Shown: piece after piece, positions 1 to 51,988 of the stretch | Layout of the letters: the number at the start of each line of letters is the position of its first letter | How positions within the stretch are numbered: the stretch's first letter is position 1 | Sequence record: SRR20825019_1182 | Strand: one strand, 5' to 3' | Length of the DNA stretch: 51,988 bases | The notes under the pieces: model-generated | What the model was told of the DNA's origin: nothing | The model's input: only the letters and a program-made list of their open reading frames with translations | Database searches by the model: none | Position numbers and translations under genes: made by a program

Positions 1-58
1 TCCGCTTGCTCTGAACGAACGTCAGATTCACCACACTGGCCGCTTGCAGGAGGAAATG

Positions 59-388
59 ATGTTTGTATATGGCGACAAGGTGGAAGCAGAAGAGCTGGGC
101 GATGGTGTGAGCCGGAAGATACTGGCCTACAGCGAAAACGGAATGTCGGTCGAGGTTTCTTTTGAAACCGGCGCGATCGGCCCGATCCACCATCACTATC
201 ATGAGCAGTTCACCTATGTGCTTTCCGGTACCTTCGAGTTCACCATCGGTGACGAAACCAAAGTCGTGAACGCTGGCGACCTACTCTACAAGGCTCCCAA
301 TGTTCCGCACGGTTGCCGGTGCCTGAAGGCGGGCCGGCTGCTCGATACATTTGTGCCGATGCGTGAGGATTTCATCAAGCCGGCATGA
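59..388 (+). CDS. kdgF: Cupin-domain protein, KdgF-like (unsaturated uronate processing in pectin/alginate catabolism)
   Basis: Cupin motifs HHHYHEQFTYVLSG and PNVPHG; ~110 aa ending in PMREDF as in KdgF; AGGAGG at 48-53 favours ATG 59 (or 56) over TTG 44. Confidence 0.8.
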   Translation: MFVYGDKVEAEELGDGVSRKILAYSENGMSVEVSFETGAIGPIHHHYHEQFTYVLSGTFEFTIGDETKVVNAGDLLYKAPNVPHGCRCLKAGRLLDTFVPMREDFIKPA

Positions 389-420
389 TCGTTCTTTAAC
401 GCTGTCCCGGGTGTTGTAAT

Positions 421-443
421 TCGGCATAGGCGTTCGATGCCGA
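421..443. terminator. Stem-loop between convergent genes, possible terminator
   Basis: TCGGCAT-N9-ATGCCGA inverted repeat downstream of the cupin stop; no clear U-tract. Confidence 0.35.
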
Positions 444-539
444 TCGGCGCGATAAGTCTTTGAAAGATTTAAAGCATGTGGGGTCCCAGTGCCACGCCGA
501 ATGACAGATTGGCAGGCTGCAAATGAATTCAGAATGATC

Positions 540-1085
540 TCAGGCAGATGCGTTTCTTCTCAAATCGTTCAACGTTTCTTCGCAGGTGGCTCTGTCCTGT
601 TCAGCGCATTTTGCCATGAGTTCCAGAAACTGCGTATGGACATTGCTGATCCCGTCGGTCTTGATTTTCCGGCACTCTTCGATTGTCGAGCGCCGCATTT
701 CCCAGATCTTGTGCTGAGCGTTAAGAAGCATTTTCTGCGTTTTCTGCTGGTGCTCCGAACTTCCCCAGAATGCTGACGGGCCGGTGCTTGCAGGGGTGTT
801 CGCCCCGGCAGTAGCGGAGTGCTCGCTGCCTGCCGGGTTTGCTTGGTCGCCTGCGTCCTTTTCCGTCGCATATGAGGTTTTCTCATGCGCATTTGAAATG
901 AGTTCAGAAAGAGATGGCTCGGCCCTGCTGTTTTGATGGGGTGCATCAGCCGGAGCGCTTTGAGATTGCGCCCCCGGGACGCTGATTTTGCCGTGGCTCG
1001 CTTCTGTCTGGAGCGCTGCTGCCCCACCCGTTAAGAGCCAGGAGTGTTCACCACCGGAAACCTGAGTTTGAATTGCAGGCGACAT
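540..1085 (-). CDS. Orphan protein, 181 aa; disordered S/A/Q/P-rich N-terminus and helical C-terminus (secreted-substrate-like)
   Basis: ORF with purine-rich RBS (AGGAAGG...ACAGG) before ATG; protein-like composition; same strand as the 680-aa ORF upstream. Confidence 0.7.
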   Translation of the reverse strand: MSPAIQTQVSGGEHSWLLTGGAAALQTEASHGKISVPGAQSQSAPADAPHQNSRAEPSLSELISNAHEKTSYATEKDAGDQANPAGSEHSATAGANTPASTGPSAFWGSSEHQQKTQKMLLNAQHKIWEMRRSTIEECRKIKTDGISNVHTQFLELMAKCAEQDRATCEETLNDLRRNASA

Positions 1086-1237
1086 CCTGTTTAACCTTCC
1101 TGGCGCTTGAGGCGCTTCATCTGCGCCGATTGAAGCCCTGCCCTATAACGCACCATAAATGTGATTTTGCGAGACACAGACCGTGCCACAGGGGCGCAAT
1201 CCCTTGCATTCTGCATTGTTGTTTTCTGATCTGAAAA

Positions 1238-3280
1238 TCAGAAATGTAAATCTACAACGCTTTCGCTTTCGCTTTCGCGGCTGCTTGTGTTTGAGCGGGT
1301 TGATCCGGTTGCGGAAGCATCTGGCCTGTCTTTCGGTTCTCCCGGTGGTGAGGGGGCTCTGTACACGGGCTGTCCAGGCGCTACCGCGGTTTCATCCATT
1401 TCTATAACAACACTGTCGCCGGCACCTGAATTCTCGGGCCTTCTACCGGATTCGGCGTTAAAGCCCTGCCCCGCGGCCATTGCAGGCGCTTCCATGTCGG
1501 CATCAGGCGCCGGAGCAGATGAAGTGGGACAGGGGGCTGTGAGGCATCCGAAGTAATCAGAAAGCGCATGACCCAAGGTAGAGACACCACTACGCATATG
1601 GGAAGCCGGGTTTCCATACCAGCTGTCATTGGCAGGCTGTGCATTGATCCTGATCCGCTCGGCGGCGGCTTGTCTCGCCTGATCGAGGTCATCCAACGCT
1701 TCGGAAAACAGCTCCGTGCCCGGTTTCATTTGAAAGATATGAACAAGTTTTTCCTGGAGCTCACCCAGTGCCGCCTCTACCTGCTTTTTTTCTTCCAGAG
1801 CGCGAGCAACGTCGGCTCCGGTCTGACTTAGATTTCTGGTGTAGCTTTGCTCGACCTTCGGTGGCCGGAGCGCCTTGCGCATATCCATCACGGCTTTCAT
1901 GGTGCCATGCATGGCTCCGTCGCGGCGTTCTTCATGCTCTGTTGCAGACTCGTCACATTTTTTCTGACCAGCCCACATGGCAGCCTCTTCAGAAACCCCC
2001 CTTGCAATACCGAGTAACAACTCCTGCGAAGCTTCGCTGCCGGTGAGGCTGCGATTGAGGATGAGTGATTTGCCGATCTGAGCAAGAGCTCCGGCGGGCG
2101 TCTTCGCGGCGGTCTTTACAGCTGCGCCCATACCGGAACTTGTATCCGTGAAAACCAACTTCGCCAGCAGATCGATCGTTGATTTCAAGAGCGAGCGGGC
2201 AACGAGTACAAACATCGGCATCAGCGCTTCTGTCGCACTCACATCCTCGCCATTATATGCTTTGGCTGCACCAATCGCGCCTCCCGCGGCAAGGCCGAGC
2301 ACAAGTGCACTGGACACACTTGCGACCGCTGAGTGAGGCGTTTTCTTGATGTTTTCACACTTGCTATCCAGCGCATAACGGTCGCTCTCGGGGGTTACAG
2401 CGGCGGCGGCTGAGGCATGTGTGGCGCGCGCTGTACGCTGTTCATAGACAGCCTCATTCAGGAAATCCGATACGAAGGACAGGAGTGTTAAAGCGGCATC
2501 TGCGGCGTATGCCATTGCGCTGGTTTGCGGGGAAACCAGATACTCGCTATGGGCGGGGAGGGAGCAGCTTTTATCCCCTTCAGCGCGCGTATTGTTGTGC
2601 AGAGTATTGCCCATAAGGTCTTCGCATTCAGTTTCCCGTTCTTGTACGCTGGCCTTCTGAATGCCGAGCCCTACCGCTATCGGGATCAACGCCAATAGAG
2701 AAGCATTCACGATGTGGTAGCGATTGGCGTGAACTTGCGGTATAAAGTCTCTCCAGTTGTTCGGCCATGGCCCGGATTGATATGACTCGGCCTTGGGTGT
2801 GGTGCGCTTGACCAGTTCCTCAACCACAAACCGGTCTTCTTCATTCAGCTTCTTGATCTGCTTTTCCAGAAACTCCTGCGCTCCTGCCAATTTATCGTGA
2901 TACTTTTTCGGCCCTAAGGCAGTTGCAAGTTCATCAAGAACCTTCTTGAGGTGCTGGCCCTCATCGCCCTCGAAAAAGTTCAGGCTTTCCTGCGCCGCGC
3001 GATGCCCCTTGATATTGTGCTGACCGAGAAGTGCGGAAAGGCTTTCCCTGTCGGGGGCTGGCAGGCCACTTGTCGACGTCGCCGATGAACCGCTTGCCTG
3101 ATGCCGGCTCTGGTTTGTGTTGCGCCGACGCAACCCGTCGGTACCACCACCATCAGCAGGCTGCATCTGGCGGAACTGATCTCTGGCTCGTGGCGGTCTT
3201 TTTGGTCCCGCGTCACCTGTCTCTGGCTGATGGTGAATGGAGTCGTGATGGTTTGGCGTCGTTGCAGAGTTCGTGTGCAT
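1238..3280 (-). CDS. Orphan 680-aa protein with disordered termini, ~4 hydrophobic segments and a coiled-coil-like region (effector/translocator-like)
   Basis: Long ORF with AAAGGA RBS; hydrophobic stretches at about aa 190-207, 255-274, 318-339 and 353-377; no Sec signal peptide; no family recognised. Confidence 0.8.
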   Translation of the reverse strand: MHTNSATTPNHHDSIHHQPETGDAGPKRPPRARDQFRQMQPADGGGTDGLRRRNTNQSRHQASGSSATSTSGLPAPDRESLSALLGQHNIKGHRAAQESLNFFEGDEGQHLKKVLDELATALGPKKYHDKLAGAQEFLEKQIKKLNEEDRFVVEELVKRTTPKAESYQSGPWPNNWRDFIPQVHANRYHIVNASLLALIPIAVGLGIQKASVQERETECEDLMGNTLHNNTRAEGDKSCSLPAHSEYLVSPQTSAMAYAADAALTLLSFVSDFLNEAVYEQRTARATHASAAAAVTPESDRYALDSKCENIKKTPHSAVASVSSALVLGLAAGGAIGAAKAYNGEDVSATEALMPMFVLVARSLLKSTIDLLAKLVFTDTSSGMGAAVKTAAKTPAGALAQIGKSLILNRSLTGSEASQELLLGIARGVSEEAAMWAGQKKCDESATEHEERRDGAMHGTMKAVMDMRKALRPPKVEQSYTRNLSQTGADVARALEEKKQVEAALGELQEKLVHIFQMKPGTELFSEALDDLDQARQAAAERIRINAQPANDSWYGNPASHMRSGVSTLGHALSDYFGCLTAPCPTSSAPAPDADMEAPAMAAGQGFNAESGRRPENSGAGDSVVIEMDETAVAPGQPVYRAPSPPGEPKDRPDASATGSTRSNTSSRESESESVVDLHF

Positions 3281-3289
3281 GGAGATCCA

Positions 3290-3930
3290 TCCTTTATAAC
3301 TGTTGATGCGTATTCAATATATGGAAATATCAGTCAAATATATTTTTAGTAATATTGTAATTTACATATTATATATAAATATATCTAATAGATTTTTATT
3401 ATAATTGTGACATAGATAAAATTTATATTGTTTTATATGTTTCGATAAGTGACTTTGCCGACTGATTTCCTCAAAAATAAATGCTGCATCCGCCAATGAT
3501 TTATTCGTTCGTTGTGTGATGGCGGCATTGGGAACCTGCCCCGCCTCTCGGGCGAGGCTGCGCAATGCGTAGGCGGGAAACTCATCGGCACTTTGCGTAC
3601 CTGAACCTCCAACCAGAAACAGCGCAGTGATGCGGGTGTCTGCAAAGTAACTGTGTCTTTTTAGATACAACCTGGGATTTTATCCATAAATGCGCCTGTT
3701 GGCTGTTTTGTGCCGAATGCTTTGATATCGGCGCACTTAATAAATACACAATTAAAACAATTAGATAATTTTATATATTGTACATATTTTTTATAATTTA
3801 ATAATATATTATATAATATAAATATATTGACGGACAAATACAATTTGTTATTCATTATTACTAGAGGTTATAGTTAACTATAGTAGTTAATTCTAATATG
3901 TAGGTGTATCAATATTGGAAATTTCTGAAA
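3290..3930. promoter_or_regulatory. AT-rich divergent promoter region (two AT blocks flanking a GC-normal core)
   Basis: About 3300-3480 and 3735-3925 are overwhelmingly A/T, between divergently oriented genes; contains the palindrome TATAGTTAACTATA at 3869-3882. Confidence 0.6.
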
Positions 3931-4060
3931 CGAAACCCGACGAAAATACAACCGATACGCGATTTCATCGAGTTTGACGGGTTGCGATCTGATGCATTGG
4001 CCTCCGCCGCTTGGCAGGGGCGAGCTTTCATGGGGGGCGGCGAAAGCCGGTTGATGCCGA

Positions 4061-7000
4061 ATGGAACCAGGGCGACTTACACGACAACTGATGCATTCAC
4101 CGGCAGTGAATTGGAGTGCTGCGTTGCCTGTGGCGAATGGAGATGAGAATAGTTCAGCCTGTCATGGGCCGCATGAAAGCAGAGCCGGGGTTGTTGTTTC
4201 TCGCCTTGCAAAGGTTACCAGGCTTCTTCTGGCGGTTATAACATGTGCTTTCTTTCTGGGTGCAGGCGCAACGCTTGCTGCACCGGGAAATCCGGGCGTG
4301 CCCTCAGCTCCGCAGGTATTGTTTGAGGAGGATTTCGAAAATGTTTCAAGTCCGACCGCTTTTGTCATGCTGCCGAATTATACCGGCACATCGGGGACAA
4401 CCTACACGGCAGATCAGCCATGGCTAGTGAGTTGCAACGGTATTCTCGTTGCTGCTTCGCAGTCTTCGTCAGACAGCCAAGGGGTCAGTGCCTGCTATGG
4501 AAGCGGCTCCTGGAATGGCGTTCGCGAACTCGCGCTGGGGATCGCCAATTTCGAAGGTTACACTGGCTCTGCAGCACAAGCGAGACGCTCTGTTGCCGCT
4601 TTTACAGCAGGCGATCCCGGCGCAAACCGCATTGAATTTGCGACCACAACAGATGTCAGCATTCCAGCGCCTCCAGGTGGTGCGCAGAGGTTTGTGTCTT
4701 TTCAGGTCGTCGTCGGGGCTCTCAGTTGTCATGCAGCCCATCCTCAATTGCAGTTTTATCTGGTCGATGGGCAGGGCAATGAGGTGCAGGCCGGTTCCAG
4801 GATTGATGGTTGTGGCGGTAAAAGTTCCGGGGGCAACTATGGCCGCTATGCCAGTGGCGGGATTTTGTTCTCAGGTTCAAGCCTTGGCATCATCATGCGC
4901 AACCAGCAGGGCAGTGGCTCGGGGAATGACCATGCCTTTGACAATATTGTTGTGCTTGATTCCACGCCACAGCTGGATAAAGCCTACGCCAACACGAGTG
5001 TTCCCGCCGGGCAGACCACCAACCTGGTTTTCACCATTACCAATACAAGCGAGCTCGGTAGCAAGCAGGGATGGGCATTTGAGGAAACGCTGCCCGCCGG
5101 TCTGACGGTTGCCGGAGCCCCCTCGAACACCTGTTCGGCCTCCGTTTCGGCCATTTCCAACTCTGACAAGGTTGTGGTTACCGCGGGGACAATCAACTCG
5201 AATGTTGCCTCATGCACGATTACGGTTCCGGTGAAGGCCTCTGCCGGCGGCACCTTTACGTCGATGGCGACATCAACCACCAATCTGAAAGCCATTCGGG
5301 CACCGGCCGATGCCGAAGTCACATTCTTCGAGCTCAATCTCGATGTTGCCAAGTCAGGTAGCCTGGTCGATACCAATAATAACGGCCGACCGGATGTGGG
5401 CGAGAAGATCGGCTACACGGTCACTGTGAGCAACAATATTGGTGTGAATGTCACCGGTGTTTCTGTTTCCGACAGCCTTCCCGGCGTCACTCTCTCCCCG
5501 GCGTCTCAGGATATTCCGGCAGGTCAGAGCAGGGCCTATACCGGCGAGTATGTCCTTCAGGCCGCCGATATTGATCGTGGTTATGTCGATAACACCGCAT
5601 CGGTCAGCGGAACTGCAAGCGGCGGTTCATCCGTCAGTGGCGATGGCGAAACCACTACGACCTTGCAGCGTGTGGCTGATTTTGCCGTCAGCAAGGCGGC
5701 AGCGGCCATACCCTCTCCCTTCTCCTATGGCGACCAGATCAACTATACGGTTGAAATTACCAATACCGGTAACGTTACCTTGAGTGGTGTGACGCCGAGC
5801 GACCCCTTTCTTGACACCGGCCTCACGCTGGTCTCGCCAACCGGCTTTTCAGGATCGCTGCCTGCTGGTGGAACGGTGGTATATTCGGGTGCCTACACGC
5901 CCAGTCAGGCGGAGATCAATAGCGGTTCCTATCTCAATAAAGCGACCGTTACCGCTACTCCTCCGTCCGGGGTTGGCCCGACGATTTCCAGAGAAGGTGA
6001 GGAAGTCACCGCCATTGCGGCGGACCCGTCAATGGCTGTCAGCAAGGTTTCGAAGATCATCGATGCCAACGGCAACGGGGTTCTCGATCCAAACGAAACG
6101 ATCAACTACACGATCAACATTGAAAACACGGGCAATGTCACGCTGACGAATGTGCAGCCAACGGATACACTAGAGACCAGCCCTCCGCAGACGCTGCCAT
6201 TGACACCAGGCGGTCCGGTTTCAATCGAACCGGGTATCGTTGAAGAGTTTACGGCGAGCTATACGCCCACGCAGGCAGATATTGATGCCGGTACGCTTGA
6301 CAACAGGGTTTCTGTCGCTGCCGACGGGCCAGGCGGACCTCTTTCGCCGGTGGAGCAAACCGAGACAACAACCATAACATCGTCAGGCGCGTTTGAAGTT
6401 GAAAAGACGGCAACACTGAGCCCCTCGGGGGCGACGTTCGCCGCTGGTGACCGGGTCAACTATCAGATTACAGTTACCAATACCGGTAATACAACTCTGA
6501 CCATTCCGGCAAATGCAGTGACCGATACGCTTGGCAACAGCCAGACCCTTACTGTTACGCCACCGGCCTCGACAACGATCCCACCCGGCAACAGCGCAGT
6601 ATTTACGGCCTTCTACGACACGCTGCAGGCGGACCTGGATAATCTGACGCTGAGCAACACGGCAGATGTCACGCTGAATCTCCCGGATAGTTCAACGGTC
6701 TCCGATACGGTTACAATTGACACAGCATTCCCGATTGCCGCCGTACTCGATTTCGAAAAACTGAGTATCTATCAGGATATTGACGGGACTCCCGGCCCAA
6801 GCGTCGGGGATCAGATTGACTATACTCTCAGAGCCCATAACAGGGGCAATGTCACGCTGACGAATGTCTTGCCGTCGGATCCGATGCTGGTCGCGGCCGG
6901 CGTGTCATTGACGCCAAGCACGGCACAGACGCTGGCTCCCGGAACGTCGGCAGATTTCACCGCCACATATGATCTTGTTCAGGCAGATGTTGATACGGGT

Positions 7001-10000
7001 TATGTGCTGAATACCGCGTCGGTGACGGGTGTTTCCCCCAACGGAACCACATTGAGCAGCGAAGAGACCAACAGCACGGACTCAGCCGGTGCCGTCTCCA
7101 TCGCCATGGAAAAGAGGGGTGTTCTGAACGACCTCAATGGGAACGGTTTTCCCGACGTGAACGAGACCATCGACTATACCGTCACAGTGCTGAACGACGG
7201 TGCCGCATCAGTCACGAATGTTTCTGCTTCCGATGAGACATATCCAGGCCTCGTCTTCAGCCCTGCGTCGGTTGCCTCACTCGCACCAAGTGCAACAGCG
7301 TCGTTCATGGCCAGCCTTACGCTGACCCAGGCCATGATTGATGCCGGGAGCGTGACGAACACCGCCAAGGCAACCGCCACGAGCACAAATGCCGGTGCTC
7401 CGACGATTACGGCGACAGACCAGACTTCCAACACGCTTGTCGCCAGTCCCCAATACACCTTTTCCAAGACAAGCGACTACGTTACCGGCGTAACGCCGCC
7501 TTATTCTGCCGGGGATGTGATCAACTACACTTTCACCTTTGAGAATACAGGCAATGTCACGCTGACGAATGTGAGTATTAGCGACCCGAAACTGGATTCC
7601 GGCTCGTTAACACCGACCTCTGTGCCCAGTATCGCTCCGGGCGGCAATCAGATCTTTACCGGCACGCATACCGTGACGCAGCAGGACATTGACGGTGGTT
7701 CCCTGCTCAACATCGCAACCGCCGAAGCCACGCCTTTGGCGGGTGGTCCGTCGATCAGTAAAAAAAGCAACGGCGTGTCAGTGTCTTTCGCGGAGGCCAG
7801 TCAGCTGGATGTCAGCAAGACTGTCAGTTTTGTTGGTTCGGCCAGTGCCAGCAATTTCAACCTCGGAGACAAGCTGATCTACACGATCACAGTGTCCAAT
7901 AACGGTAACACCTCGATCACTGACATTGCGGTTGAGGACAAGATTGCGGGCATTGTTCTTCAGCCGGACCCATCAAATACCGATCCGTTGCTGCCCGGCG
8001 ATACCAACACCTACACGGCCGAATATACACCGACCCTGGCCGACATCAATGTCGGCACTTTGGTCAATGAAGCGGTTGCGACCGCAGAGACTGTCGGCAA
8101 GGCGACGGCCATAAGTGCGAGTGGGCAACAGACGACGAACTTCACGCCGAACGCCGATCTCACCGTCGTGAAAACGGCCACTTTCGACAGCGGACGTCTG
8201 GATCCCGGCGATGTGATTGAATTTACAGTCGTCGCCACCAATACGGGGAATGTGACGTTGACTGGCGTCACGGTCACGGACCCAATGCCGGGACTGGTCC
8301 TGTCGCCTGTCGATCCGTCGTTCTCGGGAACACTCGCACCAAGTGACAGCATTGCCTATGCCGGGACATACACCCTGCTGGTATCGGACATCAATTCCGG
8401 GCAACTCAGCAATACCGCCAGCGCGTCCGGCGATTTGCCGAATGGCGGCGGAACAATACCGGCCCAGCCCAGCAATCCGGCAGTTGTCACCTTCTCAAGC
8501 TATCCCGATATGGACGTCGAGAAGACCAGCGTTCTTAACGACAGTAAAGGCAATGGTCTCTATGATGTCTTGGAGACGATTGATTACACGGTGCGTGTCA
8601 CCAACAAGGGCAATGTGACGCTGGATGGTGTTTTGCCAACCGACACATTGCAGCGTAACGACGGTACCACCGAAACGCTGACACTTTCGCCGGCAACTGC
8701 CCAGTCTATCGGTCCCGGTGAGTACAGGGATTTCACGACTTCCTATCAGATAACACAGACCGACCTTGATGCCGGTGGCATCTGGAATGAAGCCACAGCG
8801 ACAGGCACACCACCTGCTATCAGCGGTTCACCGGCGATAACGCTGGCAGACCAGACCATGCCGAGCGTTGCCAACAACCAGCCCCGGCTTTCCGCCACCC
8901 TGAACGGCGTACTTGATGACGCAAATCAGAATGGCGTGGGTGATGTTGGCGAAACCGTTAACTTCGAAATGGTGGTCACGAATACAGGCAACTCGACGCT
9001 GACGAATGTGCGCGCTGAAGAGCTGCTACCCGGCGTTACCCTGACGACGAGCGATCCAACCACGCTTGCGCCGGGCGAAAGCCTGACATTTTTCGGCAGT
9101 TATGATCTGACAATCGAAGATTATGAAAGTAACGCGCTTGAAAATACGGCACGTGCGCTCGGCGATACAGGTTATGGCGAAGCCTATACAAGTGACGATG
9201 CTCTGGCGATCGTCAGCTGGAACACGCCATCTGTTCTGATTGCTGAAAAAACGGCCCTGCTGATTGATATCGATAATAGTGGAACGGCGACGGCAGGCGA
9301 CCAGATCAAATATGTGATCACCGTGACCAATGACGGAGGCCAGTCGCTTACCGATGTGACGCCTGTTGATGATGGTGTCGTTCTGCCGGATGACAGTGCA
9401 GGCACTGGTACGATGTCAGCCTTCACGCCGGCCACTGCCTCGCTTGAGGCCAATGAAAATACTGAATTCACGGCGCTTTATACCATCAGCGAGCAGGATT
9501 TCAGTATCGCGGTTGGTGATGAGGTGGGGATCACCAATACGGCATCGGCGGTTGCCGCCGCCGGTCTTCAGGTCCTGACGGCGGCAGCAAGCTCTGCTTC
9601 TGTGAAGATTGATGCGGTTCAGCCCGGCGATATTTCCATTACCAAAGTGGCTGCAACACCGCAGATCCGTCGTGGTGAAAAAGCACAGTTCACGATTACC
9701 GTGATCAACAATACGGATCACAAGGTTGCCAACATCAATATTCGTGACCGTATTCCCAGTGGCTTCCGTTATGTCGAGGGTTCTGCATCGATCAATGGGG
9801 CGGTTGTTGAGCCTCTGGTCTACAGCCGGGACGTCCTCTTCGAGGATGTTTCCGTTGACGCTGACAGCAAAACCTACATCCGCCTTGCCATGACAGCGCT
9901 GAGTACGCTGGAACCCGGAACCTATCAGAACACCGCATATGCGACGGATCGTTTCGGAGCCACACTTGCTCCCAAGGCTGTGGCCGAGATCACGATTATG

Positions 10001-10591
10001 GTGGACCCCGTCTTTGACTGCGGTGATCTGATAGGCCGTGCTTTTGATGATCAGAACCGCAATGGGTATCACGATGCCGGTGAACCCGGACTTCCCGGTG
10101 TGCGCGTGGCTACCGTGAACGGTCTTCTGGTGACGACCGATGAGTTTGGTCGCTTTCATGTCGCCTGCGCGGCGCTTCCCGACAATCGCATCGGCTCCAA
10201 CTTCATCATGAAGCTGGATGAGCGGACCTTGCCGAGCGGCTACAGCGTCACCACCGAAAATCCGCGTGTTGTGCGGCTGACAGCAGGCAAGATGACCAAG
10301 CTGAACTTCGGTGCCTCAATCGGTCGGATTGTCAGTCTGGATCTGACTGACAGCTCCTTCATCGCCGATGAAACAGCACTGAAACCAGGCTGGTTGGCTG
10401 GTCTTGATCAGGTCATCAAAATTCTCGCGACGGAACCGTCGATCCTGAAAATCAATTATTACGGCGATCAGCTCGGCACGTTGGCACGCGAAAGATTGCG
10501 GGAGGTTTCCAGAGAAGTCCGGCGCCGTTGGGAGGTGGGCAGAGCGCCTTATCCCCTTGAAATCAGTACCCAGCTGGAGGCAGGCAAATGA
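4061..10591 (+). CDS. Giant surface protein/adhesin: signal peptide, N-terminal tip domain, ~14 DUF11-like Ig repeats, C-terminal SdrD-B-like module
   Basis: Signal-like segment RLAKVTRLLLAVITCAFFLGAGATLA; repeats of K..G(D/E).I.YT..V.N.GNVTLT.V...D...NTA; C-terminal GRAFDDQNRNGYHDAGEPGLPGVRV; exact start uncertain. Confidence 0.85.
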   Translation: MEPGRLTRQLMHSPAVNWSAALPVANGDENSSACHGPHESRAGVVVSRLAKVTRLLLAVITCAFFLGAGATLAAPGNPGVPSAPQVLFEEDFENVSSPTAFVMLPNYTGTSGTTYTADQPWLVSCNGILVAASQSSSDSQGVSACYGSGSWNGVRELALGIANFEGYTGSAAQARRSVAAFTAGDPGANRIEFATTTDVSIPAPPGGAQRFVSFQVVVGALSCHAAHPQLQFYLVDGQGNEVQAGSRIDGCGGKSSGGNYGRYASGGILFSGSSLGIIMRNQQGSGSGNDHAFDNIVVLDSTPQLDKAYANTSVPAGQTTNLVFTITNTSELGSKQGWAFEETLPAGLTVAGAPSNTCSASVSAISNSDKVVVTAGTINSNVASCTITVPVKASAGGTFTSMATSTTNLKAIRAPADAEVTFFELNLDVAKSGSLVDTNNNGRPDVGEKIGYTVTVSNNIGVNVTGVSVSDSLPGVTLSPASQDIPAGQSRAYTGEYVLQAADIDRGYVDNTASVSGTASGGSSVSGDGETTTTLQRVADFAVSKAAAAIPSPFSYGDQINYTVEITNTGNVTLSGVTPSDPFLDTGLTLVSPTGFSGSLPAGGTVVYSGAYTPSQAEINSGSYLNKATVTATPPSGVGPTISREGEEVTAIAADPSMAVSKVSKIIDANGNGVLDPNETINYTINIENTGNVTLTNVQPTDTLETSPPQTLPLTPGGPVSIEPGIVEEFTASYTPTQADIDAGTLDNRVSVAADGPGGPLSPVEQTETTTITSSGAFEVEKTATLSPSGATFAAGDRVNYQITVTNTGNTTLTIPANAVTDTLGNSQTLTVTPPASTTIPPGNSAVFTAFYDTLQADLDNLTLSNTADVTLNLPDSSTVSDTVTIDTAFPIAAVLDFEKLSIYQDIDGTPGPSVGDQIDYTLRAHNRGNVTLTNVLPSDPMLVAAGVSLTPSTAQTLAPGTSADFTATYDLVQADVDTGYVLNTASVTGVSPNGTTLSSEETNSTDSAGAVSIAMEKRGVLNDLNGNGFPDVNETIDYTVTVLNDGAASVTNVSASDETYPGLVFSPASVASLAPSATASFMASLTLTQAMIDAGSVTNTAKATATSTNAGAPTITATDQTSNTLVASPQYTFSKTSDYVTGVTPPYSAGDVINYTFTFENTGNVTLTNVSISDPKLDSGSLTPTSVPSIAPGGNQIFTGTHTVTQQDIDGGSLLNIATAEATPLAGGPSISKKSNGVSVSFAEASQLDVSKTVSFVGSASASNFNLGDKLIYTITVSNNGNTSITDIAVEDKIAGIVLQPDPSNTDPLLPGDTNTYTAEYTPTLADINVGTLVNEAVATAETVGKATAISASGQQTTNFTPNADLTVVKTATFDSGRLDPGDVIEFTVVATNTGNVTLTGVTVTDPMPGLVLSPVDPSFSGTLAPSDSIAYAGTYTLLVSDINSGQLSNTASASGDLPNGGGTIPAQPSNPAVVTFSSYPDMDVEKTSVLNDSKGNGLYDVLETIDYTVRVTNKGNVTLDGVLPTDTLQRNDGTTETLTLSPATAQSIGPGEYRDFTTSYQITQTDLDAGGIWNEATATGTPPAISGSPAITLADQTMPSVANNQPRLSATLNGVLDDANQNGVGDVGETVNFEMVVTNTGNSTLTNVRAEELLPGVTLTTSDPTTLAPGESLTFFGSYDLTIEDYESNALENTARALGDTGYGEAYTSDDALAIVSWNTPSVLIAEKTALLIDIDNSGTATAGDQIKYVITVTNDGGQSLTDVTPVDDGVVLPDDSAGTGTMSAFTPATASLEANENTEFTALYTISEQDFSIAVGDEVGITNTASAVAAAGLQVLTAAASSASVKIDAVQPGDISITKVAATPQIRRGEKAQFTITVINNTDHKVANINIRDRIPSGFRYVEGSASINGAVVEPLVYSRDVLFEDVSVDADSKTYIRLAMTALSTLEPGTYQNTAYATDRFGATLAPKAVAEITIMVDPVFDCGDLIGRAFDDQNRNGYHDAGEPGLPGVRVATVNGLLVTTDEFGRFHVACAALPDNRIGSNFIMKLDERTLPSGYSVTTENPRVVRLTAGKMTKLNFGASIGRIVSLDLTDSSFIADETALKPGWLAGLDQVIKILATEPSILKINYYGDQLGTLARERLREVSREVRRRWEVGRAPYPLEISTQLEAGK
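6131..7572 (+). repeat. Three identical 23-nt intragenic repeats GGCAATGTCACGCTGACGAATGT
   Basis: Copies at 6131-6153, 6845-6867 and 7550-7572, each encoding GNVTLTNV. Confidence 0.9.
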
Positions 10592-13500
10592 GCGTCTTCA
10601 AGGTGGCTGCCATGAGCCGGAAAAATGGTGCCTCGATCAGGTCTATTCTGAAAAACAGTGTGTTTGCAACGGGTCTCTGTGCGGCGGCCGTGGCTTCTCA
10701 GGCTTCTTCAGCCTATGCCGAGGAACCGGCGCAGTTCGCGATTTCGGTCGATGGTGAGCCGCTGGTCATCGACAATCTGCCCGCCGCTCAGGTTACCCCT
10801 GAAAAGCTGGAAGCAGTGAAAGCACGTGCAGAAAATCGCGCCAGAAGAACCGATGTGGATTTGAGCGCGGTGGATATTCAGGTGAAGTTCGACGGTCTCG
10901 ATACCGAGCCTGTTCTAAATGTGGTGACGGATGATGTCGAACGGTCTTTCGAGGCGGGCGACACAGTTAACTTCTACACTTCAAGTAACTATCCCGCATA
11001 TATTGAGCGGGCCGAAATCCGGGTTTTCGGAGAGGACGAAAACTTCACGCCTGAAAGCGTTCCCCTGGCCGTGGTGCCGGTTCTGATCAACTCTGGTGTT
11101 GAATGGGACGTGCCGGCTTTGCAAAATGCTGATGGTCCATTGACCTATGTCCTGCGTGTTTATGGCAAGAACGGCCTTTATGATGAAACGCGCTCGCGGT
11201 TGATCCGGCTGAAGGCTGCCGAGCAGCTTTCCGGCCAGTTGGATGATGATAACCTTGCCAACAGGATTTCCGCTGACGAAGCGCTCAGTGCAACGCAGAT
11301 TGGTGTTGGAAATATTCAGGGTGCGCTGGATATGTCGGAAGACTATGCATTGCGCCGGAATATTCCCATCGTTGGTGGCACAGTGACTGTCTATGGCCGC
11401 AGCGTACCCGATGGCTACACAGTGCGTACCCTCGGAGATGAGGTTGAGCTTGATGATGACGGTAACTTCGTCATTCAGCGCATTATTCCGAATGGCGATC
11501 AATCTGTTGATGTGCTGGTTGACAAGCCCGATGGCGGGCGGGCCGTCGAGTTTACCCGTGAAATCAATATTCCCGATAATGAATGGTTCTATATGGGGCT
11601 TGCCGATATTACCATCGGCCAGCGCACCGGATCGGAAAATATCGAGGAGGTGCGCAATGATGAGTATGACGAGGTCTACTCCAACGGGCGTGTGGCGTTT
11701 TATCTCAAAGGCAAGATCAAGGGTGAGTATATCCTGACTGCGGCCCTCGATACCGAGGAGGACGATCTTGCCAATCTGTTTCCCGGACTCGATGAACGGA
11801 ACGCGCGGCAATTGCTGAAAGAACTGAACGAGGATGACTATTATCCCGTTTATGGTGATGATTCCGTAGCAATCGATGATGCGCCGACCAGCGGAAAATT
11901 TTATGTGCGTTTGCAGCACAACGACAGCCACATCATGTGGGGTGATTACCGGGTTAAAATAGACGGAACCGAGCTGCAGCGGACGAATCGGGCGCTTTAC
12001 GGAGCCCAGGCGGTTTATCAGCCCGACAAGGCAACCTCTTTCGGTGCCCCGCAAACGAGGCTCCAGGTTTATGGTGCGCAACCCGACACGCTGACCGCTG
12101 TGGACCAGTTCCTGGGAACCGGTGGCTCAGTCTACTTCCTCAACCACTCAGACCTGACTGCGGACACCGAGACTCTGACCCTGGAAGTGCGGGACTCTGA
12201 TACCGGAGTCGTCCTTAGTTCTTCGACGCTAATTTATGGCGAAGACTATAATATCGATTATATTCAGGGTGTTATCATTCTGACAGACCCTTTGATGTCG
12301 CAGACGGGAACGAACTCGCCTGTGCGCTTTGGCGCCATCGGTGGCAATGACGTCTACCTCGTTGCAGAATATGATTACACGCCGATTGCCGAAGATATTG
12401 ACGGTTATGTCTATGGAGGCCGCGCCGAGCAGTGGTTGGGCGATCATGTGCGCGTTGGCGTCACTGGCTCTTCAGACAGTACCGGTGAGGGTGCAACAGA
12501 TGCCTATGGTGGTGATATCCGGCTGCGTTATTCCGACAACACCTTCCTCGATGCGGAGATTGCGACAACCAATGGTTCGCAAACCGGCCAGTCGATATCT
12601 ATGGATGGCGGGCTGACGCATACCGATCTGAACACGCGCAATATCGATAAATCTGCGCTGGGCTGGCGGCTGGCTGGCCAAGTCGATCTGGCGGATATCA
12701 GCGAAAATGCCGATGGTGTCATTCAGGGATACTTTGAGACAAAGCAAGCCGGTTTCACCTCATTGACGGAAGATCTCAATGCCCCGGAAACTCAATGGGG
12801 TATCAGCGCAGAAACCTCCATTTCGGATGCAATGGCACTCGCACTGTTCTACGACTATTATGACAGCGAGGGCTATTATAACGCTGATTCCAACTCGTTC
12901 GTGACAGGCAGCAGCAAGCAGCAGGGAGAGATGAACCTCACGCGGCAGTTCAATGAGCGCTGGTCGGTCTCGGCGGGTCTTGGCTACACGCTCGAACATC
13001 GGCCATCAGAAACCGCTACCAATGCCTATGGCACCAATGGTGAGCGCGTCGATCTCGGTGTTCGGGTAGAATACACCCTCGATGATGGCGAAAGTACTGT
13101 TTATGTGTTCGGGCAAACCACGGTTTACGAAGAAGGAAACATCGACCGTGGCGACCGGGCGGGCGTGGGCACAAGCTACCAGATTACCGAGACACTCGGC
13201 ATTGACGGAGAAATCTCATACGGCACCACTGGATGGGGCGGCCTTGCCGGTGCTTCCTACCAGCCGAATGAAACGGACCGCTATTATGTCAACTACGTTA
13301 TTGATCCGGACCGGGCCTATGACTGGAACCAGACTTACAATCTTTACGGTCAGGATCTTGGAACGGTTGTTGTCGGTGCCGAAAAGGAGATCAACGACAT
13401 GTGGTCGGTCTATGCCGAAAACAACTATGATCTCTACGGTGAGCGCAACACCATGTCACGCACCTATGGGGTCACGTTTTCACCCGATGCCGTATGGACC

Positions 13501-14352
13501 ATGGATGCAGCTTATGAAGGTGGCCAGGTTGACGATGACACCATTGATCCGGCAACCGGTCTGAAAAATTCAGATTTTGACCGAAATTCCTTTTCTCTAG
13601 CCTTCAATTATGATGATGACGAGGAAAATGGCGTTGTCGCCAGACTGCGTGGCGAGGCACGCTTTGAAGATTCCGAGGATGGCACCGGCGACATCAACAG
13701 CTATCTTGTTTCCGGTTTTTACAACTACCGGGCCAATGATGACTGGCGGCTTCTGACAAGCATTGATGCTGTGTTTGAAGACGCCGGACCAGACGCCACA
13801 CTCGCGATCAATGACTATATCGAAGCGGTTGCAGGCTGGGCCTATCGTCCTGCGGACAATGACCGTTTCAATGCGCTCTTCCGCTATAACTTTCTCTATG
13901 ACATGCCAAGCGCTGACAGCTACTACTATTCAGACAATAACGAACCAGGACAGCGCTCGCACATTCTGTCGGCGGATTTTATTTATGACCTCACCCCGCA
14001 ACTCAGCATTGGCGCCAAGTATGGCTTTCGCCTGAGCGAGATTAAACAACAGCTGAATGACCCGGAACTGGGTCGCTACTACTCCGGTTGGGAAAATGCC
14101 AATGCCCATCTCGGCGTTATCCGGGCCGATATTCATGTGGTCAAGAAGTGGGACTTCCTCACTGAAGGCAGGGTTCTCTATACGCCCACATCACAAACCA
14201 CCGATTTCGGAGCTCTGGCAGGCGTTTACCGGCATTTCGGAAATAACATCAAAGTCGGTGGTGGGTATAACTTCGGTAGCTTCTCCGATGATCTGCGTGA
14301 TCAGACCTATGATGACCGTGGTTGGTTTATCAATATCATCGGCAAGATCTGA
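10588..14352 (+). CDS. Large predicted outer-membrane beta-barrel protein with N-terminal soluble domains, partner of the repeat protein
   Basis: ATGA overlap with the upstream stop; signal peptide ending AYA|EE; long run of amphipathic, aromatic-rich beta-strands; C-terminus GWFINIIGKI; alternative start 10612. Confidence 0.8.
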   Translation: MSVFKVAAMSRKNGASIRSILKNSVFATGLCAAAVASQASSAYAEEPAQFAISVDGEPLVIDNLPAAQVTPEKLEAVKARAENRARRTDVDLSAVDIQVKFDGLDTEPVLNVVTDDVERSFEAGDTVNFYTSSNYPAYIERAEIRVFGEDENFTPESVPLAVVPVLINSGVEWDVPALQNADGPLTYVLRVYGKNGLYDETRSRLIRLKAAEQLSGQLDDDNLANRISADEALSATQIGVGNIQGALDMSEDYALRRNIPIVGGTVTVYGRSVPDGYTVRTLGDEVELDDDGNFVIQRIIPNGDQSVDVLVDKPDGGRAVEFTREINIPDNEWFYMGLADITIGQRTGSENIEEVRNDEYDEVYSNGRVAFYLKGKIKGEYILTAALDTEEDDLANLFPGLDERNARQLLKELNEDDYYPVYGDDSVAIDDAPTSGKFYVRLQHNDSHIMWGDYRVKIDGTELQRTNRALYGAQAVYQPDKATSFGAPQTRLQVYGAQPDTLTAVDQFLGTGGSVYFLNHSDLTADTETLTLEVRDSDTGVVLSSSTLIYGEDYNIDYIQGVIILTDPLMSQTGTNSPVRFGAIGGNDVYLVAEYDYTPIAEDIDGYVYGGRAEQWLGDHVRVGVTGSSDSTGEGATDAYGGDIRLRYSDNTFLDAEIATTNGSQTGQSISMDGGLTHTDLNTRNIDKSALGWRLAGQVDLADISENADGVIQGYFETKQAGFTSLTEDLNAPETQWGISAETSISDAMALALFYDYYDSEGYYNADSNSFVTGSSKQQGEMNLTRQFNERWSVSAGLGYTLEHRPSETATNAYGTNGERVDLGVRVEYTLDDGESTVYVFGQTTVYEEGNIDRGDRAGVGTSYQITETLGIDGEISYGTTGWGGLAGASYQPNETDRYYVNYVIDPDRAYDWNQTYNLYGQDLGTVVVGAEKEINDMWSVYAENNYDLYGERNTMSRTYGVTFSPDAVWTMDAAYEGGQVDDDTIDPATGLKNSDFDRNSFSLAFNYDDDEENGVVARLRGEARFEDSEDGTGDINSYLVSGFYNYRANDDWRLLTSIDAVFEDAGPDATLAINDYIEAVAGWAYRPADNDRFNALFRYNFLYDMPSADSYYYSDNNEPGQRSHILSADFIYDLTPQLSIGAKYGFRLSEIKQQLNDPELGRYYSGWENANAHLGVIRADIHVVKKWDFLTEGRVLYTPTSQTTDFGALAGVYRHFGNNIKVGGGYNFGSFSDDLRDQTYDDRGWFINIIGKI

Positions 14353-14525
14353 TGTCTGTGCGGTCTTGTTCGAAACCTTACGCTGGCCTGCCCGGATGCG
14401 GTTTCTCATCGTAAAGCCGCCGCGTGATCGACCAGAAACCTCCACATATTCCAGGCGACCGAGTTTTGCCATGCGGCCCTCCGTTCGGCGATGCTGCGTG
14501 GCGTTTTCGGGTTCCAATGTCGCGG

Positions 14526-15233
14526 TTACGAGGAAGTTCTGGCTGCCCACAATGCTCCGCGTCGTATGATTTCGGTGACCTGTGGGGTCTGGAGGTCTGC
14601 AAGTTCGTGACCGATCGAGCAGTAGAAGACACGGCCTTTGTCCCAGCGGCGTTTCCAGACAACGGGGATCACGGTTCCTTCGATCCACCAGAGGTGGTCG
14701 CCGGAAAAGGTTGTGGTCGCCAGCACCTCATTCGAAGGGTCGGTGAGCATGTAATATTGCTCGGAGCGCAACCGGAAGCTTTTGATGCCTTCAACGATCG
14801 GGTCGGATGGCCTGCAAATGGTGACGTCGTAGTCTATATAGTCCTCGCGCGGCTGAAGATTGTCCGGCCAGCCAGGCGGATGGGCAACGAACTGCCCGCC
14901 GATCAGAAAGTGATAGGTTGGACGGTCGCGAAATGCGTCGCCCATATGGCCGTGCCATCCGGCAATGCCGCAGCCCTCGCCAATCAGCTTCAGAAGACCG
15001 TCTTCCTGCGGTTTGGTCATGGTGCCGAACTCTTCCCGGTGGCCGGAGCGGGCAGAAGACCAGATCGGCGTGATGAGATCGACGCCGGAAAGTTCGTCCG
15101 GGCGTTCCAGCGGTTCCATTGTGTCATAAACATCGACGCTGAAGCCGTTTTTCTTCAGCAGGTCGGCATACCAGTCGGAAAATGCGCTCGGCGCGTGGCC
15201 TTCCCAGCCACCGACAAACAGGACCGCTTTCAT
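14526..15233 (-). CDS. ThuA-like domain protein (class I glutamine amidotransferase-like fold)
   Basis: GGWEGH, GWHG, GGQFVAHP, EQYY and GRVFYCSIGH motifs; overlaps the upstream gene by 4 nt. Confidence 0.8.
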   Translation of the reverse strand: MKAVLFVGGWEGHAPSAFSDWYADLLKKNGFSVDVYDTMEPLERPDELSGVDLITPIWSSARSGHREEFGTMTKPQEDGLLKLIGEGCGIAGWHGHMGDAFRDRPTYHFLIGGQFVAHPPGWPDNLQPREDYIDYDVTICRPSDPIVEGIKSFRLRSEQYYMLTDPSNEVLATTTFSGDHLWWIEGTVIPVVWKRRWDKGRVFYCSIGHELADLQTPQVTEIIRRGALWAARTSS

Positions 15234-16099
15234 GTCTTTTCCTTTCGCATGAAATTCAGGATGGAGGCCATGTCGCGAGCGCCGTAACCGGCGCTTTCGG
15301 CCTCTTTCAGCTTTTCGAGTGTCACCAGCCCCTGCGGTATTGCGGTTCCCAACTGGCGCGCAAGCTCGGCCGTAGCCGTCATGTCCTTGCGGGCGAGTGC
15401 GACCGTAAACGTCACCTCATGGGCGGCTTCATCGAGATAGAGCGGGCGGCGGTATTTCAGCATCGGGGCGGCAGCGGCGGAGGCCTCGATCACGTCGAAG
15501 GCCACCTCTGGCTTGATGCCCGCCGCCTCTGCCAGCGTCATCGCTTCGGCGAGCGTCTGGTTGATCCCGTGAATGAGTGAATTCACCGAGAGTTTCATCA
15601 CGGCGCCACGGCCCGGCTCCCCGAGAAAGATTGTCTGTTTGCCGAGGATGTCAAAGATCGGGGCAAGGGGGGGGCCGGTCGTCTCATCGCAACCGGCCAT
15701 GATCAGCAATGTGGCCTGCCGGGCGGCTTGTGTCGCACCGGAAACCGGTGCGTCGATCACCGTCGCGCCTTGAGGTGCGGCATCTGCGAGTTTTGCGATG
15801 TGGCCGGGACTCATCGTGCCCATCTCGATGAAAATGCATGCGCGGTTGCCGCTGAACAAACCATCATCGCCCAGATGAACACCTGCAGAGGCATCATCAT
15901 CGGCAAGCATGGTGATGACAATGTCGACTCTGTCTGCAAGCTGTCGCGGTGTTTGTACGGGTGACGCTCCGGTTTCCGCAGCAAAGCTGTCTGCCTTTGC
16001 AGCCGAACGATTCCAGACTGTCATGTCGTGGCCAGCGCGAACGAGATTGTGCGCCATGGCTTCACCCATCCGGCCAAGTCCTGCAAATCCGATCCGCAT
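15230..16099 (-). CDS. NAD(P)-dependent beta-hydroxyacid dehydrogenase (3-hydroxyisobutyrate/tartronate semialdehyde reductase family)
   Basis: GFAGLGRMG Rossmann motif, DAPVSG, catalytic Lys in MKLSVN. Confidence 0.9.
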   Translation of the reverse strand: MRIGFAGLGRMGEAMAHNLVRAGHDMTVWNRSAAKADSFAAETGASPVQTPRQLADRVDIVITMLADDDASAGVHLGDDGLFSGNRACIFIEMGTMSPGHIAKLADAAPQGATVIDAPVSGATQAARQATLLIMAGCDETTGPPLAPIFDILGKQTIFLGEPGRGAVMKLSVNSLIHGINQTLAEAMTLAEAAGIKPEVAFDVIEASAAAAPMLKYRRPLYLDEAAHEVTFTVALARKDMTATAELARQLGTAIPQGLVTLEKLKEAESAGYGARDMASILNFMRKEKT

Positions 16100-17610
16100 C
16101 AGCTTGCCTTTTCGGTTTCAAGGCCGGAAATCGCCTGGATAAGCTTGTCCTCGGAAACCTCTTCGGCTGTGAAGATGTTCGTGATCCGGCCACTGTACAT
16201 GGCAACGATCCGGTCGGAGACATGCAGTACCTCGGGCATTTCCGAACTGATGACGATGACCGCATAGCCCTGACGGGCGAGCGCCCGGATCAGGTTATGG
16301 ATCTCGGACTTCGAGCCGACATCAATCCCGCGCGTCGGTTCGTCGACAATCAGGATATCGGGATGCATGGAGAGCCATTTACCGATGACAATCTTTTGCT
16401 GGTTGCCGCCGGAAAGGTTGCCTGCCAGTTGCCGCCAGCCGGGTGTGCGGATATCCAGCTTGTCACGGTACTGATCAAAAATGGCGACTTCCGCGCCATC
16501 AGAGACAAATGGCCCGGCGGTAAGATCACCCACCTGTGGTAGGGTCATGTTATCCCGGCAGTTCATGCCGAGCACCAGCCCCTGGGTCTTGCGATCTTCC
16601 GGCACCAGCGAGATACCGTTCCTGATCGCGTCTTCCGGTGAATGCAGCCGGACCGGCTTGCCCTGTAGTAAAATCCGGCCGCCACTTGGCTCCCTGAGCC
16701 CGAAAAGTGTTTCCGCGATTTCGGTGCGGCCCGCACCGACAAGACCGTAGAAGCCAACGACCTCGCCCTTGCGGACGTCGAAGCTGATGTCCCGGTAGAG
16801 ACCATTGCAGGAGAGGTTTTCGACCGAAAGGGCAACCTCACCCAACTCCGTTTGCTCGTGATTGCGGGTCAGATCGAGCTTGCGCCCGATCATCAACTGA
16901 GTGATTTCGTCTTCGTCGGTCTCTGCGGTGATCAGCGTGCCCCGGCATTCACCATCGCGCAGAACGGTGATGCGGTCGGTGATGCTGAAGATTTCTTCCA
17001 TACGGTGGGAAATGTAGATGATCCCGACACCGCGCGTTTTCAGATCGGCAATCACATCGAAAAGCACGACCTTTTCCGCGTCTGTCAGGGATGCGGTGGG
17101 TTCGTCGAAGATCACGGCTTTTGCTTCGACGGTCAGTGCGCGGGCAATCTCCACCATCTGCTGATTGGCAATGGAAAGAACGCCGACGCGGGTTGTCGGT
17201 GTGAAGCCTGCCTTCAGCTTATCGAGAATGGACTGTGTTTTTGCATACAGCGTCGTCCAATCGACGATGCCGAACTGCTTCAGCGGCAACGCACCGAGAT
17301 AGATGTTTTCCGCGACGGTCAGTTCCTGTGCCAGGCTCAGTTCCTGATGGATGAAGACCACGCCCTTCGACTTTGCCTGCAGCGGCGAGGTCATGACGGT
17401 GGGGATCTCGTCGATCAGTATCCGCCCTTCATTGGGCTGATGAATGCCGCCGAGCACCTTCATCAGCGTCGACTTGCCCGCGCCGTTTTCGCCGACAAGG
17501 GCGTGAACCTCGCCCGGCCGGATTTCGAGCGACACGCCATCCAGCGCACGAACACCCGGAAAGGTCTTGACGATATTGTCCAGTCGTAGTGCTGGTTTGA
17601 TATCACTCAT
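16099..17610 (-). CDS. Sugar ABC transporter ATP-binding protein (RbsA/MglA type)
   Basis: GENGAGKST Walker A, DEPT twice, LSGGNQQK signature. Confidence 0.95.
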   Translation of the reverse strand: MSDIKPALRLDNIVKTFPGVRALDGVSLEIRPGEVHALVGENGAGKSTLMKVLGGIHQPNEGRILIDEIPTVMTSPLQAKSKGVVFIHQELSLAQELTVAENIYLGALPLKQFGIVDWTTLYAKTQSILDKLKAGFTPTTRVGVLSIANQQMVEIARALTVEAKAVIFDEPTASLTDAEKVVLFDVIADLKTRGVGIIYISHRMEEIFSITDRITVLRDGECRGTLITAETDEDEITQLMIGRKLDLTRNHEQTELGEVALSVENLSCNGLYRDISFDVRKGEVVGFYGLVGAGRTEIAETLFGLREPSGGRILLQGKPVRLHSPEDAIRNGISLVPEDRKTQGLVLGMNCRDNMTLPQVGDLTAGPFVSDGAEVAIFDQYRDKLDIRTPGWRQLAGNLSGGNQQKIVIGKWLSMHPDILIVDEPTRGIDVGSKSEIHNLIRALARQGYAVIVISSEMPEVLHVSDRIVAMYSGRITNIFTAEEVSEDKLIQAISGLETEKAS

Positions 17611-18608
17611 ATCCTGAGCTCCCCTCTGCCTTTGCGGTTCAGTTGACGGTCGAGAAACAGAACGGCGATCAGAATGAGGCCGATGACCAGATTGACCGTT
17701 TCGGTATCAGCGCCAATATAGCCGAGACCCTTGCGCAGCAGCTGGATGGCGATGACGCCACCGAAAGTGGAAAGGATCGATCCCGAGCCGCCTGCAAGCT
17801 TGGTGCCGCCGAGAACAACGGCGGTGATGGCCCATAATTCGTAAAGCTCACCGTCATTGGGGTTGACCGAGCCGCTTTCGGAATAAAACACCACCGCGCT
17901 CAGTGCTGCGAGAAAGCCGATCAGGATGAAATTGCGCAGGAAATGCGGGCCGACCCGAATACCGGCATTGATCGCCGCTTCGCGATTGTCGCCGATGGCA
18001 TAAGCGTTGCGACCATGTACCGTCTTTGTCATCACCAGCCAGATGATGGCGGTGACGGCGAGGAAAAACCAGCTGGCCGTATGGATCCCGAGAAACTGTG
18101 CTTCGGCGAAGTCAACCAGGCTCCAGTTCAGATGCGAGGTCGGGTTCTCGCCGTTATACATGAACACCAGACCGCGATAACCGAGCATGGCGCCAAGCGT
18201 GACGATGAAGGCATCGACGCCGGTCTTCCAGACGATCAGCCCGTTCAGTCCACCCAGAATCGCGCCGGTCAGAAGTGCCAGCGCCCAGGAAACCGGGATC
18301 ACCCAGTCGCCGAGCCCGGAAAAGACAGACCAGGTCATCGAATCCAGCATAACGATCCCGGCGAGTGCGAAGGTCGCGCCGACGGACAGGTCGATATTGC
18401 CGTTGATCATGATCACTGTCATGCCGATGGCGATGATGCCGATCGGTGCCGACTGCTTGAGCAGCAGCAGCATATTGTCGAAGCCCATAAAAGCGGTGTC
18501 GGAAAGTGAGAGAAAATGCCCCGCGACCGAAAAGAAGATCAGTTCGACGAGGATAAAACCCCAGATCGCGCCCTGTTTGATGTATTTGGTATAGCTTTGG
18601 CTGGTCAT
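17607..18608 (-). CDS. Sugar ABC transporter permease (RbsC type)
   Basis: GNIDLSVG, GRNAYAIGDNREAA and AVVLGG motifs; start MTSQ at 18608 after GAGGGGG. Confidence 0.9.
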   Translation of the reverse strand: MTSQSYTKYIKQGAIWGFILVELIFFSVAGHFLSLSDTAFMGFDNMLLLLKQSAPIGIIAIGMTVIMINGNIDLSVGATFALAGIVMLDSMTWSVFSGLGDWVIPVSWALALLTGAILGGLNGLIVWKTGVDAFIVTLGAMLGYRGLVFMYNGENPTSHLNWSLVDFAEAQFLGIHTASWFFLAVTAIIWLVMTKTVHGRNAYAIGDNREAAINAGIRVGPHFLRNFILIGFLAALSAVVFYSESGSVNPNDGELYELWAITAVVLGGTKLAGGSGSILSTFGGVIAIQLLRKGLGYIGADTETVNLVIGLILIAVLFLDRQLNRKGRGELRI

Positions 18609-18618
18609 GATCACCCCC

Positions 18619-19593
18619 TCACGCAATCGGCGACCAGAGGCGGCCGCGTTTGGCGGCTATGTCGAGCCAGACCGCCAGAATGATGATGAGCCAGGTGACG
18701 ACATACTGGACGTAGAACTGAAGACCGGCGAGCAATAATCCATTCTGGATAAAACCGAGGATCAGAACCCCGATGACGGTCTTGAAGATCGTGCCGGAAC
18801 CGCCCAGAAGCGACGCGCCGCCCAGAATGACGGCGGCCAGCACTTCCAGTTCCATGCCCTGTCCAACTGTATTCTGGCTGCCGAGCGACCGGCTCGCCTG
18901 AATGAGACCCGCCGTCGCCACGCAGAACGATGAAATCAGATATGTGCAGAAAACCACTCGCGCCCGGGGAATTCCGGAAAACGTGGCAGCAACCCCATTG
19001 CCACCCACGGCGTAAACCTTGCGACCGAAGGGAGTCTTGGCGAGCAGCAGCGCCAGAATGATTGCCAGACCTGCAAAAATGACAATTTGCGACGGGATAC
19101 CCAGAATATCCCCCTGACCGAAGACGGAGAACCAGGTGTGCTCCTTGTCGGCAATATCCATGTTCTTGCCGCCGGAATAGGTCAGTGTCAGGCCGTATAT
19201 CGCCGAAAGCATACCGAGCGTGACGATCAGGGAGTTGAGACGAAGATAGCCGATCAGGAACCCGTTGAAAGCGCCCAGTGCCAGCGTCATGGCATACATC
19301 GTCGGAATGCCCAGCGCCGGGCCGAGGCGGTCATGCAGATCCAGAACCACGATGGTTGAGAACGACATCATCGAACCGACCGAAAGATCAAGATTACCGC
19401 CGATCACCACGAAGGTGACACCGAGTGCGATGACGCCAAGAATGGCCGAAGAGCGGATAACGCCGAGAATATTATCAGGCGCGATAAAGCGCGGGTTGAT
19501 CAGGGCAAAGCCGATCATGAACACCACAAAGGCAATCAGGATACCCTGCCGTGCCAGCAATGCGCCGACATCCTTTCTTGAAAAATTGGCCAA
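18619..19593 (-). CDS. Sugar ABC transporter permease (RbsC type)
   Basis: GNLDLSVG, FGRKVYAVGGN and AAVILGG motifs; TTG start at 19593 after GGAGGAG. Confidence 0.9.
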   Translation of the reverse strand: MANFSRKDVGALLARQGILIAFVVFMIGFALINPRFIAPDNILGVIRSSAILGVIALGVTFVVIGGNLDLSVGSMMSFSTIVVLDLHDRLGPALGIPTMYAMTLALGAFNGFLIGYLRLNSLIVTLGMLSAIYGLTLTYSGGKNMDIADKEHTWFSVFGQGDILGIPSQIVIFAGLAIILALLLAKTPFGRKVYAVGGNGVAATFSGIPRARVVFCTYLISSFCVATAGLIQASRSLGSQNTVGQGMELEVLAAVILGGASLLGGSGTIFKTVIGVLILGFIQNGLLLAGLQFYVQYVVTWLIIILAVWLDIAAKRGRLWSPIA

Positions 19594-19661
19594 CAGCTCC
19601 TCCCAAAGCTCTGGTTTCAGGCAGTTTCGGGCCTGCTCGCCCTGTTTTGGAGACAACGGCC

Positions 19662-20459
19662 TCACACGAGTGTCATGCCGCCATCAATCATGATTATCTG
19701 CCCGGTCATGTAGTCGCTTTCACGCGAGGCCAGAAACGTTGTGGTTCCGGTAATGTCAGCCGGTTTTGCCACCTGTCCGCGTAGTATTTCGGCGGAAAAC
19801 GCCGCCATGGCCTGTCCGGGGCGTTCCGCGGCGCCGATCTCCATCAGGTCGCGGTCAACCTGCTCCCACATTTCGGTGGCCACAACGCCCGGCGCAAAGC
19901 CGGTCACGGTGATATCGTGTTTGGCAAGATCGCGCGCACCGGACTGGATCAGCGATATCACGCCTGCTTTTGAGGCGCAGTAGGGCGCGACATTGTCAAA
20001 CCCCTGCCGACCCGCAATCGAAGTCGTATTGATGATCTTACCGCCGGTTTTCTGGCTGATCATCTGTTTTGCCGCCTCCTGCATACCGATCAGGCATCCA
20101 AGCCCGTTTACATTCATGATGAAGTGCCAGTTTTCCTCGGTCACATCGAGAAAATTCATCGGCCGGTTGACCCCGGCATTGTTGAACTTGACATCGAGTT
20201 TGCCGAACACGGAAACGGTGTGGGCAATCATGGCGCGCACCTGCTCCCGGCGGGTGACATCGACGACGGCATGGGTGATCCGTCCGCCGTTTCGGGTTGC
20301 GCGGTCATGATTGTCATCTTCGACCGCCCTGATCTGTTCGGCGTTGATATCGGCAAAACAGACATCCGCACCTTCGTCCAGCAGTGCTTCGCCAATCGCA
20401 CGGCCGATACCGCGTGCCGCTCCTGTCACAATGCAGGAACGTCCAGAGACACGACCCAC
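19662..20459 (-). CDS. SDR oxidoreductase (sorbitol dehydrogenase/acetoin reductase-like)
   Basis: TGAARGIG, NNAG, YCASK, DGG; GGGAGAGG RBS before GTG. Confidence 0.9.
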   Translation of the reverse strand: MGRVSGRSCIVTGAARGIGRAIGEALLDEGADVCFADINAEQIRAVEDDNHDRATRNGGRITHAVVDVTRREQVRAMIAHTVSVFGKLDVKFNNAGVNRPMNFLDVTEENWHFIMNVNGLGCLIGMQEAAKQMISQKTGGKIINTTSIAGRQGFDNVAPYCASKAGVISLIQSGARDLAKHDITVTGFAPGVVATEMWEQVDRDLMEIGAAERPGQAMAAFSAEILRGQVAKPADITGTTTFLASRESDYMTGQIIMIDGGMTLV

Positions 20460-20499
20460 TGAGCCTCTCCCGTAATTTAAAGTAATATTGACGGAACTG

Positions 20500-20527
20500 G
20501 CGGGGCTGGAATTCTGTCCGGCCCCGC
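20500..20527 (-). terminator. Stem-loop downstream of the solute-binding protein gene (stabiliser or partial terminator)
   Basis: GCGGGGC...GCCCCGC inverted repeat just after the SBP stop. Confidence 0.5.
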
Positions 20528-20542
20528 GTCTGGTTGAATGGA

Positions 20543-21505
20543 TCAGAAGACTGGCTTGGAGAACTGGTCCATATTGTCCTGCGTGATTTTCGGCGTGTCG
20601 AAATAGTTCAGGAACGGCACATCCTTGCCATCCAGAACATTGACGGCGGTTTGAAGCGCCGCTTCGGCATCATCGACCGGAGACTGGTAGATCGATCCCC
20701 AGTAGTCGCCGTTTTCCATGGCTTCATAGCCGACGGAGAAGTTGGTTGCGCCGACAAAAATAATACCGTCACGACCGGCGGCCTTGGCTGCGTTCAGTGC
20801 GCCGACGCCCATATTGTCATCACCGGCGTAAACGCCATCGATATCGTCATACTTGACAAGAAAGGCTTCCATAACCTTCTGCGACTTTTCCCGATTCCAG
20901 TCGCCGGGCTGGGTCTCGACCAGATCGACATTCGGGCAGACTTCCGGCAGGCGGTCCTCAAAGCCCTTGGCCCGCTCGATTGCTGTGGTGTACCCCGGCT
21001 GGCCGGAAATCTGCACGATCCTGGCTTCGTCGGCGATGCCCATGTCCTTGAATTTGTCGCACATGATTTCGGCTGCGCGCGAGCCTTGCGTGATATTGTC
21101 CGGGCCAGAGAAGGACGCCACGAAGTCAAAACCTGGCTCGGCAATGTTTGAATTGGTAACAATCACCGGAATGCCGGCCTTGTGGGCTTTTCGGACGGCC
21201 GGAATGACGGCTTCGCCATTGGTCGGCCAGATGATGATGGCGTCAACATCCTGTTGGATCAGGTCTTCCACCTGGGCAATCTGACGGGCCACATCGCCGC
21301 CGGCATCAAGAACCACCGTTTCAACGTCCGGGTTGGCTTCGGCGGCATTGATGAAGGCCTGCTCATAGGTCGTCTGATAGCTGTCTACGCCGACATTGTT
21401 CTGGGTAATACCGATTTTGTAGGTTTCTGCGGCAGCTGTGCCCGCAATGGCAAAGCCTGCAAGCGCTGTCGCGGCTGTCAAAGCCAGCCTGTTGGTAATC
21501 TTCAT
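20543..21505 (-). CDS. Sugar ABC transporter periplasmic binding protein (RbsB type)
   Basis: Signal peptide MKITNRLALTAATALAGFAIAGTAAA; DAIIIWP, GDWNR and DDNMGVGA motifs; GGGAGG RBS before ATG 21505. Confidence 0.92.
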   Translation of the reverse strand: MKITNRLALTAATALAGFAIAGTAAAETYKIGITQNNVGVDSYQTTYEQAFINAAEANPDVETVVLDAGGDVARQIAQVEDLIQQDVDAIIIWPTNGEAVIPAVRKAHKAGIPVIVTNSNIAEPGFDFVASFSGPDNITQGSRAAEIMCDKFKDMGIADEARIVQISGQPGYTTAIERAKGFEDRLPEVCPNVDLVETQPGDWNREKSQKVMEAFLVKYDDIDGVYAGDDNMGVGALNAAKAAGRDGIIFVGATNFSVGYEAMENGDYWGSIYQSPVDDAEAALQTAVNVLDGKDVPFLNYFDTPKITQDNMDQFSKPVF

Positions 21506-21627
21506 GGCTCGTTCCTCCCAAACGATTGAAATCATGCATTGCCACAGCTCACCACTCGTTGAGGGAGCCTCTCCCGGGCAATCGACCTTCATACACCATC
21601 AATTCCGCTCGAATGGAGCCTTCAAAG

Positions 21628-21665
21628 ATATCCATATTGGATGATTTGTTATCCAATATGGATAT
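21628..21665. promoter_or_regulatory. Operator: perfect 15-bp inverted repeat with 8-nt spacer in a divergent promoter
   Basis: ATATCCATATTGGAT-GATTTGTT-ATCCAATATGGATAT; each arm contains ATCCA-N3-TGGAT. Confidence 0.75.
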
Positions 21666-21715
21666 TTTAGCGATACTTCACGGTCGCCGTTTTGGACAAG
21701 TTCGGGAGGACTGCA

Positions 21716-23542
21716 ATGACAAATTCAACGAGACGCAGATCAGGCGATGGTCTGCTGAGGCAAATGAACCAGGATATCCTGCAAAATATTCAAAATGGAT
21801 ATATGTCCGCCGGGGCCGGTGGTGCAGAAGGCGGAACACCCGTTGCCGCCGAGCTGGATGCGGTCGTGCGTTTTCTGGAGGATGTTCTGGTTGAGCTGGA
21901 TTCCAGTACCACGCCCGGTTCTCCCAATCCTTACCTGAATATGAGCCTTCATCTGCTGCGCCGTCATCTCGAGGGGCGGATGGTTATTCCCTCTTCGATC
22001 ATTGCTGCCTCCGGCGTGCCTTATGCGACAGCCACGCGCAAGCTGACAGAGATGCTGGAAAGCGGTGCCATTGAACAACGTCCGCGTTCTAAAACCGGCA
22101 AGAGCGTTTCCCTGCATCCCAGTCCCGAAATGCTGGATAACTGGTGTCAGCTTGCGCGTCGCATTCATCGCCTCGCTGCTGTGCGGTTTGGTGCAGATGG
22201 TTTCACGCAGGAGAATGCCGACTATTATTTCGGCGGCTCCTACCAGCCCGGCAAGATGCTGATCGGACCGCCGCAGGCCCTGCCGGTGTCGATGAAGCTG
22301 TCGGGTGGCCTGCGCATTCTGGTCCATGGTGACCCGACATTCATGGTGATGAGCAATCTGAAGCGCCAGTTCGAGCATCTGGTCGGTTGCAATATCCACC
22401 AGCGCGCTTTTTCAATCGACCGCCTGCGGGGAGAGGCACTGCGAAACGGTGAGCGCGCGACAAGCCGTTACGATCTGATTGCGGTTGATCTGCCGTGGCT
22501 GGGCGAATTCGTCAAAAAGGGCATCTTGCGTCCACTCCCGTCGATCATGGATCTGAACCGGCTTGATCCCGGCGATTTTCACACCGCAGGCTGGCGTGCG
22601 GCCCATTGGGACGGCCTGGCCTACGGCGTGCCGAGCCAGACCACGCCGGAACTGTTTTTCTACCGCCGCGATCTGTTCGCCGAGGCCGCGCTGGAACCGC
22701 CGGAAACGACGGGCGCCGTGCTGGACGCCGCCAGTAGATTTCATGATCCGCGCATGGGTGTCTACGGCATCGCCTGGAATGCCGCACGCGGCACAGCGCT
22801 TGGCCACACATTCATGATGACCTGTGCAGATTTCGGGCAACCGATCATCAATCTTGACGAAATCGCGGGTGGTTTCGACGCCGATCATCTGGAACGCAAC
22901 GATCTGCACCCGACGATCGACACGCCAAAGGCACTGGAGGCGGCGGAATATCTGCTGGCGCTGATGGAATTCTCGCCGCCGGACATTCTTTCAATGTCCT
23001 GGTATGAGCGGGTTCGGCCTTACGCCGAAGGCAAGGTTGCCATGGCCTATGGCTATACGCTGCTTGCTCCCTATTTCGAGCTTGATCAGCAGTCACCGGC
23101 ATTCGGCAATACCGGCTATCTGCCGCACCCGCACGGGAAGGGCGGTACGCCGATCGCGCCGGTCGGCGGTTATGTTTTCGGCATTCCCGCCAACCTGCCG
23201 GAAGAGCGCGTTGATGATGCCGTCGAGGCACTGATCGCGTTTACTTCGCCGGAGGCGCAAAAGCTGTTTATCCAGAATGGCAGTCGCACGGCGCCGCGCT
23301 ATTCCGTCGGTTCCGATCCGGAAGTGCGGCGTCTGTCGCCAATTTTCGAAAGCGTTGACCAGATGTCCTGGCGCGATGAGTTGCAGTTCTGGCCGCGTCC
23401 GCCGGTCCCGGAAATTTCCGACATCATCCAGATCTGCGGCCATGAGCTGCACGACATGCTGCGCGGCATTGTCAGTCCGAAACAGGCCCTTTCCCGTGCT
23501 CAGTCGCGCGCGGAAGAGGCTATGCGAAGTAACGTCACATAG
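21716..23542 (+). CDS. Putative regulator: N-terminal winged-HTH fused to a family-1 sugar-binding domain, no signal peptide
   Basis: HTH-like SSIIAASGVPYATATRKLTEMLESGAIEQRPRSKTGKSVSLHP; SBP motifs YDLIAVD, YYRRDLF-like FFYRRDLF, GKVAM; GGAGG before ATG 21716. Confidence 0.8.
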   Translation: MTNSTRRRSGDGLLRQMNQDILQNIQNGYMSAGAGGAEGGTPVAAELDAVVRFLEDVLVELDSSTTPGSPNPYLNMSLHLLRRHLEGRMVIPSSIIAASGVPYATATRKLTEMLESGAIEQRPRSKTGKSVSLHPSPEMLDNWCQLARRIHRLAAVRFGADGFTQENADYYFGGSYQPGKMLIGPPQALPVSMKLSGGLRILVHGDPTFMVMSNLKRQFEHLVGCNIHQRAFSIDRLRGEALRNGERATSRYDLIAVDLPWLGEFVKKGILRPLPSIMDLNRLDPGDFHTAGWRAAHWDGLAYGVPSQTTPELFFYRRDLFAEAALEPPETTGAVLDAASRFHDPRMGVYGIAWNAARGTALGHTFMMTCADFGQPIINLDEIAGGFDADHLERNDLHPTIDTPKALEAAEYLLALMEFSPPDILSMSWYERVRPYAEGKVAMAYGYTLLAPYFELDQQSPAFGNTGYLPHPHGKGGTPIAPVGGYVFGIPANLPEERVDDAVEALIAFTSPEAQKLFIQNGSRTAPRYSVGSDPEVRRLSPIFESVDQMSWRDELQFWPRPPVPEISDIIQICGHELHDMLRGIVSPKQALSRAQSRAEEAMRSNVT

Positions 23543-23565
23543 GCCCTTTGCAAGGACAAAGGGCC
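23542..23565 (+). terminator. Stem-loop after the regulator gene
   Basis: GGCCCTTTG-N6-CAAAGGGCC. Confidence 0.45.
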
Positions 23566-23587
23566 GGTCATCACGGGAGGAGACACC

Positions 23588-24394
23588 ATGGATACCAATC
23601 GCCTCAAAGGCAAAAATATCCTGATCACAGGCGGCGCCCAGGGCATGGGCGCGACCAATGCCGAGCATTTCGCCGAACAGGGCGCCAATGTCTGCATCGG
23701 CGACCTCGATCTGGAAATGGGCAAGGCGTTGGCCGACAAGATCAACGCTGCCGGAAACGGCCGGGCGATTGCGGTGAAGATGGATGTTACCAGCCGTGAT
23801 GACAATGAGGCCGCTGTCGCTGCGACGGTCGAAGCCTTCGGCATGATCAATGTCGGGCTGTTCAATGCCGGGGTCAACAAGCCGAAATTCTTCATGGATA
23901 TCGATGAGGACAACTGGGACTTCATCATGAATGTGAACACCAAGGGCATGTGGCTCGGCATGCAGGCCGTTGCCCGGCAGATGATCAGGCAGGGCAAGCA
24001 GAACCATGTCTACAAGCTGATCAATGTCGGCTCGGTCGCGTCGCGAAAGCCGCTTTATGATGTGACGGTTTACTGCACCTCGAAATATGGCTGCCTGGCG
24101 CTGACCCATTGCGGCGCGGTGACGCTTGCCGAACACAATATTACGGTCAACGGCTATGCGCCGGGCGTCGTCAAGACGCCGCTCTGGGCGCAGCTCGACA
24201 AGGATCTGGTTGAGATGGGCTTCAAACAAAAGGAAGGACAGGCTTTTGAGGATCTGGCCGAGAATGATCTGGCGCTGAAAAAGGTCTCCTATCCCGATGA
24301 TGTGAAGGGAACGGCGGCTTTTCTCGCCAGTCACGACAGCGACTACATGACGGGTCAGATGATCCATATCGACGGTGGCTGGGTGATCCAGTAG
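23588..24394 (+). CDS. SDR oxidoreductase (polyol/acetoin dehydrogenase-like)
   Basis: TGGAQGMG, FNAG, YCTSK, DGG; GGAGGAG RBS. Confidence 0.9.
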   Translation: MDTNRLKGKNILITGGAQGMGATNAEHFAEQGANVCIGDLDLEMGKALADKINAAGNGRAIAVKMDVTSRDDNEAAVAATVEAFGMINVGLFNAGVNKPKFFMDIDEDNWDFIMNVNTKGMWLGMQAVARQMIRQGKQNHVYKLINVGSVASRKPLYDVTVYCTSKYGCLALTHCGAVTLAEHNITVNGYAPGVVKTPLWAQLDKDLVEMGFKQKEGQAFEDLAENDLALKKVSYPDDVKGTAAFLASHDSDYMTGQMIHIDGGWVIQ

Positions 24395-24470
24395 CGCTGC
24401 GACCTCCGGTTTACCGAGCATTCATTTCAAACGTGCAGGCAGGCGGGAGCGCTGCCTGAGGGAGAGTTTC

Positions 24471-25769
24471 ATGAACCGCGCACTGACACCCAATGTGCTG
24501 ACGCCGCAGGATCTTCAACCCAACTGGAACTGGGAGGGGCGTCTGCCCGCCTGGGGGCCGACGTCGGTCGATTTCGAGCGCCGCGTCGATCACGACCGGC
24601 TGAGGCGCTATCGCCTCTCGCGTACCCGGCAGGCGTTGAAGAACAGTGACGCGGGCTCGCTGCTGCTCTTCGACGTCAACAATATCCGCTATGTCTCCGC
24701 CACCAAGATCGGCGAGTGGGAACGCGACAAGATGTGCCGCTTCTGCCTTCTGACAGGCGATGACGCGCCCTACGTCTGGGATTTCGGCTCGGCGGCCGTT
24801 CATCACCGCAAGTTTTCCGACTGGCTGGTGCCGGATCATTGCCGCGCAGGTGTTGTCGGTATGCGTGGCACGATTCCGCCACCCTTCGGACTGATGAAGA
24901 AATATGCCGAGGAGATTGCGGGTCTCATCCGCGATGCCGGTATGGCCGATATGCCGGTCGGTCTCGATTATGCGGAAACCGCGATGTTCGAGGCGCTGAA
25001 GGCCGCCGGGCTGAATGTCGTGGATGGTCAGCAGATCATGTTGTCTGCCCGCGAGATCAAGAACTGGGACGAGATTCAGCTTCTCACGCAGGCCGCCAGC
25101 ATGGTCGATGGCGTCTACCACATGATTTACGAGGAACTGAAGCCGGGCGTGCGCGAAAACCAGATCGTCGCCATGTCGAACAAGCTGCTTTACGAAATGG
25201 GGTCCGACGATGTGGAGGCGATCAACGCCATTTCCGGCGAGCGATGCAATCCGCATCCGCACAACTTTACCGACCGGATGTTCCGTCCCGGCGATCAGGC
25301 GTTTTTCGATATCCTGCAGAGCTATCAGGGCTATCGGACCTGCTACTACCGGACCTTCAACATCGGTATGTCGACGCCCGCCCAGCGCGATGCCTATGTG
25401 AAGGCGCGCGAATGGATCGATGCCTCGATTGCGCTGATCAGGCCCGGCGTTTCCACCGATACGGTGGCGAAGGCGTGGCCGAAGGCGGAGGAATTCGGCT
25501 TTCCCGATGAACTGTCCGCTTTCGGTCTGCAGTTCGGCCACGGGCTCGGCCTTGCGCTGCATGAACGGCCGATCATCAGCCGTGCCGTCTCGCTCGACAA
25601 TCCCATGGAAATCCAGACTGGCATGGTGTTCGCGTTGGAGACCTATTGCCCCGCCGCCGACGGCTTTTCTGCTGCCCGGATTGAGGAGGAGGTTGTTGTC
25701 ACCGATACCGGTTGTCAGGTCATTTCGCTGTTTCCGGCTGCGGAACTGCCGATTGCAAACCGATACTGA
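24471..25769 (+). CDS. M24 (pita-bread fold) peptidase/amidohydrolase-like protein
   Basis: NIRYVS creatinase-type N-domain, REIKNWDEI, FGHGLG, ALETY and RIEE motifs. Confidence 0.85.
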   Translation: MNRALTPNVLTPQDLQPNWNWEGRLPAWGPTSVDFERRVDHDRLRRYRLSRTRQALKNSDAGSLLLFDVNNIRYVSATKIGEWERDKMCRFCLLTGDDAPYVWDFGSAAVHHRKFSDWLVPDHCRAGVVGMRGTIPPPFGLMKKYAEEIAGLIRDAGMADMPVGLDYAETAMFEALKAAGLNVVDGQQIMLSAREIKNWDEIQLLTQAASMVDGVYHMIYEELKPGVRENQIVAMSNKLLYEMGSDDVEAINAISGERCNPHPHNFTDRMFRPGDQAFFDILQSYQGYRTCYYRTFNIGMSTPAQRDAYVKAREWIDASIALIRPGVSTDTVAKAWPKAEEFGFPDELSAFGLQFGHGLGLALHERPIISRAVSLDNPMEIQTGMVFALETYCPAADGFSAARIEEEVVVTDTGCQVISLFPAAELPIANRY

Positions 25770-25782
25770 GGCGGAAAATGTC

Positions 25783-26766
25783 ATGAGCGCTCAAGAAAAC
25801 AAGCATAATCGCGAGGACTATCTGCGCATGTATCGGCAGATGGTTCGCATCCGCACCTTCGAGGACAATGCCAACCAGCTTTACCTTTCCGCCAAAATGC
25901 CGGGGCTTACCCACATGTATTCCGGCGAGGAGGCCGTTGCCGTCGGCATCTGCGAGGCGCTGACGGACAATGACCGGATTACCTCCACCCATCGCGGGCA
26001 TGGGCACTGCGTTGCAAAGGGTGCCGATTTTCAGGCAATGTTCTGCGAACTTCTCGGCAAGGAAGAGGGCTATTGCCGGGGCAAGGGCGGGTCGATGCAT
26101 ATCGCCGACCAGAGCCACGGCAACCTCGGCGCCAATGCCATTGTCGGTGGGTCGATGGGCATTGCCACAGGCTCTGCGCTTCGGGCCAAGATGCAGAACT
26201 CAGATGATGTGACGGTCTGCTTCTTCGGCGACGGGGCAACCGCGCAGGGGCTCTTGTACGAGGTCATGAATATGGCAGCCCTCTGGAACCTGCCGGTCAT
26301 CTATGCCTGCGAGAACAACGGTTATTCGGAATATACCAAAACGGTGGAAATTGCCGCCGGTTCGATTTCTGAACGCGCCCGCGCCTTTGGCATCGAGGCC
26401 TTTGAGGTGGACGGTCAGGACGTGCTGGCGGTTAATGAACTGACGCGCGAACTGGTACAGCGCTGCCGCCGTGGCGAGGGGCCGTTTTTCATTGAGCTCA
26501 AGACCTACCGTTATCACGGCCACCATGTCGGTGATATCAACCGCGAATACTACCGCTCGAAGGACGAGGAAAAGGAGTGGAAGGAAAACCGGGACCCGAT
26601 TGCGCTGTTTTCAACGTGGCTGACCGGTGAGGGGATTGCCTCGCAGGAAGAGCTTGAGGCCATGCAGGCCGAAATCCGCGACGACGCGGCTTCTTCCGTC
26701 GAATACGCTCTGAAGGCGAAATACCCCGACGTGGGCGAAGTCGACATGCATGTTTTCGCGGACTGA
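25783..26766 (+). CDS. ThDP-dependent dehydrogenase E1 alpha subunit (AcoA/PdhA family)
   Basis: THRGHGH, GKGGSMH, FFGDGA...ENN ThDP motif, YRYHGH; start MSAQ at 25783. Confidence 0.93.
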   Translation: MSAQENKHNREDYLRMYRQMVRIRTFEDNANQLYLSAKMPGLTHMYSGEEAVAVGICEALTDNDRITSTHRGHGHCVAKGADFQAMFCELLGKEEGYCRGKGGSMHIADQSHGNLGANAIVGGSMGIATGSALRAKMQNSDDVTVCFFGDGATAQGLLYEVMNMAALWNLPVIYACENNGYSEYTKTVEIAAGSISERARAFGIEAFEVDGQDVLAVNELTRELVQRCRRGEGPFFIELKTYRYHGHHVGDINREYYRSKDEEKEWKENRDPIALFSTWLTGEGIASQEELEAMQAEIRDDAASSVEYALKAKYPDVGEVDMHVFAD

Positions 26767-26776
26767 GGAGGATACC

Positions 26777-27772
26777 ATGCGAAAAATAACGCTATCCCAG
26801 GCCGTGAATGAGGCGTTGGCCGAAGAACTGCGCCGTGACCCCACGACCTTCATCATCGGCGAGGATGTGGCCGAAGCCGGGACACCGTTCAAGGTACTGT
26901 CCGGGCTTGTCGAGGAGTTTGGAACCGAGCGCGTCATCGACACGCCGATTGCCGAACCAGGCTTCATGGGAATTGCCGTTGGCGCCGCGATGACCGGTGC
27001 CAGACCGATTGTCGATCTGATGTTCGGCGATTTTTTGTTCCTGATCATGGATCAGCTTTGCAACCAGGCCGCCAAGATCCACTACATGTCCGGCGGCAAG
27101 CTCAACGTGCCGCTGGTGGTACGCACAAATCTGGGGGCAACCCGGCGTTCGGCCGCCCAGCACTCCCAGTCGCTGCATGCACTCGTGGCGCATATTCCGG
27201 GTCTCAAGGTAGCGCTTCCCTCGTCGGCCTATGAGGCCAAGGGGCTGATGAAGACGGCGATCCGCGACAACAATCCGGTCGTCATCTTCGAAGACAAGCT
27301 GATGTATAACGACAAGGCCGAGGTGCCGGAGGACGAATATCTCATCCCCTTCGGTGAAGCGGCAATCTTACGCGAAGGCCGGGACATTACGCTTGTGGCG
27401 ACGTCTTCCATGGTGCAGGTGGCACTTGCCGCCGCCGATCTTCTGGAACGGGAAGGGATTTCGGCGGAAGTCATCGATCCGCGCACGATCGTGCCGCTGG
27501 ACGAGGAGACCATCCTCAATTCGGTGAGAAAGACATCGCGCGCCATGGTGATCGACGAAGGTCACCAAAGCTACGGTATCACCGGCGAAATCGCCAGCCG
27601 CATCTCGGAAAAGGCCTTCTACTATCTCGATGCGCCGGTTTTGCGCATGGGCGCGATGGATGTTCCGGTGCCGTTTTCGCCTGCGCTTGAGGACATCACC
27701 GTGCCGACGCCGGAACGGGTTGCCGAACGGGCGCGGCTTTCGGTGCGTGGGGAGCTTTTCCATGCCGCATGA
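26777..27772 (+). CDS. E1 beta subunit (AcoB/PdhB family)
   Basis: GEDV, DTPIAE, AAQHSQS, DPRTIVPLD; GAGGAGG RBS. Confidence 0.93.
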   Translation: MRKITLSQAVNEALAEELRRDPTTFIIGEDVAEAGTPFKVLSGLVEEFGTERVIDTPIAEPGFMGIAVGAAMTGARPIVDLMFGDFLFLIMDQLCNQAAKIHYMSGGKLNVPLVVRTNLGATRRSAAQHSQSLHALVAHIPGLKVALPSSAYEAKGLMKTAIRDNNPVVIFEDKLMYNDKAEVPEDEYLIPFGEAAILREGRDITLVATSSMVQVALAAADLLEREGISAEVIDPRTIVPLDEETILNSVRKTSRAMVIDEGHQSYGITGEIASRISEKAFYYLDAPVLRMGAMDVPVPFSPALEDITVPTPERVAERARLSVRGELFHAA

Positions 27773-29105
27773 GGTGATAATGCCCGCGCTCGGTATGGCG
27801 CAGGACACCGGCAAGATCGTTCGGTGGCTGAAGAAGAGTGGCGAGCCTGTGTCCTCCGGCGAGGCGATCATGGAGGTCGAGACCGACAAGGCGGTGATGG
27901 AGGTCGAGGCTGCTGCCGACGGTTTCCTGAGCGGCGTTTTGGCGGGTGATGGCGCCGATGTGCCGGTCGGCTCGGTTGTCGCGGTCATCGTCGACAGCGA
28001 GGGCGAGGTTGAGGATGCAAAGCGTGCCGCGGATGCTGGCGGCGAGGCCGTTGCGACCTCCGGCGATGCAGGTGACGAAACCCTGCCCGAGGGTGCGGAG
28101 ATCATCATGCCCGCACTCGGCATGGCGCAGGATACCGGGCTGATCGTCAACTGGTGCAAGGGACCGGGCGACAAGGTTTCTGCCAGTGATATCCTGCTGG
28201 AGGTGGAGACCGACAAATCGGTTATGGAGGTGGAGGCCGGCCATGACGGTTATGTTGCCGCCATTCTGGCCGAGACACAGGAAGCCGTGCCGGTCGGTTC
28301 TGTCATTGCCGTGATTTCTGTCGAAAAGCCGGAAAGCCCGGTTCGCAGAAGTGGTGGAACACATTTAAAGCCAACCGGTAACGGCGGCGGTTCCCCAGAA
28401 GGGGAGAAACCGGCCCTTGCAGAAACCGGTCCACAAAAGATGTGGTCTGCTGCTTCGGTTCCGGGTCGCATTCTCGCGTCGCCGAAAGCGCGGCGTCTGG
28501 CAAGTGAAGAGGGGCTTGATCTTTCGCTGCTGGCGGACCAAGCTGTGCCCCAGCCCTTTCATGCTTCGGATATCAAGGCGCTGCGTGAACTGAAAAGTCG
28601 ACCAGCACCAGCCGAAACGGCTCCGGCAATCGTTCCGCTTCGCATTGAAGCGCGGGTTCCGGTTTCAGGTTTTGAGGCGTTCAGTCACTGGCTGGAGGAG
28701 GAGGGTGGCAATGTGTCTGAGCCGGAGCGGATCTGGCTCAGTTTCGCTTCAGCAGCCCTGCGTACAGCGAACGGGACTGATGAAACGATCGTTGTCGGAA
28801 CGCTGAAAGCGGGCGCAAAAAAAACGACGCTGTTTGCCGATGCCGACCGTATTCGCCTGGGTACATCGCTCGATGGGACAGGAGACGGCGAGGCGGATAT
28901 GGTCCTGCGGGATCTGACAAAGTCATCGGTCGTCCGCGCGACGGCGCGCGCACGAAACGCGCCGGTGCTGACCGTCGGCCGCGACAGCGGCGATTTTCTG
29001 ATCGGGTTTGATTACCACGACGGCCAGTTGAGCGAGGTGGCGGCTCTTGCTTTTGTCGCCGGCTTTGCCGGACGGCTCGAAGAACCGCTGCGTCACCTTC
29101 TTTGA
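27762..29105 (+). CDS. E2-like protein: two lipoyl domains, a peripheral-subunit-binding domain and a degenerate acyltransferase-like C-terminus
   Basis: ETDKAVME and ETDKSVME lipoyl-Lys motifs; ASPKARRLA; C-terminus lacks DHRxxDG. Confidence 0.85.
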   Translation: MPHEVIMPALGMAQDTGKIVRWLKKSGEPVSSGEAIMEVETDKAVMEVEAAADGFLSGVLAGDGADVPVGSVVAVIVDSEGEVEDAKRAADAGGEAVATSGDAGDETLPEGAEIIMPALGMAQDTGLIVNWCKGPGDKVSASDILLEVETDKSVMEVEAGHDGYVAAILAETQEAVPVGSVIAVISVEKPESPVRRSGGTHLKPTGNGGGSPEGEKPALAETGPQKMWSAASVPGRILASPKARRLASEEGLDLSLLADQAVPQPFHASDIKALRELKSRPAPAETAPAIVPLRIEARVPVSGFEAFSHWLEEEGGNVSEPERIWLSFASAALRTANGTDETIVVGTLKAGAKKTTLFADADRIRLGTSLDGTGDGEADMVLRDLTKSSVVRATARARNAPVLTVGRDSGDFLIGFDYHDGQLSEVAALAFVAGFAGRLEEPLRHLL

Positions 29106-29121
29106 ACATTGGAGCCATGTG

Positions 29122-30552
29122 ATGGACTACACCAATCTTTATATCGGCGGAAACTGGCGTGAGGCTGCAGGCGGCGAACGGTTCGACGTCATCAATCCGG
29201 CAACTGAAGAGGTGCTCGCTTCTGTTGCGTCAGCGGATACCGCAGACGCCGATTCAGCGCTTGATGCAGCTGAAAAGGCCATGGCTGAATGGTCGGCAAA
29301 AACGCCGCGCGACCGCTCTGAGATTCTCAGGAAAGCCTGGGAGATGATGATTGCGCGACGTGAGGAGATCGCACATTATATCACGCTTGAAAACGGCAAG
29401 GCGCGTGTTGATGCCATGGCCGAGGCGACCTATGCCGCCGAGTTCTTTCGCTGGTTTGCAGAAGAAGCGGTGCGGGCCGACGGGCTGATCAAGCACGCAC
29501 CTGCATCGGGTGCGCGCATTGTTGTGCAGCACAAGCCTGCGGGGATTGCCGTTCTGGTCACACCCTGGAACTACCCGGCGGCCATGGGCACGCGCAAGAT
29601 CGCGCCGGCCCTTGCTGCCGGATGTGCCGTGATCATCAAACCGGCGACCGAAACGCCGCTGACAATGCTGGCGCTGATGCCGGTTCTGGAGGAAGCGGGT
29701 GTGCCGCCGGGTCTGGTTAATGTCCTGCCGTCGAAACATTCAGGGCGCCTGGTCGATCATATGCTGCATGATCCGCGCGCACGTGTGATCTCATTTACCG
29801 GTTCCACCGGCGTGGGGCGCAAGCTTTTGAAATCGGCGGCCGATCAGGTCATCAAACCAGCGATGGAACTTGGCGGCAACGCGCCGCTGATCGTTTTCGA
29901 GGATGCCGATATCGACAAGGCTGTGGCGGGTGCCATGCTGGCGAAGATGCGCAATCTGGGCGAGGCCTGCACGGCGGCAAACCGGTTCTACATTCATGAA
30001 GAGCTCAATGCGGCGTTCACGGAAAAGTTCACCGCTGCCATGGCTCGGCTGAAGCTCGGCAATGGCCTTGAGGATGGCATTGATGTCGGTCCGCTGGTCA
30101 ATGCTGCAACCCGCGACAAGGTGGCCGGCTTCGTCGAGGACGCGGTCGCGAAAGGTGCGAAAATCGAACTCGGCGGAACGCGCCCGAACGGCAAGGGCTT
30201 CTTCTATCCGCCAACTGTACTCTCGAATGTTCCGGAAACCGCCGATTGTGTGCATGATGAAATTTTCGGCCCCGTTGCAGCACTCCAGACCTTCACCGAT
30301 GAAGAAGAGGTGATCCGTCGCGCAAACGATACCGAATATGGTCTGGTGGCCTATGTCTTTTCAGAGGACATGAAGCGCGCCATGCGGGTTTGCGAACGGC
30401 TGGAATACGGTATGGTCGGCCTCAATCGGGGCCTGGTTTCCGATCCGGCAGCACCCTTTGGCGGCGTCAAGCAATCCGGCCTCGGGCGCGAGGGTGGGCA
30501 CGAAGGCATGCTCGAATTTATGGAAACGCAATATATCTCGGCGGAATGGTGA
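29122..30552 (+). CDS. NAD(P)-dependent aldehyde dehydrogenase (succinate-semialdehyde dehydrogenase-like)
   Basis: TPWNYP, FTGSTGVG, MELGGNAP, catalytic Cys in GEACTA, EIFGP. Confidence 0.93.
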   Translation: MDYTNLYIGGNWREAAGGERFDVINPATEEVLASVASADTADADSALDAAEKAMAEWSAKTPRDRSEILRKAWEMMIARREEIAHYITLENGKARVDAMAEATYAAEFFRWFAEEAVRADGLIKHAPASGARIVVQHKPAGIAVLVTPWNYPAAMGTRKIAPALAAGCAVIIKPATETPLTMLALMPVLEEAGVPPGLVNVLPSKHSGRLVDHMLHDPRARVISFTGSTGVGRKLLKSAADQVIKPAMELGGNAPLIVFEDADIDKAVAGAMLAKMRNLGEACTAANRFYIHEELNAAFTEKFTAAMARLKLGNGLEDGIDVGPLVNAATRDKVAGFVEDAVAKGAKIELGGTRPNGKGFFYPPTVLSNVPETADCVHDEIFGPVAALQTFTDEEEVIRRANDTEYGLVAYVFSEDMKRAMRVCERLEYGMVGLNRGLVSDPAAPFGGVKQSGLGREGGHEGMLEFMETQYISAEW

Positions 30553-30553
30553 T

Positions 30554-31483
30554 ATGAGCGGAACCGATTTTATCGCAAGTCCCGCTGTGAAGGCCTATGC
30601 CGGGCGAAAGGGCGTCGATCTTTCCGATGTCGCCCAAAAGTCAGGCCGGACCAATCTCGCACGCGAGGATGTCGACCAGCATATGGATGGTCCTGTGGGC
30701 GAAGGCGCGTCACAAAGCAGGAAAACCGATGCTGGCGGCCGTGAAAGTGATGCCCATTACTGGCAGGTTGATCACGCCGCGTTCGGCCCGGTCAGCAAAG
30801 AGCTCGTGTCGCGTATTGCGAAGCTGACTTCACAGAACCTGTCCGCCGCCAACCGCACAATCCCGCAGGTCACTCATCACGACCGCGCCGATATGCGCGT
30901 CGTCGAGGCGTTTCGCAAAAGCCTCAAGGCGGAAGCCTCTGCAAACGGTCTTCGCCTGACCGCGCTCGCCTTCCAGATCAAGGCGCTGTCGCTGACGCTT
31001 GAGGCCTTTCCACTGTTTAATACCTCACTGAGTGCCGACGGCGAAACGCTGGTCTGGAAAAAATATTGCCATATCGGCATCGCGGTCGATACGCCGCATG
31101 GCCTGATGGTGCCTGTCATTCGCAATGCCGACCAGAAAGGCCTCTGGCAGATCTCGGCTGAAATCGCCGACCTGGCAAAACGGGCCGGGCAGCGCAAATT
31201 AAGGCCAGACGAAATGGGCGGAGCCTCGATGTCGGTGTCCAATCTCGGCAGCATTGGCGGCACGGCCTTCACGCCGCTGATCAACCCGCCGGAAGTGGCC
31301 ATTCTGGGCATCACAAGGGCAGAAGTCGTTCCGGTCTGGGAGGACGAGGCCTGGCAGCCGGTTCTGATGGCACCGCTTGATCTCTCCTATGATCACCGGG
31401 TGATCAATGGTGCAGATGCGGCGCGGTTCCTCACCCATTATACCGGGCTGCTGGCTGATCCACGCCGGATGCTGATATCATGA
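30554..31483 (+). CDS. Dihydrolipoamide acyltransferase catalytic subunit lacking lipoyl domains
   Basis: ASPAVKAYA binding domain, IGIAVDTPHGLMVPVI, SNLG, INPPEVAILG, SYDHRVING. Confidence 0.9.
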   Translation: MSGTDFIASPAVKAYAGRKGVDLSDVAQKSGRTNLAREDVDQHMDGPVGEGASQSRKTDAGGRESDAHYWQVDHAAFGPVSKELVSRIAKLTSQNLSAANRTIPQVTHHDRADMRVVEAFRKSLKAEASANGLRLTALAFQIKALSLTLEAFPLFNTSLSADGETLVWKKYCHIGIAVDTPHGLMVPVIRNADQKGLWQISAEIADLAKRAGQRKLRPDEMGGASMSVSNLGSIGGTAFTPLINPPEVAILGITRAEVVPVWEDEAWQPVLMAPLDLSYDHRVINGADAARFLTHYTGLLADPRRMLIS

Positions 31484-31550
31484 TCATTGCATTGTCACCC
31501 TATCCGGCGCGTGGCGCCCTGAGACCGCATTGTGCCTTTCCAGCTTCAGT

Positions 31551-32300
31551 TTATCCGTCTGCTGTCGTTGCCGGGAGTTTGCGCGAGGGATCGTTGCCCA
31601 GATCGAAATAGTCGGTGTGTGAGGCAGCGATGGCGGGTAGATCCTGCAGCAGGTTGCGCATGTGCGTACGCAAAGCCGACACCGCTTTCTCCGTGTCCTG
31701 TTCTGCCAGCGCGCTGACGATCTCCTGATGTTGCTCAACGAGCTTTTCCCCCGCAAATTTCTCCAGGCTGAGATAGCGGACGCGGTCCATTTGTGCCTTC
31801 AGATTTTCCAGAACGTCCCAAACGCGCACCTTGCCTGCCATGGCTGCCAGGGTGCGGTGGAACTGTTCATCCATAGCCAGAAAGGCATTTGTATCGGAGT
31901 TGATAACTTCCCGTTGCAGTGCAATTTGCTGCTCCAGTTCCTTGATTTGCCGGGGGCCGATCTTGCCTGTCAGCTCACGTACGATATCGGCTTCAATGGC
32001 TTCGCGGATAAAGCGCGCATCCATCACTTCACCAATTGAAATCTTGCGGACGAAGCTGCCGCGCTGTGGGCGGATCTCCAGAAGCCCTTCTTCGGCCAGC
32101 TTGATGAAGGCTTCGCGAACGGGCTGGCGCGACAGCGCATAGCGCGTGGCGATTTCCTGCTCGGAAAGGCGCATTCCGGGTTTCATCTCTGCCTGGATAA
32201 TGCTGTCGCGCAACAGCCTCACAATCTGTGGCCCGATCGGAACTGTCAGGTCGAGAGCGGACGCGCCGGGTATCTGATTGTATGGCTGCTTCATGATCAT
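31551..32300 (-). CDS. GntR-family (FadR/FCD) transcriptional regulator
   Basis: PGMRLSEQEIA...SRQPVREA HTH; FCD motifs DEQFH, QHQEI and HM; start 32300 or 32294. Confidence 0.9.
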   Translation of the reverse strand: MIMKQPYNQIPGASALDLTVPIGPQIVRLLRDSIIQAEMKPGMRLSEQEIATRYALSRQPVREAFIKLAEEGLLEIRPQRGSFVRKISIGEVMDARFIREAIEADIVRELTGKIGPRQIKELEQQIALQREVINSDTNAFLAMDEQFHRTLAAMAGKVRVWDVLENLKAQMDRVRYLSLEKFAGEKLVEQHQEIVSALAEQDTEKAVSALRTHMRNLLQDLPAIAASHTDYFDLGNDPSRKLPATTADG

Positions 32301-32413
32301 GTTCCGATTCTGGCTCCTGCTGCCATTCTGGCCGACATAAAATATCTGAACCTGAACGAAGTAAACCATTTCGAAGCAGGCGCATTACCGGCAGGTATCA
32401 TTGCCGCATCCGG

Positions 32414-33700
32414 TCATTGTCCCATAAGCAGGTCGGGAAGGAATGTCACTGTCACGGGAATAAATGTCAGTGTCAGCAGAACCGCGATAAGTGCCAGGAA
32501 GAACAGCCAGGCTTCGCGAACATATTCAGCGATTGAAACACCCAGAACGGAGCAGGATGTGAACATCAAGGTTCCGACCGGTGGCGTGACCCCGCCAATT
32601 GTCAGGTTGACCACCATCATGATTCCAAACTGAAGCGGATCAATTCCCAACTGCGTAATTGCGGGAACAAGAATAGGCGTCAGCAGGATCAGGGCTGCGG
32701 TACCTTCAATCAACATACCGATGAACAACAGCAGAATATTGATCAGCAACAAAAGCAGCAGCGGATTCTCCGTGATGCCGAGGAGAAGTGCAGCGCCCTT
32801 TGCCGGTATCTGTTCCCATGTCATGTAGAAGCCGAATGCGCCCGCTGAGCATATGATCAGCATGACGACCGCCGTGGCCAGAACGGTTTCCGTTATAATC
32901 AGCGGGAAGGCTGACAGTTTCAGCTCTTTGTGCCAGAAAAAACCAATGAGCGATGCGTAGACAACAGTCATGGCGCCAGCTTCGGTGGGTGTGAAAATTC
33001 CCTGTCTGATACCGATCAGAATAAAGGCGATGATCGAGAGCGCCCCGAGGGATTCGACAAACGCGCTCCACAGCTCCCGGCCAGTTGCCACCTTCATACG
33101 TGTGGGCTTGTAGCCGCGGCTCTTTGCCCGGATCCGAACCACCAGCATCAGAACGAGCATGATCATCAGGCCGGGCACAATACCGGCGATGAACAAGCGC
33201 CCAACTGAAACATTGGCCAGAAAGCCATACAGAATGAGGCCGATACCGGGCGGGATGATTGGTGTGATAACGGAGGAGCAGGTGCAGACAACCGCCGTAA
33301 ACCCGGGAGAGTATCCTCTCCGCACCATTTCGGTACCCAACATTTTCGCCTGCATTGCGGCGTCAGCATTGGCAGAGGCCGAAAGGCCGCCCATCAGTGC
33401 CGATAGCATCACATTGGCCTGGGCAAGGCCGCCGACCGTGTGCCCCACAAGCGCATCAGCGAGCCCCAAAAGCCGGCGGGTGATACCGGCATGGTTCATG
33501 ATGGTGCCTGCAAAAATGAAGAAGGGCACGGCAAGCAGCGGAAAGGACTCCGTTGATGCAGCCATTTTCTGAATAAAAGAGCTGATTGGCAGGCCGCTGG
33601 ACATTAAAAAGAAACTGAGCGCTGCCATCGCAATTCCCAGTGCAATGGGCGTATTCAGCAGAAAAAGCGCCAGCATGATCGCAACAGGTATCAGGCCCAT
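32414..33700 (-). CDS. dctM: TRAP transporter large permease
   Basis: LLAVPFF, IIPPGI, FTPTEAG, TPPVG. Confidence 0.93.
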   Translation of the reverse strand: MGLIPVAIMLALFLLNTPIALGIAMAALSFFLMSSGLPISSFIQKMAASTESFPLLAVPFFIFAGTIMNHAGITRRLLGLADALVGHTVGGLAQANVMLSALMGGLSASANADAAMQAKMLGTEMVRRGYSPGFTAVVCTCSSVITPIIPPGIGLILYGFLANVSVGRLFIAGIVPGLMIMLVLMLVVRIRAKSRGYKPTRMKVATGRELWSAFVESLGALSIIAFILIGIRQGIFTPTEAGAMTVVYASLIGFFWHKELKLSAFPLIITETVLATAVVMLIICSAGAFGFYMTWEQIPAKGAALLLGITENPLLLLLLINILLLFIGMLIEGTAALILLTPILVPAITQLGIDPLQFGIMMVVNLTIGGVTPPVGTLMFTSCSVLGVSIAEYVREAWLFFLALIAVLLTLTFIPVTVTFLPDLLMGQ

Positions 33701-34227
33701 CCCGCGCCCCCTTCTTCCGGTGTTTCAGACAGGCTGTGCGTCGGGCGGCTATCGCCGGAGAGTTTTCGGTATGTAATTCCGGCGTAACGGACCAGCATAC
33801 AGGCGAAACCACACATCAGTGCAGCGTAAAGAACAGCGCGCGGCCACCGCAGAATAGGGAGCGGATCATCCATTGTGCTCAGGCAGAACTCCACCCCAAG
33901 CCAGGTCGCATAAGCGAGAAATGCAAGAATCAGGATATCGACAATGAAGCCAAGAACGCGCCGGGGGCTGGCCGGAAGCAGGTTCCAGAACAGATCAATG
34001 CTCATATGCATGCCGTATTTAAAGGCGGCAGCACTTCCCATAAAGATCAGCCATGCGAAGGCAACGGAAGCGATATCGCCTGTCCAGGCGGCCGGGGTGG
34101 CTGTCACGTATCGCGTGATAACCCCCCAGCACACAGCTGCAACGAGCACGACAAGTGCAAATCCACTGACGGCCTCCTCAAAATAGTAAAAAGGGCGCAG
34201 GCCGGATTTTTGCAAACTTCTGGACAT
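33691..34227 (-). CDS. dctQ: TRAP transporter small permease
   Basis: ~4 TM segments, VITRY and HMSIDL motifs; lies between dctP and dctM. Confidence 0.9.
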   Translation of the reverse strand: MSRSLQKSGLRPFYYFEEAVSGFALVVLVAAVCWGVITRYVTATPAAWTGDIASVAFAWLIFMGSAAAFKYGMHMSIDLFWNLLPASPRRVLGFIVDILILAFLAYATWLGVEFCLSTMDDPLPILRWPRAVLYAALMCGFACMLVRYAGITYRKLSGDSRPTHSLSETPEEGGAGWA

Positions 34228-34272
34228 CGTTTTTCGCCTTCAGAGCACCTTCAGAACAATTGACAGCGACGA

Positions 34273-34294
34273 GACAGGCAGCGGCGCGCCTGTC
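34273..34294 (-). terminator. Stem-loop after dctP
   Basis: GACAGGC-N8-GCCTGTC. Confidence 0.45.
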
Positions 34295-34315
34295 CCGGTA
34301 CGCGGATCCACGCTT

Positions 34316-35290
34316 TTACTCGGCGAGGATTTTCTGGATTTTCTGGTAAAGGCCCGGCGTCCAGTTCGGGAATTGCTCGTAAACGCCAGCAGTCTTGTCC
34401 CGGAATGCCTGAATGTCGACATCATCAATGATGGTTACACCTTCAGCGCGGAACTTGTCTTTGTACTCTTCGTCACGTTCAAGCGTCAGCTTTGTTGCCA
34501 GCGCGCCGGTCTCCCTGCCGACTTCTTTCATCACGGTCTGGATGTCATCGGGCAGGCTGTCGAAATAATCCGCGTTGATGACCCAGAAAGTAAAGGCGGT
34601 GAAATGCTGCGTCAGGGAAATCACGTCACGTGTTTCATGAAGTTTTGAGCCCCAAAGTGAACCGAGCGGAGCCTCTGCTCCTTCGACAACATTCTGCTGG
34701 AGTGCGCTGTAGACTTCCGACCACTCCACGGTGGCTGGACGGGTCCCCATGGCTTCAAAGGTTTTAACAAATACGGTGTTTGGCGGAACGCGGATCGTCA
34801 TGCCATCGACGTCTGAAGGTGATCGCACCGGTTTGTCGGACAGAATGTTGCGGGCACCAAACAAGGCATCATCAACCAGAAACGTAATGCCTTTCTCGTT
34901 GAACTCATCCTTGATTGCGTCAAACCATTGCGAGTTCACGATCTTGCTGAACTGTTCGGGATTATCCAGAAGATAAGGGCCCTCGACGACACCGATATCC
35001 GGCACAAAGTCAGACAGATAGCCCGAAGATGTCACCGAAATAATCGGCGCACCCTGTCGCATCATATGGTTGACGTCCTTTTCGCTTCCCAATTGCTGTG
35101 CCGGGAATACCTGAATTTCCACCTGGCCATCTGTTCTCTCTGAAACCTCATCAGCAAAGAACTGAGCAGCCTCAATGGTCGGCTCTCCCGGTGAAAGGGA
35201 GCTGGCCAGCCGGATTGTATAGTCTGCCGCCATGGCCGGGGCAGCCAGCAACACGCTTGCCGCCAGAAAAGCAGCACCTGAGAACTTCAT
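34316..35290 (-). CDS. dctP: TRAP transporter substrate-binding protein
   Basis: Signal peptide MKFSGAAFLAASVLLAAPAMA; conserved Arg in TIRVP; EVYSALQQNVVEG; AGGAGGAG RBS. Confidence 0.93.
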   Translation of the reverse strand: MKFSGAAFLAASVLLAAPAMAADYTIRLASSLSPGEPTIEAAQFFADEVSERTDGQVEIQVFPAQQLGSEKDVNHMMRQGAPIISVTSSGYLSDFVPDIGVVEGPYLLDNPEQFSKIVNSQWFDAIKDEFNEKGITFLVDDALFGARNILSDKPVRSPSDVDGMTIRVPPNTVFVKTFEAMGTRPATVEWSEVYSALQQNVVEGAEAPLGSLWGSKLHETRDVISLTQHFTAFTFWVINADYFDSLPDDIQTVMKEVGRETGALATKLTLERDEEYKDKFRAEGVTIIDDVDIQAFRDKTAGVYEQFPNWTPGLYQKIQKILAE

Positions 35291-35335
35291 GATCATCTCC
35301 TCCTGACAAAACCGGCACCCTTCTCCACAAGAGTA

Positions 35336-35381
35336 CTCATATACAAGATAGATCTTCATATATAAAATTGCTGATTGTCAA
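35336..35381 (-). promoter_or_regulatory. Candidate TRAP operon promoter with a GntR-type operator
   Basis: TTGACA on the minus strand at 35376-35381; near-palindrome CTTGTATATGAG at 35336-35347. Confidence 0.45.
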
Positions 35382-35571
35382 CAGGCTTCAATGATAAAAT
35401 CCATATGTTTCCCATCGAATGCCGGCCAACTTTGACCTGCCACGGGCTTTTTCCTCCACCGCCGGAAAGCACGATGCGTAGATTCAATCGGTTGGAGCGT
35501 TTTTGGTTCGTTCGAGCGGACGCACGGCGGTTTATTGGCCGGACACATCGCCTTCCGGATCGGCGCACAGT

Positions 35572-35800
35572 TTACTGCTTGAAGCAGTTTTCCCGGTGCC
35601 ATTGAAGAAAACGCGGATGTGGGCGTTGCCAGGCGCGCGAGGGGACGATGGCCTTGCCTGTTCTGTTGATCAAGGAATGGATGCTGTCGGGATCGTTTGC
35701 CTGTCTTGAAACGAGGATGTCGAGATCGTCGGAAAGGGCGATCAGGCCGCGGTCGAACATCCAGTGGGCCGTGCCGGAAAGCGCGACGCCGTTGGTGATT
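35572..35800 (-). pseudogene. C-terminal remnant of an HNH (putative restriction) endonuclease
   Basis: In frame ITNGVALSGTAHWMFDRGLI...PHPRFLQWHRENCFK*, the typical tail of this family; the N-terminal part is absent and the next gene ends ~50 bp away. Confidence 0.8.
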
Positions 35801-35850
35801 GATCGTATTGAACGGAGATTCCAGCCGGCGGGTATCAGGGCACGCCAGGT

Positions 35851-36831
35851 CTACTCAATTGAAAGCAGGGCATTGGCGAGCGACTGGTCAACGACGAGAT
35901 GAGTCACAAGCCCACCTGTTATGGCAGCATGGGTTGCCTGAAGACGATCAGATCCGCAAACGACAAGAAGCCGTTTGCGGGCTGTTTTCAGGTTGTCGAT
36001 ACTCGCTGCTATAATACGGTTTTGAGGCTCGAGCGGCATGTTGTTGCCGTTTGCATCGATGTAGCGGCAGCAATAGATTCCCACGCAGCCTGCCTGTCGA
36101 GCCTGGTCCAGAGCATCAGCCGTTGCCATTCCTGCCGTCACCAGATGCGTATCGTCAGCGACATTGCCGACCGAGGCAATCGTGAGATCAAGGTCGAACA
36201 GTTTTGCAAGCTGCGACCGAATGGTCGGCTCACTGGAGAAGGCTTTGGCAAGCTCAACGGTCGAGACGATACCCGGAGCATGCAGGGTAAAACAATCGGC
36301 GCCGAGTTTGTTGGCAACTTCAATAGCGCAGATTTCAGAGGCGGGAACCCGGTCTGAATCCTTGGAGCCAATCAGTTGGCACACCTCGATATCACTCATC
36401 GGTGCGCGCGGCATCGCCTTGGCCATGGCTGCAATCGTCTCGCCCCAGGCAACCCCGATCCGATCCCCCGCCTCGACAATATCAAGCACCGCCATAGCCG
36501 CGACGCGGGCCACCAGCGGCAGGTTTTCGTCTCGTTCGCTGTGTGAGGGAGATGCTCCGCCACTGGCCACATAAACGTCCTGCAGGCTGTAACGTGCGCA
36601 TAGATCGCGCGACAAGGTGGAGGCGGCGAGCAGTTCGCCGTCTACCTGAATTTCAACGATGCCCTTCTCGCGGCATTCGCGCAGCATGTTGACGACTGTC
36701 GCACGCGAGATCTTGAACCGCCGGGCAATTTCACCCTGCGTCAAACCTTCACCGTAGTAGAGAAGGGCGACGTTGGAAAGGAGTGCATCCTTCTCCCCGC
36801 CGGCCGAATAGAGACGCTGCGCATGTTTCAT
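35851..36831 (-). CDS. SorC/DeoR-family sugar-binding transcriptional regulator
   Basis: LYYGEGLTQGEIARRFKISRATV HTH; IGVAWGET; LHAPGIV; HLVVD. Confidence 0.92.
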   Translation of the reverse strand: MKHAQRLYSAGGEKDALLSNVALLYYGEGLTQGEIARRFKISRATVVNMLRECREKGIVEIQVDGELLAASTLSRDLCARYSLQDVYVASGGASPSHSERDENLPLVARVAAMAVLDIVEAGDRIGVAWGETIAAMAKAMPRAPMSDIEVCQLIGSKDSDRVPASEICAIEVANKLGADCFTLHAPGIVSTVELAKAFSSEPTIRSQLAKLFDLDLTIASVGNVADDTHLVTAGMATADALDQARQAGCVGIYCCRYIDANGNNMPLEPQNRIIAASIDNLKTARKRLLVVCGSDRLQATHAAITGGLVTHLVVDQSLANALLSIE

Positions 36832-36834
36832 CGA

Positions 36835-37500
36835 TTAGCTACCGACGTCCTTGTTTCCTGATTGCCCATAGTTTTTCCGGAACCAGTTATAACAGCGGTC
36901 CTGCTCTTCGGTCGATAATTCTTCAACACCGCCACGCAGCATCGCAAAGTGTGTCGTCTTGGCCGCCTCTTCCAGATACATGGCGATCGATGTCGCCTCT
37001 TTGGCAGACGTGCCCATGGTAAAGACGCCGTGTGCCTTTACCAATGCGGCCCAGCCGCCGTCGGCCGCTTCCAGTATAGCCCGGCCGGTGTCGACCTCGC
37101 CGGGTGTCGCATAACGCGAACAGGGAACATCGCGGCCCAGCATGTGGGTGATTGGCGTCAGTACAGCCGGAATGCGCTCGCCGCGTGCGGCAAAACTTGT
37201 CGCATACGGTGAATGCGTGTGGGCGATCCCGAAGACATCGGCGCGGTTTCGGTAGATGTAGAGGTGAACGCCTGTATCGACCGAAGGCTTCATGTCACCA
37301 TCAACGATATTGCCGTCAAGGTCGACGACAACCATGGTCTCTGGCGTTAGTTTCGCAAATTTCACGCCGGATGGTTTGATCACGATCAGCCCGGTTTCCG
37401 GGTCGCGCGCCGAGACATTGCCGCCCGATCCCACGACCAGCCCCGCAGCGGGAAGTTCGTGGTTCTGTTCACAGACGATTTCTTTCAGATTTTCCAGCAT
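36835..37500 (-). CDS. Class II aldolase/epimerase (L-ribulose-5-phosphate 4-epimerase-like)
   Basis: GGNVSAR, IKPSG, PSVDTGVH, HTHS, AHGV; start MLENLK at 37500 with TGATG coupling. Confidence 0.9.
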   Translation of the reverse strand: MLENLKEIVCEQNHELPAAGLVVGSGGNVSARDPETGLIVIKPSGVKFAKLTPETMVVVDLDGNIVDGDMKPSVDTGVHLYIYRNRADVFGIAHTHSPYATSFAARGERIPAVLTPITHMLGRDVPCSRYATPGEVDTGRAILEAADGGWAALVKAHGVFTMGTSAKEATSIAMYLEEAAKTTHFAMLRGGVEELSTEEQDRCYNWFRKNYGQSGNKDVGS

Positions 37501-38558
37501 CAGGCGCCCTTCCTGCTCGGGATTCCGTGGGGATAAACGACGATCTTCAGTGATTTCTCTGCTTCGACGAGCATTCGGAATGCTTCTGCGCTTTCGTCCA
37601 GATCGAAACGGTGGGAAATGGCGGCATCGGCATTGATCCTCCCCGCCTCCAGAAGCCGGATGTAGCTGTAGGTGTCGCGATGATCCGAGCTGTAGCGCGA
37701 AGTTACCGTAATCTGGTCGAAATAGGCCTTGTGACCATCCTGTACCCATTCGGTTTCCGGCGGCAGCGGTGCGCCGAGATGCAGGCAGCCGCCCGGTTCC
37801 ACCAGTGCCATGGCCTGCTCCCAGGCAGATGGGAAGGGGGCAATAACGATCACCGTATCGGCCAGTCGGCCATTGTTGAGCGTCCGCATTTCGGAAACAG
37901 CATCGGCTGACTTCGGATTGATGGTGTGGGTGGCGCCGAAGAAGCGCGCCTTTTCCAGCCGCCATTCGGAAAAATCAAGCGAGACAACTTTTCCTGCACC
38001 AAAGAGCGGTGCCAGATGAACGAATCCCTGCCCCATGAACCCGGCGCCGACTACGGCGACCGTATCGCCCGGCTGGATATTGCAGACCTTGAGGCCGGAC
38101 AGTACGCAGGACCATGGCTCGATTGTGGTTGCGGCCTCATTGGAGATGCTTTCAGGCAGCTTGTGCGCGTCCATGGCCAGATGCTGGGCCGTGACCCTGT
38201 AATATTCGCAAACGCCACCCGGATCGAGCTTCATTTTCGAATAGAAGGGGTCCCGGGTGAAGTGGCCACGCAGCGACCAGTGGGAATTGACGCGCCCTAC
38301 ATGATGGTTGACGAAAAGGCGGTCACCGGGCTTGTAGTCGGTTACACCATCGCCGACCTTAACAACCTCTCCTACGGGCTCATGACCGAGCACTTTGGGT
38401 TGAGCTTTCTTGTACCAGGCCATCGTTTCGCCGCCGCACAAGCCGCAGGCCAGCGTTTTCAGGAGAACCTCACCGGGGCCGATCTCGGGAACAGGCCGGT
38501 CTTCCAGCCGGATATCATCCAGGGCATGGTAGACAGCCGCTCTCATCATTGCGTTCAT
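37500..38558 (-). CDS. Zinc-dependent (MDR) polyol/alcohol dehydrogenase
   Basis: CGLCGGE, GHE, EPWSC, GAGFMG. Confidence 0.88.
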   Translation of the reverse strand: MNAMMRAAVYHALDDIRLEDRPVPEIGPGEVLLKTLACGLCGGETMAWYKKAQPKVLGHEPVGEVVKVGDGVTDYKPGDRLFVNHHVGRVNSHWSLRGHFTRDPFYSKMKLDPGGVCEYYRVTAQHLAMDAHKLPESISNEAATTIEPWSCVLSGLKVCNIQPGDTVAVVGAGFMGQGFVHLAPLFGAGKVVSLDFSEWRLEKARFFGATHTINPKSADAVSEMRTLNNGRLADTVIVIAPFPSAWEQAMALVEPGGCLHLGAPLPPETEWVQDGHKAYFDQITVTSRYSSDHRDTYSYIRLLEAGRINADAAISHRFDLDESAEAFRMLVEAEKSLKIVVYPHGIPSRKGA

Positions 38559-40072
38559 GCGTTCTTCTCCTTCATGGCATTCAGCTCGGTCTGGAGGCTG
38601 CGCATGGCTGAAGAGATCAGCGCGTAACGGCGATAGACCGCACTGTATTTTTCATGGGTTTCGGGATTAAAGCGGTATAAAACCGTGTCTTCATCGCGCC
38701 GGGAAAGTGAGATGGCGTCGCCCAGTCCGGCGGCAGCCGCACCAAGACAGGCGGCTCCCCAAAGCCCTTGATCAGACGCGGCGCTGACCTCGATATCCTG
38801 ACCGACGACATCGGCGATGATCTGGCACCAGACCGGATTACGGGAACCGCCGCCGGCCAGCTGAACCCGCGCCTGCGGCAGACCGTCTTCGGCCTCGAAG
38901 CAATGGCGAAGGCTCATCGCCGTGCCCTCCATCACGGCGCGGCCCATTTCGGCTTTGGTGGTGTCGGCTTTCAGTCCATGAAACTGGGCGCGAATGTCCG
39001 GTGAGACAAAGGGTGCGCGTTCTCCGTTCAGGTAGGGCAGGAAGGTAACGCCGTTTGCGCCGGCCGGCACGCTCTCGACCAGAGCGTTGAGCTTGCCGGC
39101 GATTTCTTCCGTCGATTCGCCGCCAAGGCTTTTCGGGTGAAGGGCTGTGAACCAGTCAAAGGCTGCCGCTCCCGTGGAGGGTGCCAGAATGCGTATGATG
39201 GCCTGGCTTGTCGGGTGCAGTGCTGACGCGCCAACCGGTGTTGTGCTGGGCTTTACGCCGTCGGTCAGAATGTTGACGACGGCTGTTGTACCAAGGATCA
39301 TCATCGTCTGGCCGGGGCGGTCCAGCCCCATGCCGACAATCATGGCAGCAAGATCGAGCGTGCCGACGGAGACAGGCAGCCCTGCAGGCAGGCCGGTTTC
39401 TTCGGCCGCCTTTTGCGAAAGGATGCCCAGCTTCTCTGCGGCCTGTTTCGGGCGAGCCAGCCTGCTGCCGAGATCATTGCATTCCAGAAGACTGAGCTGG
39501 CGGGCGCCATAATCGCGCGCGTTGAAATCAAGTAGCGGGATCGAGGCATTGGAGAAATCGGTGGCGATTTCGCCGGTTAACCTGTAGCCGATCCAGTCGG
39601 CACAGGTGAAAGCCGCCGCTGCATCGGAAACGATTTGGGGCTGCTTTTCGCGCAGCCAGCGCCAGAGCATGGCCGATGTTCCGGGCCACAAAGCAGTGTG
39701 GCAGCCAAGCCCGACAGCACCCGTCGCTCCCGCGCTGGTTACGGTTTCGAGGTCGGCGGAAGCGCGCGTATCGCTCCACAGCATCGCTTTGCCGCACGGC
39801 TTGCCGCGCTCATCTATCAGCCAAAGGCCATCGCCCTGTGCACAAATGCCCAGTGCGGAAAAAGCGGCATCGTCGCATCTGTCTACAAGTTCGCGAATGC
39901 AATCCGCCGTCAGCGCCCAGATGGTTTCCATGTCCTGTTCGGCATGGCCCGGGGCGGGACGCGAAACCTTGTTGATGCGGGCCGCAGTGGCCACGCATTT
40001 TCCCTCCGGTGTGTAGGCGGCGACCTTTATTGCGGTCGTGCCCACATCCAGTCCAATTCTAAGTTCAGTCAC
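38555..40072 (-). CDS. FGGY-family carbohydrate kinase
   Basis: GLDVGTTAIK, LWSDTRA, GTT, PYLNGERAP, GGGSRN; GTG start at 40072 after GGAGGAG. Confidence 0.92.
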   Translation of the reverse strand: MTELRIGLDVGTTAIKVAAYTPEGKCVATAARINKVSRPAPGHAEQDMETIWALTADCIRELVDRCDDAAFSALGICAQGDGLWLIDERGKPCGKAMLWSDTRASADLETVTSAGATGAVGLGCHTALWPGTSAMLWRWLREKQPQIVSDAAAAFTCADWIGYRLTGEIATDFSNASIPLLDFNARDYGARQLSLLECNDLGSRLARPKQAAEKLGILSQKAAEETGLPAGLPVSVGTLDLAAMIVGMGLDRPGQTMMILGTTAVVNILTDGVKPSTTPVGASALHPTSQAIIRILAPSTGAAAFDWFTALHPKSLGGESTEEIAGKLNALVESVPAGANGVTFLPYLNGERAPFVSPDIRAQFHGLKADTTKAEMGRAVMEGTAMSLRHCFEAEDGLPQARVQLAGGGSRNPVWCQIIADVVGQDIEVSAASDQGLWGAACLGAAAAGLGDAISLSRRDEDTVLYRFNPETHEKYSAVYRRYALISSAMRSLQTELNAMKEKNA

Positions 40073-40093
40073 GCATACTCCTCCATCAATTTC

Positions 40094-40125
40094 TACAATT
40101 GAAATATTTCTTGACTTTTGTAAAG
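40094..40125. promoter_or_regulatory. Putative SorC-family operator, copy 1
   Basis: TACAATTGA-N9-TGACTTTTGTAAAG in a divergent promoter; overlaps a CTTGAC -35-like hexamer; repeated at 48189-48220. Confidence 0.65.
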
Positions 40126-40183
40126 CCAATTGTTTTTGTTTCCGAGGCACCTGAGGTGTCCGGGAGTTCTAAGGGAGGAAACT

Positions 40184-41164
40184 ATGAAGAAATTCATCGC
40201 CGCGGCGCTTATGGCCGCTGCTGCAGGAGGACTGTACACAGTTCCTGCGGGTGCACAGGAGGGCGATCTTTCGCTTGAAGGCAAGACGATCGGCGTTGCT
40301 GTCGTCGGCACCCAGCATTTCTGGGATCGAGAGGCATTCAACGGTGCCACCAGCGCGGTCGAGGAGCTTGGCGGCACTGTCGTTCCTGTCGATGGCGGCC
40401 GTGACAATCAGGTTCATGCCGATAATCACGACGTGCTTCTCAACCGCGGTGTGGACGCGGTGATCTCGATTCTCGGAGATGGCTCCGTCGAACCGAAGTT
40501 CGAGGCGCTGAGTGAAGCCGGTATTCCGGTGTTCACCGTCGACCATCCTTCGCCATACTCCACCAACAACACGACCTCGGACAATTACTCGATGGGCACG
40601 ACCATCGGCCGGTACATGGCGGATGCGATTGGTGGTCAAGGCAAGGTCGCGGTGTTCAACGCTTTCGAAGAATCGCTGCGCATCTGCGCAATTCGAACAG
40701 GCCTGTGGAAATATGTGCTGCAGGATTATCCCGGGATCGAGATCATACAGCCGGAACTGGCAGAAGAATTCGCCAATGCTCCGGAGGATGCCCGCCGCCA
40801 GACGCTCGATTTGCTGAGCCAGTATCCAGAAGGCACGATCGATGCGATCCACGTTGGATGCTGGGATCAACCTGCCATTGGTATCGTTCAGGCACTGGAA
40901 GAGACGGGCCGCACCGAGATCAAGGTTACCGCGCTTGATGGCGGCCCTGAAACGCTCGAAATCATGGCGGAAGAGGGCAGCCCCTTTGTCGCCAATGTCG
41001 CCCAGCAGCCTTATCTGATCGGGGCAACCTCGGCGGAAAATGTGGCGCGATATTTTGCGGGCGAGGCGCTCTTGCCGCAGACCTATGTGGATGTCGTGCC
41101 GGTAAATGGTCCGGAGGAGGCCAGGAAGGCCTACGAAAACCTGGGCTATGGAAGCCTTGACTAG
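40184..41164 (+). CDS. Sugar ABC transporter periplasmic binding protein
   Basis: Signal peptide MKKFIAAALMAAAAGG...AGA; GIPVFTVD, WDQPAIG and AQQP motifs; GGGAGG RBS. Confidence 0.92.
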   Translation: MKKFIAAALMAAAAGGLYTVPAGAQEGDLSLEGKTIGVAVVGTQHFWDREAFNGATSAVEELGGTVVPVDGGRDNQVHADNHDVLLNRGVDAVISILGDGSVEPKFEALSEAGIPVFTVDHPSPYSTNNTTSDNYSMGTTIGRYMADAIGGQGKVAVFNAFEESLRICAIRTGLWKYVLQDYPGIEIIQPELAEEFANAPEDARRQTLDLLSQYPEGTIDAIHVGCWDQPAIGIVQALEETGRTEIKVTALDGGPETLEIMAEEGSPFVANVAQQPYLIGATSAENVARYFAGEALLPQTYVDVVPVNGPEEARKAYENLGYGSLD

Positions 41165-41182
41165 GCGGCTCCGGTAGCAGAG

Positions 41183-41208
41183 CGGCCGTTGCGAATGTGC
41201 AGCGGCCG
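41183..41208 (+). terminator. Stem-loop after the SBP gene
   Basis: CGGCCGTTGC-N6-GCAGCGGCCG. Confidence 0.5.
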
Positions 41209-41262
41209 AAATTCCCGGCGATGTGATCGGGTGGCGTGAAGACCATTAAAATGTGAGGCGAT

Positions 41263-42786
41263 ATGTCCGATACTGCGTTTCGGCTAAAGGGTGTCGTCAA
41301 GAAATTTCCCGGAGTGCGGGCGCTCGACGGTGCGAACCTTCAGGTTTTGCCTGGCGAGGTTCATGGCCTGGTTGGCGAGAACGGCGCTGGAAAATCGACG
41401 ATCATCAAGGTTCTGGCGGGTATCTACCAGCCGGAGGAGGGTACAATCGAGATCGGCGGTGAAAGGCTCGATCCCGCGACCCCTGAAAATGTACATGCGG
41501 CCGGTATCCGCTTTATCCATCAGGAACTTCATCTGGTTCCCCACTTCACGGTCACGGAATCCGTGTTTATGGGCCAGGAAAAATCCGGTCTGTTTGGTCT
41601 GGCAAAAGCGGAGATGCGCAGAAAGGCGGAGAATTTCATCCGCGATACGCTCGGTATCGATCTGCCTGGAAACCGGCTGATCCGTGATATCGGGCCAGCC
41701 GAACGCAAACTGGTCCAGGTCGCCCGTGCGCTGATTGACGGACACGCGAAAGCGGTCGTTTTCGATGAACCGACCGCGCCTCTTGCCAGCGAAGAAGTGC
41801 TGAAGGTCATGAACGCTATTGCGCAGTTGAAAAGGCAGGGGATCGCGATCCTTTACGTTTCACATTACCTGAACGAGATCACGGATATCTGTGACCGGGT
41901 TACGGTCTTCCGTCAGGGACGGGATGTTGGCGTGTTCGACAGCGTGACAGACGATATCGCGCCGCAGCTCGTTTCCGCCATGATTGGCCGGGAGCTGGAC
42001 GCCTTCTTTCCGGAAAACCGCCGGACACCCGGTGAAGTCGCTCTCAGGATCGAAGGCCTCGGCGATGGCCATGCCTTTGAGGGTGTAGATCTTTCCGTCC
42101 GTCGCGGAGAGATCTTCGGCATCGCCGGACTGATCGGCTCGGGGCGCGAGGAACTGATTGATACGCTCTACGGTTTGCGCCGGGCCGAAGCCGGGACGGT
42201 TTCGCTCGATGGCAGACCGGTGCGGATTAGGACGGCGGCAAAGGCTGTCGAGGAAGGCTTTGTGCTGGTGCCGCGTGATCGCCGGCATGACGGCCTCGTG
42301 CTGTCGATGACGGTAGAGGAAAACGCAACGCTGGCGACGCTCGACGACAATGCCCGGTTCGGCCTTGTGGATCGGAAGAAGACGAAAACCAGAACCGCGG
42401 AACTGATCGCCGACCTCGATATTCGCCCGGCCAATGCCGGTGCGGTCACCCGGTTTTTGAGCGGCGGCAACCAGCAGAAGGTGGTTCTTGCCCGCTGGCT
42501 CGCCAAAGACGCCCGGGTGTTTATTTTCGACGAGCCGACCGTCGGCGTCGACGTTGGTGCGAAAGCGGAAATCTATCAGTTGATTGAACGTCTGGCCGAG
42601 GCTGGCGCGGCTGTGCTGATTTCCTCGTCCGATCCGATCGAACTGGTGGGGACCTGCGACCGTGTTGCCGTGATGATGCGCGGCGCGGTCAGCCAGACGA
42701 TTGATCGGGATGCCCTGCATGTCGATCATCTGGTTGCCGTGACCACCGGTGCGGCGGAAAAGGGAGGAGCTGCACATGCTCAGTAG
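41263..42786 (+). CDS. Sugar ABC transporter ATP-binding protein
   Basis: GENGAGKST, DEPT twice, LSGGNQQK. Confidence 0.95.
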   Translation: MSDTAFRLKGVVKKFPGVRALDGANLQVLPGEVHGLVGENGAGKSTIIKVLAGIYQPEEGTIEIGGERLDPATPENVHAAGIRFIHQELHLVPHFTVTESVFMGQEKSGLFGLAKAEMRRKAENFIRDTLGIDLPGNRLIRDIGPAERKLVQVARALIDGHAKAVVFDEPTAPLASEEVLKVMNAIAQLKRQGIAILYVSHYLNEITDICDRVTVFRQGRDVGVFDSVTDDIAPQLVSAMIGRELDAFFPENRRTPGEVALRIEGLGDGHAFEGVDLSVRRGEIFGIAGLIGSGREELIDTLYGLRRAEAGTVSLDGRPVRIRTAAKAVEEGFVLVPRDRRHDGLVLSMTVEENATLATLDDNARFGLVDRKKTKTRTAELIADLDIRPANAGAVTRFLSGGNQQKVVLARWLAKDARVFIFDEPTVGVDVGAKAEIYQLIERLAEAGAAVLISSSDPIELVGTCDRVAVMMRGAVSQTIDRDALHVDHLVAVTTGAAEKGGAAHAQ

Positions 42787-43756
42787 ATCGATCGCCCGTC
42801 ACCGGCTTCTGGCTGAATTCATCGGCTTGCTTCCGCTGATCATCTTTCTGGCGCTTCTCATCTATGTCGGGTTGAATGCACCTAATTTCATGACGTTTTT
42901 CAACATGAAACTGGTTCTGATGCAGAGCCTGCCGGTAGTGCTGCTGGTGACCGGTCTTTCGGCGGTGGTCATGGCTGGCGGTGATGACGTGGTTTCAGGC
43001 GGGATTGACCTGTCGATCCCTGCGACCGCCGTTCTTTCTGCAGGCATTACCGCAGTTCTGCTCGGAGCCGGTCTCCCGCTTTTCGTGGCATCGCTTGCAG
43101 CGCTGGCGGCTGCTCTTGCAGCGGGTGCGATCAACGCAGTTTTGATAACCCGACTGCGCATGACGCCGCTTTTGACCACGCTTGCCATGTTCGTGGCACT
43201 GGTCGGCATCAACAACATGGTGACATCGCGTCGGCGTATCAATCTCGCGTCTGACAGCCATATTGGGCTGCTGCGCGACGATTTCATATTTGGCGTTCCG
43301 CTCGGGATCGTGGTTGTCGCACTTGTCGTATTCATCGCTTATCACCTGCTGCACCGAACGCGCTGGGGCCTCAATCTTCAGGCGGCAGGCGGTAGCCGGG
43401 ATGCCGCCGAAATATCCGGCATCAAGGTCGACCGGCTCGTGGCGCAGTCTTATCTTCTGGCCGCGTTCATGGGCTTTCTGACAGGCTTTTTCGTTCTTGC
43501 GCGGGGTAACGGCTATTCGCCGGGGGGCGAGAACAATCTCATGCTGGAAATGGTGCTTGCGAACTTTTTGGGCGCAGCCTTTTCCCCGCGCCGCGTGGTC
43601 ACGATGTGGGGCGCCGTTCTGGGCGCGATTCTGGTGGCGGCGATTTCGATCGGGTTGAAGACCATAGGCTTCAACGTTTTCTGGACCGATTTCGTCAAGG
43701 GCGCGCTGATCCTCGTGGTCGTTGCGCTGTCGGCAATTTCTCAAAGGGTGCAGTAA
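42776..43756 (+). CDS. Sugar ABC transporter permease
   Basis: GGIDLS, RWGLNLQAAGGSRDAAEISG; GGAGGAG RBS before ATG 42776. Confidence 0.9.
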   Translation: MLSRSIARHRLLAEFIGLLPLIIFLALLIYVGLNAPNFMTFFNMKLVLMQSLPVVLLVTGLSAVVMAGGDDVVSGGIDLSIPATAVLSAGITAVLLGAGLPLFVASLAALAAALAAGAINAVLITRLRMTPLLTTLAMFVALVGINNMVTSRRRINLASDSHIGLLRDDFIFGVPLGIVVVALVVFIAYHLLHRTRWGLNLQAAGGSRDAAEISGIKVDRLVAQSYLLAAFMGFLTGFFVLARGNGYSPGGENNLMLEMVLANFLGAAFSPRRVVTMWGAVLGAILVAAISIGLKTIGFNVFWTDFVKGALILVVVALSAISQRVQ

Positions 43757-44730
43757 TGGTGAGTGATACGACAGGCAAACCGCTTTGGCGGGATATCATC
43801 GTCCGGTTTGGCTTTTTGATCGTCTTTGCACTGTTCATCGTGTTTTTCGCGGCCTGGAATCCGGTTTTCGTACAGGGCCAGAATCTGATGAACATCATCG
43901 AGGGGTCAGCGATCCTGATGATCGTCGCGCTCGGCATGACGCTGATCGTGGCCACGGGGGGCATTGACCTCTCCGTCGGCATTGCGCTTGATTTCGGCGC
44001 TGCCTTTGCCATCGTCGCCATGAAAAGTTTCGATATGCACTGGTTTGGCGCGGCCTGCATCGGCGTTGCCGGGGGATCTCTCGTCGGGCTTTTGAATGCG
44101 GCGCTGGTTGTCGGATTGCGCATCAGTCCGTTTCTGGCCACGCTTGGCACGTTTTTCATCGGCTCTTCGGTGCAGCGTATCTTTACCAATGGCGGCGGAC
44201 CGATTTCCTACCGCAAGATGCCGGACGAATTCCGGAATCTCGCGCTTGGTGATGTCTTCGGCATTCCTTCCGAGGTGATCATCGCCGCCGTTCTGGCTGT
44301 GATCTATTTTCTGGTCCTGGAACGCTCCGTCTGGGGCAGGCGCATTCATGCCATGGGTATGCAACGCTCGGCTGCCATTGTCGCCGGCATCAAGGTGAAC
44401 CGCATCCTGTTTCTATGTTTCGTCATGGCCTCGGCAACCTGCGCCTTTGGCGGGTTGATCGCTGCGGCCAACATTCGAATGTTCACACCGCTTTCAGGTT
44501 TTGCCTATCTGCTTGATGCCATCGCAGCCGTCTTCATAGGAGCCGCACTTCATCCACGCGGACGGCCAAATATACCGGGAACGGTGGCCGGTGTTCTGTT
44601 CCTTGGGGTGGTTACAAACGGTCTCAATCTGATGGGGCTGAACTTCAATACCAAGGATGCGCTTTCCGGCATCATTCTCGTTGCCGCGCTCGCACTGGCG
44701 GTCGCGCAGCGCAATATGCGCAATAGCTGA
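43756..44730 (+). CDS. Sugar ABC transporter permease
   Basis: GGIDLSVG, WGRRIHAMG, AAVFIG; TAATG coupling. Confidence 0.9.
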   Translation: MVSDTTGKPLWRDIIVRFGFLIVFALFIVFFAAWNPVFVQGQNLMNIIEGSAILMIVALGMTLIVATGGIDLSVGIALDFGAAFAIVAMKSFDMHWFGAACIGVAGGSLVGLLNAALVVGLRISPFLATLGTFFIGSSVQRIFTNGGGPISYRKMPDEFRNLALGDVFGIPSEVIIAAVLAVIYFLVLERSVWGRRIHAMGMQRSAAIVAGIKVNRILFLCFVMASATCAFGGLIAAANIRMFTPLSGFAYLLDAIAAVFIGAALHPRGRPNIPGTVAGVLFLGVVTNGLNLMGLNFNTKDALSGIILVAALALAVAQRNMRNS

Positions 44731-44739
44731 TGGGAGTAT

Positions 44740-44767
44740 CGGCCCTGTGGTAAAAGCTGCAGGGCCG
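44740..44767. terminator. Probable bidirectional terminator between convergent operons
   Basis: CGGCCCTG...CAGGGCCG hairpin fills the gap between two stop codons. Confidence 0.6.
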
Positions 44768-44772
44768 GGCCA

Positions 44773-47034
44773 TTATCCGATTGGCGGCTGATCGATCGAA
44801 AGCTCAGGCAAGGCGCGGTTCCATTTTTCGATCCGGACGAGACAGGTATGGGCTATGTTGCCCTGAGAAAGTCCTGAACAGCCCTTGTCGATGGTCAGTG
44901 CATTGGGGTTGCCGTGGACTTCCAGGGTGGCGCCGTCAATCACCTGCGGATCGTACCAGGCACCTGTCGGCAGAAAGATGCAGTCGGGCCGCAACCCGTC
45001 ATCGAAACGCAGCCCCGCCAGGCAACGACCCCGTTCATTGGAAAGAAGAATGATGTCGCCTTCGCCAAGCCCCTTCGCTCTGGCGGTATCGGGATGCAGA
45101 TAGGCGGCCTCACGGCCTTCCACCTTGTCGGCAAGGGACACCGAACCGCGATCATTTTGTGAATGAAGCCGGGTATCGGGCTGGCCGGAGACAAGTTGCA
45201 ACATGCCGGGCTTTGCATCACCGAGCCATTCCACGGGCTCAAGCCATGTCGGATGACCGGGGCAATCCTCAAGTTCCATAGCCGCAATCGTCTCGTTGAA
45301 AAGCGTAATCCTGCCGCTTTCGGTGGCAAGTGGCGCGCTTTCCGGGTTGTCGGTAAAGGCTGAAAGTGCGATCCGCATCTCTTCGTCGTCTGGAATATCA
45401 AACCGGCCTTCTTCCTTGAAGGTCGCGAAGTCGGGCATGGCAAAGCCATGGGCAACGGCAACCTTTTGCGCGCGCTCCCAGAGGTGCTCCTGCCATTGGG
45501 CAGCGCTCTTGCCCTTGGTAAAGGCGTCGCCAAAGCCCATCCGGTCGGCAAGGCGGGAGAAGATTTCGAAGTCATCCAGCGCCTCACCCATCGGCTCATC
45601 CAGCGCAGACATATAGAGCAGGGTCGGGTCGCGCCGGTTCATCATGATGTCGTTGCGCTCCAGCGGTGTGGTTGCCGGAAGAACGATATCGGCGCGGCGC
45701 GCTGTCGCGGTCCAGCTGTGCTCGTTGACGATTACGGTTTCGGGCCGTGCCCACGCCTTTTCCAGGCGGTTGAGATCCTGGTGATGGTGAAACGGATTTC
45801 CGCCGGTCCACCAGACGAGGCGAATATCCGGGTAGGTTCTGCGCGCGCCATTATAGGTGTATTCGGTGCCCGGATTGAGCAGCATGTCGGCGATGCGGGC
45901 GACGGGTATGAAGTCGCTGATCGGGTTCAGGCCCTGCGGCAAGGAGGGCCATGGGATCAGCCGCGTCGGGCGGCCAACCGGCGTGGTGCAGCCATACCCG
46001 AAGGCGTAACCACCGCCGGGAAGACCGATCTGGCCGATGATGGCGGCAAGGGCAAGTCCGGCCCAGATCGGCTGTTCGCCATGGTCGCCGCGCTGCATCG
46101 ACCAGGTCATCGAAATCATGCTGCGTTTTTCGATCAGTTCAAAGGCCGTTGCGCGAATGGTTTCCGGTGAAATATCGCAAATAGAGGCGGCCCATTCTGC
46201 CGTCTTGACCGTGCCATCGGTCTCTCCTGCAAGGTAGCCACGGAAGCTCTCGAAACCGCTGGTGCAGCGCTCCAGGAAATTTGCGTTTGCCCGTCCGGCG
46301 GCGATGATTTCATGACAAAGCGCGAGAATGAGTGCGGTATCCGTTCCAGGGCGGATCGGCCACCATTCGGCGTTGTCGAGATCACCGCGGCGCGGCGAAA
46401 CGCAGATCAACCGGGTTTTGCCTTTGGTCAGGTTTTCAAGCCATGGCGCAACTTCATGGCGTGATGTACCTGAAGAGGCAACCTGTGCGGTGCGTGGCGA
46501 AATACCGCCAAAGGCCAGCATGATTTCGCAAGCTTCGCTGACGGCCGGCAGCGCCGTGACTTCATCCTGAAACGCCCGGTTTGAAAGCCCCAGAATATGA
46601 GGGAAGATAACTTCGGCAGCGGCATGTGAATAGGTATCGCGCGCGCCGACAAACCCACCTGCGAGGTTGAGAAAACGGCGCATCTGGCTTTGCGCGTGAT
46701 GAAAACGCCCAGCGCTCGACCAGCCATAGGAGCCGCCGAAAATGGCACCGTTGCCGTGGGTTTCACGCACCCGCTCCAGTTCCGTTGCGCAACGATCCAG
46801 CGCCTCGTCCCAACTGACTTCCACAAACCGGTCATCGCAGCGTCCGGTGCCGCCATCGCCCTCCAGCCAGCCCTTGCGGATGGCGGGTTTCAGAACACGG
46901 CTTTTGCTGTCGCGGGAGGCACTGACCCAGCCGCGTCCGATCCTGGAGGGTTGCGGATCGCCTTCCAGCGGTTCAAGCGTGCCGCTTTCCCGATCGATGC
47001 GGTAACTTCCCCAATGGGCGGCTGTGTAGGGCAT
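44773..47034 (-). CDS. Cytoplasmic DMSO-reductase-family molybdoenzyme (BisC/biotin sulfoxide reductase-like)
   Basis: AHWG, GGSYGWSSAGRFHHAQ, Ser ligand in DTYS, GGNPFHHHQD, RLHSQ; no Tat signal; ATG 47034 after GAGG. Confidence 0.9.
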   Translation of the reverse strand: MPYTAAHWGSYRIDRESGTLEPLEGDPQPSRIGRGWVSASRDSKSRVLKPAIRKGWLEGDGGTGRCDDRFVEVSWDEALDRCATELERVRETHGNGAIFGGSYGWSSAGRFHHAQSQMRRFLNLAGGFVGARDTYSHAAAEVIFPHILGLSNRAFQDEVTALPAVSEACEIMLAFGGISPRTAQVASSGTSRHEVAPWLENLTKGKTRLICVSPRRGDLDNAEWWPIRPGTDTALILALCHEIIAAGRANANFLERCTSGFESFRGYLAGETDGTVKTAEWAASICDISPETIRATAFELIEKRSMISMTWSMQRGDHGEQPIWAGLALAAIIGQIGLPGGGYAFGYGCTTPVGRPTRLIPWPSLPQGLNPISDFIPVARIADMLLNPGTEYTYNGARRTYPDIRLVWWTGGNPFHHHQDLNRLEKAWARPETVIVNEHSWTATARRADIVLPATTPLERNDIMMNRRDPTLLYMSALDEPMGEALDDFEIFSRLADRMGFGDAFTKGKSAAQWQEHLWERAQKVAVAHGFAMPDFATFKEEGRFDIPDDEEMRIALSAFTDNPESAPLATESGRITLFNETIAAMELEDCPGHPTWLEPVEWLGDAKPGMLQLVSGQPDTRLHSQNDRGSVSLADKVEGREAAYLHPDTARAKGLGEGDIILLSNERGRCLAGLRFDDGLRPDCIFLPTGAWYDPQVIDGATLEVHGNPNALTIDKGCSGLSQGNIAHTCLVRIEKWNRALPELSIDQPPIG

Positions 47035-47042
47035 GGATATCC

Positions 47043-48098
47043 TCACATATTCGGGTCGAGAACGATCTTGATTTGCACGTCGTCCGGCGCAGAACGCCGT
47101 TCGAGCGCTTCTTTGAAGGCTTCCAGTGGATAGCGGTGCGTGACGCAGGCATCGCCATCTATAAGCCCGCGGCTCATCAAGTCCAGCGCTGTACGGTAGG
47201 TAAAGGGCGCCAGATGCCCGCCCCGGATGTCGAGTTCCTTGAACTCACCGAAAATATTGAGGTCCACAGCGACCGGTTTCTTGTAGACCCCGAAGACAAC
47301 GAGCCGGCCAGCCTTGCGTAAAAGTTCGAGCCCGAGGGTGAAAGCCTGCGTCTGGCCGGAGGCTTCGAGGAACACATCCGCGCCGCGTCCGTCCGTCAGA
47401 TCTCCAAGTGCGCTCTTCAGCTCGGGGTCGTCCGGATGGAAAGTCATGTCGGCGCCGAGTTTCATTGCAAGCTGTCGTTTGGCTTCACCAGGATTGACAA
47501 GAATAAGCTTGCGCGGGGTTTTCAGCCTTGCCGCCTGTATCATGCCCATGCCGATAGGTCCGGCTCCCGATACGACAACAACATCTTCGAAGCCGATCTC
47601 GGCCCGCTCGACGCCATGAATGGCATTGGCGAGGGGTTCGGTATAGCAGGCGGCGCTGTCTGAGAGGTTGTCCGGCACCTTGTGGATCACGGCATCCGCC
47701 GGATAGATCATGTATTCCGCGAAACCGCCGTCGAGCGTTGCGCCGATCACGTCCATCCGGTCGGAGAGGTGATAGAGACCACGCTGACGGAAGAAATCGT
47801 TTCCATAAGTGATGTTGAGTTCGGCCACCGCCCGGTCTCCGACTTTCACGCCGTGGCGATCATCCGCGTCTTCACCCAGTTCGACAACCGTTCCGGTGAA
47901 CTCGTGACCCGGCGTGAACGGGAAGGGTAGCGACCAGGGCCCCGAGCCATCCCACATGGCCCGGTCTGCAGCGCATATGCCGCTGGCATCCACGCGCACA
48001 AGAACTTCGCCGGGTTTTGGCTGCGGAATTTTAAAGTCTGTTTCCAGCCGATGCTGATGCCCGAAGCCGTAACAGCGTATGGCCCTCATGGTGCTCAT
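47043..48098 (-). CDS. Zinc-dependent (MDR) polyol dehydrogenase
   Basis: GICAAD, GHEF, EPLA, GAGPIG; start MSTMRAI at 48098 after GGGAGG. Confidence 0.88.
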   Translation of the reverse strand: MSTMRAIRCYGFGHQHRLETDFKIPQPKPGEVLVRVDASGICAADRAMWDGSGPWSLPFPFTPGHEFTGTVVELGEDADDRHGVKVGDRAVAELNITYGNDFFRQRGLYHLSDRMDVIGATLDGGFAEYMIYPADAVIHKVPDNLSDSAACYTEPLANAIHGVERAEIGFEDVVVVSGAGPIGMGMIQAARLKTPRKLILVNPGEAKRQLAMKLGADMTFHPDDPELKSALGDLTDGRGADVFLEASGQTQAFTLGLELLRKAGRLVVFGVYKKPVAVDLNIFGEFKELDIRGGHLAPFTYRTALDLMSRGLIDGDACVTHRYPLEAFKEALERRSAPDDVQIKIVLDPNM

Positions 48099-48188
48099 CT
48101 TTTCCTCCCTTTGCGCCCACGACATTTTCCTTGTCTGCGTGGCGTTGAATGTAGACGGAGCGGGTTTGAACATAAACCACTTGATTTT

Positions 48189-48220
48189 TACAAATGACTG
48201 AATTAATGACTTTTGTAAAG
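48189..48220. promoter_or_regulatory. Putative SorC-family operator, copy 2
   Basis: TACAAATGA-N9-TGACTTTTGTAAAG in the dehydrogenase/transketolase divergent promoter. Confidence 0.65.
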
Positions 48221-48237
48221 TTTGAAGGAGGAGCCCA

Positions 48238-49164
48238 GTGAGAAATTCCAAGACAACCGAAGAGGTCGCTCTCGGCATTCGCCGACGCGTTTTCGAGCAT
48301 TCCATGCGCAATAATGGCGGCTATCTCAGCCAGGCCTGCTCGGCTGGTGAACAACTCGCCTGGCTCTATAATGAAGAACTCAACCTCGGCGAGCCGACGC
48401 TTCCGATGGTCCCCAAACCCTTTTCCGGCGTGCCGTCTGCTGAAAATGCCGACTATCACACCGGGGCGGGCTATAATGGCCCGGCAGCGCCGGAATTCGA
48501 CCGGCTCTTCATCGCTCCCGCTCACTATGCACTTGTCGCCTATGCGACTCTGATCGAGGTTGGCCGCATGGCGCCTGAGGGGCTCACCATGTTCAACAAG
48601 GACGGTTCGTCCGTGGAGATGATCGGTGCGGAGCATTCTCCGGGCATGGAGGTCCATAACGGTACGCTTGGTATCGGTCTTTCCACGGCGGCGGGCCTTG
48701 CCTATGGGCGTCGCAGACGCGGCGACAGCGGTCGAACCTGGGTGTTCATGTCAGACGGTGAAGTACAGGAAGGCCAGACCTGGGAAGCTGTTCAGTCCTG
48801 TGCCCATCACGGCATCGATAACCTCTTCGCGATCATGGACGTCAACGATCAGCAATGCGACGGCGCCATGAATTCGGTCATGGAGGTCGGCGATATCAGA
48901 ACCAAGTTCAACAATTTCGGTGCTGTCTGTTTGGAAATAGATGGTCACGATGTTGACGCCATGCGCGAGGCGGTTCGTGAGCCGCACGAAGGCAAGCCGC
49001 TGATCATTCTTGCCCGGACGAGCCCGTTCAACGCCATGCCGATCCTGGAGGAGCGCTTCCCGCGCCTTCACTATGTGCGCTTCAAGTCCGAGGACGAGCG
49101 CCAGCGCATGAATGTTTCGATTGCCGCGGATCTTGGCATTGAGCCGGTTGACTACGCACACTGA
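48238..49164 (+). CDS. Transketolase-like N-terminal (ThDP-binding) subunit
   Basis: DRLF, GTLGIGLS, SDGEVQEGQTWEA...DVNDQQCDG, DGHD; AGGAGGAG RBS before GTG. Confidence 0.9.
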   Translation: MRNSKTTEEVALGIRRRVFEHSMRNNGGYLSQACSAGEQLAWLYNEELNLGEPTLPMVPKPFSGVPSAENADYHTGAGYNGPAAPEFDRLFIAPAHYALVAYATLIEVGRMAPEGLTMFNKDGSSVEMIGAEHSPGMEVHNGTLGIGLSTAAGLAYGRRRRGDSGRTWVFMSDGEVQEGQTWEAVQSCAHHGIDNLFAIMDVNDQQCDGAMNSVMEVGDIRTKFNNFGAVCLEIDGHDVDAMREAVREPHEGKPLIILARTSPFNAMPILEERFPRLHYVRFKSEDERQRMNVSIAADLGIEPVDYAH

Positions 49165-49176
49165 GGAGACGGGAAA

Positions 49177-50181
49177 ATGGTAGAAATGGTATCACGCCCT
49201 TACGCAGCGGCGTTCGAGAAGTTTGCGGCGGGAAATCCCGATATTCTGTGCCTTTCGGCAGATCTGACCTCGTCCTGCGAGATCGACGGATTTCGTGACC
49301 GTCACCCTGATCAGTTCCTTTCGCTTGGCATGGCCGAGCAGAACATGATGAGCTTTGCGGGAGGGCTTGGGCTTGCGGGATTTCGTCCGTTCATCCACAC
49401 CTTCGGTGTTTTCATGTATCGCAGGCCTTACGACCAGTTGATGGCATCCGTTGCCTATCCGCGCCGCAAGGTGCGGCTGATGGGTTTCCTGCCCGGCGTC
49501 ACGACACCCGGCGGTATGACGCATCAGTCGATCGAAGACATCTCGGTCATGCGTTCGATCCCCAACATGACAATTCTGGAAACCGGGGATGCGACCGAGG
49601 TTGAAAGCATCTGCGAGGCCGCCGACAGTATTGACGGTCCGGTCTGGTGCCGTGTGCTGCGCGGTTCCGTGCCGCGCCTGTTCGATACGCCCATCAAGGT
49701 TGGCGAAATGCGTGAGCTGAGCGCAGGTGACGATGTTCTGGTCGTAACCGCGGGCATCACCACGGAAGAGGCGATGCGTGCGCGTTCGGCACTGAAAAAT
49801 GCCGGGCTTTCTATCCGGCACCTTCATCTCAACACCATCAAGCCTTTCAACGCCCAAGCCTTGCTGGATCACGTCGGCTCGGTTCGTCATGGTGTGATCA
49901 CGCTGGAAAACCACGTTACCGAGGGCGGTATTGGCTCACTCGTCGCTGAAACCATGGCAGATGCCGGTGTCGGCAAGCGGCTGATCCGTCTCGGACTCAA
50001 GGACACTTATGCCCATGGTGGTTCGCGCGGTTATCTGATGCGTTATTACGGTCTTGACGCACTGGCGCTGGTGCGCGGTGTTGAGGATCTGGTTGGCGCG
50101 CAATTTGGTATCAGCGAAAACGATCTGGATTCAGCACGCGTTGAAGATGTTCACTCGTTGGTGAAAGCGGAAGCACTTTAG
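49177..50181 (+). CDS. Transketolase-like C-terminal subunit
   Basis: LSADL, GMAEQNM, GGMTHQSIED, TIKPF, ENH. Confidence 0.92.
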   Translation: MVEMVSRPYAAAFEKFAAGNPDILCLSADLTSSCEIDGFRDRHPDQFLSLGMAEQNMMSFAGGLGLAGFRPFIHTFGVFMYRRPYDQLMASVAYPRRKVRLMGFLPGVTTPGGMTHQSIEDISVMRSIPNMTILETGDATEVESICEAADSIDGPVWCRVLRGSVPRLFDTPIKVGEMRELSAGDDVLVVTAGITTEEAMRARSALKNAGLSIRHLHLNTIKPFNAQALLDHVGSVRHGVITLENHVTEGGIGSLVAETMADAGVGKRLIRLGLKDTYAHGGSRGYLMRYYGLDALALVRGVEDLVGAQFGISENDLDSARVEDVHSLVKAEAL

Positions 50182-50376
50182 GTCGGGCCTGTCGATCACA
50201 TTGTGCTTCCCGAGCCGGGGGACGGGCGCGCATAGCGATTTTCATGCAGGTTTCAACCAGCTCTTTTCGGCGAAGCGGTAACCGCCCGCCCGCCGCTTCG
50301 TCACATGGCTGGTTTTTATGCCGACCTCGTGCAAAAAAGGCGGTGCCGTTCGGCTGCCGCCGTCCAACGCCATTCA

Positions 50377-51399
50377 TCACTGATCCTTGGTATAACAGCG
50401 GCTGCTGGTATCGCGCACGGTGAGCGTCACCGGTGAAAACGCCTTTTCAGGGGGCCGTTCTCCGGTTTCCAACCAGTCCAGCATGGTGGCCGCGGCATGG
50501 CGGCCAAAGGCACCGATATCGCAGTGGACGGAGGACAATTTCGGAAAGGCCAGTGCGCATTCCTCGATGTCATCGAAGCCGACCAGCGCGATGTCGCGAC
50601 CGACAGCGACCCCGGCCTCCGCAAAGCCCGCCATCATGCCCAGCGCCACCAGATCGTTGAAGCAGAGCACGGCATCAAGCCTGCGGGGAGCGCGCGCAAG
50701 CTTCAGTGCGGCATCGCGGCCGAAGGCGCGCGTCGGGCGACCAAGCAGGGTTAATTCCTCGGCCCCGGTCTCGGCGATCACCGCGCGGTATCCGGTCATC
50801 CGCTCATGGGTCACGGCCCGGTCCGGCAAGCCACCGATAAAGGCGATGTTCTGCGCCCCCGTTTCAACGAGATGGCGGGCGGCCGCCAGGCTCCCGCCCT
50901 CGTAATCCAGCGAGGCGAAGGGAAAACGCGCGGTGTCGGCATTGGCCATGCGAAGCACCTGCAGCGCCGGCAGGCCTGCGCGCGCGATCCGCTCGAACAC
51001 GGCGCCATCATCGCCGTAGGCCGGCGACATGATCAGCGCCGAAACCCCATGCTCGACCATGGAGGCAATCACCTGTTCCTGAATCGCCACGTCCTCGTCG
51101 GTATTGGCAATCACGGTGGCAAAACCGTGTTCGGCAAAGGTCATCTGGGCGCTGGCCGCAAACTCGGCGAAGAACGGATTGCGAAGGTCGTTGATGACCA
51201 GACCGATCAACCCGGCCTCGGCCCCGCGCAGGTTGGCCGCCGCGCGGTTATAGACATAGTTCAGCGCCTGCATGGATTTTTCGACGCGGGCGCGGGTCTC
51301 CTTTTTCACCAGTGGTGAATTCTGCAAAACGAGCGAAACCGTCGATTTGGAAAGACCTGCATGGCGGGCCACATCAATGATTGTCGGTCGTCTCGCCAT
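50377..51399 (-). CDS. LacI-family transcriptional regulator
   Basis: TIIDVARHAGLSKSTVSLVL HTH; NPFF; FNDLVALG; VGFDD. Confidence 0.95.
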   Translation of the reverse strand: MARRPTIIDVARHAGLSKSTVSLVLQNSPLVKKETRARVEKSMQALNYVYNRAAANLRGAEAGLIGLVINDLRNPFFAEFAASAQMTFAEHGFATVIANTDEDVAIQEQVIASMVEHGVSALIMSPAYGDDGAVFERIARAGLPALQVLRMANADTARFPFASLDYEGGSLAAARHLVETGAQNIAFIGGLPDRAVTHERMTGYRAVIAETGAEELTLLGRPTRAFGRDAALKLARAPRRLDAVLCFNDLVALGMMAGFAEAGVAVGRDIALVGFDDIEECALAFPKLSSVHCDIGAFGRHAAATMLDWLETGERPPEKAFSPVTLTVRDTSSRCYTKDQ

Positions 51400-51411
51400 A
51401 TCCGGCCCTTT

Positions 51412-51988
51412 TCAGTCATCTGGTGCAGATAGAGAGTTTTCGCCCTGTTCCGCAAGCCCTCCAAGCCGATATTCGCGAGCAATCATATCAGCCGCCTTTT
51501 CACCGATCATGATGGCCGCGGCATTGGTGTTGGAGGAAATCAGCTGCGGCATGATCGAGGCATCGACGACACGAAGGCCCGTCAGGCCGTTGAATTTCAG
51601 CTCCGGATCGACCACGGCCCGGCCGTCCGTCCCCATGCGGCAGGTGCCTGCCGGGTGGTGGTCGGTCTTGGCGTGGCGGCAGGCATAGCTGAAATAGTCG
51701 GCGTCGGTCTTGACCTCGGGGCCCGGGATCATCTCCCGCTTGATGAACGGCGCGAGTGCCTTCTGGTGCATGATCTCCTGCGCCAGCTTCAGCCCTCGGA
51801 TCGACATCTCGCGGTCATGGGGGGCTGCCCAGTAATTCGGGTCGATCAGCGGTGCATCGGCCGGATTTGCCGACTTTAGCCGCACGCTGCCGCGCGAGCG
51901 GGGTCTCAGATAGGCCGAGTTCAATGTTACGCCCGGGTTTTTCATCTTGTCCACGCCAGCCTCGATGCCGGAGCCGAGGCCGAGATGG
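51412..51988 (-). CDS. GMC-family oxidoreductase (choline dehydrogenase-like), 3' part; start lies outside the window
   Basis: LRPRSRGSV, IDPNY, HPAGTCRMG, GLRVVDASIMP, NTNAA..MIGEKAAD. Confidence 0.9.
   Translation of the reverse strand, partial: HLGLGSGIEAGVDKMKNPGVTLNSAYLRPRSRGSVRLKSANPADAPLIDPNYWAAPHDREMSIRGLKLAQEIMHQKALAPFIKREMIPGPEVKTDADYFSYACRHAKTDHHPAGTCRMGTDGRAVVDPELKFNGLTGLRVVDASIMPQLISSNTNAAAIMIGEKAADMIAREYRLGGLAEQGENSLSAPDD

Follow-up and report, generated by a model that had tools for sequence, protein, structure and literature searches.

The window, by which we mean the whole stretch of 51,988 nucleotides that was analysed, holds a long gene near its beginning, here called ORF680. 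It is a single ATG-to-stop reading frame of 680 codons at positions 1238-3280 in the ORF list of the window. The first-pass annotation of this DNA had placed it there as well, and we can now assign it to the minus strand. The features of the locus are as follows:

1238..3280, minus strand: ORF680 coding sequence (680 aa plus stop), encoding protein P0001, with one cluster of homologues at 40% identity
3290..3294, minus strand: Shine-Dalgarno sequence AAGGA, 9 nt 5' of the ATG, read from the sequence
3281..4060, no strand: AT-rich divergent spacer of 780 bp upstream of ORF680, GC 0.29-0.36, with a patch of GC 0.49 at about 3451-3750
540..1085, minus strand: ORF181, a possible second orphan gene 152 nt downstream of ORF680, putatively coding, Q/S/A/P-rich over its first ~100 aa, with a helical end and three Cys

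ORF680 is a real, constrained gene. It is more than a chance ORF because its homologues of 676 and 681 aa are both intact, because non-synonymous divergence lies far below the saturated synonymous divergence (pN 0.387 versus pS 0.756 over 500 core codons compared with the homologue in L001), and because the two share the ribosome-site context AAGGATGG..CC-ATG. The upstream spacer contains a sigma-70-like match on the minus strand (3837->3808), which is a consensus match only, and no Rfam families were found in positions 1-4400. We scanned for four regulatory boxes using consensus motifs. The PIP box and the tts box gave three and two matches, respectively, where 3.6 were expected for each, none near ORF680; the vir box gave seven (7.1 expected), none upstream of ORF680, and the hrp box gave none. 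For ORF181, we found no Pfam family, no homologue in a word-indexed search restricted to near lengths and no hydrophobic span. A complex prediction of ORF680 with ORF181 scored 0.00 against a mark of 0.34, which says nothing either way.

Codon adaptation was calculated against a reference set of 13 metabolic genes of the window. ORF680 had the lowest index among the coding genes tested (CAI 0.578, GC3 0.571). Non-reference neighbours ranged from 0.638 to 0.717 and the reference genes from 0.625 to 0.770, the latter values being inflated by construction. The adjoining module, composed of DUF7507 and a 1254-aa protein, was found in three distant genomes without ORF680, and relatives of the 1254-aa neighbour that are at most 50% identical occur in 24 of 401 genomes. 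In the five genomes with the greatest similarity to the neighbouring genes, nothing matched positions 1-14500 at the DNA level. There were no transposase, integrase or tRNA genes near ORF680 and no meaningful flanking repeats. The lowest CAI, the AT-rich spacer and the presence of the module elsewhere without ORF680 give the gene a foreign look.

The source of ORF680 is a marine alphaproteobacterium from a protist culture. We take the assembly to be that of a protist, a single-celled eukaryote, mixed with several bacteria. The best match of a neighbouring gene was to Hoeflea (85-86% at the amino acid level), followed by Roseibium, Ahrensia and Rhodobacteraceae. In the plasmid collection, positions 1-12000 had a single 56-bp match, and positions 25000-45000 matched 30 records, mostly at 60-81% identity (Tritonibacter, Phaeobacter, Marinovum and others).

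Relatives of ORF680 are very few. When 1.84 billion representatives were searched exhaustively with HMMER, a single cluster came back, the metagenomic proteins P0002 and P0003 (E 3e-99), so the earlier label of orphan is nearly right. In a scan of 58 metagenome stretches the sole relative was the 2151-bp contig of P0002 itself, which has no flanks (P0003 lies on a contig of 4205 bp), and no relative was present in 32 stretches of GTDB species genomes or in 38 stretches of viral contigs. Word-indexed searches with P0001 and with profile A1 came back blank; the A1 search missed even P0002 and P0003, which were present there, and both blanks are therefore uninformative. A Pfam hmmscan of P0001 at E <= 10 gave only the non-significant and unrelated Diphthami_syn_2 (E 0.021) and BLH_phosphatase (E 3.3). 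There was no significant match in NCBIfam, PADLOC and PHROGs returned only noise (E of at least 0.0033), and a profile search of PDB sequences returned FtsH alone, at E 0.24. By ESM features, the nearest clusters were the effectors XopX, HopAA1-2, HopW and HopD1, both for the whole of P0001 and for its core (residues 76-580). Their scores of 0.79-0.82 lie below 0.9, the mark above which a hit counts as more than a lead, and shuffled proteins also attain such scores in a third of cases. Considering that these scores are at noise level, the type III effector neighbours are a lead only.

We then divided P0001 into the following regions:

3059..3280, minus strand: residues 1-74, basic (pI 11.2), S/T/P/H/Q/G-rich and unstructured, without a signal peptide (low-confidence coil; composition)
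2810..3058, minus strand: residues 75-157, conserved helical N-domain with the block LSALLG..N..GHRAAQES (55% identity over residues 81-120)
2660..2716, minus strand: residues 189-207, hydrophobic segment 1, Kyte-Doolittle (KD) 1.95 (homologues 1.61-1.74), with conserved Pro200 (KD, alignment)
2522..2659, minus strand: residues 208-253, loop with Cys219 (2624-2626) and Cys239 (2564-2566) (alignment with homologues)
2459..2515, minus strand: residues 256-274, weakly hydrophobic amphipathic helix, KD 1.33 (homologues 1.10-1.11), not a credible membrane span
2273..2329, minus strand: residues 318-336, Ala/Gly-rich hydrophobic segment, KD 1.88 (homologues 1.65)
2186..2242, minus strand: residues 347-365, weak hydrophobic helix, KD 1.47 (homologues have charged residues and no peak above KD 1.0)
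1550..2035, minus strand: residues 416-577, best-conserved helical C-domain (HEE.RD.AMH.TMKAVM, MKPGT.LFSEAL, GHALSD), which includes residues 491-511 (alignment; four long helices modelled, pLDDT 55, pTM 0.25)
1241..1540, minus strand: residues 581-680, acidic (pI 4.3), fast-evolving unstructured tail with DSVVIEMDE (622-630) and the terminal ESESESVVDLHF (669-680) (alignment, composition)

The N-terminus is polar and disordered and carries no Sec or Tat signal, in agreement with the first-pass annotation. S, T, P, N, Q, H and G make up 30 of the first 50 residues, and the rich region extends over ~75 residues. Within the first 70 residues the best 10-residue Kyte-Doolittle window is -0.53 and hydrophobic runs never exceed one residue; this low hydrophobicity indicates the absence of any Sec, Tat or lipoprotein signal. 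Residues 1-74 align poorly to P0002 (22-27% identity). In both lineages the N-termini are polar and the first 12 positions are free of acidic residues, as fits any disordered region. Since the same is true of S/T/P-rich composition, this N-terminus is not specific to type III secretion.

Cys219 and Cys239 are the two cysteines reported for the loop that follows hydrophobic segment 1. Both are kept in P0002 and P0003, where their counterparts are the only cysteines. The stretch ARALEEKKQVEAALGELQEKL (491-511), described earlier as coiled-coil-like, falls inside a predicted helix (487-516), a result that covers its helicity only. AF2 models were unreliable, both for the whole of P0001 (pLDDT 31.9, pTM 0.23) and for residues 416-580 (pLDDT 55.1, pTM 0.25).

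At the other end of the protein, the acidic disordered tail and both of its proposed motifs exist, and conservation of the tail motif in the homologue did not rise above chance. The P0002 counterpart of DSVVIEMDE is HDEVIQMNE, and another pair forms the best local match of the two tails. Best local matches between the P0001 and P0002 tails were equalled by 142-399 of 5000 shuffles. The terminal motif ESESESVVDLHF is missing from the homologues, which end in ...GDHRRQRM. In light of the shuffle test, we dropped as unsupported both a SUMO-interaction reading and conservation of the tail motifs. The last 30 residues have a net charge of -3 in P0001 versus +3 in P0002 and P0003, and these opposite charges speak against a C-terminal type IV signal shared by the two lineages.

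About four hydrophobic segments had been proposed. Two of these stand, residues 189-207 and 318-336, which reach KD 1.6 or more and are kept in the homologues; residues 256-274 and 347-365 are weak. KD 1.6 was reached by one of 18 soluble proteins of the window, and P0001 has two positionally conserved segments above it. We also compared segment strengths on a simplified scale of Hessa values, which corrects for neither position nor length and was calibrated inside the window only; lower sums on it are more hydrophobic. The best 19-residue sums were -3.3 to +0.6 for the six permeases of the window and +5.0 to +13.3 for its 18 soluble proteins, compared with +2.2 for P0001, +4.6 for P0002 and +4.2 for P0003. 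The hydrophobic segments of the family are between window permeases and soluble enzymes in strength. In windows of 12-17 residues, the permeases scored -2.3 to -5.0 versus -0.4 to -0.7 for P0001-P0003, and these best windows revealed no SRP-grade segment in the three proteins; the N-terminal 70 residues of P0001 hold no hydrophobic stretch. P0002 and P0003 score close to the soluble proteins (+5.0 upwards), and it is therefore possible that no member of the family spans a membrane.

Two studies report intermediate hydrophobicity for membrane effectors of the T3SS and T4SS that evade SRP (PMC6110835, Krampen et al. 2018; PMC12981334, Trenz et al. 2026). By our simplified scale and its in-window calibration, P0001-P0003 likewise have a strength between soluble and SRP-targeted proteins. 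Transmembrane-domain effectors of these systems (Tir, SseF/SseG and the TMEs of Legionella, Coxiella and Brucella) resemble ORF680 in having no signal peptide and a few helical hydrophobic segments of intermediate strength, below SRP grade (PMC6110835, PMC12981334). Unstructured ends and a narrow distribution are also common to both. However, ORF680 has no sequence kinship with these effectors, no secretion system or chaperone in the 52 kb, and no conserved secretion signal was seen.

Among the 35 neighbouring ORFs of the 52-kb window we found neither genes of a secretion system nor chaperones nor members of known effector families, which upholds the earlier statement that apparatus genes are absent from it. 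The small ORFs flanking ORF680 include no TPR or chaperone family, and PAAR, VgrG, Hcp, Rhs and adaptor genes are absent from the 52 kb. Of the five genomes that best resemble the neighbouring genes, none passed the cut-off of the T3SS secretin model, two had TssC above cut-off and two had VirB4. NolX was found in two of 401 genomes of the same order.

Comparison with known translocators and effectors gave no family assignment. NopX/NolX/HrpF proteins (PF05819) and translocators of the SctE type (YopB, IpaB, SipB) are similar to ORF680 in size (NolX homologues of 637 and 644 aa) and are largely helical, with hydrophobic segments that lie centrally or in the C-terminal half. Aligning A1 with an alignment of two natural NolX proteins in hhalign nevertheless gave a probability of 0.08% (E 0.66), and Pfam gave no match at E <= 10. 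A gene of the NopX/NolX/HrpF family would be expected in or beside a T3SS (rhc/hrp) cluster, and none of the 35 neighbouring ORFs of ORF680 carries a T3SS family. An SctE-type translocator would be expected to match a family HMM and to have an adjacent gene for a class II (TPR) chaperone, and Pfam, NCBIfam and the flanking ORFs revealed neither for ORF680. The lack of a profile match, the hhalign probability, the lack of a T3SS gene or chaperone in the 52 kb and the failure of the T3SS secretin model to pass in any of the five genomes speak against the translocator half of the first-pass proposal. XopX/HopAA1, the nearest proteins by language-model features, have cluster lengths of 478-707 aa; their scores are below 0.9, and no HMM-level similarity emerged from Pfam, NCBIfam or the exhaustive HMMER search.

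We tentatively favour the reading that ORF680 is a translocated, host-membrane-associating effector, for which the evidence is circumstantial and provides a testable lead. The near-orphan distribution, the intermediate segments, the low codon adaptation, the AT-rich 780-bp spacer, the missing signal peptide, the long unstructured ends, the conserved Cys pair and a single-celled eukaryote in the assembly are consistent with it, as are, at noise-level scores, the ESM-feature neighbours. Against it count the lack of secretion genes and chaperones in the 52 kb, the lack of regulatory boxes upstream of ORF680, the few secretion markers in the five similar genomes, the opposite C-terminal charges, the tail motif that is not conserved above chance, the near-soluble segments of P0002 and P0003 and the unreliable structure models. 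ORF680 would be an accessory protein that a marine alphaproteobacterium living in a protist culture has acquired horizontally; it would be exported independently of Sec and reach a target cell, eukaryotic or other. Helices 189-207 and 318-336 may insert or dip into a membrane of that cell, placing the loop with the conserved Cys pair on the oxidising side and leaving the helical domains and disordered ends free for partner binding. Secretion itself is inferred, as are the membrane that is targeted, the topology and the disulfide. As for the route, a T4SS or T6SS seems more plausible than a T3SS in this part of the tree.

A resident membrane protein of the producing cell is nearly as likely, if doubtful when taken by itself. 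It would be attached to the cytoplasmic membrane or embedded in it but have no SRP-grade spans, being monotopic or held by a weak hairpin anchor, and serve as a lineage-specific envelope or scaffold protein whose helical domains and ends are cytoplasmic and whose Cys loop is periplasmic. The two conserved segments, ~110 residues apart, permit such a hairpin with both ends inside and the Cys pair in the oxidising periplasm, and the lack of secretion machinery in 52 kb also speaks for this reading, which needs no unproven export step. Of the 47 hydrophobic peaks in the permeases of the window, 18 score +2.2 or weaker, which means that resident proteins can have weak spans too. Still, the best segments of all six permeases are far stronger than the +2.2 to +4.6 of the family, and a cytoplasmic lead of 186 residues without a strong first span would make for poor targeting. 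Extreme rarity and foreign codon usage are also odd for an envelope component. We consider it unlikely that ORF680 is a different kind of lineage-specific protein, cytoplasmic, with long disordered ends and without any function at membranes, such as a scaffold, a regulator or a remnant of a mobile element. The absence of family, fold and context information would suit such a protein, as would hydrophobic peaks in P0002 and P0003 that are barely outside the soluble range. The two positionally conserved segments of P0001 (KD up to 1.95) argue against it when set beside the single soluble window protein that reaches 1.6. The lack of mobile-element features nearby, of a PHROGs family and of a viral contig carrying a relative also argues against it.

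Less probable again is a soluble, all-helical toxin aimed at rival bacteria, of the colicin type or T6SS-like, whose Ala/Gly-rich helices stay buried until the target membrane is met. Such membrane-disrupting toxins share with ORF680 a helical build, Ala/Gly-rich hydrophobic helices and a small downstream ORF. The helical core, the moderate hydrophobicity of these helices (near the soluble range in P0002 and P0003) and TssC in two of the five genomes that best resemble the neighbouring genes would agree with this, and the small orphan ORF181 on the same strand, 152 nt downstream, could encode a partner or immunity protein. Immunity proteins to pore formers usually have hydrophobic spans. ORF181, however, is only putatively coding and has neither such a span nor a homologue in the word-indexed search, and the window holds no membrane immunity gene. 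There is also no pore-forming or toxin domain in Pfam (E <= 10) and no T6SS marker in the 52 kb, and the two hydrophobic helices of ORF680 lie ~110 residues apart rather than in a contiguous hairpin.

Returning to the favoured effector reading, a bolder and unlikely form of it is that ORF680 founds a new family of membrane-inserting effectors, which free-living marine alphaproteobacteria would send into protist or algal cells through a T4SS, a T6SS or vesicles instead of a T3SS. A weak helical hairpin would lie in the host membrane with a disulfide-bonded luminal loop, and the fast-evolving disordered ends would engage host factors. Effectors are well mapped in animal and plant pathogens; from bacteria associated with marine protists and algae, hardly any are known to us. 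If true, this would give a first handle on protein-level manipulation of microalgal and protist hosts by phycosphere bacteria. Should ORF680 turn out to reside in the bacterial membrane or cytoplasm, it would be one more lineage-specific unknown. A family known from just two lineages that bears the physical signature of secreted membrane effectors and comes from a protist culture merits testing as a candidate.

The locus was also looked for in sequencing runs, whose matches carry no weight in the readings above. None of the runs listed as matching positions 400-4100 of the window was an RNA run. Three runs of one study, which carry three organism labels and may include the source sample, matched this interval at 0.99-1.00. 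Four groundwater, aquifer or freshwater metagenomes contained shares of 0.06-0.18 of it.

Judged by its sequence, ORF680, the 680-aa protein under study (P0001), is the product of a real gene:

1238-3280, minus strand: ORF680, a single unbroken ORF of 680 codons with an ATG start

The sequence AAGGA is located 9 bases 5′ of this ATG. The start is supported since the AAGGATGG..CC-ATG context also precedes the homologue in L001, the metagenome locus of that homologue. Both homologues, P0002 and P0003, are undamaged (676 and 681 aa), and codon-by-codon comparison of ORF680 with L001 over 500 core codons gave a pN of 0.387 and a saturated pS of 0.756.

In the collections searched, the ORF680 family is without named relatives. 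Pfam-A returned only two matches, neither significant (E 0.021 and E 3.3), NCBIfam returned none, and matches in PADLOC and PHROGs were at noise level. The best that the family profile reached among all PDB sequences was FtsH at a non-significant E of 0.24. P0002 was the sole match at E ≤ 0.001 in an exhaustive phmmer search of 1,835,955,588 representatives (E 3.1e-99, 40% identity across residues 68-630). Its 90% cluster consists of P0002 and P0003, both unnamed and each on a short contig. Scans of GTDB species genomes and viral contigs found no further relative, and those of metagenome contigs found P0002's own contig only. Two word-indexed homology searches were blank; the second missed even P0002, so we gave them no weight. 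The first-pass annotation had called the protein an orphan, which holds for named families (Pfam, NCBIfam) but overlooks the one cluster of relatives.

Comparison of the three proteins divides ORF680 as follows (KD, Kyte-Doolittle hydrophobicity):

Residues 1-74: N-terminal region, basic (pI 11.2), with S/T/P/N/Q/H/G at 30 of the first 50 positions
Residues 75-580: conserved core, 39% identity with the homologue
Residues 189-207: hydrophobic segment, position conserved, KD 1.95, 1.61 and 1.74 in the three proteins
Residues 256-274: weaker segment, KD 1.33 in ORF680, counterpart in the homologues 1.10-1.11
Residues 318-336: hydrophobic segment, position conserved, KD 1.88, 1.65 and 1.65 in the three proteins
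Residues 347-365: weaker segment, KD 1.47 in ORF680, no peak above 1.0 in the homologues
Residues 581-680: tail, acidic (pI 4.3), fast-evolving

The N-terminal region scarcely aligns with P0002. It lacks a hydrophobic stretch (peak 10-residue KD -0.53) and therefore a Sec, Tat or lipoprotein signal, which agrees with the disordered N-terminus without Sec/Tat signal described at first pass. The core was helical throughout in both AlphaFold runs, at a confidence too low for use (whole protein, pLDDT 31.9 and pTM 0.23; residues 416-580, pLDDT 55.1 and pTM 0.25). Between P0002 and P0003, differences occupy 21 of 121 columns in the tail, 20 of 507 in the core and 0 of 53 in the N-terminal region. 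The earlier observation is thus partly confirmed: from about four proposed hydrophobic segments, two stand with KD ≥ 1.6 in all three proteins, and two are weaker and not kept. The two-cysteine loop after the first segment was borne out, as Cys219 and Cys239 align with the only two cysteines of P0002 and P0003; none of the four additional cysteines of ORF680 is conserved.

The tail had also been credited with two similar short motifs, one resembling a SUMO-interacting motif. MAFFT pairs DSVVIEMDE of ORF680 with HDEVIQMNE of the homologue. In an ungapped local comparison, however, the two tails match best elsewhere, in Pro/Ala-rich stretches, and even those best scores were reached by 399, 358 and 142 of 5000 shuffles in windows of 9, 11 and 13 residues. 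The terminal ESESESVVDLHF has no counterpart in the homologues, which end basic (...GDHRRQRM). Given the shuffle test and the unmatched ESESESVVDLHF, neither a conserved short linear motif nor the SUMO-interaction idea is supported.

Hydrophobicity was calibrated on proteins of the same window with a simplified biological scale summed over 19 residues, its per-residue values following Hessa et al. and used without position or length correction.

Best hydrophobicity sums (19-residue; 12-17-residue)
6 transport permeases: -3.3 to +0.6; -2.3 to -5.0
18 soluble enzymes/regulators: +5.0 to +13.3; -0.7 to +4.5
ORF680: +2.2; -0.4
P0002: +4.6; -0.7
P0003: +4.2 (19-residue)

By the 19-residue sums, the ORF680 family falls between permeases and soluble proteins, with the homologues near the soluble edge. 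According to Krampen et al. 2018 (PMC6110835), membrane segments of T3SS/T4BSS substrates lie between those of single-span membrane proteins and soluble proteins, mostly below SRP recognition; Trenz et al. 2026 (PMC12981334) describe the same pattern for T4ASS substrates. The ORF680 family is likewise intermediate, which is consistent with a secreted membrane effector. Of the readings considered, we tentatively rank first an effector that is translocated and associates with host membranes; by kind, such a protein would add a new sequence family to the known class of membrane-targeted effectors.

Second comes a resident membrane protein, weakly anchored or peripheral, which is possible if somewhat doubtful. 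Intermediate segments argue against a classical SRP-targeted resident; taken singly, though, 18 of the 47 permease peaks are no stronger than +2.2. The same scores would equally be expected of a helical protein that is soluble and has a few helices buried or dipping into a membrane; some other cytoplasmic role is unlikely, and a soluble membrane-active toxin more unlikely still.

As for delivery under the effector reading, the 52-kb window encodes no secretion-system parts or chaperones. No PIP, hrp, tts or vir box was found upstream of ORF680, and window-wide counts were at chance level. As an indirect plausibility check, secretion models were searched in five genomes, those that most resemble the genes neighbouring ORF680. 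The T3SS secretin model scored above cut-off in none; the T6SS sheath TssC and VirB4 were found in two of five each. Of the 401 genomes sampled from that order, 2 had the rhizobial translocator NolX. If ORF680 is delivered, a T3SS is a less plausible route than a T4SS or T6SS. The last 30 residues carry a net charge of -3 in the ORF680 lineage versus +3 in that of the homologues, which argues against a common C-terminal type IV signal. The nearest ESM Atlas clusters were the type III effectors XopX, HopAA1-2, HopW and HopD1 for the whole protein (0.78-0.82) and XopX, an unnamed cluster and HopAA1-2 for core residues 76-580 (0.79), so the effector theme persists once the disordered ends are removed. 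Since one third of shuffled proteins reach 0.8 in this search, these neighbours are a lead, not evidence of kinship. A profile comparison with the translocator family NolX, represented by two natural proteins (637 and 644 aa), gave a plainly negative result (hhalign probability 0.08%).

No close genome was found for the window. The closest DNA to its other genes (ABC and TRAP transporters, dehydrogenases, regulators) belongs to Rhodobacteraceae plasmids (76-81%), and one neighbouring protein shares at most 85-86% identity with Hoeflea and 81-84% with Roseibium, Ahrensia and Rhodobacteraceae. Three further features lie around ORF680:

540-1085, minus strand: ORF181, 181 codons, starting 152 nt downstream of ORF680
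3281-4060: divergent spacer of 780 bp upstream of ORF680, 29-36% GC
4061-14352, plus strand: 2176-aa DUF7507/DUF11/DUF7933 repeat protein (12 DUF7507 stretches) and 1254-aa partner

ORF680 looks foreign here. With 13 of the window's metabolic genes as reference, its codon adaptation index (CAI) is 0.578 (GC3 0.571); non-reference neighbours (cupin, DUF7507, 1254-aa) have 0.638-0.717 and the reference genes, favoured by construction, 0.625-0.770. Its spacer is AT-rich, and five genomes that match 14.5-20 kb at 68-75% contain nothing corresponding to window 1-14500 at the DNA level. The giant protein and its partner, transcribed divergently from ORF680, also occur together in three distant genomes, where ORF680, ORF181 and the cupin do not accompany them. 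Nothing that would mark an island (tRNA, integrase, transposase, flanking repeat) was found.

ORF181 (CAI 0.582) resembles ORF680 in codon statistics and may be a gene. Its first ~100 residues are Q/S/A/P-rich, its helical end has three cysteines, its pI is 5.9, and no family or homologue was found. Within the unusually long spacer, GC content is normal over some 300 bp (about 3451-3750), and this patch includes an imperfect, GC-rich hairpin. A 102-codon ORF in the spacer looks non-coding (CAI 0.458), and no Rfam family matched. The spacer could be what is left of a gene, or a promoter region under silencing or heavy regulation.

The 2176-aa and 1254-aa proteins are translationally coupled (ATGA overlap, 10588-10591) and are probably a giant surface adhesin and its dedicated partner. 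The pair shows 38-51% identity in the three distant genomes; the 1254-aa protein, without a Pfam family, is present in 24 of 401 genomes of the sampled order. In a 2-oxoacid dehydrogenase cluster (25507-31483, plus strand), the lipoyl-domain protein (27630-29102) and E2 catalytic domain (30458-31483) each have their own ORF, and an aldehyde dehydrogenase gene separates the two. On related Tritonibacter/Phaeobacter plasmids, a separate biotin/lipoyl-containing protein is annotated with E1 subunits and succinate-semialdehyde dehydrogenase. Finally, 0.99-1.00 of sampled words from window 400-4100 were present in three runs of one study under three organism labels; several of that study's cultures or samples may share one bacterium, or DNA from it.

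Follow-up and report, generated by a model that had tools for sequence, protein, structure and literature searches.

A candidate two-gene surface-display module pairing a CLIPPER-type adhesin with a predicted giant beta-barrel

Two overlapping genes found in a stretch of DNA of 51,988 nucleotides (sequence record SRR20825019_1182, called the window below) may form a Sec-dependent surface-display module, which would be autotransporter-like in its organization but built on an unrelated giant barrel. We give this reading a probability of roughly 55%. It draws on the coupling of the two genes, their co-inheritance, natural fusions, the OmpA topology, the lack of a known translocator signature and predicted folds. 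The first gene encodes a passenger resembling fibrillar adhesins (P0001), and the second a putative outer-membrane partner (P0002). Comparison with related loci supports the view that both constitute a conserved functional unit and, judging from the architecture, the barrel would export or anchor the adhesin. No published description of this adhesin-barrel pair was found. With respect to the original prediction, two elements are new: natural fusions joining the passenger, its conserved C-terminal module (C-module) and the barrel, and OmpA peptidoglycan-binding domains located at the junction.

Organization of the locus and of the passenger

The passenger ORF occupies positions 4061-10591 of the + strand (up to 2176 aa) and the partner ORF positions 10588-14352 of the same strand (1254 aa). 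The TGA stop codon of the former (10589-10591) overlaps the ATG of the latter (10588-10590), giving ATGA (10588-10591); both the ORFs and this overlap are exactly where the original prediction had placed them. A GGAGG sequence (10576-10580) is found 7 nt 5' of the partner ATG, so that the segment 10576..10591 (+) has the features of a translational coupling site. A 4-base overlap is also found in 28/60 related loci, as counted with a longest-ORF rule. Both ORFs are real genes, the homologues of the partner being numerous. Upstream of the pair, an AT-rich region at 3752..3874 (+) carries a cluster of sigma-70-like hexamer pairs with five + strand promoter-like sites. Between positions 3300 and 15300, 18 such sites, which are consensus matches only, are counted as compared to 9.4 +/- 2.5 in shuffled sequences, and the GC content is 0.479 in 2001-4000 as compared to 0.53-0.61 elsewhere. 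The 3752..3874 region may act as a promoter or have a regulatory role for the pair.

On the 3' side of the partner gene, a 287-aa ORF matching no family is followed by a dehydrogenase gene and then, on the opposite strand, by a sugar-type ABC system (16099-21592). This system is a binding-protein-dependent importer and not a type I exporter. Across the 14 flanking ORFs scanned, no chaperone, ABC exporter or TolC-like gene is seen, as had been remarked from the outset, and no usher gene either. Nothing near the pair encodes an energy source for export, and this is counted against the display reading.

The passenger (4061..10591, +; Pfam, NCBIfam and translation) would be exported by the Sec pathway. 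Its signal-peptide region, at about aa 47-74 (4199..4282, +), was read by eye from the translation rather than called by a predictor; a hydrophobic core and an A-x-A-type site (..GATLA/AP) are visible at about aa 53-74. The absence of an in-frame ATG, GTG or TTG between codon 24 and the hydrophobic core leaves the start uncertain (4061-4130), hence a length of 2153-2176 aa. A lipobox is ruled out, as the single cysteine of the signal region sits within the hydrophobic core. The mature protein would begin with a head matching no family (aa 75-302), followed by a DUF7933 domain (aa 303-406; together 4283..5278, +; Pfam). A relative of the N-terminal 420 aa is found in only 1/80 loci and, from this comparison, aa 75-406 form a variable tip. 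The stalk then extends over about aa 420-1850 (5318..9610, +), with 11-12 tandem Ig-like repeats of the DUF7507/DUF11 type recognized by Pfam and TIGR01451. Over the whole passenger, 12-13 such repeats are present: Pfam reports 12 stretches of DUF7507, 12 of DUF11, one of DUF7933 and a weak SdrD_B match (aa 1993-2028), and NCBIfam reports TIGR01451 only, in 13 stretches. In keeping with the original prediction, Pfam detects no autotransporter, TPS or RTX family in the passenger. The 12-strand autotransporter beta-domain (PF03797) is absent from P0001 and from the fused relatives scanned, and the type IX Por_Secre_tail and type B C-terminal domains have no Pfam match in the passenger, the C-modules or the partner family.

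DUF11 and DUF7507 have been named CLIPPER and CLIPPER_2, and the paper defining the adhesin family describes CLIPPER domains as stalks of cell-surface fibrillar adhesins (10.1101/2025.04.25.650565). Judged from its domain matches, the passenger conforms to this CLIPPER/DUF11 architecture, with a signal, a tandem stalk and a terminal module. Gram-negative members, such as Acinetobacter silvestris B9T28_05395, are known, and a drawing of one of them shows an 'OmpA-like anchoring domain' (10.1101/2025.04.25.650565). In the portion of that paper searched, the terms 'barrel', 'secret' and 'outer membrane' do not occur and the crossing of the outer membrane is not addressed. What is new with respect to the adhesins described there is the partner barrel, together with the fusions.

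The C-module spans aa 1852-2176 (about 325 aa; 9614..10588, +) and is found on every partner-linked passenger. Within it, the last DUF11 domain (9629-9946, +) is followed by an SdrD_B-like domain (about 10013-10315, +) and then by a terminal domain of beta-alpha-beta-alpha-beta topology (10319-10588, +). Among 59 upstream ORFs, its identity ranges from 40.9 to 65.8% over about 308-332 aligned residues, and the two cysteines of the SdrD_B-like domain (C1987 and C2036) are invariant in 57/57 C-module sequences. AlphaFold2 models the module with a pLDDT of 87.4. The terminal domain (last ~90 aa) is probably a degenerate OmpA-like fold: alignment by hhalign with the OmpA domains of the family itself gives a weak-to-moderate match (probability 78.7%, E 1.7e-5), the top clusters of Atlas look-alikes are all OmpA (score 0.89, taken as a lead only), and the topology predicted by AlphaFold2 fits the OmpA fold. 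On the other side, PF00691 matches 0/57 C-modules at E <= 1 in Pfam, a profile search gives no PDB sequence match to this domain and, of the peptidoglycan-binding pair, the Arg is invariant whereas the Asp position is not conserved. That the assignment comes from hhalign, Atlas and topology only, with a negative PDB search and a non-conserved Asp, is counted against the display reading.

A very large barrel predicted for the partner

The partner gene (10588..14352, +), assigned to an outer-membrane protein from homology and AlphaFold2, begins with a Sec-type signal peptide (..SSAYA/EEP; aa 1-44, 10588-10719, +). The soluble region that follows (aa 45-316, 10720..11535, +) would be periplasmic. 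According to AlphaFold2 secondary structure, it contains a helix (aa 71-91), a first beta-sandwich (aa 96-206), a disordered linker (aa 213-246) and a second beta-domain (aa 254-312). The remainder (aa 318-1254, 11539..14349, +) is predicted to form a giant beta-barrel, with inserts at about aa 389-437 (helical) and about aa 510-587 (small beta). In the model (pLDDT 81.8, pTM 0.79; residue numbers are model numbers + 54), the two N-terminal beta-sandwich domains precede about 34-43 long strands, counted as DSSP elements, which are antiparallel. With about 940 aa, this barrel module would greatly exceed any 22-26-strand barrel in its number of long strands. The conserved motif IPxxDWFYVGLADLT marks its first strand, and the C-terminus (..NIIGKI, ..GKF in relatives) is beta-signal-like. 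From the model, the chain may form a single barrel of roughly 40 strands, with or without a self-plug, or possibly two barrels.

Fold searches retrieve large barrels only, all weakly, and no solved barrel resembling the partner (TM <= 0.27). Neither Pfam nor NCBIfam gives anything above noise for P0002, and a search of PDB sequences at E <= 10 is empty. Signatures of a plug, TonB box, POTRA or usher are all absent, and the TonB receptor, TpsB/Omp85, usher and classical autotransporter families are absent from the 36 family members searched with Pfam. The lack of POTRA, TonB-box/plug and usher elements had been noted beforehand, with the reservation that the partner might fold as a known TonB receptor, TpsB or usher; Pfam on these 36 members and the fold search agree in pointing to none of them. 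For the chaperone-usher case, PF00577 is unmatched in P0002 and the 36 members, there is no chaperone neighbour and no third gene is conserved.

These data bear on the hypothesis that the partner is a TonB-dependent receptor and the repeat protein a surface accessory capturing its substrate. Many homologues carry the NCBI name 'TonB-dependent receptor', an exbB-exbD-tonB cluster lies just downstream in one record, and the partner shares with such receptors the quality of a large outer-membrane beta-barrel. However, Plug (PF07715) and TonB_dep_Rec (PF00593) are found in 0/36 family members even at E <= 1, P0002 itself has no such match at E <= 0.1, and NCBIfam matches nothing. The fold match is generic only (TMt 0.24-0.27 with Cir, BtuB and FecA), 34-43 long strands are predicted instead of a 22-strand barrel, and a helix and two beta-sandwiches are predicted at the N-terminus. 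Moreover, ExbBD-TonB genes are adjacent in 1/80 loci, and the same family is elsewhere called 'OmpA family protein', 'outer membrane protein transport protein' or 'hypothetical'. From sequence and model alike, the receptor label appears unsupported, and we hold this hypothesis to be very improbable.

Co-inheritance, fusions and OmpA domains

Homologues of the partner are numerous: 309 of 7999 scored candidates pass E <= 1e-3, the protein library contains 3225 cluster representatives at the same threshold, and a genome scan confirms at least 586 relatives. A same-strand upstream ORF ending in a C-module is found in 60/80 loci, that is, in 60 of the 74 that are assessable (at least 1.5 kb of upstream DNA). 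In an independent set of records from plasmids or chromids, where the partner is covered to at least 80%, a C-module lies directly upstream on the same strand in 21/21 cases. Their hosts, which include Sinorhizobium, Sulfitobacter, Roseovarius, Loktanella, Paracoccus, Croceibacterium, Eleftheria, Ralstonia and Vibrio campbellii, span Alpha-, Beta- and Gammaproteobacteria. The neighbourhood survey proposed initially thus shows the pair to be conserved together, as anticipated, and no third gene is conserved with it, the next family occurring in 20/80 loci. The linked passengers are diverse in length (393 to 3275 aa) and in content (DUF11, DUF7507, SdrD_B, CarboxypepD_reg, Calx-beta or glycine-rich domains), yet they retain the ~325-aa C-module, in line with the suggestion that coupling would involve the last ~330 aa of the adhesin.

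The partner has no adjacent passenger in 14/74 assessable loci, showing that the barrel can persist alone. Twelve of these loci belong to the Nitratireductor/Chelativorans group, 11 of them forming one clade in the tree, from which the twelfth (L060) was left out. These 14 loci are counted against the display reading, and they are all that speaks for a mere adjacency of two functionally unrelated genes. Against such an adjacency stand the co-linearity kept across three proteobacterial classes, the 4-base gene overlap and the repeated appearance of fusions, which make it hardly credible.

Fusions were found among the relatives longer than 1450 aa, which number 33 in the best 150 of the 3225 representatives and carry the barrel module at their C-terminal end. 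A C-module is detected by BLAST in 22/33 of them, always N-terminal to the barrel module, so that the order is passenger, C-module, barrel. None of the 13 junctions inspected contains a hydrophobic signal-like segment (maximum KD15 <= 1.27); an N-terminal signal-like segment is present in many of these 13 fusions and lacking in some (e.g. P0147, P0155, P0222). In P0127, the SdrD_B-like domain is joined straight to the first barrel strand, and the terminal OmpA-like domain and the partner N-domains are missing. This direct fusion was seen once only, which is also counted against the display reading.

Such arrangements may be confronted with a model in which the partner, instead of anchoring its cargo, would serve as a secretion channel. 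As for SprA in the type IX system, a wide translocon would recognize the C-module as an export signal, and the folded, cross-linked cargo would be released or handed on. The very large predicted strand count and the conserved C-module on otherwise diverse cargo fit this model, as does one locus (L050) where two tandem cargo genes, each with a C-module, precede a single barrel gene. The weak fold matches also comprise SprA (8gl6, TMq 0.14). A further likeness is that the type IX C-terminal module is a beta-sandwich common to diverse cargo, and that cargo and dedicated barrel may be encoded side by side, PorP-like anchor barrels adjoining type B cargo genes according to the available part of PMC9143113. 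However, covalent cargo-barrel fusions would bar release unless proteolysis occurred, there is a single adjacent cargo gene in 59/60 paired loci, and motor or ring components, in particular PorK/L/M/N-type genes, are not conserved nearby. The SprA match (TMq 0.13-0.14) is no better than that to any large barrel, without sequence or specific fold relation, and the pair occurs in Proteobacteria rather than Bacteroidota. We therefore regard a releasing channel as unlikely.

True OmpA domains (PF00691, 1-3 copies) are present in 27/278 family proteins examined, either right behind the partner signal peptide or in the stretch that separates the C-module from the barrel module. Their placement indicates that the C-module/barrel junction is periplasmic. 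It could also suggest an envelope tether or scaffold, where a peptidoglycan-linked giant outer-membrane protein would be associated with a periplasmic or membrane-lining repeat protein, by analogy with OmpA and Deinococcus SlpA. OmpA domains are indeed common in the partner family, Atlas look-alike clusters bear the names 'OmpA family' or 'MotB family', and the best though weak fold matches include SlpA/SDBC (7zgx, 8agd, 8ae1; TMq only 0.19-0.21). SlpA likewise has an N-terminal wall-binding region, then a helix and an unusually large barrel. In the available portion of its description, it connects the outer membrane to the cell wall and has an SLH domain, a long coiled coil, 30 strands and a trimeric state (PMC9388160). 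In contrast with the pair, SlpA has no linked repeat passenger. At least 12 Ig-like domains, a variable tip and a size of up to thousands of residues, highly variable between close relatives, are typical of a surface adhesin and not of a scaffold in the periplasm, and P0002 itself has no OmpA domain in Pfam or NCBIfam. A purely structural tether thus seems to us rather improbable.

A possible route to the cell surface

In the display reading, both proteins would reach the periplasm via Sec, and P0002 would insert into the outer membrane as a barrel of roughly 40 strands, while the helix and the two beta-sandwich domains at its N-terminus would remain periplasmic. P0001 would be a stalk of presumed isopeptide-type CLIPPER Ig-like domains bearing the variable tip, and the C-module would join it to the barrel. 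It may be imagined that the last DUF11 and the disulphide-bearing SdrD_B-like domain fill or cap the barrel lumen, and that the terminal degenerate OmpA-like domain serves in the periplasm as a stopper or anchor, retained through the cell wall or the N-terminal domains of the partner. The remaining stalk would project from the cell. The surface location of the stalk, its passage through the lumen, the domain contacts and the choice of retention over release are all deduced from the architecture.

The original prediction had placed this route outside type V. This holds for membership, the barrel being unrelated, and does not hold for the working principle, which would be type V-like: a Sec-exported passenger with its own barrel, fused or split. 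As in types Va and Vb, a dedicated barrel either follows the passenger within one chain, at its C-terminal end, or is encoded by the adjacent gene, and no ATPase or inner-membrane component is encoded alongside. However, the barrel is related neither to the 12-strand autotransporter domain nor to the 16-strand Omp85/TpsB, has no POTRA, and would consist of about 940 aa and roughly 40 strands. The link would be a folded C-terminal module of ~325 aa, in place of an alpha-helical linker or an N-terminal TPS domain. An Ig-like repeat passenger is likewise united with one barrel and a periplasmic wall-binding domain in the inverse autotransporters (intimin/invasin, type Ve), but their polarity is opposite, the passenger being N-terminal here, and their wall-binding element is LysM, whereas a predicted OmpA-type fold is found here. 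The barrels are again unrelated, no inverse-autotransporter family appearing in the Pfam output. With LapA-type (type I) adhesins, the pair would share a giant repeat adhesin retained by a folded terminal domain unable to pass the channel. LapA is not known to carry a Sec signal, depends on an ABC exporter together with a membrane fusion protein, and has its stopper at the N-terminus. In contrast with LapA and the type I RTX proteins, the passenger has a Sec-type signal and no RTX family, and no exporter genes were found nearby.

A more ambitious view, which we put forward tentatively and hold to be rather doubtful, is that such pairs represent a separate widespread class, a 'giant-barrel autotransporter' occurring fused or split. 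Its ~40-strand barrel would pass folded, cross-linked Ig-like stalks without ATP, and the lumen-filling C-module and periplasmic OmpA-like stopper would hold them. If so, a single-chain barrel would exceed the 36-strand SprA, and the surface arrival of CLIPPER-type adhesins in Proteobacteria, Myxococcota and others would be accounted for. Were the barrel truly of about 40 strands, one may also ask how the barrel-assembly machinery builds it. More immediately, a systematic misannotation of the partner family as 'TonB-dependent receptor' would be corrected. DUF11/CLIPPER fibrillar adhesins are common in Gram-negative bacteria, and their route across the outer membrane is undescribed in the literature searched. 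The pair offers a concrete candidate for this route, with a dedicated barrel whose predicted size is without precedent and which is defined by the C-module of its cargo, and this C-module may serve as a sequence signature for predicting surface proteins.

The gene pair and its surroundings

The passenger, a giant repeat protein (4061-10591, + strand, 2176 aa), and its partner, a putative barrel (10588-14352, + strand, 1254 aa), lie exactly where the original prediction had placed them, and the stop codon of the former indeed overlaps the start codon of the latter in an ATGA. A GGAGG is found 7 nt 5′ of the partner ATG, and residues 1-44 of the partner form a signal peptide. In the passenger, a Sec-type hydrophobic core with an A-x-A-type site occupies about aa 53-74. 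The true passenger start must be somewhere in 4061-4130, because there is no in-frame start codon from codon 24 to the hydrophobic core. One candidate is a TTG at 4124, preceded by a GGAG at a distance of 7 nt, and every possible start puts 30-50 aa ahead of the signal-peptide core. Most related passengers carry ordinary N-terminal signal peptides.

As also predicted, Pfam and NCBIfam searches of the neighbouring genes revealed neither an exporter nor a chaperone or TolC-like gene. Around the pair lie a 287-aa ORF without family, dehydrogenases and, on the opposite strand, a binding-protein-dependent ABC importer. The importer operon, of the sugar type (16099-21592, - strand; ATPase, two permeases, SDR dehydrogenase and periplasmic binding protein), has no relation to the pair. 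The flanking ORFs 540-1085, 1238-3280, 3362-3670 and 14424-15287 match no Pfam or NCBIfam family, have no relatives in 80 related loci and are not counted as members of the system. The last of them, the 287-aa ORF directly 3′ of the partner gene on the + strand, shares 58 nt with a convergent dehydrogenase ORF (15230-16099) and is possibly not a genuine gene. The ORF at 1238-3280 (- strand, 680 aa), with charged low-complexity ends and an Ala/Leu-rich hydrophobic middle, is divergent from the adhesin gene. The very AT-rich spacer between them (3280-3900) shows TATA-like repeat runs and a cluster of promoter-like hexamers, and GC content is 0.479 in 2001-4000 versus 0.53-0.61 elsewhere in the window. 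This spacer may be the edge of an acquired island, or a regulated or silenced promoter. A terminator scan stayed within chance (12 found, 10.7 expected).

Co-inheritance of passenger and partner

The two genes were expected to be conserved together, and a gene-neighbourhood survey bore this out. In 60 of the 80 loci, a same-strand ORF ending like the passenger of the window (46-78% identity over the last ~136 aa) stands directly 5′ of the partner gene, with the 4-base overlap common to 28 of these 60 under a longest-ORF rule. An independent set of plasmid and chromid records, for which at least 80% partner coverage was required, has the conserved C-terminal module of the passenger (hereafter C-module) directly 5′ of the partner and on the same strand in 21 cases out of 21. 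This set covers Alphaproteobacteria (Phyllobacterium, Sinorhizobium, Devosia, Rhodobacterales, Croceibacterium), Betaproteobacteria (Eleftheria, Ralstonia) and Vibrio campbellii. When all ORFs of the 80 loci were clustered, passenger and partner were the only conserved families around the locus, the next most frequent one being present in 20. For six further loci, the upstream DNA is too short to judge, and a passenger-like upstream ORF is absent in 14. Twelve of these exceptions are a solitary barrel paralogue of the Nitratireductor/Chelativorans group, adjoining a divergent biotin carboxylase gene (L038, L040, L043, L053, L055-L057, L059, L060, L065, L067 and L068). Eleven of the twelve form a single clade in a FastTree phylogeny of 77 partner sequences, from which four loci with partner ORFs below 1000 aa, L060 among them, were excluded. 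Some of these genomes also have a paired copy, as in one strain holding both L023 (paired) and L043 (solitary). Of the two other exceptions, L080 has a truncated gene next to hipA and L034 is a short contig. That passenger and partner should be adjacent by mere chance has a negligible probability.

Several variants may be mentioned. The solitary Nitratireductor/Chelativorans paralogue keeps the N-terminal domains of the partner. In Pelagibacterium xiamenense (L050:5698-9782), one barrel gene is preceded by two tandem passengers of 704 and 657 aa, one with Calx-beta and the other with a glycine-rich domain, and the C-module terminates both. In Martelella mangrovi, the closest relative (L001:9932-13759), the passenger has 1243 aa only and the barrel gene seems to be in two parts, a 1062-aa ORF and a piece at 13235-13759, perhaps as a result of a frameshift, of gene decay or of an error in sequencing. 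Plasmid p4 of Acinetobacter haemolyticus (L083) carries a fragmented DUF11 gene cluster, where the gene of a 360-aa 'OmpA family protein' is sandwiched between two DUF11 genes. Its match to the barrel is partial (aa 366-571), and the locus could represent a remote or degenerate form of the pair.

The partner family is large. Among the matches listed, Martelella provides the closest relatives (58-89% identity), and many Hyphomicrobiales come next (41-51%). In a scan of one genome per species, a single partner protein used as query retrieved no relative; with an alignment as query, at least 586 of the first 600 pattern matches were confirmed as relatives. Of 1.84 billion protein cluster representatives searched, 3225 matched at E ≤ 1e-3, and 847 still did so at E ≤ 1e-30. 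Public names are inconsistent: 'TonB-dependent receptor', 'OmpA family protein', 'outer membrane protein transport protein' or 'hypothetical protein'.

The predicted barrel and the conserved end of the passenger

The partner has no sequence match in Pfam, NCBIfam or the PDB. Its AlphaFold2 model, built from a 66-sequence alignment (pLDDT 81.8, pTM 0.79), begins with a helix at aa 71-91. This is followed by a beta-sandwich (aa 96-206) and, after a disordered linker, by another beta domain (aa 254-312). The remainder of the chain, aa 318 onwards, is predicted as a barrel region with 34-43 long strands and two inserts. The family's most conserved motif, IPxxDWFYVGLADLT, forms the first strand (aa ~332-343); the last strand lies at aa ~1244-1253, and the chain ends in a beta-signal-like ..GKF/..GKI. 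A fold search against the PDB returned generic large barrels only, all at low TM (SlpA/SDBC 0.19-0.25; Cir and BtuB 0.24-0.27; LptD, MtrB and SprA were also matched). Among 36 family members at Pfam E ≤ 1, there were scattered weak matches to generic barrel families and no Plug, TonB_dep_Rec, POTRA, usher or autotransporter domain, in agreement with the predicted lack of POTRA, plug and usher signatures. The public label of TonB receptor is thus unsupported and such a function very unlikely, given that Plug and TonB_dep_Rec are missing from these members and that ExbBD-TonB genes adjoin the partner in 1 of the 80 loci only, a linkage present in one record and regarded as a coincidence.

On the passenger side, Pfam finds DUF7507 and DUF11 (12 stretches each), DUF7933 once and SdrD_B weakly, TIGR01451 is the sole NCBIfam match, and no type I or type V family appears, as anticipated. 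Conservation is confined to the last ~325 aa; the N-terminal 420 aa have one relative in the 80 loci. Related passengers range from 393 to 3275 aa and vary in content (DUF11, DUF7507, SdrD_B, CarboxypepD_reg, Calx-beta, glycine-rich domain, CopC-like pieces). The C-module, in contrast to this variable stalk, aligns end to end in 59 ORFs with 40.9-65.8% identity. AlphaFold2, given a 57-sequence alignment (pLDDT 87.4), predicts a DUF11 domain, an SdrD_B-like sandwich, in which two cysteines, C1987 and C2036, are invariant in 57/57 sequences, and a terminal beta-alpha-beta-alpha-beta domain. A fold search with this model matched Gram-positive pilins and SdrD (TM ≤ 0.41); because the two Ig-like domains dominate these matches, the search gives no reading of the terminal domain.

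Searches of Pfam and of PDB sequences left the terminal domain unmatched, its profile yielding noise only against PDB sequences (E ≥ 2.1). When aligned by hhalign with the family's own OmpA domains, it scores a probability of 78.7% (E 1.7e-5) in the expected register, with the conserved Arg kept and the Asp not. Its language-model look-alikes, to be taken as a lead only, are all OmpA clusters (0.89), and the predicted topology is compatible with an OmpA-like fold. On these three grounds, and despite the lack of a Pfam match, it is probably a degenerate OmpA-like domain outside PF00691.

Fusions, membrane topology and a possible export route

Thirty-three of the best 150 representatives exceed 1450 aa, 18 exceed 2100 aa and the longest reaches 6889 aa. 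All 33 carry the partner module at their C-terminal end, and in 22 of them BLAST detects the C-module, in every case on the N-terminal side of the partner module. In these fusions, the match to the partner begins at about residue 50-100 and so leaves out the signal peptide. None of 13 inspected junctions contains a hydrophobic segment; an N-terminal signal-like segment is found in many of these 13 proteins and absent in some. These proteins look like true fusions with the same domain order as the gene pair.

Genuine OmpA domains (PF00691, one to three copies) occur in 27/278 proteins, either immediately behind the signal peptide of the partner (for example in Eleftheria terrae) or between C-module and partner module in fusions. 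OmpA domains bind peptidoglycan, and this puts the junction of C-module and partner on the periplasmic side. In P0127, a 1725-aa fusion, an SdrD_B-like domain is continuous with the first barrel strand, and neither the terminal OmpA-like domain nor the N-terminal domains of the partner are present. This single case suggests that these two elements serve to hold the split proteins together. A co-fold of partner residues 45-316 with a 332-aa C-module scored 0.00, a run made without family alignments or controls that is uninformative either way.

In the favoured reading, the stalk would cross the outer membrane via the lumen of the partner, the conserved DUF11 and SdrD_B-like domains would be seated in or at the lumen, and the OmpA-like domain would remain below as a stopper or anchor. 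The probability of this arrangement is put at roughly 0.55. It may also be envisaged that the partner is a translocon releasing its passenger, which appears rather improbable. Alternatively, the pair would serve as an envelope tether whose repeat protein stays in the periplasm, a picture given equally little credit. Domains of the passenger type have been described as stalks of surface fibrillar adhesins, one Gram-negative example being drawn with an 'OmpA-like anchoring domain', and by term search the accessible text of that study mentions neither a barrel nor secretion (10.1101/2025.04.25.650565).

In its order of passenger, folded C-module, periplasmic junction and barrel, the pair has the topology of classical autotransporters. 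The alpha-helical linker and 12-strand barrel of these have their counterparts here in two Ig-like domains and a predicted barrel several times larger. In principle the pair resembles type V systems; its predicted barrel is unrelated and much larger, and its C-terminal coupling module is new. A bolder view, that it constitutes a separate export class, is tentative and rather doubtful. No description of the pair was found in openly readable full-text literature, supplements aside. In the accessible main text of a multi-barrel paper (10.1101/2021.02.17.431615) and of a strand-counting preprint (10.64898/2026.03.07.710327), the partner family is not named. Two further sources (10.1101/2022.10.09.511469, PMC9388160), in the portions available, speak of predicted 38-strand barrels in other organisms and report no functional work on them. 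The pair is widespread, unstudied and misannotated, and it is directly testable.
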